Assembly (NCBI RefSeq): GCF_964194025.1
Contig: NC_134482.1
Span: 41,664,001 to 41,728,000, forward strand
Reading direction: 5' to 3'
Length of the DNA stretch: 64,000 nt
From: Convolutriloba macropyga
Taxonomy: Eukaryota
Shown here: positions 1 through 64,000 of the stretch, one piece after another
How positions within the stretch are numbered: position 1 is the first letter of the stretch
Layout of the letters: every line of letters begins with the position of its first letter
The notes under the pieces: model-generated
The model's input: the letters and a program-made list of their open reading frames with translations, nothing else
Told to the model about the DNA's origin: nothing
Database searches by the model: none
Program-made: the position numbers and the translations under genes

Positions 1-2664
1 AGGCTTATAGTTGTTGCTTCGATGACGTGAAAGCGAATTGTTCACTACATCATGCCATATAACTAGGAGCTTCTTATAATGAAAGAAATGACTCAACTGG
101 AACTGCGCTGTTTTTTGGAATTTCAAAGCGTTAGGGTTGAAACTTAAACCCGGTAATGCGTAAACGTTACGTTTGTAACGATTTTGTGTTACTTGAGGCG
201 CAGTTTCTATGGCGTGATGAAGTGAACTTGCAGCTAATATGAAAACCATATAATGTTTTTACACTACAAATGATTTGAGTTTTGCTCAAACTCCGAACCT
301 TGATGTTAAATGCACGATTTTCACGAGTTACCATGAATAAGCGCTTATTTGAGGGAAAAAAATCAGTTACCTGATCTTTTTTTTGTGAAGTTTGAAAAAT
401 TTGACCAAACTTGTCTTTACAACATTTTAATCTATCTAACTACTATGTAAGTATGCTAGAATGATCGGATAGATTTTTTTCCCAATTTTTTTTTCAAATC
501 TGGTCAATTTTTTCAAACCTTTTCCTTGCTTCGCGTGATTTTATTTCGTATAAGACTTTACCCGTCCCAATTACTAGTATTTAGCCCTATTTGGTCAATT
601 CCAAAAATTTGACCAAAAATTTTCAAATTCGATGTTTTTCAATAAAAAATGTATGTGGTGGGTTGTCGGTGACCGTTATTCAACAAAAATTTGTTATTTG
701 GGACAGGAAATGGGTTCTGGGGGGCTAGATTTGCCAGTTAAGTAATCAATTTAATGCTTCAAATTATAAAAGAATCGCGATCAAGTTTTTTGGATAGTTC
801 TTACAGTTTTTTTTGTGTGCTCGAGCCATATCAAGGGACTTTAAGATTGTCATCGTGCTTCTCTCTCGGAATGTGCAACTTGCGTCTGATGCAAATACTG
901 ATTTCCTATGAGGCCTGGCGACTGGGCTTGATGGTGTTTTTGTTGTATCTGAATTTTTCTTTTGATACCTTTCTGTGCGAAGTGCCCTTCTAGACCTTCT
1001 GTGCTGTTTTTTAATCCGATAAAGGAAAAACCGACTCGGTTTCCAGCAAAGTGATCAACAAACGATAGTAAGCTTTATAATTGTGCTTATAATGATAATC
1101 AGGTTCAAAGTGTGTTAACTTCATTCACAAAACTAACTGATTGCAAGTAAAAAATTGCTTCGGGCTTCCAATAACATTGTAAACAGATTGCGTAATATCT
1201 GATAATCTAACACCCACTTGATGACATTTTGTAGTTGTTGACAATTTAATAAATTTCAAATTTTCCGCGTCTAGATTGACTCGGGTCAAGTTGTATATAG
1301 TCACCTGATTACGATTGGAAGGGAGTATAGTTGATTAAATCTGTACGCACAAGCAGAGATTACAATCAAAACACGCGATTAAATAGCCGGTTGGGTCAGT
1401 CGATCATTTGAGACGGGGTAAGTTGCCGTACGATAAGAGCCCACGAGGTATAAATGGGTGAAACGCAAGCGAGTGGGTTAAGCAAACCAGATAAAATATT
1501 CACAGACCGTCCCTTCTCCCGAGTCAGTGGTCAAATATTTACCCAACAACCGCCATACTTTCTTCACTAGCGCTCTGTTCTAGCATGCAGTGGTCTATTT
1601 AGGCCGGGAGCGGCTCCAAAACAAAGCTGATAAACAGTCTTTCGTGGTAGATTCAATTCATAACCGTATAAAGCAACGTTTTAGCAAGAAAACAACTGTA
1701 TTCAACCACGTATTAAGGCAAAAAGCACACCTAAAAGGCCCGGCAAATCTGGCTATATTTGCTAGCAGGGATTTTGTCTGAGCTCAGATTGGTCACCGAT
1801 ACGTTTTCGAAACATAAAAATATTAAGCCTAAAAAGAGCGCAATCGATTTAGTATATTAGTAGGCTTAACGAAAATTATGTTACACGAACTTTTTCTGAG
1901 CTTTCTATGCATATTAGATGTTAAATGGTTAAGAAATTACGTGATCCTTTCTCGCTTTAAATTCTCGCTTTAATTTAAATAGCTTTGCTCATTTACGCCG
2001 TAACAATCAACAATTTAGAAAATTGTCTTCAATTACTGGTTTGCTAACGCTACTAAACAAGGATAAAAGATTGAAAGGTGAAAAAAAGCAAAGACGTTTA
2101 ATATCTTAACCGATAAAAATTTTTGAAGCTTGTCTTCTCTTCGTTAAAACAAATAATTTTTACACTATAACAACAATCCCTAAAATCCTCTGAAGCTGAA
2201 TCTTTGAGCTAGCTTGTGTTGCGTACAAATGTAATTCACGAGACTGTGATTCAATAAAATTGAGCGAAAATTGGTGATCCGAAAACAGCAAAAAATCTTG
2301 TCTGTGGATACTTCAAACGCTTTGGTTTTGAACATTACGAATGTTGCTGTTATTATTTGTTGACATATCGGCCACAGAAAACATGTACATAGCACTGAGT
2401 TTTGTTACTCCAATTTGATTAACACATTTGTTAAACAATGTTTATGTTTGAAACGATAATGTTTTTTTTTCATAAAAGCAAGAAGGATTCGCCAAGAAAC
2501 GTTTATTAAGGTGGAAAAAATGATGACTAACCTCCCGGGTCGAGGTCCCAGTGCATTTCATTGCTGAATCATAGAATTTCAGTTTAACCAATCTCTGAAT
2601 ATTTGTATATGAAGCTTGCGACTATCGATCAGTCTATCCAGCACGCCTACATGCTGGTGTTAAT

Positions 2665-2742
2665 CTGAACAGGATGAATGTTAGACCTCTGTTAGTCTGA
2701 ACAGGATGAGTGTTAGTCCTCTGTTAGTCTGAACTAGATGAA
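2665..2742. repeat. Short tandem repeat, ~32-bp unit (TCTGAACAGGATGAGTGTTAGTCCTCTGTTAG), ~2.3 copies
   Basis: Direct repetition visible in the sequence. Confidence 0.75.
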
Positions 2743-2944
2743 GCCGATCGCACCGCTGTATGGTGAACTGGACAGTATGTATCGTCAATTTTATCAGTTC
2801 TACAGAAGGTACAGTGCAGTTCCTTGATAAAACATGATAACACATGATATATGAAATTTTCGAAAATCTATGAAAATGAGTAAAATGGCCGCTCGGGTGA
2901 ATCTGTTCATGATCTGCTCCTGTGAATGTACGGAAGAAAAGTGA

Positions 2945-3262
2945 TCCTGTGAATCAAAAAGAACTGCTCCTGTAGGGAGAATTGCTCCTTTATGGAGAAC
3001 TGCTCCTTTATGGAGAAGTGCTCCTGTGAATCAGGAAGGAAGGAAGAAGAAGAAGAAGTGATGAAGTGAAGAAGAAGAAGAAGAAGAAGAAGAAGTGATG
3101 AAGTGAAGAAGAAGTGAACAAGAAGAAAGTACTGGGGTGAGGGGGGAACAAATGTGCGCTCGCGCCGGCCGTTTCGCAAGGGGTAGTGGTTTCTGGTTAC
3201 GAAGGTAGAATTGTACTGGTGGCAAACGTACTGGGGGGAGGAGGGGGGGGGGGGGGGGGGGG
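2945..3262. repeat. Low-complexity block: 18-bp repeats (GGAGAACTGCTCCTTTAT), (GAA)n microsatellite and poly-G run
   Basis: Directly visible; explains the low-complexity ORFs 2907-3332, 3031-3282 and 3186-3479. Confidence 0.85.
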
Positions 3263-4519
3263 CGTATTCCGACCCACTCCAATTTCCGTCGTCCAGTTTC
3301 GTCGACACAATGACTATTGGTATTGTTATCACCTTCCCGATAGGTTAGATCCGTCAGGAGGGTGTTTCAGGAAACCAATCTTTCCACAGATGTCTCAAAC
3401 ACCGTTCCAACCCAAAGAGTACGAAAAAGGTGGAACGCCGGTCTGCGCCCTTCTTTTTGTATTCAAATGTTGCAGTTAGTTTGAGAATATATGCACACAG
3501 ATAAACAAAATTCTAAAATCTTTAGAACTTTTATCTCATTTAGTGCTCTATAAACAAAATTAACTGACGAATCTTTATCCCAGTGGATCTATAAAGTGCA
3601 TAATCTTTTCGAGAAGTTTCGTTTCTATTCAACTCCAGGACCAGACATACATCTTCTCTTGGAAATTCTATATAAGAAATTGAGTGATTGTTCCGACCCC
3701 ACTTGTGGGGGGGGGAGGAACTATATAATCAAACGGGTTTTTTTTTGTTCAGTCAATTTTGGCCGACCGATATATTCGTCGTAGAGAAATGTGACTGGTA
3801 TCATTAAAAAGCTGGTTCAGCGTAGAATTCAAAATTAAAAAGATTGTTTTGATTTTCGTTTTTTTTCAAGGAGTTATCGAGCATTGAAGTTTTGTGTGAA
3901 CACGGGATATTTGTTCAATTTTAGCGTAATTTTTCGCATAAATTAATATATTTTCTATAAAAATTGTATTTCGAAATTAAATTTCACGCCGAAAAATGGA
4001 CCATTTTTGTGTTCCTAATAGACTAAAGGCAATAAAAAATACTAGTTCTGGTCTCATAGGGAAGTTCACTATCAGAAAAAAATTGAGTTCTATTTGAGAG
4101 CTCTTTTTTATAAAATTTTTCTCTTTTTTTTCTGCTTTTTTTATAGTCACCTAGAGACAAGTCAGTTTTTATATTAAGGTTCTATTAATGACAAACCTCT
4201 TTTATTTTCAAATAAAGCCCAATGATCAAAAAACTTCGTTTTCAAGGAATTGCTTATGCTTTTTTTGGCTTCGATTCTGAGTTTTCGTATTTTTAAATGA
4301 AATTTTTAATTTTTTTTGAGGTTTTACTAATTTTTTGGAGTATTATGGCATGGATTAATTGACTAACAGTGCAAAATGTTCCATAATGAGCATTAAGTGA
4401 ACATATCCAGTGCTTTGAGGGGAGAGCTAATGACTGATAAGACTTAAAAAATAATTTTTCAATTTTTTTTGAACATAAAGAGTCATAATTTTATTATCGT
4501 GAACTGTAAGTCAGTACAG

Positions 4520-6060
4520 GAGTGACAGAACCCTCCTCATTCCTACTACAACCAATTTTAATCTCGTTGGCGGTTTTATCTTCTAGCTATTGGTTATATG
4601 GCAAACGAATACTTCAATGGCAAAAGATTTGAAAAAATTAAAAAATTATTTATGCATATTTTCGTATTATTGGTTACTTTTGAAATATTATCACATTATC
4701 CAAAAATTGAAAACTCCAATTGGCTTTAAGAAGATGTTCAGTGGATTAGCGATAAAATTTCATAGAAAGATTTATGGCTTAAAAGACTTCGATGCGTTAT
4801 TTTTGCACTTTTCTATGGAATTTTTTGTTTTTGCATGTTTTTTTGTTGTTGTTTTAATAGTCATAAGACTTATTGTGATATTGTATTGATTACCTATGCA
4901 TGACAAACATAAATTTACTCCCATAAGGCATCTTTGAGCGTATTTATTGACTTCCGTTGAAAGCAATTGAAATTATTGGCTGCTAGGAATTTAAAAATAA
5001 ATTTTCGAAATTTTTTTTGAACACTAACAAATCTTAAACTTTTCCGTGAACTGTTAGTCAGTGTCAGCATTGACAGGGCCCACTTTCTTTCTATTGCAAC
5101 TAAAAATAAGGTGGTTTTGGTCTTAGCTTCTGACTTCTGGTTATATGACTTCACTGACACAAGATTTTAATTTTTTTTTTAACATTTTTTGGTTATTTTT
5201 GTATTATTGGTTACCTTTGAACTCTTATCACATTATCCAAACTTTACACACATTATCAAAAAACATTTCTAAGCCGTTGACTTAGAGAGGACGTTCAATG
5301 AATCACAGATAAGTCTTTCAGGGAAAGGCTAATGCTTTAATTGGCTTCGACACTTTCTTCTCGCACTTTTCTACTGAATTTTTGCTTTTACATGTTTTTT
5401 TAAATATTTTTACTGTCATAAAACTTATTGTGATGTCTTGTTATCTATCTATGCATGACAAACAACCTTTTTCTCCTATCGGGTTATATCTGAGCGTAGT
5501 TATTGAGATCCGTCGAATGATTTTAGTTAAATGGCAGTTAAGAGTTTGAAAGTAAATTTTTTTGAACATTATCCAATCCTAAACTTTTTTTCTCGAAGTC
5601 TTGGTCGATGTCAGTACTAACAGAATCCCTTTCCGTTGTACTGCAGCCAAAATTAATCTGGTTAGCGGTTTTATCTTCTACCTATTAGTTTTAAAACTTC
5701 AATGCCACGAGGTTTCTTAATTTCTTTTTTATTTTCGGGTACTTTATTTTGGGATCCTTTTGAAATCTTATCACATCAGCCTACTGCTATTAGTCACCAT
5801 TGGTTTAGGGAAGAAGTTTGACGGATCATAGATGAAGTTTTCAGAGAAGAACTTACGATTTGAATTGCTTCGACATTTTCTTCTGGAACTTTTCTACTGA
5901 ATTTTTGATTTTTGCCAGTCTCTGTTGTTGTTTTCATAGTCAATAACATGTTGTAAGATCTTTCTGATGAAATATGACTGGCAAACAAACTTTTTTCCCA
6001 TCGAAGCACAATTTAGCGTATTTACTGGAGTCTGTTGATAGCTAATGAATTTGATGGCGT
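4520..6060. repeat. Old diverged tandem repeat, ~545-bp unit, about 3 copies
   Basis: Recurring anchors such as GCGGTTTT(T)ATCTTCTA (~4570, ~5665; degenerate at ~5110), TTATCACATTATCC, CTTCGA..TTTTCT and GCATGACAAACA at ~545-bp spacing; boundaries approximate. Confidence 0.65.
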
Positions 6061-7535
6061 TGATAATACGTGTTTTCTCGAAAATTTTGTGGTTCTAATG
6101 CAATTGCTCATGTTTGCTGATTTTTTGAAATTATATTGATAAGAAAAAAAAATCCCATTGCTCTTAAAAAACAATGGAAAATAGAAGAGTTTTTTTTTTA
6201 AACGTTCACTTTTTTATTGCCTTCGACACTTTTCTCGCTCAATTTCTTCTTGAACTTGCTGTTTTTGTTCTTAAGGTAGCCGTAAATTGGTGACAGGTCC
6301 CATAGGCTTGTAATTGAGGATTGAATGATTGATGTTACCCAAAACAGTCAGTTCATAGCGAAAATTAAAGTTTATGATAAACATTTTGAAATACTTCTTC
6401 CAACTTTTCAGTTTTTGTTGTTCTTTTTGTCAAATTGTAACTTATTTTCATCAATCAGAGGTCCCATCCAATTTCTTTTATTTCAAAAAATAACATATCT
6501 GTTGAATTTTTTTTTTCACTAGTGTTTTGTTTGTTGGACAATATGCGTTTTCTGAACGTTTATTGAGTGGCCAGTTTTTGTGTTTCTTTTTCTCTTCTTT
6601 CAGAACAATCGCGTAATAGTAGATCCCAATGGTTTTCAAATGTGGCCCAGGTAAACTTATTTAATCTCTCAGTATAAATCCTTCAGCTGAATTAGTAGAA
6701 ATAACAATTGAAATAAAAATACATAATATTCAGATGATAGCTAATGATTTGAATGGTAGCAGTAGTTTGTGTGTTCGCAAATCGTTTGTAATTTTTTGAG
6801 TTTCTTTTGTGTTCGTTTCTATGGTTTAGTCTAACCAAAGACATGTCCTTTTGGTGTTTTAATAACTTTCTAGTAACTTATCAAAGATTAGTTAGTCAAA
6901 AGGTAATGATTTTTAAGATTTTTGAAATTTCTTGGTGTAAAAAATGTTGATTAATTTATAAGTTTCGCCTCACTGTTCGTTCTTTTTGTCGGCTTGTTAC
7001 CTAGTCTCATTAAGAAAACTTTCCATCTGCTGTACAGTTAGGAAAAAGTTAACTTGTGTAGTTAAGGTTTTATCAGACTGCTTTTTGACGTTGTTACTAG
7101 GTGCTTTTAAAAATAGATTTTTAGTTTTTGCCCTGAAATTCTTCTTTGTGCTAATTTTTTTTTTGTTTTTTTGTCTCTTAGTCTCTTTGATGTCAGATCA
7201 CGTTGGCGCTGTAATGAGTCATGGAATTTTGTAATTCAATTAGTAGATAGGTTGTGTAACGATTGTTTTAAACTCAAACGTCTATTTTTGTTATCTCTTC
7301 ATTTGGTTGACAATTTAGTCAAAAATGTAGATGAGCTCGGGTCGGAACATCATGTGCGAACGCACAATAACGAGCCGCCTTGTTGTTTTTTGGCATTAAA
7401 TTTCCTGCTCCACAGTTGCGATTCAAATAACAATTTTTGCACAGAAAGAGAACTTCGGTTATTATTTGCAATTTAAAAATTGTAATTTTAACATAAAAAC
7501 CTATTAATCGGAGAGTGAATTTGAGAAACTCCATT

Positions 7536-7735
7536 NNNNNNNNNNNNNNNNNNNNNNNNNNNNNNNNNNNNNNNNNNNNNNNNNNNNNNNNNNNNNNNNN
7601 NNNNNNNNNNNNNNNNNNNNNNNNNNNNNNNNNNNNNNNNNNNNNNNNNNNNNNNNNNNNNNNNNNNNNNNNNNNNNNNNNNNNNNNNNNNNNNNNNNNN
7701 NNNNNNNNNNNNNNNNNNNNNNNNNNNNNNNNNNN
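7536..7735. other. Assembly gap (200 N)
   Basis: Run of N. Confidence 1.
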
Positions 7736-7739
7736 CGAA

Positions 7740-9066
7740 GAGGAGTATTGATATTCTACAGGTTTTTTTTAGCAGAAAGCAAGTTTGTTCATGACTTCAT
7801 TTTTGACTTCTTTCTATTCGAGCTTTTCCCTCCGTTTTTGATTGTTGAATTCTGTTTTCGAACATTGGATTTTAACAATAGCTTAGTTAGTAATATATAG
7901 CAATTAGTAACATTCTGTAATTCAAGGTGAAGGGGTCAATTTGAGAAAAATTGATCCCATTTAACTACCTACCCCCCCCAAAAAAAAACTACCCCACGTA
8001 CCTACCCCCCAACGTACCTACTCCCCCAACCCCAACGTACCTACTCCCCCAACCCCAACGTACCTACCCCTCCCTCCCTCTCTCCATCCCCCCCCTCGTA
8101 CCTACCTATCCCCCCACGTACCTACCTACCCCCCCCGTGTTTTTGCCTACCCCCCCCCCACACGTACTTACCTACCCCCCCCCCCCCCGCAACGTACCAA
8201 CCCCCCACCCCACCTACCTACACCCCCCTTCACCATCTACCTGCCCCCACCTTACCAACCCCCCAGCACCTACCCACACCCCTGAACTGAAAAATTTTTA
8301 ATGCCTTTTATGTTATATTGGTCTACTACTTTGTTTTGTTATTCCTTGTGTTTTTTTTTTCGATATTCTGATTTTGTCCAAGTTAGGGCAGAGATTATTT
8401 TGCACGACGATTCGAGTTGTTTCCGGTATTACACCAGCTATGTTTTTTTTTATAGCAGAAAGCACGTTTGTTCATGACTTGAATTTTGACTTCTTTCTAT
8501 TCGAGCTTTTACCTCAGTTTTTGATTGTTGACTTCTGTTTTCGAACATTGGATTTTAACAATAGCTTAGTTAGTAATATATAGCAATTAGTAACATTCTG
8601 TAATTCAAGGTGAAGAGGTCAATTTGAGAAAATTTGATCCGATTTAACTACCTACCCCCCAAAAAAACTACCCCCCCCCACGTACCTACCTCCCCCCAAC
8701 CCTAACGTACTACCCCCCCCCCCCCAACATCAACGTACCTACCCTTCTTCCCCTCGTACCTACCCACCTACCCCCCCCCCCCCCCCCACGTACGTACCTA
8801 CACCCCCCTCCACGCAATGTACCTACCCCCCACCCCACCTACCTACACCCCCACCACCACCTACCTGCCCCCACCTACCAACCCCCCCCCCCCCCCCCAC
8901 CAGCACCTACCCACACCCCTGAACTGAAAAAAATTTTAACGCTTTTTATGTTATATTGGTCTACTATTTTTGTTATTTCTAGTGTTTTTTTTCGATATTC
9001 TGATTTTGTCCCATTTAGGGTAAAGATTATTTTGCACGACGATTTGAGTCGTTTCCGGTATTCTAC
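7740..9066. repeat. Tandem duplication, ~684-bp unit x2, each with a C-rich (CCCCCACGTACCTACC)n minisatellite; potential G-quadruplex on the minus strand
   Basis: AGCAGAAAGCA.GTTTGTTCATGACT at 7771 and 8455; C-rich tracts at 7965-8285 and 8648-8922. Confidence 0.85.
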
Positions 9067-10568
9067 CGGCTATTGCGGTGCTCTTGGTTTTTACAATTCA
9101 AAGAATTTGAATTGTATTGGGGCGCTGTCTTTTTTTTTTTTTTTTAAGATCTGTTCACACATTTTCATGATTTTTGAAGTCAAATTGGAGTGGTGATTTT
9201 GGTCACGCCGAAACAGGAAATGGAGCGAAAAAGCGAGTGGTTTTGCGGCGTGAATTTTTTTCGCTCTAATTTTAAAGTAGAGTGAGAAAACGGTGTTTGA
9301 ACAAAAATTCGGTTTCTCGGTACGGTTTTTTGTTCACATGCGGCAATTTCACTCTGATTTTTACTGTTTTTTCGATTTTTTGGATTGGATTTTTTTCTAA
9401 ATGGTTTTCACAATCCATTCACAGCTCATTCTAGGCCTAGTTTTTTATTTGAATTAAATTTTCATTTCTCGCTGGGGGTTTTTCTGTTCACATGTGGCAT
9501 TTTGATATTGATTTTCTGTTTTTTTCTTATTTTTTTGATCTCATTTTTTTAAAAATGGTTTTCTGAATTCACTCATAAACCATTCTAGGCCTAGTTTTCC
9601 TGTTTAGTCAATGAAAATTCTTTGAATTGTACGTCAGGACTTGTCCTGCTATTTTTTTTTGTTTCGTCGTCTGACGCTCTTTTTTCGTTTTACATTTGTT
9701 CACACAGCAGAGCTGAAAAAGTAAAATTTTCTGAATGACTTCTTCCTCTCACTAACGGCATTTGCGCGCGTGACGTCATTTCTCACTCGCTTTAGCAAAA
9801 GTTCTTAAGTTATTTTCGTGATTAGATTTTGATCATACGTGACTTATTTCACTCAATAAAATGACTTTTGCACTTTAAAACTTAAGTTTAATTTGAATTT
9901 GTTTAAGGTCAAAGGAACTCATATGTGCAGTAAAGGTCCTTAATGGGAGCCTTCTGCGGAATGAATTTTAACAAGCTTTATTAATTTATCGCTGAATGTT
10001 TTTAGCCTAGTTTTTCGAGCGGCGTCGATTTTTTTTTCAATTTAGATCTGTATCTGTTTCTATCTCTATTATATGGCACGCAGGTCTATTCTTTCGCAGC
10101 TATTCCGGCAATCTGCCGGCTATGTTGTTCAAATAAAATCATGATAAAATAAAATTGCATCACTCTTCGAATGAACAGAAATCTTAAAATTTTCGACAAG
10201 TGTGGAAAATTTTGAGAAGAATGATAATAAAAGGAGGTGCTTTGTTAGAAAATCTTTTTCTCTATCAACTTAATTCCTTCCTGTTTTCTAAAATAAATAA
10301 ACAAAATATTAGCCGTCATGTATGTTTTATCAGGATATATCTGAGTTCTATCCAGACGCACTATCTTTTTTGAATGCATGTTTTTTCAACCAAGTCTTGT
10401 TTCACTTGTCACGATTTTTACCAAGGTGTTCCACGAAATATTAGTCGGTAAAGATTTTGTAAAGATGTTTCAATTTATGCAAGAGGTATCAAAATGAGAT
10501 GAAATTGAAGGGTGCATCAGGTTTCGTTTCACTGGGCAAACCTTCATCTTTTGGTTCTACTTTATTAG

Positions 10569-10724
10569 GTTAAGCAAGAGCGTGATCGAATGAACACAAA
10601 ATTGGTGGCCGAGATAGACGCAATTAAGGCTGACTCCCAGGCACTGAGAAAAGACAAAGACAACGAAATCAGAAACCTCAAAGACAACTCAAACAAACTA
10701 GAAGACCTCATTGCTGCACTGCAG
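10569..10724 (+). CDS. Internal exon of a host coiled-coil protein gene (VKQERDRMNTKLVAEIDAIKADSQALRKDKDNEIRNLKDNSNKLEDLIAALQ)
   Basis: TTTATTAG| acceptor, CAG|GTTAGT donor, 156 nt open in phase 0-0, heptad-like K/E/D/L/I composition; not in the ORF track. Confidence 0.75.
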
Positions 10725-11525
10725 GTTAGTTGGTAGAGGTTAAGTGTTTCTCTTAATTTCACGGACAAATTCGGGAAATAATTGCGAAATAAACAGCGTT
10801 TTGGGATGTTAGCCCAGGCTTCGAACTGAATTTTGCGTAGTTATCCGAGACACTCACGTTTACGTTTGAAATAGAAACGTATCTTTTCATCAGAGCCAAA
10901 ACGTCCCTGCCCCCAAACACCATAATAAATAGGCGGCTATACACTATTTGCCCAACAAGATGACGAGGGGGGGGGGGGGGGGGGGGTATTACGCGTATCT
11001 TGAAGCATAAAGTAAGGCGACTCTGAAAGAGGCACTTGGAAACTCTACTTTTATATTTTGAAGTGATTCGCAGTTCCTGAGAAACGCAATAAATTCTCAG
11101 TGACTTTAAGCAGAGTTACAAAACTTATAACTTAACAACTTTGAAGACCGGTTTTAAGATCTGTGAAGATTTTAAGTGTGTTCTAATTTTCTTGGCCGAG
11201 TGTGTTTTAAACTGTCGTGGCAAATGTTCGAATCGAGCTATCAAGAACAAAAGACAACAAACATTACATGTGTTCCATACTGTTTGAATCAGCATTACGT
11301 GGTAAATTGATTCGAGTTATGGGAAACTTATTCAAGTTTGTCACTCCTTCTTAGGACCATGTTTTTCTATTAAGGTTAAAACTCTGCATGGAAAATTGTG
11401 ACAGAAAGTAGATTCATTTCGATTTTGCTTCAAAATTGGGTACATCTGTCAAAATTTTCAAGAAGCGTGTTATTGAGCAGGCGTGGACAGCAGTCGCACG
11501 ATCTTTTCACACTTGTCTATGCTCC

Positions 11526-11930
11526 CAGCATCACATTTGTCACGGTTATGAACCGCAATAATTAACCATTCAGCATCACATTTGTCACGGTTATGAACCG
11601 CGATAGTTAACCATTCAGCATCACATTTGTCACGGTTATGAACCACGATAGTTAACCATTCAGCATCACATTTGTCACGGTTATGAACCGCGATAGTTAA
11701 CCATTCAGCATCACATTTGTCACGGTTATGAACCGCGATAGTTAACCATTCAGCATCACATTTGTCACGGTTATGAACCGCGATAGTTAACCATTCAGCA
11801 TCACATTTGTCACGGTTATGAACCGCGATAGTTAACCATTCAGCATCACATTTGTCACGGTTATGAACCGCGATAGTTAACCATTCAGCATCACATTTGT
11901 CACGGTTATGAACCGCGATAGTTAACCATT
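11526..11930. repeat. Minisatellite, 45-bp unit x9 (CAGCATCACATTTGTCACGGTTATGAACCGCGATAGTTAACCATT)
   Basis: Nine near-identical head-to-tail copies with no spacers. Confidence 0.97.
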
Positions 11931-13335
11931 TGTCAATTAGATCGAAAAGAAAAGAGGCCTAATTGTTGATTAATTTCAAAATCCTCGATCGAAGTACTAA
12001 TTGTGTATAAGAAAACAATAGCATTTTTTCGCAGCTACTCATATTATTTCCTACGAGAACAAATAAAGCTGTAATTTGGGTCTCAAGTAATAACTAATTA
12101 AAATCAAGCAATGAGGTATTATGTCCAAAGAAAACTCAAAACTGTGAACAAAGCTTACGTTTATCGGTGCATACGACCAGCAATTCTGATTCTTCTTTAG
12201 TCACCTATGTCTCCAATTGATGTAACCATTTTAATTAAAAAGGTATTGTCAATGTTGTTCAAGAAATTACAAATAAACCGAAAAAGATCGGACTTTGATT
12301 ACGTCATGTAAAAATTTGTGATCTTTTCCATGTTATCCCCCTGCTTATTGGGCTATATATTTTGCGTCCCCAGGCGCGTGCTTTTATACATTGTAACGTA
12401 CTATATAACGACGGTTGATTTGAAACTGGGGGCGTAAAAAACAATGAGAGGGTGCAAAACAGAATAGATCCAACGTATGACTAACGTTGGATCTTTTCGG
12501 AAAATGTCTTCTCTGCTGCAAAGGGGAGGCAATTCGTAAAAAGGATTGAAGCGAGCAAACTAGTGAGTGATGGGTTTAGCTGTAAAGTATGCTTTTGTGC
12601 TTATCTTAAGTATTAAGTAAAATAATTTTGATTATATTTAAGAAAAGTAGGAAATTTTTGGCACCAAATGGCGAGACAATTATTGAAACGATCCTAAATT
12701 TTTCGAGTGCAAAGGAAATTAAACCAGATTATCACGGCTTTAATCATTTTTAAATTAAAATTGCACGTAATGAAAAAATGCACAAAAAATGAGTTTTCTG
12801 GTATAAATGAGTGCCCATTTCAGGACGTGCTTTTTTAGTTGAATTGCATTAGGTGTTGAAAATCACTAGAAACGGCGTTTTTTTTATAAAATATTGTTTT
12901 CAATAACAAAAAGTAACAAGTTTTACAGGTGTTAAATTGATCTCAAATGTTTGTAGCAATACTAATAGTTTTTTTTTGCAATTTTTTGTGCACTTCCAAC
13001 TTTTTGTCTGATCGTTTCTTTTTCATCTGATCATTTGACTTTTTGTCATCAAAATTGTGATAAAACATATAAAACCTGGAGGGGAGGGCATTAATTTTTC
13101 TTAGAGTCTTACGCCTCACCAGTTTCTTAGTATGCAATTCGAAACAGCCCCCCTACGCCCGCTCCTCAAACACGACCACTTCGATTCCCGCACTTCACCC
13201 CTCCAACCTATTCAACCTGTACTCCTGTACACTCGACTCCACCCACGCTCACTACCTACCCCACTCTCCATTGTTCCACGATGACCCACCACCACGATGA
13301 CTACCTCAGTTAAGCTAAAACAAGCCTTTCTAAGC

Positions 13336-13765
13336 CACAGCTAGCTACTGACGAAGCAGAACGCTCGCCAGTCGTTCGAGAACAACCGTCGTTAGTAGGA
13401 TACATTCAACATTTTTGTGGAATGAAAAGTCATTCAAAAATTTTAATAATAGTTTTAAAATTTTGCCCAAAATTGCAAACGTTTAAACCATAATTTTAAG
13501 GTAAATTTCAGGTTTAGTTAAGGCAAAGTTAAGGTATTTTTAAGGTAATTTTAATGTAATTATTTAAGGTAATTGTAAGGGAAGTTAGAGTAAAATTTGA
13601 GGTTTTTTAAAGTAGTGAGGCCTTAATTTTTCAGGTAAATTTCAGGTAAAGTTAGGGTTAGTTAAGGTGAGTTAAGGAATGGCAAATCTACCTTAACAGT
13701 TATATTGAGTTATGATATTTTTTAAGGTAAAATTACCTTAACTTTATTTAGTGTGTTCCCCTGTG
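13336..13765. mobile_element. Possible small non-autonomous CACTA-like element with internal AAGGT(AAA) repeats
   Basis: CACAG...CTGTG ends and dense AAGGT repeats at 13495-13745; no matching TSD found. Confidence 0.3.
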
Positions 13766-13794
13766 CAATTAAAGAAATGCTTTTATGATTTTAG

Positions 13795-13890
13795 AAAGCG
13801 AAAGCGGAGCTAGAACTGCTTCTTCGCAGCAAAGATGACCAAATTGGAAACCTCAGTCGGCAGAACAAAGATCTCCAAGAACTACTCAAG
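13795..13890 (+). CDS. Further exon of the host coiled-coil protein gene (KAKAELELLLRSKDDQIGNLSRQNKDLQELLK)
   Basis: GATTTTAG| acceptor, AAG|GTGTGC donor, 96 nt phase 0-0, joins in frame with 10569-10724 and shares a KD.(E/Q)I.NL motif with it. Confidence 0.72.
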
Positions 13891-15679
13891 GTGTGCACAT
13901 ACAGGCTTAAGCTTTTGAAAGACTCAACAATGGACGATGAATGAACAGATTTAGGTCAAATGAACAAAAATTTGATGTCATATTTGTAGATCGCAAAGTT
14001 ATGTGAAACTGATAACAAATTGCGCCCTTTTTTCCCAGTGGGGCGGGGGGTTGGGGGCTGAGGTTTGAGGGTATGGCAATTACGAACAAAATCAATGCAT
14101 CTAACTTGTGGGATTCGTTCAAGATTCAAGAAATACTTAATTTGGATTCAGAAACATTATTTCTTGTGGATTCTTGTGGAAAATTATTTCGGTTTTATGA
14201 TTTTCCAGAATTAGAGTGTCTTATAAAAGCTCACAGATTAATTAGTAGCGAATGATGAGCTGGTGCTCAGTTTTTTTCTGAATCACCTTTGGCGGTAGCT
14301 TGAGGATAGTAAGTCAGTACCTTTAATTAACATGAGACTTAATTAAATAGTGGGAAAAAAATTTTCCCAAAGTTCAATGTTGCTTAATTAATGACCAGTC
14401 AATACCGACCATTTCTCCTTCCTTGCTCTCTTGAGATCTATTTTCAGCACTGATAGAAGCGAAAGGTATGCGTTTGCATCTTGTGATCTTTTTTGCCCCC
14501 CCCCCCCCCCCCCCCAGGAACCCATTCTCCCGCCACTCACCCATGTATGCTATTTGTTATTTGCGACCCGCCGCCCCCAGCTGAGGTGACATTTTCATAA
14601 TGATAAACTATCTACTGGAACGCGCTCTGCTACTTGAGGGTGCAAATGTATTTGGAGGAAGATAGGATTTGATATTTTTAGCTTTTTTGAATAAATGAAA
14701 CTTTATTGAATAAATTTAGAAAAAAAGTGTTGCTTCGCTCAGGTCGTAAATTTATATCAAAATTTCTCAGCTTTTTTCAGCGCAGATTTTGTAATCTAAA
14801 CGCGAAAACAATCAGTAAATGTATAAAAAAGGCTTTATTTCGTATTTGGTAATTAAATTGCATCATAACACTTTTGATAATGAGCAAAAAAAATTTTAAA
14901 AAATTGATTTGTACATATTCTGATAAATAATGTTGATTCTGCTCCCATTTTCTGCCATTTTTACAATCTTTGTGTAAATTGTTTCAATGTTAATATAATT
15001 AATTGTGTATACACTTTATCATTGTCGGATAAATTCTACTTTCTTTGAATTTAAATGTTTTTTTTTCTAACGCGTGAAAGCTGGGAAGAGTTCAAATATT
15101 GTGGAAATGAGGCAAAAGTCTCTATCGCTCAATTGTCTCTCTTTGGTGACGGCGTTTATAAAGGATTGAATTTTCAATCGAATTTGACGTCGAGTCAATT
15201 TGATATTTGGCAAGTCTAATTACAATTCCGACATCGGTGTACTGTTTCGGAACTTTTCTTATTTCATATTTCACTTTTTTTCACATTTTTACAATTCTGA
15301 GCCTCGTGAAAATTAAAATCTGAAATAGGTCCAAAGAGGTTGGCAAAAAGTCAAAACTATTCCATCAATTATACCTAAATTATTCTTTTATTAATCTGTT
15401 TAATCCTTACTAGACCAATTATTTCACAAAAGGTGACTCACAAGTGGTCATATTCTTAATAAACAAGGACACTAACGCCGAAATTGAAATATGGCTACAT
15501 TGATCAATGGACAGAGGAAAAGATCATGATTTCGCCTCATGATCTTTCTCTGTCATTTATTCACTAAGAAAAACTATTGTTGTGGTTATCATAAAAATAT
15601 TGTGTACACTCTATTTCAATTTGGACAAGAGAAAGAAAAAAACACGAACTAAAAACGGAATGAGTTATTACGTATCCCG

Positions 15680-18630
15680 CTTCTTGGCACCTTCTGGCAA
15701 CCGAGCTCAAATTGAAGTTTTGCTGGCCTCCAGTTAGCCCTAGTCAATTTGGAATAGTTATCTTGCAATATTATGCAAGTCTTGCACGATTTCTGTCAGA
15801 ATCTTGCAAGATAACCATTCATTCTGCCAGAATCATGCAAGACAAACATTTATTCTGACAGAATAATGCAAGACAACCAACTTTCCGCCAAAATCTTTCA
15901 AGATAACCCCTTTTTCAGCCAGTTTCTCGAAAGATAACCAGTTTCTGTCTGAATCATACAACAAATGCTTTACACTAAATGTCCCTGGTTGACTTTTTGT
16001 CGCCCGTGTAAAAAAATTAGTCTACTACTGACTTAAGATACAAATTTTTAAGAGAAACTTTACTTTGATAACTGATTTTAAAATTGAGCTGCTGTAGCAG
16101 AAAATATTGAAAATACAAAGGTGTACTTTTTACGTGGTGGTAAATTTTTTTTTCAATTTTAAGTAACCTTAAAGTTTTGAAATTGAAATAATGAAAGCTG
16201 ACCTACTGAGTTTCAACTAATTCAATCAGAGAATAATGTTAAAGAAAGTGAATGAAATCCATCAATCAAAACGCAGCTCGACCAGAACGAATGCTTTGTC
16301 TTAGCAAATATCCTACAATATAACCATTTTCTGACAGGTCTTGTATGATAACCATTTATCTGTCAGACCTTGCAAGATAATCATATTTCCTGCCAGACCT
16401 TGAAAGATAACCAATTTTCTGCCAGATCTTGCAAGATAATCATTTCTTGAAAAAATCCACCAAGTCTTGAAAGATAAACAACCACAGAAATTTCAGCAAC
16501 GAATGAAACTTTCAGGATGCATAATTTCTTATTTGTTGTTCTTATTTGCAATTTCTTCTCATTTTCTTACAGCAAATCTTTTTTTAAGAAAAAAGGGAGG
16601 GAGAAACACCATGCTCAATATACCAGGACAAACACCGCGGACGGACGGCATGACTTGTAGTATTTTTTACCGAGATCACGGATCAATTTAAAAAAGAGTT
16701 TATAAGTCAAGTTGAATTCGGTAATCAAGCAAGTGCACAAAAATTTTTTGGCATTTTATATTCCACAGATATGAAATACTACGGAATGATAACGGAAAAA
16801 GTATAAAACGGAAAAAGTACAAAAAAGTAAAAAAGAAAATATGCGCATTGAATATTTTCTATGTCGCTAACAATCCAAGTCGATAGTCGACACAGGTTAC
16901 ATTGGAGTCTTGTTGCTAATATTTGCCACGCAGCGGAAAAGCTCATCCAAATTCTTTATTGCATCTTTTAGAAAGGCAGAGGCTAACGGAATCAATTCGG
17001 GCTATTTCCGCATTGTGTTCATTTTTGTCGATTTTGCTCTACGCTTTTGTTTTGTCTGATCGACTTGACTTTTCATCATCAAAAATGGTATAAACTGACA
17101 AATTTCTAGGGTAACGTGTCGATTCGTTTTATCCAGCTCTACTATAAGCCTGTACCTTCTTGGCACCTTCTGGCAACCGAGCTCAAATTGAATTTTTGCT
17201 GGCCTCCAGTTAGCCCCAGTCAATTTGGAATAGTTATCTTGCAATATTATGCATAGTCTTGCACGATTTCTGTCAGAATCTTGCAAGATAACCATTCATT
17301 CTGCCAGAATCATGCAAGACAAACATTTATTCTGACAGAATAATGCAAGACAACCAACTTTCCGCCATAATCTTTCAAGATAACCCCTTTTTCAGCCAGT
17401 TTCTCGAAAGATAACCAGTTTCTGTCTGAATCATACAACAAATGCTTTACACTAAATGTCCCTGGTTGACTTTTTGTCGCCCGTGTAAAAAAATTAGTCT
17501 ACTACTGACTTAAGATACAAATTTTTAAGAGAAACTTTACTTTGATAACTGATTTTAAAATTGAGCTGCTGTAGCAGAAAATATTGAAAATACAAAGGTG
17601 TACTTTTTACGTGGTGGTAAATTTTTTTTTCAATTTTAAGTAACCTTAAAGTTTTGAAATTGAAATAATGAAAGCTGACCTACTGAGTTTCAACTAATTC
17701 AATCAGAGAATAATGTTAAAGAATGTGAATGAAATCCATCAATCAAAACGCAGCTCGACCAGAACGAATGCTTTGTCTTAGCAAATATCCTACAATATAA
17801 CCATTTTCTGACAGGTCTTGTATGATAACCATTTATCTGTCAGACCTTGCAAGATAATCATATTTCCTGCCAGACCTTGAAAGATAACCTATTTTCTGCC
17901 AGATCTTGCAAGAAAACCATTTCTTGAAAAAATCCACCAAGTCTTGCAAGATAAACAACCACAGAAATTTCAGCAACGAATGAAACTTTCAGGGTGCATA
18001 ATTTCTTTTTTTTTGTTCTTATTTGCAAATTCTTCTCATTTTCTTACAGCAAATTTTTTTTAAGAAAAAAGGGAGGGAGAAACACCATGCTCAATATACC
18101 AGGACAAACACCGCGGACGGACGGCATGACTTGTAGTATTTTTTACCGAGAACACGGATCAATTTAAAAAAGAGTTTATATGTCAAGTTGAATTCGGTAA
18201 TCAAGCAAGTGCACAAAAAATTTTTGGCATTTTATATTCCACAGATATGAAATACTACGGAATGATAACGGAAAAAGTACAAAACGGAAAAAGTACAAAA
18301 AAGTAAAAAAGAAAATATGCGCATTGAATATTTTCTATGTCGCTAACAATCCAAGTCGATAGTCGACACAGGTTACATTGGAGTCTTGTTGCTAATATTT
18401 GCCACGCAGCGGAAAAGCTCATCCAAATTATTTATTGCATCTTTTAGAAAGGCAGAGGCTAACGGAATCAATTCGGGCTATTTCCGCATTGTGTTCATTT
18501 TTGTCGATTTTGCTCTACGCTTTTGTTTTGTCTGATCGACTTGACTTTCATCATCAAAAATTGTATAAACTGACAAATTTCTAGGGTAACGTGTCGATTC
18601 GTTTTATCCAGCTCTACTATAAGCCTGTAC
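15680..18630. repeat. Near-identical tandem duplication, ~1476-bp unit x2, containing TCTTGCAAGATAACCA subrepeat arrays (DNA-transposon subterminal-like)
   Basis: CTTCTTGGCACCTTCTGGCAACCGAG at 15680 and 17156; both copies end ...AAGCCTGTAC. Confidence 0.92.
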
Positions 18631-21203
18631 ACAACGGCTGTACACAACATAACTGAATTTCACTGCTGTCAAGACGAGCTTGAAAGCTTGGTACCATCTC
18701 CACCCCACCACTTTTTTTTTAGTTATCAGTCCAAAAAATGTTAAAATCTGTTAAAATTGATTTAGAAGTTAGATGCTCTCGCTTTACCAGTATTTTTGCA
18801 CTGCACTTTTCCATTTATTTCAAGATGCCCCCGTTAAATACTATTTTCCTACACCGCCACGTGTTATTTTCTAGATATTTTTACAAATTGATAATATATC
18901 GTCCCCTGTCTTTGTCTGACTATTCTAAAAGCCAGCTTAAGACAAACAAGCAAAATAAGATTGAAACTGTTGTTGCAGCTAAGCATTATCTTAATACTGT
19001 TATGATCTCATGGTTTTTCTTTGATAATTCGCATTCGGCTATGACAGGGAACCTAATTGTCTTCTTATCAAGAAAATGTGAAAAAAAGAAGTTTAAGTGA
19101 AGTCATGTTTTTACACGATGGATGACGCTTAATATAGCCATGTAGGAACAATTTTGCGGAAAAACTTCAACCCTGAGATTTTTGTTACAGAAAAACAATT
19201 ATACAATCCTTTTTTAATAATCAGAAGCTAATGCGTCCATCGCAATTCAGCAATTCACATAAAACCTTGATGTACTCAATCGAGATTGAGTAGGGGGATC
19301 TCTAGGAGCGCGTGCCCAATTCTAAGCCTACCTGCTTCTTTAGCTCTTGAAGGCGGGATTTTATTAACTATAGCGTAGTTTAAACAAATTTAATCTTGGT
19401 TTTGATCAACGTCCATAAAAAATTAAATCAACCCGTCAAGGTCCGATGATAACAATAGCTGAACACAACTTTACTGCGCAACGCCAATTTTCCACTTTTC
19501 TGCATTAAACACGTAGAGGTTAAACTGAATTCTTTTATTTGGATATTTGTCTGAGGAAATACACTTTACCTTGATTGTTTGTTCTCGCGACAAGAGTTCA
19601 CAAGATTGCATATTGCAAATGAACTGCAGTTGTTCAGACAATCTTTTCCACAATACTGAAAAAAAATATCGCGCAGTTCAATGAAATGACACGTCAAACA
19701 AATCTGTTAAATTAGTGTGTTTATATATAAACAAAAGTTTAGAAACAATTATGAACTACAGCACTATATTTAGAGATTATGTATGAACTCGGCGCAGTTT
19801 TATGATAAATATTTTACAGTTATTGAACTTTCTATAAAATATTTCCAGATATTTATACTTATTCACCTGTTAAATCTGTATCAACAATATATGTACTGAT
19901 TATGAAAAAGCTAGTAATAAACAGTAATTGAAATGTTTTCATGCAACTACTAAGACTCATTTTAAAATATTTGTTTTTCTTATAGTTCTTCGTCATACAT
20001 GCGAGTGACAAGAGATCATCAGAATGTTGTATGCCGAAATTCGACAATATAGCGGATTCGTGGGTCAAAAGTAAACACTGAACACGGTTGACGAGATGTT
20101 TGGTTGTTTAGGTACTTGCGTTGCCGTTTCCGGATCAAAAGTATACTGAAACTCATGATCTAAACGTCTCCACCTCTACGAGTTCGAAGAATTGTCGAAG
20201 TTGGCGTAGTATTTAGGACCGACTTAATCATCCGCTTAATCGTGCATTACATTGTGAATTTTAATTGTCGGCTTGTGCATTGTTGACGAAGCGTATATGA
20301 AGGGACAAGATTGGAAGCATGAGGTACAATTTCTGGTGCTGGCGCTGCTATTTTATGAGGAGGAGCATTGCAGTGCGGATAAATTGGGCTTTATGCTGAT
20401 AATTGACTGATTCGAGGAAATACGGCTTCGTGGCTGCTATTTTTTCTGATTCAAGTGTCCGTTTCACCTATGTTTCTCATGAAACATGTTGTGCGTATCT
20501 TTAGGAAGTGTTTTTTTTCTCTTCCTATGTCACAAATTTAGGGATATGGCTATAAATGTCTCCAACTGCGGCTTTCCGTGATTCTTGAGTCTTTCATGTC
20601 TTAGTGTTTAATTTTACGATAATTGAGCCAGGAGCAATTATTCCAAGCAAGCAATGAATAATCGTTTTTGGTTTTCCATTTCTATATTATTTTTGTATTA
20701 ATATCAGGTGCATAGATTTTTCAGCTAGTGGGCCTGGGCGGAAGACAACGTCTGACCTCAGAAGTTGTGTCTTGCTATCGATGCTCCTCTTCTAACTTTC
20801 AATCGGTTTTCGCGTTACTCTGAGCATCCCTTGCTCTGCTTCTACATCATTTTTGCTGTCATCAATTAAATTAAAATAGTGATTGTTTTTATTTTTGGAC
20901 AATAACTTTGATAGTTGAGGCGCAGCTCACGTTGTGCCAAAAAAGGTATGAGATTTTTGAGCAATCTGTGCTTCAAATGGCGAGAATTTGATTTCTTTGG
21001 TATACATAATTGCAGTTGTTTTATTACAGACTTCAAAAGGTGTTTCAAGAGAACCGATTTTTGCAGCTTCTTTATCATTTTTAACACATGCAAGCAGTGC
21101 ATGAAATTTTTTTAATAAGACGTTCTACTAAACCTGTCATACGGGATGGATATTATCATCAGAATATCCATTACCGTATTTTAGTTCAGATTTAATCATT
21201 TAA

Positions 21204-21919
21204 TCCATTTCAAGGGCAATCGCTATTAATTTAGTTCTTCATGTATTATCAGATTATTATTTCATGATTGTTCAGCCAGTTGGACCGGAAACTGTCTGTT
21301 CAAACTGTAAACAAACTCCTACTTCCTTCTTAAAGTATGAAAAAGCCCACAATTTTGTTAAAATCCTCTTGATCTAACTGAGATTTTTGTTACAGAAAAT
21401 ATACACAATCATTTTTCAATGGGCAGGAGCTGATAATTCCCTCGATCAGTAATAACTGCGATCATATTTGCCAATTTTATGCCCAGAACAGCGATTCACA
21501 CAAAACATTGATCTACTCAATTGGACTTTATTAGGTGATCTCTTGGTTCGGGCGCCATATTCCATTTCAAGGGCAATCGCTATTAATTTAGTTCTTCATG
21601 TATTATCAGATTATTATTTCATGATTGTTCAGCCAGTTGGACCGGAAACTGTCTGTTCAAACTGTAAACAAACTCCTACTTCCTTCTTAAAGTATGAAAA
21701 AGCCCACAATTTTGTTAAAATCCTCTTGATCTAACTGAGATTTTTGTTACAGAAAATATACACAATCATTTTTCAATGGGCAGGAGCTGATAATTCCCTC
21801 GATCAGTAATAACTGCGATCATATTTGCCAATTTTATGCCCAGAACAGCGATTCACACAAAACATTGATCTACTCAATTGGACTTTATTAGGTGATCTCT
21901 TGGTTCGGGCGCCATATTC
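21204..21919. repeat. Essentially exact tandem duplication, 357-bp unit x2
   Basis: TCCATTTCAAGGGCAATCGC at 21204 and 21561. Confidence 0.93.
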
Positions 21920-23360
21920 TAAGTTGATAGCCTACTAGTCGGGAGCCTACTAGTTGATTTCTTCTGGCAAAATACACTTTGCCGTGATAGTTTTTTCTCG
22001 ACACAAGAATTCGAAAAATTAGATGAAGCAAAAGAACTGCAAGTATTAGACAATCATTTTCGCAACACTAGAAAACACTAACGCACGGTTCAATGAAAAG
22101 AAACGTCAAAAAAATCTGGTAAATTAGTGTGTTTATATATAAACAAAACTTTGTAATCAATTAAGATCTGCGCAGTTTTAAGATTGATGTTGAACAGTCA
22201 TTGAACGTCCTATAAAACGTTTACAGATATTCCTATTTATTCACCGATTAAATATGTATCAACGATATATGTACTGATTACGAATAGCTATTTATAAATA
22301 ATAATTGAAAAGTTTCCATACAATTTACAAGAGTCACTTTAAAATCTGTCCTATTCATTCAATTCCGCCTCATATATTTGCTAGTGAAAAGAGATCATCA
22401 GTATGTTGTATGTCGAAATTCGACAATATAGCGGATTCGTGGGTCGAAAGTAAATACTGTGCCTACGATTGACGAGATGTTTGGTTGTTGAGGTACTTGC
22501 GTTGGTGTTTCTGGAACCAGTGTAGTCTTAAGCTCATGGTTTAAACGTTTCCTGCTCTAGTGTGTCGTTGGGGTTGAGAATCGCGTTTCTAGATTCCGAA
22601 GAACTGTCGAAGTTGCCGTATTATTTTAGACTCCGTCCAACTCTTCCACTTAATCGTGCACTCTTTTTGGATTTTACTGTTCAGGTGGTGCATTGTAGAC
22701 GAAGCGTAAATGAAGGGACAGAATTTGAAGCAGGAGGTACAATTTCGGATGCTGGTGCTGCTATTTAATGAGGAGAGCATCGCATTGCCGACAGATTTGG
22801 ATTTTTTGGCGATATTTGATCGATTCGAGGAAATACGATTTCCTGGCTCCTGTTTTTTTCTTGTTCAATTGTCCGTTTCAGCTATGCTCTTCATGAAACA
22901 GGTAGTGCGTATCGATAGGTGTTTTTCTCACATATTGAGGGATATGACTATAAATGTCATCTATATATCCAACTACAGCTTTCCGTGATTCGTGAATCTT
23001 TCAAGTTTTAGAGTTTAATTTTACGATAATTGAGCCAGAAGCCATTATTTCATACAATCCTTGCGTATATTTTTTCGGTGTTCCATTCCCATGTTATTTT
23101 TTGATCAATTTTAAGTGAAGAGTTTCTTCAGCAAGTGGGTTTGGGCGGAAGACAATGTAATTTGGACTTGATATCGACGCTCCTCTTCTAATTTTCATTC
23201 GCTTCTCGAGTATCTCTGAGCATCCCTTGCTCCATTTTTACATCACTTTTGCTGCCATCAATTCAATTGAAATAGTGATTGCTTATGTTTTTGTACAATA
23301 AGTTTGATAGTTGACGCGTAGTACGGATTATGCTAAGCAAGGTATTAGATATTTGAGCAA

Positions 23361-23913
23361 TATTCGAGCCAGATAATGTCTAAAACTCGAACTACAGGAA
23401 AACGATAAAAAAAAACAATCTTTATTCAAGATAACAATACGTATTTTTCAACGATAAGCTCTTATTCGACCACACACAACAATCCTCACGTTCGTACACA
23501 TAAGATATCTAAAGTAACATTGGCGGCAAAACGGGTAGACAGGACCTGTTAGCCTTTTGTTAGCCACTAGAGGTCAATTCAGCTCATGTGTGACGTAATT
23601 TGGCCTTGCTTTGGTCTTAAAGTTAAACCATTCAATGCGTTTTGTTACTCTAATAATTTTTTATCCAAGTCATCTTAGTCTAAATCAGGCTAGTTTAGCT
23701 TAAAACCGCCCTCAAAAGGTTCATTGCTCAAGGCACCTGTATTAGAATACGGATTTTGCTTCGTAGGGTTCGACATGGTGGGGGCTCGAACCACCGATCC
23801 TTAGATTGAGAGTACAGTGCTATACTAACTGCGGTATGGTTGCTTGTATTGTTACACATACAATTACAATTTAAAGCCATTCACATTTCTCGCTTACATT
23901 TGTGTTCACAACA
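23361..23913 (-). mobile_element. Solo LTR (553 bp), probably of a related BEL/Pao family
   Basis: Flanked by AGCAA direct repeat (23356-23360, 23914-23918); absent from the paralogous site (single AGCAA at 20960-20964); minus strand starts TGTTGTGAACACAAATGTAAGCGAGAAATG, resembling the neighbouring LTR start TGTTGCTGACGCAATTGCGTGTAAGCGTAAATG, and ends GAATA (likely mutated CA). Confidence 0.8.
23770..23843 (-). ncRNA. Degenerate tRNA-like sequence (Lys-CTT-like) inside the solo LTR
   Basis: Minus strand GCAACCATACCGCAGTTAGTATAGCACTGTACTCTCAATCTAAGGATCGGTGGTTCGAGCCCCCACCATGTCG: B box GGTTCGAGCCC, anticodon-region ACTCTCAATCT close to tRNA-Lys ACTCTTAATCT; stems poorly paired. Confidence 0.6.
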
Positions 23914-24212
23914 AGCAATCTGTGCTTCGAACGGCGAGAAATTTGATGTCATTTGTCTGCATAATTGCAGTTTATTTATTACAGACTTCAAAGCGTGTTT
24001 CAAGAGATCCAATTTTTGCAGCTTCTTTATCATTTTTAACACATGCAAGCAGTGCATACATTTTTTGAAAAAGACGTTCTACTAAACCTATTCCATAATT
24101 ATCATTAACAAGAGCTACTATGACAATTGAAGTTTCTTGCTGGCAAAAGATTTTAACTGATTAACGATGAGCATTTATGCTTGGTCTAGAGCAATTGTAA
24201 AACAAACGGCAT

Positions 24213-24746
24213 TGTTGCTGACGCAATTGCGTGTAAGCGTAAATGAAAGAGCATATTAATTGTGCGTTCGCACAGATTGTTCCAACTGGGAAATAGCCTA
24301 ATGGTTAGGACCTAGGGCCCTTAATCTAGAGGTTGCGGTTCGAATCCCGGTGGGACCAAATCTCTTTTTTTTGATATAGATGTAATCCAGAGGTCAAATT
24401 AATAGCATTTTTGACCTATTCCGACCTTGAAAAGAGCATCAATTACGTTTGGCCAACAACCTTGCTAGTTGTCTGATGTAAATCTTACGTACGTTTTTCT
24501 CTTACGTTGAGTCTTATCAGTCTTATCAGTCTTATAGGTGTTGAGTCTTATACGTTGAATCTTATACGTTGTGAAATACAAAAAATTTGGATTTCCTGTA
24601 CCGAAACAGGATTTTGCTTGCTATATCGACTTTGTACCGATACGTTGCTGATCTCAAGAAATTAAGTCTTGAATTCTTTTTAGTTTTTTTTTATAAAGAC
24701 TTCGATTATTGATCCTTTTTGAAAGTTATCGCAACGAGAGCGGACA
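24213..24746 (+). repeat. 5' LTR (534 bp)
   Basis: TGTTGCTG...CGGACA; differs from the 3' LTR by about 4 substitutions and a 2-bp T-run indel by eye. Confidence 0.97.
24287..24372 (+). ncRNA. tRNA-like Pol III cassette within the 5' LTR
   Basis: A box TAGCCTAATGG (24294), B box GGTTCGAATCC (24337), anticodon-like stem CTAGG/TCTAG with loop containing CTT, 3' end GGTGGGACCA (24358), T8 run at 24365-24372; acceptor and T stems imperfect, so not a canonical tRNA. Confidence 0.8.
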
Positions 24747-24749
24747 TTT

Positions 24750-24763
24750 TGGTCCACCGAGAG
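24750..24763 (+). promoter_or_regulatory. Primer binding site TGGTCCACCGAGAG
   Basis: Begins with TGG 3 nt after the 5' LTR end. Confidence 0.85.
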
Positions 24764-25415
24764 AAAAAATCAGGGAGCACAACAACAACTGGACTTTTGA
24801 ACACTTGTGAAGAGTCGGCTTCCCAGCCCAAAAAGTGAGAGAGGTGGTTTCAGTCAACATTTTTACATGCAAATCGGGTGACTGGAACATCCTGACGTGG
24901 TCTTCGGGGCAGTGCAACCGAGCATCACAAAAACTGTAAGACCGAGACAATTTGGGTTAGAAAAAGACGGATTTCACCAGAAAAGGCGAGTGTGACCGAA
25001 AATTGACGAAAAAACTCGTAAAAACTTAAAAAAAAACTGGTTATATTCGAAAAAATTAAACTCACTCGTAACTGATAAATTGATATTGGTCGAACGTAAC
25101 GAAGGTGTAGGAACTTGAAAAACCAGCTTTCAAAAAAATTCGATAAATTTATCGAATTTTTTTGCTATTTTTAGGTCGAAAATTTGAAAAATCAAAAATT
25201 TGGTCAAATTTTTGATAAACTGGTAAATTATTGTTCAGTGTAGTTGGGGTAACAGTATAATACAGGTATTCAACAAAAAATTTGAATTTTGACCAAATTT
25301 TTGAAAATTGTCGATTTTACCGATTTTTGAGAAAAATTCTCAAAAAAACATCAAAAAACAAGAAAGGTTCGTAGTTTTTTGTCCCGATACGGTAAATACA
25401 CGGTGATGCGAGCTT

Positions 25416-26039
25416 ATGGTATTCATTTTGGGTGCTAGTTCGCTGTTCCACGCCATCAATAGTCTACCAAAAGGCACCCAAAAACGGTATAAAAGCACTG
25501 TAATTTCACTTCCGGGATTAAGCTTGAATCCTTTTGCTGTTAACGAAAGAAAAACGGTACAATATCAGTTGGATAACGTCTTCCGGCACAAAACTGATGT
25601 CATAATCTGGCACGACGCTATAAACAATTCGCTGACCTCTCACCGAACGAAAAATTTTCGAGCACTAGCGTTTTCCGAACTTTCTAAAGTTCTAGAAAGT
25701 TACCAAACTCGTTTGAAAGCTATAGTTTATTGCCAACGAAACGGAGCACCAAATATCTTTGGTTTTCTTAAGCAAACAGACGTTTTGACTATCCATGTAC
25801 TGATTGACCTAGTGTCAAAGCGGAAACAGAAAGATCCAAAATTAGTAAAAGAGTACTATCAATTGCACCAGAAAGTTCATTTAGAACTTAAATCGTTAAC
25901 ATTAATTTTAACGCATCAGGAATCACTTCGGCGTTTGCTTAAGAAAACTCGTCATAGCAAACTCAATAAACGACGCCGTAGAGCCAAAAAGAATAAGAAA
26001 CTCGCCGCTGAAGCGGCGTTAACTTCGAGTCTCCACTGA
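25416..26039 (+). CDS. Extra ORF in the retrotransposon leader, 207 aa, SGNH/GDSL-hydrolase-like fold with basic C-terminal tail
   Basis: Block-I-like VFILGASSL at the N-terminus, block-II-like SLPGL, block-III-like VIIWHDAINN, block-V-like YQLH, tail KLNKRRRRAKKNKK; intact ATG-to-stop. Confidence 0.6.
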   Translation: MVFILGASSLFHAINSLPKGTQKRYKSTVISLPGLSLNPFAVNERKTVQYQLDNVFRHKTDVIIWHDAINNSLTSHRTKNFRALAFSELSKVLESYQTRLKAIVYCQRNGAPNIFGFLKQTDVLTIHVLIDLVSKRKQKDPKLVKEYYQLHQKVHLELKSLTLILTHQESLRRLLKKTRHSKLNKRRRRAKKNKKLAAEAALTSSLH

Positions 26040-26060
26040 GTCCTATTTCTTTCCGGCTCG

Positions 26061-26397
26061 GTGACCTCAGTTTAACTACAGGGGTTATAGAGCTTGTTAG
26101 TTGTAGGACTCAGTCGCTCCGTCGTGTCCTGCTTTCGTTGCTTGATTATTTTAGTGTCGTTCGATTGGCACCACTCACTTTGTCAAGGTTTTCAATTATC
26201 GCATCCGCCGCTCCACCGTTTTTCCCGTTCCGTCGCTCGCTCGCTGCGCGACCGTTTCCGCTCCTCCTCTTGCGCGCGGATATTATATTCCTATTACGCT
26301 TTGGGGTTTTGCTCTCTGAGTCTCAAAAGATTATGTGTTCTGTGTCACCAGTTTAAACTACAGGGGTTATAGAAACTATAGTAATTGAGACTCGGTC
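26061..26397 (+). repeat. Direct repeat pair CAGTTTAA(A)CTACAGGGGTTATAG in the retrotransposon leader, ~280 bp apart
   Basis: Copies at ~26068-26090 and ~26349-26372 with weaker similarity on both sides. Confidence 0.7.
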
Positions 26398-26644
26398 ATT
26401 CTCCCCTCCCAATCTCCCGTTCCTCCAGTTACGCCCCACCTTCTCTTTCCCCTGTCACAAGAATTGTCCAATTATTGATCACTTTGTTCTATCTAATTTG
26501 TTCTATCTCCCAATTTGTTCTATCTCCTAAACTGTTGTCCTAAAATCCCAATTTCGCAGACCAAGTTAAATATTGTTTCATCTTTCCTTTCTGTTTGTAC
26601 ACCAAACCTGTAAGTTAGTCTATTGTTGTATCCTTCCTCCCATT

Positions 26645-29600
26645 ATGTCAAATCCCTTTACAAGCAAAGTTTCTAAGGTGTATGATGCAAGGGCCAAGAT
26701 TGAGAAAGAGTTGTGCAAACTTTACGAAAGTATTGACGACGCTATCCAAGAAAAAGCGAGGCGAGTGAGAATAGAAAGTTTGGTTACCAAATGCAAAGAC
26801 CTACTCGAAACTTGTATAGCAAAAAATGATAACCTGATAGGCCTTGCAGCTAAGACTGAACAAGCAGAGAAACTGCAGTCGGAATTAGAAGAATGGCTGG
26901 CAGTTGTGAATAAAAGACACGATGAGTATATGGAAAATGCCCGAGACTATATAGACTCCATTCAGTGCAACGAAAATTCAAAAAAGAGCTCTCAAAGATC
27001 CCACAAATCCTTGTCTGCTAGTACCTCTTCGAAGGCTTCAAGGGCTCGCAGGAAAAATTTTATATTAGCAAAAATTAGACGAGAAGAAGTGGAGGAAGAA
27101 AACAAAGCGGCTGCTCGAATAGCTGAAAGAGAGTATGAAATTGAGATGGCAGAGAGAGAACGTGAAATGGCTGAGAGAAGACATGAGATAGAATTGTTTT
27201 CTAAGAAACGTCAAATAGACCTCGAGAAAATGCACGAGGAAAATCGAAAACGTCTCGTCGAAGCTAAAATGCAGGAAATCAACTTAATGGACGATGAATC
27301 TTTGCTTTTAGAGACCGCCACTAATAGCTCCTCAAAACATGGCAGTATCTACTCAACAAAGAGCGAAAATCGCGTCAAAGATTGGATTGAGTCAGTTGGT
27401 AGTCAAAAAACAGCCATCTTGACGCGCAAACAGAAAAAATCCAGCGCTTGTTTCGATCAAGCTATTTCTTCCGCGGCAGCAGATGCACAAAATAGTAACT
27501 CTATTGTCCAAGAACTGGGTAATACTGTCGAGAATCATAATTTTGAGAACCATCGATCAGAAATGAACGATCAAAACCAACAGCATTTACCACAATTGAT
27601 TTCTCAACCGTCAGATCTGATTGGAAATGATGATCTTATCCAGCAAATCAATCAAGGCAGCGAAGAGCCTGAACTCAATAATCCGATCTCCGAAGTAAAC
27701 AATCAAAATGAAGGCCTGCCGAACAATACACTGCAGTTCTGGCAGTCTCTTGCTGATCAAGAATCTGCTTACTACCGTGGTTTGTTTTTTCAAACAAATC
27801 AACCTAGCTTGTCTCTGAAAGGCAATGCATACGCGAACCAGCCGCAAAACACCGGAAATTTACAAACTTCATCTCCAGCTCATGATTTTTCGACAGCGTC
27901 ATACACCCCTCAACATAATCAAGATAGTGCTTTCCCGGCCGACGCTCAACTCAACCACTTGGCAGCGCAATTAGAAGCAAATTTGCCTGCAGCTTCGGCA
28001 AGCCCACTCCACAACCAGGCTTTATCAATACCACACAGTCACTACAGGCCTAACTTGAATAGATGGACCCTCGCTAATGTTCCATCAAACACCAAATCAA
28101 ATGTTTTACCGATCGCTCCGCAGAGGTCCAATGTTAATGTCACGGCAAGCGTACCTGTTTCAGTAAGCACCGTAGGTGGTACAACGTACTACCATAATGC
28201 AATTTCCAGTGCAATAGTAGATAACCAGGCGCTGCAAACAGCACCATTCCTACCGGGATATCCCCCCGTTTCATCCTCGCTGCCTTACTCTCGAAATCCA
28301 CTACCCATGCAACATCTTGCCGCACTCTTCAACATCTCAACAAGTAACAGTAAAAGATCTTGCCGAGTTACTTAGCTTCAGCAAGAGAGATCCCCTACCC
28401 GAGTGGAAACTTTCTCAATACAACGGCGACCCCCTTCAATGGCACGAATGGTACGGCCAATTTAGTAGTGCGATTGATTCGCAGACACTGAGTAATGACG
28501 TTAAGCTAACGTACCTGAAAACATTGGTAACAGGGAAAGCAAAGGCTGCAATTGCGGAATTTGCTTATTGTGGTTCAATGTACAGAGATGCATTGAAAAC
28601 GCTTGAGCGTAAGTTCTTACAGCCACAGGCAGTGGTAACTGCGCATCTTGATAAATTGTCAAGCCATCCACCGGTAAAAATGCACAACTCAGACAGTATA
28701 ATCAGCTTTGCTACTGTAATCTCAAGTCTCGTTGGCGTATTCAGGTGATTGTCATATGACACAGATCTTCGTAGCTCGTCCATCTTAAACCAGGCAGTTC
28801 AAAAGCTTCCACCAAATTTAAAAGAATCTTGGTCAATGCACACCGTGAAGAAAGAGTGGTTGAGGCCAACCATGTTAGATTTTAACGATTGGCTGAAAGA
28901 GAAAGCAGAAGCTCATGAGCGCATGAAAGCAATCTCTTTCAAGGGAAAACACGAGGATAATGGTAACATAAGTGTAACAAAAACAAAAGTCTCCTCAAAA
29001 GTCTTTACTGCTAATGCAAATGCAAAACAACATATCTCCAGTAAAGCTTCCTAGAGTGCAAAAAATGATTAATTGCCCTGCGCCCTTTGCAAATGTCAAC
29101 ATCCCATTTGGCGATGTCAATCTTTCCACGAAAAGACTCCTACGCAGCGTGCTAAGATTGCTGCAGAAAACCAACTTTGTTTCTCGTGCTTGAACGGCAA
29201 GCACTCATTCCGAACATGTACACGTCAACGAAAATGCACTATTGAGGGCTGTCGAAGCACTCATAACACATTACTTCACGGGGCAGAACGCGTTTTTCCC
29301 GTAAGCACTGAGAAGAAAAGCAACGTTGCCACGCTGACTAAAGTAAACCCCACAAAAACGTCATCAAATACAGTTGAAAATGCAAAGTCTATGGGAAAGG
29401 CTAGTTCCTCGGGACTCACTTCAATAACTGATGTAAAAGGGCTTCTTCAGGTTCTTGAAATCGATCTTTTAAGTCCCTCAGATGTACGCACTAGAGCACT
29501 TGTTCTCTGTGACACAGCTTGTAGTCACTCTTGGATATCCAGTGAGCTCGCTAGTCGTCTTCAATTGAAGGGTACCCCATTAAAGCTGACCGTGAATGGC

Positions 29601-32600
29601 ATAAATACTCAAGAAACTATAACAACGGAATCTGTACAGGTTACTGTCCAACCAATAGGTGAAGACACTTGCTCTCCGTTTGATCTACTCCCTTATGTAA
29701 AAACAAATTTACGAGTAGGTTCCGACATTATTGATAATACTGCCATTCAAGAAAAGTATCCTCACTTAAGCGTGTTACCGAACAAGACGTATGACTACGC
29801 AAACGTCGAGATGATACTAGGCCAAGACGCTTACCACGCCATCCGCCCGATCGAGTATTTTGAAACCGAATCAAAATCCTCACCCGTTGCCGTTCGCTTA
29901 CCGTTGGGATGGGTATTAAGCGGTCCGTTGCCATCTTCATCTGGTCTGGTTTCTACTTGTTTCAAGGCAGTAGCTAAACAAGATTCGGAGTTAGCAACCC
30001 AAATAAAATCCTGGTATGACATGGAGTCATATTGGGCTGTCAAGCAGGTCGATCCCCGTTCAGCATCTGACCATCGAGCAACTGCGATCCTCGAACAATC
30101 CACCGTACACAATGAGGGCCGATATCATGTAGGCATGCTTTGGTCTTCAGACGAAGTAAAACTCCCCAACAATTTTTTTTCAGCAATGGTGCAGTTCAAA
30201 TCATTGGAAAAGAGATTAGGTAAAGATCCCGTTTTGTACAAGCGTTATGCACAGACAATTCAAGACGATCTCGATAAGGGATATCTCATCACCCGATTGT
30301 AAACCCTAACAAGCCAGAAAAAGTTCGTAGGGTGTTGAACGGTGCTTCAAAGTTTCGGGGTATATCTTTGAACAGTGTATTACTCACCGGTCCAGATCTG
30401 TTGCAGAGACTAATCCACACTCTGATGCGCTTTCGTCAGCATCAATTCGCTGTTTCCGCTGATATTGAGGGTATGTTCTTACAAGTAGGTGTTTGCCAGC
30501 GGAACAGTCGGTTTTGCGTTTCCTTTGGCGGGAAGATCCCTCAAGGAACATTGAGGTATACCAGTACACAAGACACATATTCGGCGCAAAAGATTCACCA
30601 ACTTGCGCTAATTATGCGTTACTGCGTACCGCGAGAGACAATAATTCAGATTTTCCCGAGGCGGCGCAAGCCGTTAGCCAGAAATTTTATATGAATGATT
30701 ACCTTGACTCAATGGAGTCACCCATCATAGTACAAAATATATCGCGCGATTTGATCGAATTACTGAACAGGGGAGGTTTCAAGCTGACTAAGTTCATCAG
30801 CAATGTCCCTGGCCTCCTCGAAGAGCTGGAGGACAAATCAGTTGAACAGGCTCCAAAAGAAATAGGCGCATTAAAAGAGGAGTCATCATCCCACGTTCTA
30901 GGTTTGAAGTGGGATCATGTAAATGACACACTAGTTGTAAGCCGCGGAACAATATGTGATGCCTCGAAAGCTGTTACACAAAGGCTGGTATTGAGTCTTG
31001 TATCAAAAATATTTGACCCAATTGGTCTTGTTTCGCCTTTTACTGTGAAAGCGCGGCTCCTCCTCAAAGATGTCTGGCGACTTCACGGTCAGAGCTGGGA
31101 TGATGTACTCCCGAAGGAAATGATTGAGCGCTTCGAGTCCTGGAGCGCGAATTACCAAAACTTGGGCTAATGAAAATACCTAGGAGCTACTTCTCCGGTT
31201 CGTTCGAGCACTTGGAATTACATGTCTTTGGTGACAGTTCACAGGAGGTGTTCAGCGCAGTTGCGTTTTTGCGTGCTCTCGTGAATTCCTCAGACAACGG
31301 AAAAAGAACAGAACTAGCCTTCGTCATTGGAAAGGCACGAGTAGCTCCGATGAAAGTGCTCACCGTTCCTAAACTCCAACTCCAAGCGGCTTTGCTGGCA
31401 TCCCGCCTCAGATTAGAAATTTGCGAGGCGCTCACCATTCAGATTCAACGCACGTTCATGTGGACAGATAGTACCACAGTCCTTCAGTGGTTGAATTCCC
31501 TAGAGAAACAGCCCATATTTGTCGCGAATCGTGTCTCCGAGATTCTAGAGGGAACAACGGTCGATCAATGGCATCACGTGGCAACGCAGAACAACCCGGC
31601 CGATGCCGGCACGAGGGGATTGTCCTCGGAGGCGTTGCAGAACAGCGCTTGGTTACGTGGTCCTGATTTTCTTCGTACATCTGACTTTCCATTTCGCCCG
31701 GGCACCGAAGTGGTGTCAAACATCAAGTTGAAGCGTCAAGCAGCTAATCCCAACCCTTTGGACAACTGCTCAGCCCTACAGTCCAACTCTTTAAATCCTG
31801 ATTTCAGCATTCATCTGCGCAAATACAGTTCGTATCCAAAACTTCTTCGAATCGTTGCGTATGTCCTACGTATCCTTCCACGACACGCCACCTACCGATC
31901 TGTAGATGAAAAAATAGTAGAACCCGAGGAAATTACCGCAGCAGAAAAGAAATTGCAGCTTCTTACACAAGCAGAGTCTTTCCCCATTGAGCTTATGCAA
32001 CTCCGCAGTTCAAAGAAAATCAGTAAAAGAAGCCCTATTGCTGCTTATTCGCCGTTTGTCGGGCCTGGTGGCCTGCTCCGTTCTAGTGGCCGAATTAAGC
32101 GCTTCGCTGACCTGGAGTTCAATTTGAAGCACCCCATAATCCTCGACGGTCGACATCCACTGGTGTACGTTTTCTTACGCCATATGCACCTCAAAAGTCA
32201 TCATGAAGGTAACGATTATCTTCGCGCACTTGTCCAACAGCAGTATGCTGTTCTGAAGCTTCGTTCTATCTTCCGTTCGATTCGTTTTAATTGTGTCCTT
32301 TGCAGAAAACGAAGCACTAAGCCTGTTCAACCTTTGATGGCTGACCTTCCGTCCGAACGTCTTGCCTTCCAGTGTCCGCCCTTTACGAATGTCGGTCTAG
32401 ACTACTTTGGTCCGTTTCACGTCACGATCCCTCGCTCCTCTGAGAAAAGGTGGGGTTTCCTGCTCACCTGTCTCACGACCAGAGCCGTTCATGTTGAGAT
32501 TGCACATTCGATGGATACAAATTCGTGTGTTATGGGTATTGAACGCTTCATTGCTCGTCGTGGAATGCCGTTGGTCATTTGTTCCGACAACGGCACTAAC

Positions 32601-33322
32601 TTTGTTGGTACAGAGAAAGAACTGTTGCTATGTTTTCTAAACTTGGACAAACAGAAAATTGCTTCGGAGCTGGCACAAAAGGGAGTCAAGTGGAAGTTTA
32701 ATCCGCCTGCTGCACCGCACCACGGAGGTGTTTGGGAAAGGCTAGTTTGGAGTTTCAGGCGAACACTTTACGCAATCCTTGGCAATCGTCGGCTTACGGA
32801 CGAAATACTCCTCACTACTTTCTGTCTGGTAGAACAGTCACTAAACAACCACCCATTGACTTCCGTAAAGTCCGATGCCAACGATTTAGATGCATTAACG
32901 CCAAACCATTTTCTTTTGGGGAATCGCAGTACTTGCCCTCCTTCACTCACCCTGTCGATGACTTCAATCACCGAAAGCGATACGCCAGAGCGCAAGCGTA
33001 CGCTAATGCCATTTGGAAAAGATGGTTAAAAAAATATCTCCCCCCATTGAATCGTCGTTGTAAATGGAAGACTCCTTCCGATGAAATCTTGAAAACTGGT
33101 GACCTAGTTTGGATTATCGATAGCGACAGCCCAAGAGGCTATTATCCACTGGCCCGCATTTTGAGTCTACGTTATGGTAACGACGGCATCGCACGGTCCG
33201 CTCAAATTCAAACAAAATCCGGCTCATTGATTCGCCCTATTGTTAATTTGATACCAGTTTTCGAATCATCAGTTTTGGGGCCTGAAGATGTTGCTGACGC
33301 AATTGCGTGTAAGCGTAAATGA
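26645..33322 (+). pseudogene. BEL/Pao gag-pol polyprotein, disrupted
   Basis: DUF1759-type gag (YNGDPLQWHEWYGQF, KLTYLKTLVTGKAK); three zinc knuckles (CALCKCQHPIWRC, CFSCLNGKHSFRTC, CTIEGCRSTHNTLLH); protease LCDTACSHSWI; RT (GPDLL, ADIEGMFLQV, FGAKDSP, FYMNDYL); RNase H (LHVFGDSS, WTDST, NPADAGTRG); integrase (GLDYFGP, SDNGTNF, GGVWERLV); DUF5641. In-frame stops at 28746, 29052, 29070; frameshifts or deletion near 28320, 30285, 30490, 31150, 32950. Confidence 0.96.
33277..33288 (+). promoter_or_regulatory. Polypurine tract GGGGCCTGAAGA
   Basis: Immediately 5' of the 3' LTR. Confidence 0.75.
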
Positions 33323-33820
33323 AAGAGCATATTAATTGTGCGTTCGCACAGATTGTTCCAACTGGGAAATAGCCTAATGGTTAGGACCTAGGGCCCTTAA
33401 TCTAGAGGTTGCGGTTCGAATCCCGGTGGGACCAAATCTCTTTTTTTTGATATAGATGTAATCCAGAGGTCAAATTAATAGCATTTTTGACCTATTCCGA
33501 CCTTGAAAAGAGCATCAATTACGTTTGGCCAACAACCTTGCTTGTTGTCTGATGTAAATCTTACGTACGTTTTTCTCTTACGTTGAGTCTTATCAGTTTT
33601 ATCAGTCTTATAGGTGTTGAGTCTTATACGTTGAATCTTATACGTTGTGAAATACAAAAAATTTGGATTTCCTGTACCGAAACAGGATTTTGCTTGCTAT
33701 ATCGACTTTGTACCGATACATTGCTGATCTCAAGAAATTAAGTCTTGAATTCTTATTAGTTTTTTTATAAAGACTTCGATTATTGATCCTTTTTGAAAGT
33801 TATCGCAACGAGAGCGGACA
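33289..33820 (+). repeat. 3' LTR (532 bp), with the tRNA-like cassette at 33363-33434
   Basis: About 99% identical to the 5' LTR; followed by TSD GGCAT. Confidence 0.97.
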
Positions 33821-34503
33821 GGCATGGTCAATTATAATCATGTTACACAATTTGGTAAAATCAGGAAATAAGCTTTCTCAATTCTTTACGCGGTAGGTAG
33901 TTGCAATTATAAAACAAATTTCATTGACTTTTGCATTAAGAAAATGGCCCGCAAATTTAATTGATTTTTCATGATTTGGTTATATACAAGCTACATGAGT
34001 TCAGAACTGTTTAGAGGATTTGAATGGTTAGACATTCTCACTAAGCGCGGTGCGAGGTTTGTACCTTGTTGATTTAACAACCAGTTTGCGATTAATATAT
34101 GGCCACCAGCACTGCGTACCCATACGAATCATACCACATATTCTGGGAATGCTAGCAGTGCAATCGTCAATCTGGGCTTCTCACCGGTTGTTGTGGAAAT
34201 CTCTCCTCTGGCCCACATGAAGACAGCCAGAATGTATGTAAGCGCTTCTCGAAAAGAAAAGATAAACCCGTTAATAATATTTAAACACTCGCTCTTGGTC
34301 TATAGTGAGAACGCTTTTGTTGATCTTTGAGCACTGCATTTTTACTGGTTTGTAAAACTGTAAGACCTATTTGTTTTTGTATTATTTTATTGCGGCGTTG
34401 TGATCTTGTTTATGTTTTTGTCACTATCAGATTGCAAAGAGAAACCTTGGCGATAATTTCGAATTTGGGCAAAAAGCGCTGGAATTGTTTATACTTTATG
34501 ACT

Positions 34504-34795
34504 CCCGGGTTGCCCATCATACAACTTTCCTTGATTTCATACAAGGTCATATATGATCCCCGGTAATCATACAAGGTCATATATGATTTGTATGATTTCC
34601 CGGTAATCATACAAGTTTCATACAAAAAACAAAAAAAGTGTTAAACCACTCTAATCGTAACAGCTATAACGCTCATTCGGTAAGAAATACACCAGGCTAA
34701 CCCAGCGATGAGTTTTTGAGATTCATTTTTCCCGGTAATCATACAAGGTCATATATGATTTGTATGATTTCCCGGTAATCATACAAGCTTCATAA
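34504..34795. repeat. Left TIR and subterminal repeats (CCCGGTAATCATACAAGGTCATATATGATT)
   Basis: Several copies at 34516-34625 and 34730-34795. Confidence 0.9.
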
Positions 34796-34904
34796 AAGAA
34801 AAAAATTTTAATTGTAAATGAGTTAACAACTCCAGTCGTAACAAGTATAACGCTCTTTTAGTAAAAAAAAACACACGAGAATCAACCAAACGATGAGTTT
34901 TTGA

Positions 34905-37900
34905 GTTGCTTCTGTTGTTTTTTTAATAAAAAACCCCAAAAAAACCTTCATGGCGAGCTGGGATTTTTTCCAACATAACGATAGTGGGTTTTGGTGTTCA
35001 AAAACTATATAAAATAGTTGACCGTAAATGCCTCCAGATTTACGTTCAAGGAGTCGGGTCTAGGTGTATTCAACTTTGTGAGAAAATTGTTTCTCTTTAT
35101 ATCCCAAAAATAGGAGTACAGTTCGTATGTTTGTTGATTTCTCTTAAACTAATTTACCAAACAGAACAAACATAGTCCTAAATTGTTGATATTGTTTTAT
35201 TCTTGACTGCTCTAGGTAGTTGTTTCCGAAAATCTATCGGGGCAAAAAGTTAAGATGTTCAATTTTGAAAAGAGTACTGAATTTTGTCATATTCGTGGAC
35301 ATCAATTTTCTGATACAACAAAACAGGCGAGTCGCTATGCGAGCTACTCCTCGATAGATGTGGAGATTAGTGGAAGGAAGCTCCGCAGTTAGTGGAATAA
35401 AGTTTCTTCTACAAAACTGTTTTACATGAATTTGCGAAAGTTGGCTGTCCACTCGAAAAAAAATTGGATTTATTTTGAGAGTTCTACTGATTCCCATGCA
35501 ACTAACGAAAACCCAAAGGGAAGATTCAGGGTTCTCTTCTTTTTTGATTTTTTGAAATAGCTGAACAAGCTCGAGCAAATGAGTTTTTCTATTTGTTGGG
35601 CTCATTAAATGATGTTTTTTTTCTAAACTATGAAAAAAATGTAAATCCCGCCGATTTAACGCATTACCTTAAAAGTTAAACTATTTTTGAAGTTTATGTT
35701 ACAAATATATCGTGCTATTTGGTCTCCCAGATTGCGCGTGACGCTATTTAAACCCAGTAATTGGGTGCAATTTCCATTTTTTTTTTCAGTTTTTCAATTG
35801 TAGGCTTTACATGAATTTCCAGCTCCTGTTGTTTCTTTAATAAAAAAACCCAAGAAGCCTTCATGGCGAGCTAGGATTTTTTCCAACATAACGATAAAAG
35901 GATTTGGAGTTCAAAAGCTAAATGAAATAGTTGACTGTAAATGCCTCCAGATTTACGTTTAAGGAGTCGGGTCTAGCTGTATTCAACTTTGTGAGAAAAT
36001 TGTTTCTCTTTATATCCCAAAAATAGGAGTACAGTTCGTATGTTTGTTGATTTCTCTTAAACTAATTTACCAAACAGAACAAACATAGTCCTAAATTGTT
36101 GATATTGATTTATTCTTGACTGCTCTGGGTAGTTGTTTCCGAAAATGTGTCGGGGCAAAAAATTTAAGATGTTCAATTTTGAAAAGAGTACTGAATTTCG
36201 TCATATTCGTGGACATCAATTTTCTGTTACAACAAAACAGGCGAGTCGCTATGCGAGCTACTCCTCGATAGATGTGGAGATTAGTGGAAGGAAGCTCCGC
36301 AGTTAGTGGAATAAAGTTTCTTCTACAAAACTGTTTTACATGAATTTGCGAAAGTTGGCTGTCCACTCGAAAAAAAATTGGATTTATTTTGAGAGTTCTA
36401 CTGATTCCCATGCAACTAACGAAAACCCAAAGGGAAGATTCAGGGTTCTCTTCTTTTTTGAAATAGCTGAACAAGCTCGAGCAAATGAGTTTTTCTATTT
36501 TTTGGGCTCATTAAATGATGTTTTTTTCTAAACTATGAAAAAAATGTAAATCCCGCCGATTTAACGCATTACCTTAAAAGTTAAACTATTTTGGAAGTTA
36601 ATGTTACAAGTATCTCGTGCTATTTGAGCTCCCAGATTGCGCGTGACGCTATTTAAACCCAGAAATTGGGTGCAATTTCCATTTTTTTTTCAGTTTTTCA
36701 ATTGTAGGCTTTACAGGAATTTCCAGCTCATGTTGTTTCTTTAATAAAAAAACCTAAGAAGCCTTCATGGCGAGCTAGGATTTTTTCCAACATAACGATA
36801 AAGGGATTTGGAGTTCAAAAGCTAAATGAAATAGTTGACTGTAAATGCCTCCAGATTTACGTTTAAGGAGTCGGGTCTAGCTGTATTCAACTTTGTGAGA
36901 AAATTGTTTCTCTTTATATCCCAAAAATAGGAGTACAGTTCGTATGTTTGTTGATTTCTCTTAAACTAATTTACCAAACAGAACAAACATAGTCCTAAAT
37001 TGTTGATATTGGTTTATTCTTGACTGCTCTAGGTAGTTGTTTCCCAAACTCTGTCGGGGCAAAAAGTTAAGATGTTCAATTTTGAAAAGAGTACTGAGTT
37101 TTGTCATATTCGTGGACATCAATTTTCTTATAAAATAAAACAGGCGAGTCGCTATGCGAGCTACTCCTCGATAGATGTGGAGATTAGTGGAAGGAAGCTC
37201 CGCAGTTAGTGGAATAGAGTTTCTTCTATAAAACTGTTTTACATGAATTTGCGAAAGTTGGGTGTCCACTCGAAAAAAAATTGGATTTATTTTGAGAGTT
37301 CTACTGATTCCCATGCAACTAACGAGAACCCAAAGGGAATATTCAGGGTTCTCTTCTTTTTTGATTTTTTGAAATAGCTGAACAAGCTCGAGCAAATGAG
37401 TTTTTCTATTTGTTGGGCTCATTAAATAATGTTTTTTTCTAAACTATGAAAAAAATGTAAATCCCGCCGATTTAATGCATTACCTTAAAAGTTAAACTAT
37501 TTTGGATGTTATTGTTACAAATATATCGTGCTATTTGGTCTCACAGATTGCGCGTGACGCTATTTAAAACTAAAATTGGGTGCCATTTGCATATTTTTTC
37601 AGTTTTCAATTGTAGGCTTTACGGGAATTTCTTGCTCCTGTTGTTTTTTTAATAAATAAACCCAAAAAGCCTTCATGGCGAGCTGGGATTTTTTCCAACA
37701 TAACGATAGTGGGTTTTGGTGTTCAATAGCTAAATAAAATAGTTGCTTGTAAATGCCTCCAGATTTACGTTTAAGGAGTCGGGTCTGACTGTATTCAATT
37801 TGTGAGAAAATTGTTTCTCTTATTGTCCCAAAAATAGGAGTACAGTTCGTATGTTTATTAATTTCTTAAATTAATCTACCAGACAGAACAAGCATAATCC

Positions 37901-39350
37901 TAAGTTGTTGATATTGAATTATTCTCGACTGCTCTAGGTAGTTGTTTCACTACATCTGTCGGGGAAAAAGTTAAACATGTTCAAACTTGAAAAGATTGCT
38001 GAATTTTGACGTATTCGTGGACATCAATTTTCTGATACAACAAAACGGGCGAGTCGCAATGCGAGCCACTGCTCGATAGGGGAGGAGTTTAGTCGAAGGA
38101 AGCTCCTCATTGAGTGGAATTAAGCTTTTCCTATAAAAGTTTTTTTTATTTTTTGCGAATTCATGAAGTTCTTGTTTGAGTTCTTTTTTTTTATCAAAAC
38201 ACACAAAACACCCTGGCCTTTAGGGCGAGTTGGGAATTTTTGCCAGCTCCTAATAGAGGTTTTGGGTGATCAGTAGCTACGGAGTAGACCTGAATTTTGT
38301 TCAGAATTATCTACGTGGCGCGATTAGATGTTTTGCGCGATTTTGCGAGAAATCGGGCTCTCAAAAATCGGGGTACGCTTCATGTCACAAATGATTTCTC
38401 CAAAACTGCTGTAATAAATCGGACTGCAATGCTCGCGTTTTTTTGGTCTTAACCCCTTTTGCTGGCAGTGTTATTAGTTTCCCAAGTCGCCCTAATAAAA
38501 AAGTTGAAGGAAAGAATTTGTGAAACTATCACATTGAGAAAGGAATTTAATGTTTTGTACTTTTTCAAATTTCTCATTCAGTTTTTGACTAAAACGAGTG
38601 AGTATTGGCATTATATGTTGCTCTTAAGACGTGCTTCTCGGGAATGGCTTGTCACAGTCACTGGAAACGTTCTCTAGAACTGTTATTCACTAATGAATGC
38701 GGAAAAACAAATTTTTTCTCAAATTTTGTGGCTGAGTGGTGTTTTCCGCAAATGAATAGATTTTTGAGCGTGTGTTTTGTGTTTTCTAGACACCATTTAA
38801 GTTGTTGAAGCTAATGAAATCAAATAATGGGGTTAATACAACAATTTTTCTTTTTTCACGATTTCATCAAATTTCTGTGGATGTTGTTTTATGTCATAAC
38901 ACACAAAACATCATAACCTTCATGGTGAGGTGGGAAATTTTTTCCCACCTCACCATGAAGGTTTGCCGTGACCCAGAACGTCGAATTGGACAAGAATTAC
39001 ACCCACAAATACGCCGGGAACGCTGTTTCACGTTGTTTTACGTCGGTTCTGGAAATCATGGGCTTCGATTTTAGCCCAAAAAATGGGGTACAGAACAGTA
39101 GTCTGTTAATATCTGCTAAAGTACTGGACCAAATTAAACGGGAGTGGTCGCATTTTGTTAGCACTGAACCCCTCTTGCTTGCAGTACTTGGTTGGTTTCC
39201 CAAATCGGCCTAATCAAAAAGTTATTAATGTTCAAAATTGAAATAGTTCGAATTTTCGGGCTATCTTGCGTGACCCAAATTTTGTTACAACAAAACACGG
39301 GAGTTACCAAACAAATGTTAGTATTTTAGAATCCTCAGTTAGTGGGGAGT
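34905..39350. repeat. Tandem array, ~908-bp unit, about 3.6 conserved copies plus two degenerate partial copies, inside the transposon
   Basis: CCTTCATGGCGAGCT at 34945, 35858, 36762, 37670; degenerate versions at ~38217 and ~38917. Confidence 0.9.
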
Positions 39351-40014
39351 ATGCCCATATATATTTTGCATAGCATTTTACGGAATTGAGATTGTCAAAT
39401 TTGGCTCTGAAGTCAGGTCACCACGCTTTTTTGGTCATTTGGTACGGTACCTTTATTTTGTTATAACTCCTTGAAGAGTGCACCGATTGGGCTCATTTTT
39501 TAATATGATGCGTATCCCAATCAGTGCTACAAACTGTACTAAGGGGAATTGTTTTTGTTTCGCCGTTTTAGAGAAATTGTCTAGTAAACTTGACCTCGAT
39601 TTTAGCATCAGAAGCGGTTGACACCATGATCGCACCACTTTGAAGCTTTGAATTTTGTCACTTCGGGAATTGTTGTTTTGGAGTACCAGTATAAGCACTG
39701 TAGTCCCCATGTAATGTGGGGAAACTCTACTCCAATTTTCAGCCATATTGGTTGAGGGGTTGATGTTCTCTCCCCTTATTACTTATATGTATACTATTAT
39801 TCTAAGGTGAGGGCGTTTCGCCCCATGGGGTGCACCCCCCCTGTCCCGTTGAGACGCTGGTTAGTCAACTCCCCCCCTCCTCTTTCTTTTTGGTGAACCC
39901 CATGCATTTGTACGGCGTGCGTGCGTGCGGCTTTCACGGCGTTGCGATGCGTTTTCTCCGGCGTTTCGTTGATCCCGTCTGTACACGGGCAAGTCTATTT
40001 GATAAAAAGTTCTG

Positions 40015-40817
40015 ATGTTCCCTTTCAGCAGTAAGTGTCACCCCAGCTGCACGGGTCGAGGCAGCGCCCAAATAGTCTGGTCGGCGACCGGACTGGGCTC
40101 CAAATTAGTAGGATAGGATTAGCATAATTTGTACTTCATGTTGCTTAAGAGAATACTAGGTTGCCTCTATTATAGTTGGATCGAGACAGCACTCTTAGAG
40201 TCAGGTCGGCGACCTGACAGGCCTGGAAGATAGTAGGCTAACAGTAAATAAAGTTTCTAGTTGCTTGTTAACACAAATGTTCAGTACTCACTATAACTTC
40301 AGTTGAAACGAATAACCTGCTACGTAACTTCAACGTTGGACTGATAGGCGATTCTCATCTGACTAGAATGGCTCCCTTCATGCAACCACAAGTTCGCATT
40401 ATTGGCAGAGGTGGCGAAAGAGCTAGTAACTATGCTAGATATTTGCAGGAAGTCAGACAGCTGGACATACTTCTTATTTTTATTGGAGGAAATGACATAA
40501 CTGGCAAGAACGGCTCTCCAGCGTCCTCTAAATTGAAGGACTTAGTACATGATATAAAGTCATTGTTCTCCTATGCAAGGTCGTACGGCATCATGGTGTT
40601 GACATGCGACATCATTCCTCGGGATGCCAACAAAATTGGCACAGACTTAACCAACAAAAGGCTGCTGAAAAGATTCAAGCGCAAGCATATTGTTCTGAGA
40701 GGTTGCTTCAACTTCCGAATGCTACGCGACACGGTGCACCTAGAAAATTATGACGAGTTATGGGAGCTCCTGGAGGCTAAAATTGTTCAGAGGTTGCATG
40801 ATGCGTATCGGTTTTGA
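40015..40817 (+). CDS. SGNH/GDSL hydrolase, ~176 aa; predicted exons 40015-40030 and 40303-40817
   Basis: VGLIGDSH (block I, upstream of the ORF-track start), GRGG (II), IFIGGNDI (III), DTVHL (V). ATG TTC CCT TTC AGC A|GTAAGT ... TTCAG|TT GAA gives an in-frame splice; fold call is strong, exon 1 is inferred. Confidence 0.8.
40056..40237 (+). other. Two homologous 57-nt hairpin modules in the predicted intron
   Basis: 40056-40112 and 40181-40237 align without gaps; stems GTCTGGTC-GGC-GACCGGAC and GTCAGGTC-GGC-GACCTGAC. Confidence 0.7.
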
Positions 40818-41309
40818 AGCCCTGCAATAGCCAACTTGTTCAACTGAAGGGCCGATTGAGGCCTTATTTATTCTGATTGACGTTGCTAATTTCTTTTCTT
40901 TTATGTTTTGTGTTTTGAAGCATCAGTAAATGTTTCCATTTATTCAAGCCTTTTGAACTTAAATTTTCTGCAAAACAATAATTGAAGTGCCGATTGTCGC
41001 ACAACTTTGCAACTTTGCCTAAAAAGAGGTAAAATGAGCGCTATTATTGATTGACATTAAGTTGTTTCTACTTACTTTATTAATAATTTCCTTGATGTGT
41101 TGTCGATTGCTTGTTTAGTGAACATGTTTAACAATCAGACATTTCGGGTTTTGATGCGCTTCTCTCGGAAACAGGAGTAGTGCCGATTGTGGCACAATTT
41201 TGCCTAATAGATGTAAAAATTGTAATAGAGGTTTTTTTTGCATTGCCACTTTTGATTTAAAACTAGGTCGGTTCTGGTCCCTTGAGATCTTTAAGGCAAT
41301 TTAATTATT

Positions 41310-44300
41310 CAGTAACAAACTAATGAAGTGCTTGGAGGCAATAGGGCTGTTTTTTTCTTCCAAGGGTGGGTCAAAAGATGTGTTTCCCTCGCCAAAACGT
41401 TTCTTTCAGAAGGTCTTTGATTGTTTTAAATTGCTTCTTATCTGACAGCAATTCAGGTTTTTCGGGGCTTTCTGGTTGTGGTTTCTATCTACCAGACTAT
41501 TAAATACTGCTGTGCAGAAGAAACGGATCGGGTTTTGAAAATTTGGCTGAGAAATTCAGTTTTTCTTTGGAAATTGGCCTTTTTTTCTCTGAGATGTACA
41601 ATTTTGTCCTTTTTTAGACCAACCTGGGGTAACATATATTGGTTTCTGGTGGTTTTTGTGGTCATGAATCGTTTGTTATGTATATGGAAACGGGTGCATA
41701 CGAAATCTAAGCCAACAGGTACTTCATCTTGGTTTGCAACTTGTCTGAATGAGGTCGGCTTTTCACTTCAGTTATTGTTCGTTTTTGCCTAATTTCGCGT
41801 ACCACTTGATTTTTCACTGCTTTATGCCTCTTCGAACCCTGTGGGGAATCAATTATGCAAAGCTATGAACTGGTTGGAGGTAATAGGGCTGGTTTTTCTT
41901 GCAAGGGTGGGTCAAAAGATGTGTTTCTCTCGCCAAAACGTTTGTTTCAGAAGGTCTTTGAATGTTCTAAATTGCTTCAAATCTGATAGCAATTCAGGTT
42001 TTTCGGGGCTTTCTGGTTTTGGCTTCTCTCTACAAAACTGTTAAATACTGCTGTGCAGAAGAAACGGGTCAGGTTTTGTATTTTTGGCTGAGAAGTTTGT
42101 TTTTCTTTGGAAATTGGCCTTTTTTGTCTGAGAGGTACAATTTTGTCCTTTTTTAGGCCAACCTGTGGAAAGATATATTGGTTTCTGGTGGTTTTTCTGG
42201 ACGTGAATCGTTCGGTATGTATATGGAAACGGGTGCATTTGAAATTTGAGCCAACAGGTACTTCATCTTCTTGGTTTGCAACTTGTCTGAATGAGGTCAG
42301 CTTTTCACTTCAATTTTCGTTCGTTTTTTTGTTTAATTTCCCTTACCACTTGACTTTTCACTGCTTTATGTCTCTTCGAACCCTGTAGGGAATCAACTTT
42401 GCAAAGTTTTGAACTCGTTGGAGGTAATAGGGCTGGTTTTTCTTGCAAGGGTGGGTCAAAAGATGTGTTTCTCTCGCCAAAACGTTTCTTTCAGATGGTC
42501 TTTGAATGTTCTAAATTGCTTCAAATCTGATAGCAATTGAGATTTTTCGGGCTTTCTGGCTGTGGCTTCTCTCTACAATACTATTAAATACTGCTGTGCA
42601 GAAGAAACGGGTCAGGTTTTGTAAATTTGACTGAGAAGTTCTGTTTTTCTTTGGAAATTGGCCTTTTTTGTCTGAGAGGTACAATTTTGTCCTTTTTTAG
42701 GCCAACCTGTGGTAAGATATATTGGTTTCTGGTGGTTTTTCTGGACGTGAATCGTTCGGTATGTATATGGAAACGGGTGCATTCGAAATCTGAGCCAACA
42801 GGTACTTCATCTTCTTGGTTTGGAACTTGTCTGAATGAGGTCAGCTTTTCACTTCATATTGTGTTCGTTTTTTTGCCTAATTTCCCTTACTACTTGACTT
42901 TTCCTTGCTTTATGTCTCTTCAAACCCTGTAGGGAATCAACTATACAAAGTAATGAACTGGTTGGAGGTAATAGGGCTTGTTTTTTTTTGCAAGGTTGGG
43001 TCGAAAGATGTGTTTCTCTCGCCAAGACATTTCTTTCAGAAGGACTTCGATTGTTCTAAATTGCTTCAAATCTGATAGCAATTGAGGTTTTTCGGGGCTT
43101 TCTGGCTGTGGCTTCTCTCTACAATACTATTAAATACTGCTGTGCAGAAGAAACGGGTCAGGTTTTGTAAATTTGGCTGAGAAGTTCTGTTTTTCTTTGC
43201 AAATTGGCCTTTTTTGTCTGAGAGGTACAATTTTGTCCTTTTTTCGGCCAATCTGGGGCAACATATATTGGTTTCTGGTGGTTTTTCTGGACGTGAATCG
43301 TTCGGTATGTATATGGAAACGGGTGCATTCGAAATCTGAGCCAACAGGTACTTCATGTTCTTGGTTTGCAACTTGTCTGAATGAGGTCAGCTTTTCACTT
43401 CATATTGTGTTCGTTTTTTTGCCTAATTTCCCTTACTACTTGACTTTTCCTTGCTTTATGTCTCTTCAAACCCTGTAGGGAATCAACTATACAAAGTAAT
43501 GAACTGGTTGGAGGTAATAGGGCTTGTTTTTTTTTGCAAGGTTGGGTCGAAAGATGTGTTTCTCTCGCCAAGACATTTCTTTCAGAAGGACTTCGATTGT
43601 TCTAAATTGCTTCAAATCTGATAGCAATTGAGGTTTTTCGGGGCTTTCTGGCTGTGGCTTCTCTCTACAATACTATTAAATACTGCTGTGCAGAAGAAAC
43701 GGGTCAGGTTTTGTAAATTTGGCTGAGAAGTTCTGTTTTTCTTTGCAAATTGGCCTTTTTTGTCTGAGAGGTACAATTTTGTCCTTTTTTAGGCCAACCT
43801 GTGGTAAGATATATTGGTTTCAGGTGGTTTTTCTGGACGTGAACCGTTCGGTATGTATATGGAAACGGGTGCATTCGAAATCTGAGCCAACAGGTACTTC
43901 ATCTTCTTGGTTTGCAACTTGTCTGAATGAGGTCAGCTTTTCACTTCAATTTTTGTTCGTTTTTTTTGCCTAATTTCCCTTACTACTTGACTTTTCACTG
44001 CTTTATGTCTCTTCAAACCCTGTAGGGAATCAACTATGCAACGTAATGAACTGGTTGGAGGTAATAGGGCTTGTTTTTTTAGCAAGGTTGGGTCGAAAGA
44101 TGTGTTTCTCTCGCCAAAACATTTCTTTCAGAAGGACTTCGATTGTTTTAAATTGCTTCAAATCTGATAGCAATTGAGGTTTTTCGGGGCTTTTTAGTTG
44201 TTGCGTCTCTCTACAATACTAATAAATACTGCTGTGCAGAAGAAACGGGTCACGTTTTGTAAATTTGGCCGAGAAGTTCTGTTTTTCTTTGGAAATTGGC

Positions 44301-47300
44301 CTTTTTTGTCTGAGAGGTACAATTTTGTCCTTTTTTAGACCAACCTGTGGTAAGATATATTGGTTTCTGGTGGTTTTTCTGGACGTGAATCGTTCGGTAT
44401 GTATATGGAAACGGGTGCATTCGAAATCTGAGCTAACAGGTACTTCATCTTCTTGGTTTGCAACTTGTCTGAATGAGGTCAGCTTTTCACTTCAATTTTT
44501 GTTCGTTTTTTTGTCTAATTTCCCTTACCACTTGACTTTTCACTGCTTTATGTCTCTTCGAACCCTGTAGGGAATCAACTTTGCAAAGTTATGAACTCTT
44601 TGGAGGTAATAGGGCTGGTTTTTCTTGCAAGGGTGGGTCAAAAGATGTGTTTCTCTCGCCAAAACGTTTCTTTCAGAAGGTCTTTGAATGTTTTAAATTG
44701 CTTCAAATCTGATAGCAATTCAGGTTTTTCGGGGCTTTCTGGTTTTGGCTTCTCTCTACAAAACTTTTAAATACCGCTGTGCAGAAGAAACGGGTCAGGT
44801 TTTGAAAATTTGGCTGAGAAGTTCTGTTTTTCTTTGGGAATTGGCCTTTTTTTGTCTGAGAGGTACAATTTTGTCCTTTTTTCGGCCAATCTGGGGTAAC
44901 ATATAATGGTTTCTGGTGCTTTTTCTGGATGTGAATCGTTCGGTATGTATATGGAAACGGGTGCATTCGAAATCTGAGCTAACAGGTACATCATCTTCTT
45001 GGTTTGCAACTTGTCTGAATGAGGTCAGCTTTTCACTTCAATTTTTGTTCGTTTTTTTGTCTAATTTCCCTTACCACTTGACTTTTCACTGCTTTATGTC
45101 TTTTCGAACCCTGTAGGGAATCAACTTTGCAAAGTTATGAACTCGTTGGAGGTAATAGGGCTGGTTTTTCTTGCAAGGGTGGGTCAAAAGATGTGTTTCT
45201 CTCGCCAAAACGTTTCTTTCAGAAGGTCTTTGAATGTTCTAAATTGCTTCAAATCTGATAGCAATTCAGGTTTTTCGGGGCTTTCTGGTTTTGGCTTCTC
45301 TCTACAAAACTGTTAAATACCGCTGTGCAGAAGAAACGGGTCAGGTTTTGAAAATTTGGCTGAGAAGTTCTGTTTTTCTTTGGGAATTGGCCTTTTTTTG
45401 TCTGAGAAGTACAATTTTGTCCTTTTTTCGGCCAATCTGGGGTAACATATAATGGTTTCTGGTGCTTTTTCTGGATGTGAATCGTTCGGTATGTATATGG
45501 TAACGGTTGCATAGAAAATCTGAGCCAACAGGTACTTCATCTTCTAGGTTTGCAACTTGTCTGAATGAGGTCAGCTTTTCACTTCAATTTTTGTTCGGAT
45601 TTTTGTCTAATTTCCCTTACCACTTGACTTTTCACTGCTTTATGTCTCTTCGAACCCTGTAGGGAATCAACTTTGCAAAGTTATGAACTCGTTGGAGGTG
45701 ATAGGGCTGGTTTTTCTTGCAAGGGTGGGTCAAAAGATGTGTTTCTCTCGCCAAAACGTTTGTTTCAGAAGGTCTTTGAATGTTCTAAATTGCTTCAAAT
45801 CTGATAGCAATTCAGGTTTTTCGGGGCTTTCTGGTTTTGGCTTCTCTCTACAAAACTGTTAAATACCGCTGTGCAGAAGAAACGGGTCAGGTTTTGAAAA
45901 TTTGGCTGAGAAGTTCTGTTTTTCTTTGGGAATTGGCCTTTTTTTGTCTGAGAAGTACAATTTTGTCCTTTTTTCGGCCAATCTGGGGTAACATATAATG
46001 GTTTCTGGTGCTTTTTCTGGATGTGAATCGTTCGGTATGTATATGGTAACGGTTGCATAGAAAATCTGAGCCAACAGGTACTTCATCTTCTAGGTTTGCA
46101 ACTTGTCTGAATGAGGTCAGCTTTTCACCTCAATTTTTGTTCGGTTTTTTGTCTAATTTCCCTTACCACTTGACTTTTCACTGCTTTATGTCTCTTCGAA
46201 CCCTGTAGGGAATCAACTCTGCAAATTTATGAACTGGTTGGAGGTAATAGGGCTGGTTTTTCTTGCAAGGGTGGGTCAAAAGATGTGTTTCTCTCGCCAA
46301 AATGTTTCTTTCAGAAGGTCTTTGATTGTTTTAAATTGCTTCAAATCTGATAGCAATTCAGGTTTTTCGGGGCTTTCTGGTTTTGGCTTCTCTCTACAAA
46401 ACAGTTAAATACCGCTGTGCAGAAGAAACGGGTCAGGTTTTGAAAATTTGGCTGAGAAGTTCTGTTTTTCTTTGGGAATTGGCCTTTTTTTGTCTGAGAG
46501 GTACAATTTTGTCCTTTTTTCGGCCAATCTGGGGTAACATATAATGGTTTCTGGTGCTTTGTCTGGATGTGAATCGTTCGGTATGTATATGGAAACGGGT
46601 ATATACAAAATCTGAGCTAACAGGTACTTCATCTTCTTGGTTTGCAACTTGTCTGAATGAGGTCAGCTTTTCACTTCAATTTTCGTTCGTTTTTTTGTCT
46701 AATTTCCCTTACCAGTTGACTTTTCACTGCTTTATGTCTCTTCGAACCCTGTAGGGAATCAACTCTGCAAAGTTATGAACTGGCTGGAGGTAATAGGGCT
46801 GGTTTTTCTTGCAAGGGTGGGTCAAAAGATGTGTTTCTCTCGCCAAAACGTTTCTTTCAGAAGGTCTTTGAGTGTTTTAAATTGCTTCAAATCTGATAGC
46901 AATTCAGGTTTTTCGGGGCTTTCTGGTTTTGGCTTCTCTCTACAAAACTGTTAAATACCGCTGTGCAGAAAAAACGGGTCAGGTTTTGAAGATTTGGCTG
47001 AGAAGTTCTGTTTTTCTTTGGGAATTGGCCTTTTTTTGTCTGAGAGGTACAATTTTGTCCTTTTTTCGGCCAATCTGGGGCAACATATAATGGTTTCTGG
47101 TGCTTTTTCTGGATGTCAATCGTTCGGTATGTATATGGAAACGGGTGTATACGAAATCTGAGCTAAGAGGTACTTCATCTTCTTGGTTTGCAACTTGTCT
47201 GAATGAGGTCAGCTTTTCACTTCAATTTTCGTTCGTTTTTTTGTCTAATTTCCCTTACCACTTAATTTTTCACTGCTTTATGTCTCTTCGAACCCTGTAG

Positions 47301-50300
47301 GGAATCAACTTTGCAAAGTTTTGAACTCGTTGGAGGTAATAGGGCTGGTTTTTCTTGCAAGGGTGGGTCAAAAGATGTGTTTCTCTCGCCAAAACCTTTC
47401 TTTCAGAAGGTCTTTGAATGTTCTAAATTGCTTCAAATCTGATAGCAATTGAGATTTTTCGGGGCTTTCTGGCTGTGGCTTCTCTCTACAATACTATTAA
47501 ATGTTGCTGTGCAGAAGAAACGGGTCAGGTTTTGAAAATTTGGCTGAGAAGTTCTGTTTTTCTTTGGGAATTGGCCTTTTTTTGTCTGAGAGGTACAATT
47601 TTGTCCTTTTTTCGGCCAATCTGGGGCAACATATAATGGTTTCTGGTGCTTTTTCTGGATGTGAATCGTTCGGTAGGTATATGGAAACGGGTGTATACGA
47701 AATCTGAGCTAACAGGTACTTCATCTTCTTGGTTTGCAACTTGTCTGAATGAGGTCAGCTTTTCACTTCAATTTTCGTTCGTTTTTTTGTCTAATTTCCC
47801 TTACCACTTGACTTTTCACTGCTTTATGTCTCTTCGAACCCTGTAGGGAATCAACTTTGCAAAGTTTTGAACTCGTTGGAGGTAATAGGGCTGGTTTTTC
47901 TTGCAAGGGTGGGTCAAAAGATGTGTTTCTCTCGCCAAAACGTTTCTTTCAGAAGGTCTTTGAATGTTCTAAATTGCTTCAAATCTGATAGCAATTCAGG
48001 TTTTTTGGGGCTTTCTGGTTTTGGCTTCTCTCTACAAAACTGTTAAATACCGCTGTGCAGAAGAAACGGGTCAGGTTTTGAAAATTTGGCTGAGAAGTTC
48101 TATTTTTCTTTGGGAATTGGCCTTTTTTTGTCTGAGAGGTACAATTTTGTCCTTTTTTCGGCCAATCTGGGGCAACATTTAATGGTTTCTGGTGCTTTTT
48201 CTGGATGTGAATCGTTCGGTATGTATATGGAAACGGGTGTATACGAAATCTGAGCTAACAGGTACTTCATCTTCTTGGTTTGCAACTTGTCTGAATGAGG
48301 TCAGCTTTTCACTTCAATTTTCGTTCGTTTTTTTGTCTAATTTCCCTTACCACTTGACTTTTCACTGCTTTATGTCTCTTCGAACCCTGTAGGGAATCAA
48401 CTTTGCAAAGTTTTGAACTCGTTGGAGGTAATAGGGCTGGTTTTTCTTGCAAGGGTGGGTCAAAAGATGTGTTTCTCTCGCCAAAACGTTTCTTTCAGAA
48501 GGTCTTTGAATGTTCTAAATTGCTTCAAATCTGATAGCAATTCAGGTTTTTTGGGGCTTTCTGGTTTTGGCTTCTCTCTACAAAACTGTTAAATAACGCT
48601 GTGCAGAAGAAACGGGTCAGGTTTTGAAAATTTGGCTGAGAAGTTCTGTTTTTCTTTGGGAATTGGCCTTTTTTTGTCTGAGAGGTACAATTTTGTCCTT
48701 TTTTCGGCCAATCTGGGGCAACATATAATGGTTTCTGGTGCTTTTTCTGGATGTGAATCATTCGGTATGTATATGGAAACGGGTGTATACGAAATCTGAG
48801 CTAACAGGTACTTCATCTTCTTGGTTTGCAACTTGTCTGAATGAGGTCAGCTTTTCACTTCAATTTTCGTTCGTTTTTATGTCTAATTTCCCTTACCACT
48901 TGACTTTTCACTGCTTTATGTCTCTTCGAACCCTGTAGGGAATCAACTTTGCAAAGTTTTGAACTCGTTGGAGGTAATAGGGCTGGTTTTTCTTGCAAGG
49001 GTGGGTCAAAAGATGTGTTTCTCTCGCCAAAACGTTTCTTTCAGAAGGTCTTTGAATGTTCTAAATTGCTTCAAATCTGATAGCAATTCAGGTTTTTTGG
49101 GGCTTTCTGGTTTTGGCTTCTCTCTACAAAACTGTTAAATACCGCTGTGCAGAAGAAACGGGTCAGGTTTTGAAAATTTGGCTGAGAAGTTCTGTTTTTC
49201 TTTGGGAATTGGCCTTTTTTTGTCTGAGAGGTACAATTTTGTCCTTTTTTCGGCCAATCTGGGGCAACATATAATGGTTTCTGGTGCTTTTTCTGGATGT
49301 GAATCGTTCGGTATGTATATGGAAACGGGTGTATACGAAATCTGAGCTAACAGGTACTTCATCTTCTTGGTTTGCAACTTGTCTGAATGAGGTCAGCTTT
49401 TCACTTCAATTTTCGTTCGTTTTTTTGTCTAATTTCCCTTACCACTTGACTTTTCACTGCTTTATGTCTGTTCGAACCCCGTAGGGAATCAACTTTGCAA
49501 ATTTTTGAACTCGCTGGAGGTAATAGGGCTGGTTTTTCTTGCAAGGGTGGGTCAAAAGATGTGTTTCTCTCGCCAAAACGTTTCTTTCAGAAGGTCTTTG
49601 AATGTTCTAAATTGCTTCAAATCTGATAGCAATTCAGGTTTTTTGGGGCTTTCTGGTTTTGGCTTCTCTCTACAAAACTGTTAAATACCGCTGTGCAGAA
49701 GAAACGAGTCAAGTTTTGAAAATTTGGCTGAGAAGTTCTGTTTTTCTTTGGGAATTGGCCTTTTTTGTCTGAGAGGTACAATTTTGTCCTTTTTTCGGCC
49801 AATCTGGGGCAACATATAATGGTTTCTGGTGCTTTTTCTGGATGTGAATCGTTCGGTATGTATATGGAAACAGGTGTATACGAAATCTGAGCTAACAGGT
49901 ACTTCATCTTCTTGGTTTGCAACTTGTCTGAATGAGGTCAGCTTTTCACTTCAATTTTCGTTCGTTTTTTTGTCTAATTTCCTTACCACTTGACTTTTCA
50001 CTGCTTTATGTCTCTTCGAACCCTGTAGGTAATCAACTTTGCAAAGTTTTGAACTCGTTGGAGGTAATAGGGCTGGTTTTTCTTGCAAGGGTGGGTCAAA
50101 AGATGTGTTTCTCTCGCCAAAACCTTTCTTTCAGAAGGTCTTTGAATGTTCTAAATTGCTTCAAATCTGATAGCAATTCAGGTTTTTTGGGGCTTTCTGG
50201 TTTTGGCTTCTCTCTACAAAACTGTTAAATACCGCTGTGCAGAAGAAACGGGTTAGGTTTTGAAAATTTGGCTGAGAAGTTCTGTTTTTCTTTGGGAATT

Positions 50301-51197
50301 GGCCTTTTTTTGTCTGAGATGTACAATTTTGTCCTTTTTTCGGCCAATCTGGGGCAACATATAATGGTTTCTGGTGCTTTTTCTGGATGTGAATCGTTCG
50401 GTATGTATATGGAAACAGGTGTATACGAAATCTGAGCTAACAGGTACTTCATCTTCTTGGTTTGCAACTTGTCTGAATGAGGTCAGCTTTTCACTTCAAT
50501 TTTCGTTAGTTTTTTTGTCTAATTTCCCTTACCACTTGACTTTTCACTGCTTTATGTCTGCTCGAATTCTGTAGGGAATCAACTTTGCAAAGTTTTGAAC
50601 TCGTTGGAGGTAATAGGGCTGGTTTTTCTTGCAAGGGTGGGTCAAAAGATGTGTTTCTCTCGCCAAAACGTTTCTTTCAGAAGGTCTTTGAATGTTCTAA
50701 ATTGCTTCAAATCTGATAGCAATTCAGGTTTTTTGGCGCTTTCTGGTTTTGGCTTCTCTCTACAAAACTGTTAAATACCGCTGTGCAGAAGAAACGGGTC
50801 AGGTTTTGAAAATTTGGCTGAGAAGTTCTGTTTTTCTTTGGGAATTGGCCTTTTTTTGTCTGAGAAGTACAATTTTGTCCTTTTTTCGGCCAATCTGGGG
50901 TAACATATAATGGTTTCTGGTGCTTTTTCTGGATGTGAATCGTTCGGTATGTATATGGTAACGGTTGCATAGAAAATCTGAGCCAACAGGTACTTCATCT
51001 TCTAGGTTTGCAACTTGTCTGAATGAGGTCAGCTTTTCACTTCAATTTTTGTTCGGTTTTTTGTCTAATTTCCCTTACCACTTGATTTTTCACTGCTTTA
51101 TGTCTCTTCGAATCCTGTAGGGAATCAACTATGCAAAAGTATGAACTAGTTGGAGTTAATAGGGCTGGTTTTTTCTACGAGGGTGGGTCAAAAGATT
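41310..51197. repeat. Satellite array, ~546-bp unit x18, inside the transposon
   Basis: GAGGTAATAGGGCTGGTTTTTCTTGCAAGGGTGGGTCAAAAGATG recurs every 541-547 bp from ~41336 to ~51152; edge copies more diverged. Confidence 0.98.
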
Positions 51198-51456
51198 TTC
51201 TCTGGGCATGAATTGTACAAAATTTTTTTGAAAAAGGGATTCATATGAAATTTGAGTCATTATAAGCCAATGTATGTGAATCTAGATAAGCCTAATCCCA
51301 ATTAAAGTTTTTCTATATTTCGATTTAGGTCGGGTCGTGTATCTTAAGACCTTAAAGTCGATAATTTAAAACAAGTTTTCTGTTCGAAATAAGCCAACTT
51401 TCTGGATTCGATGTTTTAAATACTTGTAATAATTATAGCTTTTCTCTAGACGTGTA

Positions 51457-52539
51457 ATGGAAAGACCGGTAAGGACAACCAAGGGTCATTCGTCCCAAAA
51501 CTACGAGGAATTCGACCAGGACCTAATGCGCACCGCTCGAAATTTGTGGTGGATGTTTAGCAAAAAAGGTGACCTGAAGCCAATTGTAATACCTTACAGT
51601 AGCGTCATGTTTCCGACCACGATGACCATTCGGCAAAAAGTAAATCTTCAATATAAACCCCCAAAGTCGAAGGTTAATCTCTTCTACCAAGGAAAGACGA
51701 TCGAGTGCTCTCTCATTGGTGTGATCGGCAATGGTTTTGTAAATGATGCCATGAGACAGGCACACCAAAAGATGGCGGATGCTGGTGGTCAATTAAGTGA
51801 CGTAAGTATCCATGAGAGTCAGCCTTCGCCGGCTCCTAATCTGAAAAGACTGAGTCCGCAACCTGTTCCTTCTAAGGCAAAGAAGATGATCAAGTTCGTG
51901 CAGCCGGAGACTGAAGATCCTCGTGTGGAATTGGATGTTGACGACAATGAGACTTGCGAGACAGTGGACGAAAATGAAACCGCAGGCCCGGATAGCCTTG
52001 AAAATTTGTCGGACGACCTTGTCAATCTCTTTGATAAGAAATTCAGGCAACTCCTTGTTGTACATGAAGACAATGCAAGAAAACTTGCCCTCGAGAACAA
52101 CCGTTTTCGAGCTCGTTTCACTGATCTTCTGAGAAGGCAAAAGGGCGAGGAGACTGTTATGCTAGCGCCGAGTGATAACTCTGAGCCGCTAATTTTCAAC
52201 GGCTTCGATCTGATGACCCTAACGCCTGTTGGTGGAGCGTCAGCGTTCGGCAGACTCTTGGCAGCTACAATTTTTGGCGCAGAAAACAATTGCGATTTGA
52301 TTACTCATCGTTTGGATATAAAGGTAACTAAGAACAACTGCCGTAAAGCAGCTGATCCCGTCAAAGAAGCGCTGTTCAAGGAGTGTGTTGGGCGTTTTTT
52401 CTCAAAAGATGCTGCTAGGGCCCTACGTGACGCAATTCGTGGTGCGAACCAATATGGAACGGACATGAAAACAAAATATGCATCACTCTCAGAGATCAAC
52501 AAAAATGTTGAGCCGGATGATAATTCTGATGACGAATGA
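51457..52539 (+). CDS. Transposon accessory protein, 360 aa, coiled coil plus C-terminal BEN-like domain
   Basis: Intact long ORF; SAFGRLLAATIFG...RKAADPVK...AIRGANQY resembles the BEN pattern; clearly paralogous to 53403-54101. Confidence 0.7.
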   Translation: MERPVRTTKGHSSQNYEEFDQDLMRTARNLWWMFSKKGDLKPIVIPYSSVMFPTTMTIRQKVNLQYKPPKSKVNLFYQGKTIECSLIGVIGNGFVNDAMRQAHQKMADAGGQLSDVSIHESQPSPAPNLKRLSPQPVPSKAKKMIKFVQPETEDPRVELDVDDNETCETVDENETAGPDSLENLSDDLVNLFDKKFRQLLVVHEDNARKLALENNRFRARFTDLLRRQKGEETVMLAPSDNSEPLIFNGFDLMTLTPVGGASAFGRLLAATIFGAENNCDLITHRLDIKVTKNNCRKAADPVKEALFKECVGRFFSKDAARALRDAIRGANQYGTDMKTKYASLSEINKNVEPDDNSDDE

Positions 52540-53402
52540 AGATCTTGTATGGCCGACTGTGGCCTTGCGTTATTAGTTTTGCAACAACAATGTATTTTGC
52601 TTCCTCTTCATTAAATTTCAATCTGAAACTTTGCAATGCTATTGTGTTGATTTTTTCCACGATGAAAATAGACGTATGTTAGGCCGACTGTGGCCCAGGT
52701 TCAAACTGATATTTGTTAAACTATAAGTTTTTGCTACGCGCAGTTTGTTCTGTCCATATAGCCGCAAACTGACTGGTCAGTCTGTGTTCAAATTTTCCTT
52801 GTTTCCATGAGTTTGTTCTAAATTGAAACGTGCTGTTTTATTGCTTTTGGCTTTTCGGTTTCATATTCAGTTTGTTTGCTGTAAAATTGATAAAACGGGG
52901 AGATACAGGAAGACAATAATATTTTGTACTAATTTTAAATGCAGTTCGGGAATTGAGTTTATTTTGCAGTTTCTCAAGTTCTATTTTACGTTTTGTCTAT
53001 TGTTTAGTTTGAGTTGCATGTCTTCTGCTGCTTCTTTTTGAAAGCTTGTTTTAAACAGCTTTTAAGTTCATTCCCAGAAATTTGTCTAAACCAGATACTT
53101 TTCAGTTTGTTAAATAAAGTTTGCAAAACAACGCATTATTTTTTTGATTAACTGGAAGAATACAGCATGCTGGCAGAGTTTATCACATCGAGTGTTGTTG
53201 TTACAAAAGCACTTTTAACTCGAAACAGATAACGTTGCTTTACATAATTTGGAAATCAAGGGCGGAAAATATTGAGTAGATTTTAATCAATATTCTATTT
53301 TCACTAACGATAGATGTGTTGGTTGTACTCTAAATCCAAAACTCAATACTACATACGTTAGTTGTTTGATAACAATGTCAATTTCTTTTCAGAAACTTGA
53401 AA

Positions 53403-54101
53403 ATGCCACGAGTTGATAGAAAAAGGTTGCTTTCGAGCTCCGAATCTGAAAGTGATGGAGAAATCGCAGACTCTCAAGTTGATAATGTAGGCCCAGAATC
53501 GCAATGTCAAAGCAATGTTTATACTCAAGAAATTGATTCCACTCTTCCAACGCCGAGCAAAACTCTAGCCCCATTGACTAGCATGACTTCAACACCAAAG
53601 CGAACGGATAAATTGGTGCAATTAGAAGTTCGTCTTGATACGCTTATTGGGGCGCACAAAAACAGATTGAGACAGCTGCGACATGAGTTGAAAGCGGATA
53701 ATGCCGAATTTTTGAGTGTCGTTGAAGGTGAACTTTCTGGCGGACAAGTGGCATACTCCAATGAGAATGAAAAGGCTGTGATTCATAATGGTCGTAATCT
53801 TATGGACATTGTTGCGGGTAGTGACCCTTGTCGTTTTGGTCGTGATCTTGCGAAAGCTATTTTTGGCGAGGAGGAAGATTGCCTTCTACAAAATTACATG
53901 ATTGGCCAACAGCGCAGCAAGATGAACTCGCGACCACGTGTTGAACTTTCTTTGGAAAGACTTTTCACAACAGTCGTCCGACAAAAATATCCAAAGGTGC
54001 CCGATTACTGCCTCAGAGAAGCAAGAGCAGCCGCTAACCAGTTGGGTCTTGACTTCAAAAAGAAAGCGCTGAAAAGAAACGCTACAGAACCAGGTTGCTG
54101 A
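53403..54101 (+). CDS. Second transposon accessory protein, 232 aa, coiled coil plus BEN-like domain
   Basis: Intact ORF (first ATG 53403); NGRNLMD...CRFGRDLAKAIFGEEEDCLL...LREARAAANQLG aligns with NGFDLMT...SAFGRLLAATIFGAENNCDL...LRDAIRGANQYG. Confidence 0.7.
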   Translation: MPRVDRKRLLSSSESESDGEIADSQVDNVGPESQCQSNVYTQEIDSTLPTPSKTLAPLTSMTSTPKRTDKLVQLEVRLDTLIGAHKNRLRQLRHELKADNAEFLSVVEGELSGGQVAYSNENEKAVIHNGRNLMDIVAGSDPCRFGRDLAKAIFGEEEDCLLQNYMIGQQRSKMNSRPRVELSLERLFTTVVRQKYPKVPDYCLREARAAANQLGLDFKKKALKRNATEPGC

Positions 54102-55102
54102 GTTTAGCTGCATTGCCATTGAAAGTGTTTACATAAAGGAAAGCCGATTGTGGCGAGGGCTTTCAACAACTGCTGTTTTGCCATTTGAGTTTTCATGTTT
54201 AGCTTTCCACAAAATAGAATGACCAATTGAGGTCAACTCAGACTTTTAGTTCGATTCATTTGTCATTTGTTTTATTAAAATTTCCTTTTAGTTTTCTTTG
54301 AATGTTGAAAACTATCTTTGCATAGTCGTCCGGATGTTTTTCTAAGAAGTTTTCTATGAGCAGACTTTGAGTTCAAAGTTATTGCACAGCCGTTTAAGTT
54401 TTTCACTTCTTGCTTTCCTATTGGTTAAAAATTTGATTTGAACATAGATAATACTGCTTAGTTGTGTTCATAAAGAGTCAGTACGTATTGTTATCCGGAA
54501 TCTGAAATGTTAGCTTCATGTATTTGCTGAAAGCAGTGCTTTTTGTTGTTTAAAACTTTGTTCATTGCTCTTGATGTAATGTGACTTTAATGCTGAATTA
54601 ACTTGATACTCACATGAGTTTTTGGTTGTAAAGGGAAGACAGGTCATAATAACCGTAAAACCAATCATTTAGTTAGGTACTTTTTGAAATCCAATACTGG
54701 CTGATTATCTTTGTTGTTGGTAAGTTTTTTGACTTTGTTTCGAGACAATTGTCTAATAGATTTGAGACAAACGAGCAATGTTTGAGACTAAATTACGAAC
54801 AGGATTCAGACTTTATAGAGATGGGTTCAGCTAATGGGAGTCCAGATTTTGAAACTTTTTTCTTTCGATATCATTTTCAGAGTTAAACCTTGTGTTTGAG
54901 CACCAGCGATAAAGTTTTCGATCCAATTAATCTTGCGTCTTCAATCTACGATTTTGAAGTATTGCTGACAATTTGGCCCATGCATAAGCGCTGAAGAAAG
55001 GAGATTTTTTGACGTTATTCCACTGCAGAAATCTGTATAACTTTTGTTCAGAAAATGCGTTAATTACATAAAAGTGAATGTGGAGGCTTTTATTAAATAA
55101 AT

Positions 55103-55710
55103 ATGGAAGCTGCAACGAAAAGCAAGTCGATAATCTTTGCCCAGTGTGACGCTCAGATATCGAACACCCTTATAGAGAAGAAAAACAGACATGTTCAATC
55201 AATGGTAGACGAAGTTGATCCAGATGTTTTCCAGCGGCTGCTTATAACGGATACTAATTACAGCAAAGTTTTTCGACTTCTTTCGTCGTGTTATGACGAA
55301 GCTTTGAAGGCCGGTTATTTTTTTGAGCACGACTGCTTCGGGGGGTATGGTTTGTTCTATGGCCAAGAAGACAGTATCAAAATTACGAGGAAGCGCGATA
55401 TTTTATTGCCCGGCTTACATGCACTATTACAAACAGTTGACGATAAGGATTTGCCAAATTTCACACCCATTTCTATTTTTGCCGGTACTGATATTTGTAA
55501 AAAGAGCCGAATCATGGTTGGGCCTGTTCCTTTTGCAAATCACTCCTGCAAACCCAACACGGAGTATGTTGCTTCTTTTTTTAAACACAAAAATGCGTAA
55601 AGTTAAAAGCTATCAGAAACATCGAAAAAAATGAGGAACTGACGGTTTTCTACGGAGAAGATTTTTTCGGTATTAAAAACTGGGAATGCAGGTGTCCTCA
55701 TTTTGATATG
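55103..55710 (+). CDS. SET-domain lysine methyltransferase module, Suv4-20/KMT5B-C/Set9-like, split by a 1-nt frameshift near 55589-55593
   Basis: GGYGLF, IMVGPVPFANHSCKPNTEY, then in the transposase frame KCVKLKAIRNIEKNEELTVFYGEDFFGIKNWECRCPH, matching Suv4-20-type GPAAFINHDCRPN and EEI..YG..FFG..N..CxC motifs. Confidence 0.88.
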
Positions 55711-58066
55711 CATGGCGCTCCTCCAGTTGTTTTTAGCAACAAGCAGATGCAATTGATTTCTGCTAATCTTGAAAAGCGCTTTGTTAGGACCTTTAGAAGA
55801 AAAAATCGAGAAGATATAAAGAATAAGAGACGGAAAATGACGGAGATGCGTAATTTTGATGCTAGTGAGTCCAGTTGTTTGAGTAATAATTATGAAACTA
55901 CTTTTGAAAATGATGAGGCTACAATCGAAAATGAAGAAAATATAATCGAAAATGATGAATCTACACTTGCGGATGAATCTGGGGTCGGCACTGGTGTCGC
56001 AATTGATGATTTTAACGGTGCTCACAGCACACTGAGCGACCATCCGCCGTCACCAATTGCACATTTTCCCATTGTATTAGCTAGAGAAACGATTGATGAG
56101 CACCCAAGTGAAAGAAGATTGCCATCAAGTGATTTAGAGGACGATGAAAACTGTGCTGAAGCGAGAGGAAATAATTTAGTCACGGGTTTGAATCTAATTT
56201 TAGCGAAACACGGAACTGCCGATGAGGAGGCCAAAGACTGGATATCGTTCATGAAAACAGCTTTTCCTCACGCCCTAATTCCTAGTTTCAAAAGCCTCAA
56301 AAGACGTTTCCATCTAACGAAAGACAAGCATGAGGGTTTCCTCGTGACATGTCCCGATGGTCAATACTGGATACTGAACTTCATGTCAGAGATATATGAA
56401 ATAGTTAACTCAAACAAAGAAATTATAGCCAAGTATTCTTCCACGAGAGACGAAATGGCTGACCTTAAAGTGAAGTCGTGTTTTGATTCAGAACAAAAAA
56501 TAATGACAATCTCCTTGATTTTGAACTCCGATGGTGTTTGTTTTGTTAAGTCGAGTCGATTGCAACTGTGGCCATTTTGGTTAGCCATTGCCAATCTACC
56601 ACCAATAAAACGTTCTACATACAAAAATATTGTTCTTGCCGCACTTTTGCGTGGAACGACTAAACCTGATTGGGAAAAGTTGGTCAGCGATTTTTCAGAA
56701 AAACTTTCTCAGCAATTCACGATTGAGTACAATCAAGTCCAGTACAAGTTAGTTGTCAAAATTGTTTTAATAGTTGCCGATATCCCGGCCCGGGCGTCTA
56801 TGCTGAATATGCATCATCATAGGGCTAAGTATGGATGCACACTCTGTTTAACGGAAACTCAAGCTATAGGGAAGTCAAGATATTTTCTTATCAAAAAGTT
56901 CCAAATGAGAAGACCTGAGACTCACAGATCTCATTTGCAAGCTCTTGAAAACGGCAATCTAGCTCATTTCAAAGGTGTGAAAGGGAAAAGCCCTTTTATC
57001 AAAATTGTACCAAAACTGCCTTTGACAGCGCCATTCGATGTAATGCATCAGGTTTATCTCGGCGTGACTAAGGTTCTCCTTGAAGTTATAGAAAAGAAAA
57101 CACATAGAAATGATTTAATATGCCTGAACAATACAGTGGCAACGTTAGCTACTCCTGTAAAAATTAAAAGGTCTATTCGTCCACTGGATGATCTGAAATT
57201 TTTCAAAGCGAACGAGCTGAAAGTCTGGTTGCTGTATGTTGGCCCCGCACTTTTTGGTGAAACAATAAACGAAGTGAGAGCGCAGCGGTTCTGGCTGCTG
57301 AGCTATGGTATCCGACTCCTGTTGGCGTCTTCGAATTTTTGCAAAGAGGCCGAGAGACAGATTAATCAATTTTTGCGTGAGACCAAAGATGAGTACACAG
57401 AACAGGTTTTCTCCGCAAATATTCATTCGTTGTCACATTTGACTTGGCAAGTGCAGAACTTTGGGCCTCTATGGACAACGTCAAGCATGATGTTCGAATC
57501 TGCCAATTATCAACTATGCTCAAAGTTCACAGGCACAGTTGCCTGTGAACTTGCCCCTTCTAGTTGAGAGGTACCAAAGAAACAAAGAAGTTTTCCGATC
57601 AACAATTGTTGAAGATCAACTTGCTCCGTTTTGCCAAAAAATGAAAGCTGAAAAGTTGCGCAAAGATGTTTATATGCCATTTTTTCAAGTACCTGAGGAC
57701 TTGAGAAAAGTTGGGCGAGTTTTTTATCGAAGCAGGCATCTGGAATTTTTCTACTTTGAAGCTTTGCCTAACAAAAAGGATTGCTATATTTCGGCTCGTT
57801 GTGATGGCAACCTTCTCTGCGGTAAGATACGGGCCTTTTTCAGGGAACGAGACGAAGAATTTGTGGCAATAGAACTAATGAAGATTTTAAAATCTCATTC
57901 TTCCCCGATAGGTTCGTCCTGTGAAGTTTACTCTTATCACGTTGTTGAGGATTCTTCGGAGCGGCTATCCGTTAACGTTAAAGCTGTATGCGACAAGTTC
58001 TTTCACATGGCACTAGCAGACACAGTTTTTCTGATACCTCTCATAAAAATTTTCGATAATGATTGA
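55708..58066 (+). CDS. EnSpm/CACTA DDE transposase (Transposase_21/DUF4218-like), frameshifted near 57540
   Basis: LILNSDG, QLWPFWLAIANLPP, VADIPARASMLN, YGCTLC, PFDVMHQVYLGV, FKANELKVWLLY, NIHSLSHL..QVQNFGPLWTTSSMMFESAN; C-terminus continues in ORF 57539-58066. Confidence 0.93.
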
Positions 58067-58714
58067 AAAGCTAAAGCTGAAAAGTCAACCAATTGAGGCT
58101 TCAAAGAAAACGACAGTCCTCAAGTGATAAAAAGTCGAATCAAATATGAAGACTCACTAAACAGCTACAATTAAGTAAAGCTGACTGCGGCTTGGACAAG
58201 TACAAAACTGATTGACATTTTTTGCCTTTCTCAAACTTCCTCTTGCTTGATTTCCTCTTCTGCCTGAGAGATTCAAAAGCAAACTGTAATTAGTTTTCCT
58301 TGGATTGGACGTTAGGATCGTAATGTGGTTGCAAAACCGATTGTGGCTTTTAAATAGCTGAACATTATATATTGAAACTTCTGAATACCAGTACAGTTTG
58401 AAAAATACTTCTTGTAATTAAGTCAAATAACAGTGCATCCTTTATGAAACAATAATTGCTTGTTCATTGCTCTTGTTTTCAATTTCATTTAATTGTTGAA
58501 TTAATTGATTTACTTTTGAAGTCTTTTGTAAGAGACGAGCTGATCATTAAACAGGCTAAGATAACTTTTAACTTATTATGCTTTCGAGCTTTTCACATAG
58601 GGATCATATATGGCTTTGTTATTAGCTTACGAGTGTCCTGCAAGGTTTAGTGGTCATCATACCAAAGCAGTCATCGATTTCCAAGTAATCGAACAGGGAG
58701 TATTGAGAATCTCT

Positions 58715-59370
58715 GTTGGGATTACCAGGAAATAATATATATGATTTCCTGGTAATCGTACAAGGATCATATTTGATCCTTGTACGATTACTAGGAAATC
58801 ATGTATTTTTTTTCCTGGCAATCCTAGCAGAGACTATCAATAATCCTTGCACGATTACTAAGAAACCATATTGAGTTTTTCTGATTATCGTGAACTCATA
58901 TCTGATTTTCTGGCAATCGTACAAGGGTCATATATGGTCCTCGTATGGTTACAAGGAAATCTTATATGACTTCCTGGTAATCGTACAAGGATCATATAAG
59001 GTCCTTGTATGGTTACAAGGAAATCATGCATGATTTCCTGGTAATCATACAAGGATCATATATGATTTCCTGGTAATCATACAAGGATCATATATGATTT
59101 CCTGGTAATCATACAAGGATCATATATGATTTCCCTGATTTCATACAACTTTCATCAATCATTTATCGTGGTTTTTGAGTGCTCCTGAACATTTCTTCTG
59201 TTTTTTTTTCTTAAAAGTCACACTAGGATTTTGTATGATTTCCCTGATTTCATGCAAGGATCATGTATGATTTCTTAGGTTCCATACAAGGATCGTACTA
59301 GGAAATACGTTATGATTTGTATGACATCATATATGATCCTTGTAGGATTACCGGGAAAGGTCAACCCGGG
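58715..59370. repeat. Right subterminal repeat array (TTTCCTGGTAATCATACAAGGATCATATATGA, direct and inverted) and right TIR
   Basis: More than 10 copies in both orientations; same motif as the left end. Confidence 0.92.
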
Positions 59371-60394
59371 CTCTGACAAATAGTAACAGATGTATATTGT
59401 TGCATTGCAACTGTCCGGGGCTTATCTCCACAAAGTATACCTATCTATGGAATCCTTTGATAATTGTTCTGTCAGTTATTTAACCTACTGGATTTTTCTT
59501 GCGTCGCCTTCGTGTCCCAATTGAGCTCTGAATCACTGTATTGTCTCTTCATAAATGGGATCCAATCGCAACTGCTCTTCATCGGGCTACGGCCATTAAT
59601 CTATCAATTAAGATTTTCTCCGGATTAAAACATTTTTACTAACAGAAATTTTGTTAAGAACAATGTCGAGATCATACGAACATCTGCTTCATTAAATTGG
59701 CAGTATAGATGCACGATCTCTTATATTTTCTTTAATCAATCTACGTGAAATTTGCTCACATGTCGGATGATTTTATTAGAATTATCGAAATGATAGGATA
59801 TTTTTTGCTTATAGAGTAAAATTTTGTAACCAAAACATTAAAAAATAAAAAGCATTGTGGACAAAGAACTGGGTAATCCAAACCACAAACACAGTTTTTT
59901 TAACCTACAATAACATAGACTTCGTAGACTTCATTCCAGACTGGTACATATATTGTAATTGATTCAACACATGAAATTGAAAACAATGGCGCTCAATTAC
60001 CAAGATCAGCCATATTTGCATACATATGACAATTATCTAACAGGCAAGATCAATCAGCCAATGAATGACACAAGGCTCACAGTACAAATGAAGGTTTTCA
60101 ATTTTTCTTTTATTTTCTTCAGACTTTTTTCAAGCAAAGTCGAAAAAAGGTAAGAAACTCTCATTCGAGACGTATTATTACAAATATTATTGATCCGAAA
60201 ATCCCCGAAAAGCTTCTGAATAATAATTAATAATTTTGGTTCCTGCGTAATTGCAGCGGAACAGCATTAGGCCTACAGTAGCCTGTTCTCTGCTGTCCTT
60301 TTTCTTATTATTCCCCACATTTCAGACTGTTCTTTTTATGAGCAGCATTGCTCTTTTTTGGTGACTTTGGCCACTTTTTTTTCGTCTGAAACTT

Positions 60395-60560
60395 TCACGA
60401 GGTACCATTATTGCAGCCAACATTGGTCAGGCTATGGTCAACCTGAAGCTATGGATAAGTAAGAGCTCATCCTTACAGAGACAGCTTCACGGAGGCAGGG
60501 GATTGAACTCTCAATCATTGGCGTGTGAATCACACACCTCACCTCTCGTCTATCACGCCA
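60395..60560 (-). mobile_element. Probable decayed tRNA-derived SINE
   Basis: Minus strand TGGCGTGATAGACGAGAGGTGAGG...GAGAGTTCAATCCCCTGCC shows degenerate A and B boxes followed by a SINE-core-like stretch ending GGTACC. Confidence 0.4.
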
Positions 60561-63500
60561 CTAAATGGAACGGTGGAGCCGCAAAGAGCACTTGTCTTGG
60601 CTGTTAAGTTGGAATTGGAAAGGAGAAATCAACATTCAAACGAAGCACATATCAACACACCAATTTCGCTAAGCGTTAATGCGATGAATGAAAAGCAATT
60701 TTCCATTCTTCGTATTGAACCTCTGAGAACTTTGTTCCAAAAACAGATAGCCTCTCCTGCCTCGATTTTCCAGACTGAAGCTCTTTGGTGATCACACGGA
60801 AATGAAAAAAATCACTGCAGAATAAAAAAATTAAATATGGCGGATTGTTGAATTTTTTTGCGAGAGTTTTTAGAAAACCTCGAAAGACCAAATCCACTTC
60901 TAACAAAAATACCGACAGCAAATCAGTGAACGCGGTTCAACAAGGACAATTAAACTGGGTGATTTTCGTTTAAGAGGAAACATATAGCAAAGTTCAAGAG
61001 TCTGAAAACACAGGTACGAAAAAAGGCAATGATCGTAATTGGCGCAGAAATATCTGAACACTAATTATACCAATGACACGTGGTGAAATAACAACTACAC
61101 ATCTCGTAGAATTTGGTATTGTTTGTATCATTCTCGAAAGGTACCTTGGAATGCAAACCACGGAAAATTCTTCAGAAGCAAATTCAAATCTGGGTTGCCA
61201 AATCAAATCAGCACGAATAATGGACGTTCTGCAACGAACCAATCACTACCTAAGTATGAAATCGAGCAATAATTGACCATAAAGGTAGCCACAGTCTTGA
61301 CGCAGAAATAACAATGATATCAGGTGAGCTAAATAAATTGCTTGGATTGTAAATTCTTGAGAAACCGAATCTTGGAATGACAGAGTCTCCAATATCAACG
61401 TCGGGCAAAAAAGGTAACAATATAACAAATCAATTTCAAATTAAATTTTGTGTCGGAAAACTCTCTCTAATAGCATACACGTATTAGGCAGTCAATGCTT
61501 AATTATCTAGCAGATTCAAATTATGATGAAGAATTCCAACCAAAAATTTGAAGACGAGATTCAATTTAGGAGAAAAGGTTAACAAAAATCAACCAAAAAT
61601 GTCTAACGAAAAAAACGAGTCTCAATCGTCTTGGTCAAATCTGTTGTCTACAGCAGTTGTCTCTTTAAGAAGAGACCTATTGATTGCGCTAGTCTAGGAT
61701 TCGGAGATCCTAAACGAAACCAGTCATAAAATAAAAACCCTATGCCGAATCTTGATGTCAATTCAGTTTCTCAACATGGAACTAATTTTGAGTCACAAAA
61801 CAATACTTTTTTTGCCTACATTAGATCTGAAATACGCTCACAAGTGTTTCAATTTGAATTTAGATGCTGCCAAACTTTGTATCTTTGACAAGAAGAAAAA
61901 GGCGCGAATGGCACATATCTTTAAAACTGGACAATGTGGTCTTAAATATATACCAGCAGAGTTTAGGAAACCTCTGAAAGATATAATGAATGGAATAAAG
62001 AATTTTTTTTTTGCAAAATATTAATCTTGTGTGAAAAAAAAACAGAAAAGAAACAATCAAAATCTGTATTTGTTCTTCTTAATAAAATAGATAGCAAGAA
62101 CAATTGAGTTAACGTTCGAATGCTTCATTTTGCGAAAACTCAAACTTCAGTCTTCATCATCAGTATGAAACAAAGACTCCGCCTCTCGAAAACGAGACTT
62201 CAGCTATACTATCTCTTAAGCCATCAAAAATAATTGAAACACTTCGCATTTTTCTTGGTTCAATTTAATACATAAATAAGTTAATACCAAATGTGGCCTA
62301 ATTTTGTCACATTTTTCCTTAATTTTTTTGAAAAATTTATCTGGATAGATATACATGAAAAACACTTTAATGAAATCAATTAAGCAACGGAGAACTCTTA
62401 TGATAACCCAAATCTTGAAACTAACTCATGTCAAGTGCAATGCCTCACTTTCAGTACGCGGCGCGTCGTTAGAACAACTATCAGTAGGTAGTTGAAAAGC
62501 TACCTACTGTTGTGTATAGTTTTTGGGCTTATATTAAACGGAAATTAGTTATCAGGGTGGTATGTTTTATCGGAGAACTATCTCTGCAGAAAACAAACTG
62601 AAGTGATCACTGATAACAGAGAACCATTATCATCTCCTCCAGAGCGTTGATCTAAAAGTCTTATAACAGCTGTTTTATTCGTTTTATTGATCGTTTTCGA
62701 CCATATCAGTTTTCACTTGAATAATCGTGACGCGAAAAAAAAACGTGTTTCGCTAACTGCATTCCAATCCATCCTTATCCGCAAGCAAACAAGTTTTTTT
62801 CCTATGATGAAGAAACAATTGTTGCAAGTTTCGATCATTACTCTGAGCAAAGCTGAAAATCAAAACTCGGAAGCCACAGCATCTCAAACAAATTCATTGC
62901 TTAAAAGATACATACTTGCATAAAAAATTAACATCAGCATCAAATCTAAATAAATAATTTTTTGTGAAATTATACAAACACAAGCATGCTTACAAAACTT
63001 CAACACGTCACATGTCAGGCAAGTTTTATCACCCATACACCCTTCTATTACAAACAATTCAAATTATGCAATTTTGGGGTTGTATATACAGGTAAGTAAT
63101 CAATGTTCTGCTTTAAAAATGCATCTTTTTATCTTCACAGAATTTTGTCTGCAGAAAAACATGTTTTTTTTAAAATGCATTTTTTGTTAATTACCTCTCG
63201 ATAAAGACAATTTTTCTAATAAAAACCAATATTTTTTGTCTAATCAGGCGCCCTAATTTTTAGCTATTGAGATAAAATTTTCGTTGTTGTACAAAGACAC
63301 TGGAACCGAAGAAACAGCTTTGCAAAGTATTTGTTTCAATTTCAGTCAAATTAATTTTTCCTAAATTTCTACTGGTAAAAATAAGAGAAATGGCAACTGA
63401 TATGGAAATGAGAGAAATGGAACAAAACAAAAGTAGTGAATCGTGCTTCTTTATGCAAAACATACTAGAAAAATTTGAGAGACATAATCTAATGATAAAA

Positions 63501-64000
63501 GAAGTAAACAGTGCTTTAAGAATATAAAATTGGGTAAAGAACAGACTAAAATAGCTACTTAGATACTGCTGATACATTAGATTGAATCTAATGGTTAAAA
63601 TAAGAGTTAAAAAAGGTGTAAAAAGGGGTAAAATAAGATTCAAGGGCTAAAATAAGCAAATTGATGTCTACCCGGTACAATTTTTTTAAAAAAATGCAGA
63701 GTCACTATAAACCGTGCAATCGAGACCTTGAAAAATAGCTCTGTCAAAATTTTTTAATATTTTTTTTGGATATTCATGATTTTTAATTAAGAGCCTTGAA
63801 GTAATTCACTTTTGCATATCTTTTCTGTGTTCCTAAAAAACAGCAGGCAAACAGCGTAGTATATTTCAAGTCCTACCAGGCTCTCTAGTTGAGCTGAGAT
63901 TAAAGAATATCTAATTTTTTGAGTTTGGTTGAATTGTTTCTCTTCAATAAAATCATCACCCCTTGATTACAGTTTTTCTGAAAGAGACTCTTGACTCTTT

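Follow-up and report, generated by a model that had tools for sequence, protein, structure and literature searches.

A short hairpin recurs on the sense strand of a 24.9-kb DNA transposon, one to three times per gene at the start of the predicted 3′ UTRs, and selection acts on its base pairing, strand, position and loop sequence. We consider it moderately probable that the motif is a sense-strand RNA hairpin in these predicted 3′ UTRs, bound by a putative protein. To our knowledge, DNA transposons that carry several genes over 25-40 kb are rare, and the coordination of their genes is undescribed; a selected hairpin of 14-18 nt after nearly every gene is a concrete handle on gene coordination in such giant transposons. 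At least seven of eight sister families that were examined retain it despite protein drift to approximately 50% identity, and it can serve as a compact marker when such elements and the ends of their genes are annotated. The motif is one more small hairpin of the 3′-UTR type, with a putative partner, and within the databases searched it was found in one species only.

Organization of the transposon

The carrier of the hairpins is a Tnp2/CACTA-type (CMC) DNA transposon, as identified by its transposase, its terminal inverted repeats (CCCGGGTTG.CC), the CT flanking at both sides and its multiple copies. Approximately 11 copies, with 90-99% identity, occur in the genome. The similarity to them extends from query position 1004 (query starting at 33500) to query position 1471 (query starting at 57900) and defines the element edges. 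Coordinates refer to the window, the whole 64-kb stretch of DNA that was analysed:

34503-59370, + strand: whole element, Tnp2/CACTA-type, 24.9 kb, carrier of the hairpins, delimited by the similarity edges of genomic copies
40368-40817, + strand: last coding stretch of the SGNH/GDSL-like gene (Pfam PF13472), stop codon TGA at 40815-40817
41240-51130, + strand: 546-bp satellite, 18 units, from the SGNH tail to BEN-1, not built of the hairpin motif
51457-52539, + strand: BEN-1 open reading frame, 360 aa, C-terminal domain alignable to that of BEN-2
53397-54101, + strand: BEN-2 open reading frame, 234 aa, in which a BEN-like fold at the C terminus comes after a long helix (AF2 model)
55103-58066, + strand: SET-like and Tnp2 transposase coding region (PF06869, PF02992, SET), three open frames (55103-55600, 55708-57567, 57539-58066)
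58678-59358, both orientations: 32-nt subterminal repeats, direct and inverted, at the 3′ end of the element, with a sequence unlike the hairpin motif

The transposase scores above the curated cut-offs of Pfam families PF06869 and PF02992. The SET match in this region has an E-value of 0.013, and in relatives, SET, DUF1258 and Transposase_21 are joined in a single product. The SGNH/GDSL-like gene matches PF13472 with an E-value of 5.3e-5, under the curated cut-off, and its protein is 48-61% identical to the family B and C counterparts. An earlier note on this DNA used the motif to tie this distant gene to the transposon; SGNH does belong to the element, and the motif is not needed for the link because the comparison of genomic copies already places the gene inside the termini.

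BEN-1 and BEN-2 consist of one open frame each. The BEN fold of these proteins, as predicted, is weakly supported. The AF2 model of BEN-2 has pLDDT values of 88-96 across most of residues 131-230, its best seven matches in a Foldseek comparison with the PDB are all BEN domains (weak E-values, 0.5-1.4), and a BEN feature was matched in the Atlas for BEN-2 with a score of 0.87. BEN-1 has no Pfam match, the Pfam BEN model matched none of the BEN-like proteins, and a profile search of PDB sequences returned no BEN domain. The gene set of the element encodes DNA-binding (BEN-fold) proteins and no recognizable RNA-binding protein. As a separate observation, the termini of the carrier differ from those of plant-type CACTA elements.

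Hairpins downstream of the four genes

Ten copies of the motif had been proposed in the earlier note, and all were recovered in place and letter by letter:

40848-40865, + strand: hairpin 1 after SGNH, AGGGCC-GATTGA-GGCCTT, 6 bp with one G-U; the MFE structure is the hairpin, -10.1 kcal/mol
40987-41002, + strand: hairpin 2 after SGNH, GTGCC-GATTGT-CGCAC, weak, innermost pair C/C; proposed fold not formed
41180-41195, + strand: hairpin 3 after SGNH, GTGCC-GATTGT-GGCAC, 5 bp; folds as proposed
52551-52564, + strand: hairpin 1 after BEN-1, GGCC-GACTGT-GGCC, starting 12 nt past the stop
52682-52695, + strand: hairpin 2 after BEN-1, GGCC-GACTGT-GGCC; folds as proposed
54143-54154, + strand: hairpin 1 after BEN-2, GCC-GATTGT-GGC, 3 bp; folding, an alternative 7-bp outer stem is possible
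54220-54235, + strand: hairpin 2 after BEN-2, TGACC-AATTGA-GGTCA, 5 bp; folds as proposed
58088-58099, + strand: motif copy 1 after the transposase, ACC-AATTGA-GGC, weak, only two C-G pairs possible
58178-58193, + strand: hairpin 2 after the transposase, AAGCT-GACTGC-GGCTT, 5 bp, innermost pair U-G; folds as proposed
58336-58347, + strand: motif copy 3 after the transposase, ACC-GATTGT-GGC, weak, only two C-G pairs possible

The stems start 31, 170 and 363 nt past the stop codon of SGNH, 12 and 143 nt past that of BEN-1, 42 and 119 nt past that of BEN-2, and 22, 112 and 270 nt past that of the transposase, in agreement with the proposed limit of approximately 380 nt. The pattern CC-RAYTGN-GG, which had been assigned to all ten copies, is strictly matched by eight; the copies at 40987 (closing pair C/C) and 58178 (U-G) deviate from it. 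MFE folding returned the proposed hairpin in six copies and, at 54143, a longer alternative stem around the same loop, and it did not form the proposed hairpin at 40987, 58088 and 58336; seven of the ten copies are convincing hairpins, and these three are weak. The stem is short (4 bp) and of marginal stability, and the single-sequence folding z-scores of the copies are not significant.

Apart from the motif, the four gene tails of this copy have nothing in common, with local alignment scores no higher than those of shuffled sequences. The one exception to their being unrelated is found within the SGNH tail, where hairpins 2 and 3 are local duplicates (25 nt, 92%). In family B, the hairpin after SGNH has the same stem as hairpin 3 and the loop GACTGT.

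Covariation of the stem

The stem comprises 4 bp, sometimes 5, of which the two inner closing pairs are fixed as C-G. It carries the hexaloop G/A-A-Y-U-G-W, in which A2, U4 and G5 are the same in every one of the 27 aligned instances, and is preceded by a loosely conserved, A-rich 5′ flank (U-G-N-A-N-A). Stem pairs 3 and 4 covary among G-C, A-U, U-A and C-G. The covariation score of the 27 instances was 0.345, compared with 0.158 for shuffles (none of 500 reached the observed value) and 0.04-0.20 for slid controls; pair 7-20 was GC in 10 instances, AU in 7, UA in 4, GU in 3, CG in 1 and unpaired in 2. Co-varying stems, noted earlier from the copies of a single element, were thus confirmed on a much larger set. 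Among 80 distinct instances picked by the core alone, Watson-Crick pairing was seen at pair 3 in 71, where 34 were expected, and at pair 4 in 49, where 23 were expected. Duplication-related instances are not independent; when each distinct arm combination was counted once, 18 of 21 formed pair 3 (p = 0.0008) and 15 of 21 formed pair 4 (p = 0.0025). Mismatches were slightly more often G-T than A-C (18 vs 10 among the 80 instances, 7 vs 2 among the distinct arm combinations), a weak wobble excess, and therefore the pairing strand is not proven by wobble pairs.

These data bear on the alternative that the motif is a double-stranded DNA site for the BEN-fold proteins of the element, which the earlier note had also raised and which we judge unlikely. 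The two paralogues would perhaps bind an asymmetric site as a heterodimer, as Drosophila Elba does, and the site, located downstream of every gene, would serve as an insulator or as an orientation-dependent roadblock that stops transcription and separates gene units; BEN-solo factors act at boundaries between transcription units. The predicted BEN-like fold of BEN-2, with its BEN-DNA structures as best PDB matches and the Atlas feature match, is consistent with this alternative, and the long helix that precedes the domain could serve for dimerization; the absence of BEN from the Pfam and PDB-profile matches argues against it.

Known sites of BEN-domain proteins include CCAATTGG for Insensitive and CCAATAAG for Elba (PMC6317261, PMC4281564). 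CCAATTG or CCAACTG is present in a third of the copies: 27 of the 80 instances begin with CCAA(T/C)TG, which is close in sequence to the Insensitive site. The full palindrome CCAATTGG, however, occurs in none of the 27 aligned instances and is excluded because the core holds one base between TG and GG. The majority form, CCGATTGTGG, is not palindromic. It differs from all published BEN sites known to us. Furthermore, a duplex DNA site needs no complementary flanks, yet pairs 3 and 4 switch identity and stay complementary, even within one element: GGCC, GTGCC, TGACC and AAGCU stems occur in this copy, and CACC, GGACC, CGCC and GCACC arms in the element L034. The BEN-site alternative of the earlier note thus retains a weakly supported BEN fold and leaves the compensatory arm changes, as well as the strand bias described below, unpredicted.

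Strand bias and position relative to stop codons

CCRAYTGNGG has 10 matches in the window, compared with 1.00 expected, a number that none of 100 shuffles reached. Eight of them lie inside the element, all on the + strand, from 40852 to 58346; the two outside, at 13851 (minus strand) and 20562 (+ strand), are approximately the chance number. Genome-wide, GGCCGAYTGWGGCC gave 48 matches vs 3 for the reversed control and SCCGAYTGWGGS gave 578 vs 152, with the excess clustered in the element copies and the associated tandem arrays. With sense defined from the open reading frames, 62 core motifs in sense and none in antisense orientation were counted across 198 kb of element DNA, a set that includes redundant copies, and 131 kb with one copy per family contained 40 sense and no antisense hairpins of at least 4 bp. 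Such a 40:0 bias is not predicted by a duplex DNA site, although a single orientation downstream of every gene would fit a directional terminator or boundary.

Hairpins are found mainly between genes: 62 occur in the intergenic DNA (45.5 kb) and 2 in the coding DNA (44.5 kb). In 17 of 26 intervals, no more than 100 nt separate the first hairpin from the upstream stop, compared with 5.6 intervals expected (p = 5e-5), and the median relative position of this hairpin in the interval is 0.09 vs 0.32 expected. Some hairpins are located more than 1 kb from any stop, some immediately before the following gene, and others in arrays of 15-30 units, which resemble binding-site arrays and for which a role as DNA-level sites is equally possible. 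The statement that the motif follows every gene holds for this element; it is qualified by these distant and arrayed copies and by family C, which has one strong hairpin only.

The position next to the stop codon is also expected if the hairpin is a 3′-end formation signal, as in replication-dependent histone mRNAs, with cleavage nearby, a defined and possibly non-polyadenylated end, and an mRNA fate tied to translation termination. In most genes of most families the first hairpin is 0-100 nt past the stop, the usual range of histone stem-loops; both share an A-rich 5′ flank and intronless genes, to which the single open frames of BEN-1 and BEN-2 correspond. Moreover, AATAAA and ATTAAA are absent from the 450 nt after several genes, e.g., SGNH and the transposase of family A and all three family B genes; in the BEN-1 tail, an ATTAAA lies between hairpins 1 and 2. 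We nevertheless regard this explanation as improbable. Two to three copies per tail, in addition to arrays, are unexpected for a cleavage signal, and no conserved element follows the hairpin. The histone stem-loop has a 6-bp stem, a 4-nt loop, a single copy and a purine-rich downstream element, whereas the motif has 4-5 bp, a 6-nt loop, one to three or more copies and no conserved downstream block, and the Rfam models did not match it.

Conservation in diverged families

The motif is present in at least seven of eight further diverged families of the same genome. In families B, D, G, H, I and J, it follows orthologous genes whose proteins are 45-61% identical to those of family A. When the 3′ ends of BEN-1 from seven families were aligned, the hairpin was the only alignable block, present in six of the seven, and no conserved downstream element was aligned past it. 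Strand and stop-proximal position are retained across eight families. In family D, the TAG stop codon forms part of the stem. A high background frequency, a symmetric strand distribution or a lack of conservation in sister families, which the earlier note regarded as counting against the motif, was not observed.

Several instances are clear duplicates: SGNH hairpins 2 and 3, the paired AGCC hairpins of L032 (9260/9391 and 11876/12005), the hairpin arrays of L030 and L033, and the CTGTAG-GGCC junction that recurs unchanged after two family D genes. They are what would be expected of a functionless passenger, a short quasi-palindrome that segmental and tandem duplications carried along with parts of gene tails and that all families inherited. 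We find this very improbable, since neutral copies would decay with their surroundings. The tails cannot be aligned between families, while A2, U4, G5 and the C-G pairs are unchanged; compensated pairs far outnumber broken ones (at pair 3, 28 A-T or T-A vs 9 unpaired in the 80-instance set); and strand and stop proximity are kept. In the tandem arrays the loop has 6 or 8 nt and the stem is retained.

Comparison with characterized hairpins

No Rfam family matched the motif, and the iron-responsive element models gave no match at E-values up to 5. The iron-responsive element (CAGUGN) is likewise a hexaloop of untranslated regions with A2, U4 and G5. Its loop positions 1 and 3 are C and G, whereas the motif (G/A-A-Y-U-G-W) has G/A and Y, and it has a C bulge five pairs below the loop, which the motif, with a stem of only 4-5 bp, lacks; the two are not the same element.

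The Roquin decay elements of 3′ UTRs, for example that of Ox40, are hairpins with a triloop (CDE) or a hexaloop (ADE); the ADE has a C-G-closed stem (CACC...GGUG) and the U-rich loop GUUYUA. As is proposed for the motif, they are short 3′-UTR hairpins, often several per tail, read by shape and loop bases, and the hexaloop and CACC...GGUG arms of the ADE are shared, the latter with L034. Unlike the U-rich ADE loop, that of the motif is GAYUGW with invariant A2, U4 and G5, and Roquin elements are found in host immune genes, whereas the motif is confined to one transposon lineage. The motif has neither a U-rich hexaloop nor a Py-Pu-Py triloop on a 5-8-bp stem and is similar in architecture alone. 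Smaug/Vts1 elements also present a loop sequence on an arbitrary stem in multiple 3′-UTR copies; their loop consensus, CNGGN, is absent from the motif.

In organization, a parallel is offered by alfalfa mosaic virus and the ilarviruses, plant RNA viruses with AUGC-flanked, coat-protein-binding hairpins in their 3′ UTRs. As proposed for the transposon, all RNAs of such a multi-component genetic element carry several repeats of one small hairpin module at their 3′ ends, which gives them a common handle. There, however, the virus's own coat protein binds, whereas the motif occurs in a DNA transposon of an animal-like genome.

Proposed mode of action

The earlier proposal of a structured sense-strand element is supported by the covariation of pairs 3 and 4, the 40:0 strand bias, the stop-proximal position and the conservation in otherwise unalignable tails. 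We infer that the hairpin is part of the mature mRNA, where it would have a binding protein and an effect on the mRNA. The sequencing runs compared with the element gave uniform genomic DNA coverage free of joints, and its genes were found in no transcript contig. A single RNA-binding protein, specific for both sequence and shape and more probably encoded by the host than by the element, would recognize the fixed loop bases on their generic stem, and because one protein would read the loop, all element mRNAs could come under one common post-transcriptional control, for which the earlier note named localization, translation, decay and the germline as candidates. Our best guess for the outcome is that the hairpin influences mRNA stability or translation in a manner coupled to termination, or that it directs 3′-end formation of apparently intronless genes. 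The whole lineage would depend on a factor binding the hairpin. If a host protein reads it, the transposon lineage would be tapping a host post-transcriptional pathway; if the BEN proteins of the element do, the range of BEN domain ligands would be wider.

There is also a slim chance that the BEN-fold and SET-transposase proteins of the element use the hairpins as handles, either on the nascent sense transcript or on the sense DNA strand when displaced. The proteins would be tethered in cis to transcription units and hairpin-bearing satellite arrays, so that the element would label its own chromatin, or set the limits of its gene units, by a self-carried RNA code. The roX-box stem-loops of Drosophila, which are repeated and recruit the dosage-compensation complex, offer a loose parallel.

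Finally, CACTA/En-Spm elements carry subterminal repeats, TnpA-binding motifs that occur in both orientations and no more than a few hundred bp from the termini. As with the hairpin motif, a CACTA-type element contains numerous copies of a short unit, some of them arranged in arrays. The hairpins lie in the interior of the element, downstream of genes and all in the same orientation, and the role of subterminal repeat is already filled because the element has its own, separate 32-nt repeats at 58678-59358.

The carrier element and its genes

The motif CC-RAYTGN-GG, a six-base loop between complementary arms, recurs within a 24.9-kb Tnp2/CACTA-type transposon, here called family A, whose limits were set by where about 11 other copies, at 90-99% identity, begin and cease to match it in a comparison covering the 1.18-Gb genome. 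The element ends in inverted repeats, CCCGGGTTG.CC, with CT flanking both sides. Its features in the window are the following:

34503-59370 (+), Tnp2/CACTA-type element
40848, 40987 and 41180 (+), hairpins behind the SGNH gene
41240-51130, 546-bp satellite of 18 units between SGNH and BEN-1
52551 and 52682 (+), hairpins behind BEN-1
54143 and 54220 (+), hairpins behind BEN-2
58088, 58178 and 58336 (+), motif copies behind the transposase
58678-59358, subterminal repeat of a 32-nt unit, separate from the hairpin motif

The large open frame scores above the curated cut-offs for the Tnp2/CACTA transposase families PF06869 and PF02992, and the frame immediately upstream of it has a weak SET match; in related copies, a single product comprises SET, DUF1258 and Transposase_21. 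The SGNH gene gave a sub-threshold GDSL match. The BEN-1 and BEN-2 proteins matched nothing in the Pfam or PDB sequence profiles. The AlphaFold model of BEN-2 is confident across most of residues 131-230, and a Foldseek search of the PDB with this model gave BEN domain-DNA structures as all seven best matches (TM-score by target 0.43-0.64, with weak E-values of 0.5-1.4). Language-model features also indicate BEN; together with the fold search they are the sole pointers to it, and weak ones, and the BEN label of the two proteins is plausible, not proven.

On the minus strand at 57523-57552, a perfect 12-bp inverted repeat with the loop AACTGT (AAGTTCACAGGC / GCCTGTGAACTT) lies exactly at the overlap of the transposase frames 55708-57567 and 57539-58066. 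Other copies of the element carry small indels at 57540-57548, and the repeat could be the site of a frameshift, an intron or a mutational hot spot. Over 5.7 kb at its 5′ end (34503-40180), the element shows 90-96% identity to the 5′ region of two copies of family D, a diverged sister element in the same genome (genome coordinates G000:C14:50217-56065 and C7:60359641-60366396); the proteins of their BEN genes are only about 53-57% identical to those of family A. The families look mosaic, as if modules had been exchanged by recombination.

Ten motif copies behind four genes

All ten copies of the motif reported in the earlier note were confirmed. The core CCRAYTGNGG matches 10 times in the window against 1.00 expected, a count that none of 100 shuffles reached; eight matches are on the plus strand within the element, and the two outside it are about the number due to chance. 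The stems proposed for these copies held in part: six of the ten fold as drawn and 54143 forms a longer stem around the same loop, while 40987 is weak owing to an inner C/C mismatch, and 58088 and 58336 are weak in having only the two C-G pairs. Single-sequence folding energies gave no significance for hairpins so short. The four tails, i.e., the regions behind the stop codons, have only the motif in common, as had been described, with the exception of a local duplication from which SGNH hairpins 2 and 3 arose. A second recurring word, TGATTGAC(A/G)TT, occurs without a stem at 40873, 41049 and 58209, in the SGNH and transposase tails; it contains GATTGA, as in the hairpin loop.

Covariation of the stem and constancy of the loop

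The proposal that the stems co-vary was borne out. Among 27 distinct instances, the covariation score was 0.345 against 0.158 in shuffles (0 of 500 reached it), 73% of cells were paired against 64% in shuffles, and the score was 0.04-0.20 with the partner slid by 1-3 columns. In a set of 80 distinct instances selected by the ten-base core alone, and counting pairs outward from the loop, pair 3 was Watson-Crick in 71 (43 G-C, 14 A-T, 14 T-A) against 34 expected from column composition, and pair 4 in 49 against 23; pair 5 showed no Watson-Crick excess. Since many instances are related by duplication, the test was repeated with one vote per distinct arm combination, which left pair 3 in 18/21 (p = 0.0008) and pair 4 in 15/21 (p = 0.0025). 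As judged from these alignments, the hairpin has a stem of 4 bp, sometimes 5 bp, in which two C-G pairs are fixed, as is the loop. Loop positions A2, U4 and G5 are invariant; position 1 is G or A, position 3 U or C, and position 6 U or A in most cases. On the 5′ side, the flank follows a loose consensus, U-G-N-A-N-A.

The arms remain complementary as they vary, both inside one element and from family to family, and the loop does not change; this indicates a folded single strand, not a protein site on duplex DNA. The rival reading, in which the BEN proteins would bind the motif as duplex DNA and it would serve as an insulator or a directional roadblock, accords with the minority of CCAATTG-like forms, with the presence of two BEN paralogues and with the arrays, but it leaves the covarying arms unexplained, and we regard it as rather unlikely. 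Wobble pairs do not settle which strand pairs, since the excess of G-T over A-C mismatches (18 vs 10 in the 80 instances, 7 vs 2 among arm combinations) is modest and suggestive only.

Strand and position

Strand bias, a check named beforehand, was complete: 62 core motifs in the sense and 0 in the antisense orientation over 198 kb, redundant copies included. With one copy per family (131 kb), hairpins of at least 4 bp numbered 40 sense and 0 antisense. In a count by compartment, hairpins were intergenic in 62 cases and coding in 2, in compartments of equal size, and the first hairpin of an intergenic interval lay at most 100 nt past the upstream stop in 17/26 intervals against 5.6 expected at random placing (p = 5e-5; median relative position 0.09 vs 0.32 expected). 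With the hairpins masked, the linear word GATTG had no strand bias (26 vs 20); the hairpin, and not this pentamer, is therefore the unit. RNA is indicated by the consistently sense orientation together with the location just past the stops.

In the first 400 nt past the stops of all families, the sense strand is strongly T/G-rich (TTTGTT 49 vs 12 and TGTGTG 25 vs 0, sense vs antisense), as expected around cleavage and polyadenylation sites.

Sister families and the genome

We compared a further eight families, four taken from the genome (B, C, D and F) and four from ENA assembly contigs of the same species (G, H, I and J), plus the E array. Proteins of B, C, D and F are 45-61% identical to those of family A, and the BEN-1 proteins defining G to J 50-51%. 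Conservation in sister elements, also a check named beforehand, was found: the motif is present in these diverged families, the hairpin being kept amid tails that cannot be aligned, and the BEN-1 3′ ends of seven families align only at the hairpin. In families B and D it begins 0-55 nt past the stop of SGNH, BEN-1, BEN-2 and a short BEN-1-like gene, and in family D the TAG stop lies inside the stem. The claim of a hairpin after every gene is qualified by family C, which has one strong copy only. Families G, H, I and J have many hairpins with other stems (AGCC/GGCU, UCC/GGA, CACC/GGUG, GGACC/GGUCU, CGCC/GGCG). A duplicated passenger without function is the least probable of the alternatives, and very improbable, given the conservation amid unalignable tails and the excess of compensated over broken pairs.

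Genome-wide, GGCCGAYTGWGGCC had 48 matches against 3 for its reversed control, and SCCGAYTGWGGS had 578 against 152. Going by coordinates only, about 38 of these 48 GGCC-type matches fall within recognisable family A and B copies, leaving about 10 against the 3 of the control. A general role as a poly(A) signal was rejected, since the surplus of matches clusters in these elements.

When BEN-1 and the transposase were used as queries against a set of 5.8 billion proteins, the homologues came only from contigs of one ENA assembly, some of whose proteins match products of this genome at 100% identity. An exhaustive search gave distant SET + Tnp2 transposase fusions in other organisms (L035, Logan ERR12380052; L036, GCA_013332895.1, JAAUXW010006734.1), about 1000 aa long and 35-38% identical to the one in family A. 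The SET-Tnp2 fusion therefore predates the hairpin-bearing lineage and extends beyond it. The motif is absent from the sense strand of the two such distant elements whose DNA was fetched.

A candidate 3′ UTR RNA hairpin

The recurrence of the motif is real, has strong statistical support and is conserved in evolution. On balance, it probably reflects a sense-strand RNA hairpin in the 3′ UTR of each element mRNA, whose loop GAYUGW would be offered to one putative binding protein; this reading is the best supported, though unproven at the RNA level. The sequencing runs found all came from one study and carried no label of kind; in the four examined, depth was even at about 400 across genes and spacers, with no joints and no ends, so they are genomic DNA; exact-protein look-ups of BEN-1 returned genomic ENA contigs only. 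Protein-bound decay, translation or 3′-end elements are typically repeated and lie near the stop, as is the case here with one to three copies per tail. A host protein would be the more likely partner, since no RNA-binding domain is recognisable in the element, and candidate outcomes are stability, translation, 3′-end formation, export of intronless mRNAs and localisation.

No Rfam family matched any hairpin at E up to 5, and the Rfam matches listed are chance ones on the subterminal inverted repeats. Identity with a subterminal repeat was ruled out, the element's own being the separate 32-nt unit. The loops of the IRE (CAGUGN), Smaug (CNGGN) and Roquin ADE (a U-rich hexaloop) elements all differ from that of the hairpin, and the histone stem-loop differs in stem and loop sizes. 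A histone-like 3′-end processing signal, a special case of the RNA reading, is quite unlikely in view of the multiple copies and the lack of a conserved downstream element. The hairpin would resemble known small protein-bound 3′-UTR hairpins in its working and belongs to none of those tested; the motif is new, of a familiar kind, and its carrier is an unusual family of giant transposons.

Arrays and other hairpins

Tandem arrays elsewhere in the genome were sampled at one locus, L030:860-2400 (-; G000:C1:36397860-36399400), with about 30 hairpins in 47/94-nt units, GAGCC-GATTGT(GT)-GGCTC alternating with CAGTC-GATTGAGT-GACTG; the loop measures either 6 or 8 nt with the stem unchanged. The array directly follows a 180-bp satellite and precedes a coding-looking region; similar clusters occur on genome sequences C1, C2 and C3. 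A 168/172-bp satellite in family I, lying between two element genes (L033:1590-3966), has one UCC-GAUUGU-GGA hairpin in each of its 15 units; the motif can therefore be amplified as a satellite.

Within the family A element, four copies of a repeat of about 905 bp in the 5′ part (35085-38260) each contain GAGAA-AATTGT-TTCTC. The 546-bp satellite has GGG-AATTGG-CCT in 12 of its 18 units (44839-50843); the loop of this sequence is like that of the motif, with G-C closing pairs in place of C-G. A different hairpin of at least 4 bp, CC-CAAGTA-GG, occurs in the 180-bp satellite of families B and G, with 54 copies in total (L014 (-) 5087-9766 and L031:157-7342).

What the first reader, a model, noticed from the sequence alone, without database searches (positions are those of the whole stretch)
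55103..58066. Suv4-20-type SET histone methyltransferase fused to a CACTA/EnSpm transposase
Seen: the ORF track splits this region, but the C-terminal half of the SET domain (KCVKLKAIRNIEKNEELTVFYGEDFFGIKNWECRCPH, ~55591-55701) is already in the transposase reading frame with no stop before MHGAPP. Adding one A to the A5 run at 55589-55593 joins the N-terminal half (…FANHSCKPNTEY…HKKCVK), and removing 7 nt near 57540 restores the C-terminus. The result is a single ~985-aa protein: SET, acidic linker, DDE transposase. Established: these motifs match the Suv4-20/Set9 H4K20 methyltransferases; H4K20me3 marks repeat heterochromatin and H4K20me2 is read by 53BP1/Crb2 in break repair. The known SET-transposase fusion, SETMAR, is a domesticated mariner, not an intact TIR-bounded CMC element. 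Inference: the transposase may write a chromatin mark at its donor or target sites, to steer repair or control silencing. The last post-SET Cys position reads Phe (TTT, one change from TGT), so this copy may be decayed.
Basis: partly seen in the sequence, partly recalled or inferred. Interest (0 to 1): 0.92.

Follow-up and report, generated by a model that had tools for sequence, protein, structure and literature searches.

The report
Transposase with built-in KMT5-like SET domain
This is a broken copy of a 25-kb jumping gene whose cutting enzyme naturally starts with a domain built like the enzymes that methylate histone H4. Intact sister copies and many old lineages keep the same joined design, but what the domain methylates is untested.

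Summary
Window 55103-58066 is one gene in three frame pieces: SET N-half, then SET C-half + acidic linker + DDE transposase core, then a C-terminal tail.

Two sister copies in the same assembly carry it as an uninterrupted 986-codon ORF.
- The first lesion is a 1-nt loss in the A-run at 55583-55585, not at 55589-55593.
- The second is a 9-for-5-nt replacement at 57540-57548 (net +4).
- The Phe at the "third post-SET Cys" is the normal state of this clade (C-x-C-x5-H), not decay.

The SET part is KMT5/Suv4-20-like by sequence profile and by predicted fold. It is as constrained as the transposase core across lineages whose silent sites are saturated.

The host element spans window 34504-59370 (24,867 bp). 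It has 9-bp TIRs (CCCGGGTTG), 2-bp target duplications in two copies, subterminal repeats, two internal tandem arrays and three further ORFs. It belongs to the CMC superfamily but is not a canonical CACTA element.

Transposon-encoded SET genes are known (HarbingerS, oomycete MuDR, red-algal Plavaka). I found no paper on a KMT5-like SET fused in frame to a CMC transposase. Enzymatic function is untested.

This scan has already reported the same family on other pieces of this genome.

The parts
34502..34503 (.). 5' copy of the 2-bp target-site duplication (CT); its partner is at 59371-59372
   Evidence: Flanks read directly. A second copy (L008 5' end, L002 3' end, same contig) has AA/AA.
34504..34512 (+). 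5' terminal inverted repeat, CCCGGGTTG
   Evidence: It is the only occurrence in the window and is the exact reverse complement of 59362-59370. Homology with sister copies L007 and L008 starts exactly here.
34513..34810 (.). 5' subterminal repeats (about 32-nt motif shared with the 3' end)
34906..38145 (.). Internal tandem repeat, period about 905-912 bp, about 3.5 units
   Evidence: Staggered megablast hits of L006, L007 and L008.
40368..40817 (+). 149-aa ORF, GDSL/SGNH-hydrolase-like, inside the element
   Evidence: Pfam Lipase_GDSL_2 E=5.3e-5 at 24.2 bits, below the 32.9-bit cutoff. The region is present in the sister copy L006.
41316..51196 (.). Internal tandem array, period about 545 bp, about 18 units
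   Evidence: Staggered megablast hits of L002 and L003 against the window.
51457..52539 (+). Accessory ORF-A, 360 aa, no Pfam hit
   Evidence: Conserved and collinear in the lineage of locus L001, whose SET-transposase is 55% identical to the window's (tblastx 59-66% identity; Pfam).
53397..54101 (+). Accessory ORF-B, 234 aa. Its C-terminal part is paralogous to that of ORF-A. BEN-like as a lead only.
   Evidence: 58% identity to L001:7677-8372, E=2e-93. No Pfam hit. Atlas feature hit to a BEN/DUF4806 cluster at 0.87.
55103..55600 (+). Piece 1: N-terminal helical region and SET N-half. G81-Y82-G83 lie at 55343-55351 and N146-H147-S148-C149 at 55538-55549. R143P is at 55530.
55583..55585 (+). 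Lesion 1: AAA where intact sisters have AAAA (1-nt loss, frame 2 to frame 1)
   Evidence: Run contigs carry the extra A.
55591..57567 (+). Piece 2: SET C-half, basic and acidic linker, and CMC transposase core. In the SET C-half, Tyr184 lies at 55651-55653, Cys196 and Cys198 at 55687-55695, His204 at 55711-55713. In the core, D477 lies at 56530-56532, D560 at 56779-56781, C579 and C582 at 56836-56847, H775 and H779 at 57424-57438, E799 at 57496-57498.
   Evidence: Coordinates follow from the indel-free alignment.
57540..57548 (+). Lesion 2: 9 nt replace the sisters' 5 nt (net +4, frame 1 to frame 2)
57539..58066 (+). Piece 3: C-terminal about 170 aa of the transposase, out of frame in this copy
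   Evidence: Collinear with P0033 residues 816-986. The window ends ...KIFDND where sisters read ...KIFEHD.
58580..59361 (.). 3' subterminal repeats (32/64-nt units, both orientations)
   Evidence: Also conserved downstream of the gene in L001.
59362..59370 (+). 3' terminal inverted repeat, CAACCCGGG
   Evidence: The window, L002 and L003 all diverge immediately after it.

Best explanation
What it is (shown). Window 55103-58066 is a decayed copy of the transposase gene of a 24,867-bp cut-and-paste DNA transposon spanning window 34504-59370. The element belongs to the CMC superfamily.

In intact copies the gene is one 986-codon ORF with four parts:
- an N-terminal KMT5/Suv4-20-like module (helical N-domain, SET core, variant post-SET C-x-C-x5-H);
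- a basic stretch followed by an acidic low-complexity linker;
- a DDE core (D477, D560, E799) with the CMC-type C(2)C and H(3)H motifs;
- a conserved C-terminal domain.

The fusion is ancestral to many deeply diverged lineages. The SET part is under purifying selection as strong as that on the transposase core.

How it most likely works (inferred). The SET module is an active SAM-dependent lysine methyltransferase carried by the transposase to nucleosomes at the element's ends or at excision and integration sites. There it would methylate an H4K20-type substrate in cis. That could bias break repair or local chromatin state in the element's favour.

My odds:
- identity and architecture: about 0.95;
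- retained catalysis: about 0.6;
- substrate is H4K20: about 0.4.
For: Architecture:
- Intact sisters P0033 and P0034 are 986 aa.
- Other intact lineages in the same genome are 955-1108 aa: P0002, P0049/50, P0067/69 and P0189.
- The same fusion occurs in other data sets: P0102 in NCBI GCA_013332895.1, and P0089 in three SRA runs.

KMT5 likeness:
- phmmer of P0002:1-215 against PDB gives SUV420H2 at 3.6e-14 and KMT5B at 6e-12. The next family, KMT2D, scores 7e-4.
- A profile of 11 transposon SETs scores SUV420H2 at 73.6 bits against 38.9 bits for NSD.
- The AF2 model has pLDDT 79.5 and pTM 0.79.
- The top 15 Foldseek PDB hits are all SUV4-20H1/H2, with E about 3e-10 and TMq 0.54-0.67. Many of these alignments span 227-252 columns, so they include the N-terminal helices. 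MLL-type SETs reach TMq of only about 0.4.

Constraint:
- Between the window lineage and the P0002 lineage, pS is 0.92 (saturated).
- pN is 0.234 in SET, 0.239 in the transposase core and 0.465 in the linker.
- Across 20 lineages at 21-61% identity, N146, C149, N152, Y184, F189, C196 and C198 are invariant. G81, R143, F144 and E179 are nearly invariant.

Mobility:
- The 9-bp TIRs are exact, and homology with sister copies starts and stops exactly at the termini.
- 2-bp target duplications are seen in two copies.
- Copies are 96.9-98.6% identical.

CMC motifs: D, D, C(2)C, H(3)H and E are conserved in 13 aligned proteins. They fit the published CMC/CMCT signature (PMC12730594).
Against: - There are no activity, substrate or expression data. 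The runs that hold the sequence are of unknown library type.
- The canonical KMT5 post-SET C-x-C-x2-C is replaced in this clade, and the post-SET region is modelled at low confidence (pLDDT below 50 from residue 186).
- Four distant lineages have NS(D/S)C in place of NHSC.
- Sequence similarity to KMT5 is strong only in the C-terminal half of the SET domain. No phylogeny with KMT5 orthologues was built.
- Repbase and Dfam could not be searched, so the family may already be catalogued there.
Confidence: 0.55

Rival explanations
1. The SET module works mainly as a non-catalytic nucleosome or H4-tail binding tether. It would dock the transposase on chromatin for target choice or donor-end recognition, much as chromodomains steer chromovirus integrases. 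Methyl transfer would be dispensable.
For: The whole KMT5-like fold, including the N-terminal helical domain, is kept. The post-SET zinc site is remodelled and several lineages lose the His of NHSC. One of the matched PDB entries is titled 'Catalytic and non-catalytic mechanisms of ... SUV420H1' (8t9f).
Against: The residues that matter for SAM binding and catalysis in SET enzymes are the ones that stay invariant over saturated divergence: the GxG-type motif, Asn of NHxC and the Tyr of the FYG motif. A pure binding module would not need them.
Confidence: 0.25
2. The SET domain methylates a non-histone substrate, such as the transposase itself, one of the element's accessory proteins, or a host repair or silencing factor.
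For: The variant post-SET site and only 16-21% structure-based identity to KMT5 leave room for a changed substrate. The element encodes two conserved accessory proteins of unknown role.
Against: The nearest relatives by sequence and fold are dedicated H4K20 enzymes, and KMT5-specific motifs are kept (ISIF..T and FYGxxFFGxxNxxCxC). No positive evidence points to another substrate.
Confidence: 0.12
3. The fusion is not a transposon feature. It would be a host SET gene lying next to, or domesticated with, a transposase as in SETMAR, or an assembly or annotation artefact. Alternatively, the frameshifts in the window are programmed.
For: In this window the gene is split into three frames. Gene calls in the database are automatic.
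Against: - At least 33 ORF fragments or copies at 90% identity or more exist, including two uninterrupted 986-aa ORFs on different contigs.
- The same architecture recurs in many diverged lineages and in at least two other data sets.
- The gene lies inside a TIR- and TSD-bounded element, with collinear accessory ORFs also present in a lineage whose SET-transposase is only 55% identical to the window's.
- Sister copies lack both frameshifts.
Confidence: 0.03

Closest known systems
KMT5B/KMT5C (SUV4-20H1/H2) histone H4K20 methyltransferases
   Same: - Best sequence and fold matches.
- N-terminal helical domain plus SET core.
- Shared motifs: RF(A/I)NH(S/D)CxPN, and (E/D)(I/L)TxFYGxxFFGxxNxxCxC.
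- Invariant catalytic-type Tyr.
   Different: - Only 16-21% structure-based identity.
- The post-SET third Cys is absent in this clade, which has C-x-C-x5-H instead.
- The domain is fused to a transposase and encoded by a mobile element.
- Substrate is untested.
SETMAR (Metnase): primate SET gene fused to an Hsmar1 mariner transposase
   Same: One polypeptide with an N-terminal SET domain and a C-terminal DDE/D transposase domain.
   Different: SETMAR is a single-copy domesticated host gene without mobility (PMC9062482 abstract). It involves a different transposase superfamily (mariner against CMC). From background knowledge, not tested here, its SET class also differs. Here the fusion is the working transposase of a multi-copy element bounded by TIRs and target duplications.
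DNA transposons carrying SET methyltransferase genes: HarbingerS and Phytophthora MuDR (Kojima & Jurka 2014, Repbase Reports, cited in PMC12730594), red-algal Plavaka PAG2 (bioRxiv 10.1101/2025.02.11.637652), Helitron captures
   Same: Autonomous DNA transposons that encode a SET domain. Plavaka is CMC-related and giant, with several accessory genes.
   Different: - In the sources I could read, those SETs are described as accessory genes. PAG2 combines a DNA N6-adenine methylase with SET.
- Here the SET is in frame with the transposase, is KMT5-like, and sits in a genome that also carries a BEL/Pao element.
- I could not read the Repbase Reports, so HarbingerS gene structure is unverified.
CMC superfamily (CACTA/EnSpm, Mirage, Chapaev) transposases
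   Same: Pfam Transposase_21 and DUF1258 hits. D, D, C(2)C, H(3)H, E motif order. Short (2-bp) target duplication. Subterminal repeats.
   Different: - Termini are CCCGGG..., not CACTA or CAC...GTG.
- The 2-bp duplication excludes canonical CACTA (3 bp) and Chapaev (3-4 bp, PMC4079192).
- From memory, Mirage makes 2-bp duplications and DUF1258 is its C. elegans family. That assignment is a lead and was not tested.

Membership tests
SET-domain lysine methyltransferases (Pfam PF00856) | Profile match above the curated cutoff | tested here: met
   Intact relatives: P0002 scores 39.3 bits against a 22.4-bit cutoff; P0089, P0102 and others score 30.9-44.7 bits. The window copy's two halves score 16.3 and 14.2 bits separately because the frameshift splits the domain.
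SET-domain lysine methyltransferases (Pfam PF00856) | SAM-binding and catalytic motifs: GxG-type motif, NHxC, and the Tyr of the C-terminal SET motif | tested here: met
   GYG at 81-83, NHSC at 146-149 and Y184 are invariant in 11 sequences. N146, C149 and Y184 are invariant in 20 lineages, and His147 is Ser in 4 distant lineages. The window copy keeps these residues but has R143P.
KMT5/Suv4-20 subfamily | Closest to KMT5B/C rather than to other SET classes, by sequence | tested here: met
   SUV420H2 scores 1.7e-19 at 73.6 bits. The next class, NSD, scores 7e-9 at 38.9 bits.
KMT5/Suv4-20 subfamily | KMT5 fold: N-terminal helical domain packed on the SET core | tested here: met
   The AF2 model has helices at 8-23, 40-49 and 51-69 ahead of the SET strands. 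The top 15 Foldseek hits are all SUV4-20H1/H2, and many align over 227-252 columns with TMq up to 0.67.
KMT5/Suv4-20 subfamily | Post-SET zinc motif C-x-C-x2-C | tested here: not met
   This clade has C-x-C-x5-H (the third position is F, S, K, I or D). Distant lineages P0189, P0132, P0227 and P0143 keep C-x-C-x2-C.
KMT5/Suv4-20 subfamily | H4K20me1/me2-directed methyltransferase activity | not testable with these tools
   Needs a biochemical assay.
KMT5/Suv4-20 subfamily | Phylogenetic placement within or sister to KMT5 orthologues | not tested
   No vetted KMT5 reference sequences were available as tool objects. Only score ranking was used.
CMC superfamily DDE transposases | Profile match to Transposase_21 / DUF1258 | tested here: met
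   Window piece 2: DUF1258 at 41.3 bits (cutoff 33.1) and Transposase_21 at 30.8 bits (cutoff 28.6).
CMC superfamily DDE transposases | [quoted passage not shown] | tested here: met
   D477, D560, C579-x2-C582, H775-x3-H779 and E799 (FESxN) are conserved in 13 aligned proteins, including a SET-less thrips relative. The assignment of the catalytic residues is by motif order, not by structure.
CMC superfamily DDE transposases | TIRs with a 2-5-bp target duplication | tested here: met
   9-bp perfect TIR. Duplications are CT/CT in the window and AA/AA in the L008/L002 copy.
CMC superfamily DDE transposases | 5'-CA..TG-3' termini ('in most cases') | tested here: not met
   Termini are 5'-CCCGGGTTG...CAACCCGGG-3'.
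Canonical CACTA/EnSpm | CACTA (CAC..GTG) termini and 3-bp target duplication | tested here: not met
   CCC...GGG termini and a 2-bp duplication. 3-bp flanks do not match in either copy.
Chapaev | CAC...GTG termini and 3-4-bp target duplication (PMC4079192) | tested here: not met
   Same data as above.
SETMAR-type domesticated fusion | Single-copy host gene without functional transposon ends | tested here: not met
   Multi-copy: 33 cluster members at 90% identity or more, plus several diverged lineages. The gene lies inside a TIR- and TSD-bounded element.

The most novel reading that the evidence does not exclude
An autonomous DNA transposon family whose transposase is itself a chromatin writer. 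The KMT5-like module would deposit H4K20-type methylation on nucleosomes at its own excision or integration sites. That could steer double-strand-break repair or set the element's chromatin state. It would be a natural, mobile counterpart of SETMAR, and a second, independent case of selection for joining a SET domain to a transposase.
Probability: 0.3. Interest if true: 0.85.

Novelty: new variant of a known kind. Interest (0 to 1): 0.66.

Why it matters
Transposons that carry their own chromatin or DNA-modifying enzymes are rare. Known cases include TET/JBP in fungal elements, VANDAL anti-silencers and SET genes in HarbingerS and Plavaka. They show how mobile DNA manipulates host epigenetic control.

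Here the writer-like domain is physically part of the transposase. It is KMT5-like, old, and still present in near-identical intact copies.

That makes a long-standing idea testable in a natural system: that a SET domain joined to a transposase, as in SETMAR, links transposition chemistry to histone methylation and break repair. The protein is also a compact natural 'DNA-targeted SET' scaffold.

If the domain proves catalytically dead, the case would instead be a clean example of a histone-tail or nucleosome tether on a cut-and-paste transposase.

Tried and rejected
- **Inverted repeats close to the gene (blastn of 48-51.6 kb against 58-61.5 kb).** Only the 3' satellite-like subterminal repeats appeared. 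The true 5' end is 20 kb upstream.
- **Exact look-up of the GDSL-like ORF to reach sister 5' ends.** Nothing was on record. Two hops through small ORFs of the sister contig worked instead.
- **Read laying to verify the homopolymer loss and to find RNA.**
  - Only Logan contigs of runs of unknown type were available.
  - They carry the majority intact-frame alleles and no joints.
  - They can neither confirm the window-specific 1-nt loss nor prove transcription.
- **My first guess that the catalytic Glu lies in the invariant KANE motif.** I dropped it once the wider alignment showed H(3)H followed 20 residues later by FESxN.
- **Profile of the full-length family against PDB.** It gave only SET hits among the 60 matches listed (of 90 found), so no residue-level match to a solved transposase such as RAG1 or Transib was obtained.
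- **Programmed frameshifting, and a separately terminated SET gene.** Both were rejected because sister copies have one open frame.
- **Relation between the element's GDSL-like ORF and the 'SGNH-like' ORF of the neighbouring BEL/Pao element.** No similarity was found.
- **Literature searches.**
  - No paper describes this fusion.
  - No paper names the assemblies ERZ25071359 or GCA_013332895.1.
  - The organism remains unidentified.
Full report
**1. The observation**

ORF listing and direct reading show three pieces on the + strand:
- 55103-55600, frame 2;
- 55708-57567, frame 1, with the frame open back to 55591;
- 57539-58066, frame 2.

Pfam places SET-profile positions 50-79 at the end of piece 1, and positions 85-105 at the very start of the frame-1 stretch. 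DUF1258 (41.3 bits) and Transposase_21 (30.8 bits) follow, both above their cutoffs.

**2. Intact copies exist**

A protein search with the frame-1 piece found full-length proteins carrying SET plus DUF1258/Transposase_21. Examples are P0002 (955 aa, 55% identity) and P0004/5/7/9/11.

The window's own 90%-identity cluster has 33 members. Two of them are 986 aa (P0033, P0034). They sit on two different contigs of ENA assembly ERZ25071359 (loci L002 and L003).

The DNA of these loci matches the window at 98.6% and 96.9% over 8-14 kb.

A three-way alignment of the gene shows exactly two frame-breaking differences in the window:
- one A is missing from an A4 run (window AAA at 55583-55585);
- nine bases at 57540-57548 replace five in the sisters (net +4).

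The window also differs from its sisters at 28-30 nonsynonymous and 6-8 synonymous sites, including R143P at a nearly invariant SET residue. That pattern is neutral decay. Sisters L002 and L003 differ from each other by 14 nonsynonymous and 6 synonymous sites, as expected for transposon copies drifting after insertion.

**3. Reads**

Four runs of 'organism A' hold 72-76% of the sampled words. A run of 'organism B' holds 12%. An older run of organism A holds 10%.

Their Logan contigs carry the sister-type alleles at both lesions. One 723-nt contig spans the SET junction in the intact frame, and no joints were seen.

The library types are unknown and contigs drop rare variants. This therefore neither verifies the window's 1-nt loss nor proves transcription.

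P0089, a 1034-aa fusion from another data set, occurs identically in three SRA runs on 3.3-3.7-kb contigs with short flanks. That looks transcript-like but is unverified.

**4. What kind of SET**

- phmmer of P0002:1-215 against PDB gives SUV420H2 at 3.6e-14 and KMT5B at 6e-12. The next class scores 7e-4.
- A profile of 11 transposon SETs gives SUV420H2 73.6 bits against 38.9 bits for NSD. The alignment covers the KMT5-typical ISIF..T and FYGxxFFGxxNxxCxC motifs.
- An AF2 model of P0033:1-215 (pLDDT 79.5, pTM 0.79) has three N-terminal helices before the SET strands.
- Its top 15 Foldseek PDB hits are all SUV4-20H1/H2, with TMq up to 0.67. Many of these alignments span 227-252 columns. MLL-type SETs reach only about 0.4.

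The third post-SET Cys is absent in every member of this clade, intact copies included, and a His five residues further on is conserved.

I call the module KMT5-like, not a KMT5 orthologue. One defining feature is not met, and neither activity nor phylogeny was tested.

**5. Selection**

Between the window lineage (L002) and the P0002 lineage (L001), synonymous sites are saturated (pS 0.78-0.92).

| Region | pN |
|---|---|
| SET | 0.234 |
| Transposase core | 0.239 |
| Linker | 0.465 |
| C-terminal domain | 0.357 |

Across 20 lineages down to 21% identity, the Asn and Cys of NHSC, the Tyr of FYG and the two post-SET Cys are invariant.

A search of 1.84 billion representatives with the SET part gave 1180 hits. 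Among the long ones scanned, P0089, P0102, P0106, P0117, P0132 and P0189 combine an N-terminal SET with DUF1258/Transposase_21. They come from Logan, NCBI and ENA records.

The nearest SET-less relative found is a thrips protein at 26% identity. The fusion is therefore old and maintained.

**6. The element**

L001, whose SET-transposase is 55% identical to the window's, is collinear with the window over several features:
- an upstream 360-375-aa ORF;
- a 232-234-aa ORF (58% identity, E=2e-93);
- the SET-transposase gene;
- a downstream block of about 32-nt repeats.

The 3' end is defined by the window, L002 and L003 all diverging right after ...CAACCCGGG at 59370.

The only CCCGGGTTG in the window is at 34504, next to related subterminal repeats. 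Two hops along the sister contig (L006, then L007 and L008) show that 35002-41316 belongs to the same element, and that homology begins exactly at 34504.

Flanking dinucleotides are CT/CT in the window and AA/AA in the L008/L002 copy. The 3-bp flanks do not match. The target duplication is therefore 2 bp.

The element is 24,867 bp. It contains:
- a tandem repeat of about 905-bp period (34906-38145);
- a GDSL-like ORF (40368-40817);
- an 18-unit array of about 545-bp period (41316-51196);
- the two accessory ORFs;
- the SET-transposase gene.

**7. Transposase class**

An alignment of 13 proteins shows D477, D560, C579-x2-C582, H775-x3-H779 and E799 (FESxN). This is the C(2)C and H(3-4)H signature described for CMC/CMCT (PMC12730594).

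The termini (CCC...GGG) and the 2-bp duplication exclude canonical CACTA and Chapaev, which has CAC...GTG termini and a 3-4-bp duplication (PMC4079192). A Mirage affinity (DUF1258, 2-bp duplication) rests on my memory and is only a lead.

In the window copy all these catalytic residues are still encoded in piece 2. The second lesion lies 14 codons after E799 and puts the last 170 residues or so out of frame.

**8. Prior knowledge**

The searchable literature describes SET genes in HarbingerS and Phytophthora MuDR elements (Kojima & Jurka 2014, cited in PMC12730594). It also describes SET captures by Helitrons and the Plavaka accessory gene PAG2, which joins a DNA methylase to SET (bioRxiv 10.1101/2025.02.11.637652).

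I found no paper on a KMT5-like SET fused in frame to a CMC transposase. Repbase and Dfam could not be searched.

Earlier notes of this scan report the same fusion on at least seven other pieces of this genome. They include a '24-kb' element and signs of selection. My independent tests agree with them.

**9. Verdict**

The window copy is dead, but the family it belongs to is a genuine, recently active transposon whose transposase carries a KMT5-like SET module under selection.

Mechanism is inferred. I favour an active methyltransferase acting in cis on nucleosomes (about 0.6 for catalysis, about 0.4 for H4K20). A non-catalytic chromatin tether is the main rival.

In novelty terms this is a new variant of a known kind.

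Noticed in passing
window 41316-51196: About 18 tandem units of about 545 bp inside the transposon. They are shared, with different copy registers, by sister copies L002, L003 and L006. Units carry short ORFs of 80-130 aa that the database called as genes.
   Followed up: partly
window 34906-38145: A second internal tandem repeat with a period of about 905-912 bp, near the 5' end of the element. It is also present in L006, L007 and L008.
   Followed up: partly
window 40368-40817: A GDSL/SGNH-hydrolase-like 149-aa ORF inside the element (Pfam E=5e-5, below cutoff).
   Followed up: partly
window 51457-52539 and 53397-54101: Two accessory ORFs conserved between transposon lineages whose SET-transposases are only 55% identical. 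Their C-terminal parts are paralogous (tblastx about 33%) and look BEN-like. That rests only on an Atlas feature hit of 0.87; Pfam found nothing.
   Followed up: partly
L006 4643-5894 (sister copy), against window 39667/39668: A 1.25-kb insertion in the sister copy relative to the window copy. Part of it resembles window 39326-39592 at 81%.
   Followed up: no
proteins P0016-P0021 (other lineages): Five diverged SET-transposase ORFs all stop at the same alignment position, just after the conserved KPxW..(F)(E/K/Q)V. This suggests that those lineages have an intron there, while the window's clade is intronless.
   Followed up: no
window 9071-10126 vs L001 16396-17373 and 20587-21266: Another repeat family shared at 78-90% identity between the window and the flank of a different transposon copy.
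   Followed up: no
P0089 in SRR14219478, SRR14219490, SRR14219491: An identical 1034-aa SET-transposase ORF sits on 3.3-3.7-kb contigs with short flanks in three runs of one study. The pattern is transcript-like, but the library type was not available.
   Followed up: partly
window 55888-55965: A 21-nt tandem repeat (3.7 copies) encodes the acidic ENDE-rich part of the linker. The linker is the least constrained part of the protein.
   Followed up: partly
L005 (same genome), 10001-13327: A very divergent 1108-aa SET-transposase lineage (26-28% SET identity) coexists in the same genome. It keeps the canonical C-x-C-x2-C post-SET motif. Upstream lies a run of 15 minus-strand ORFs of unknown nature.
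   Followed up: no
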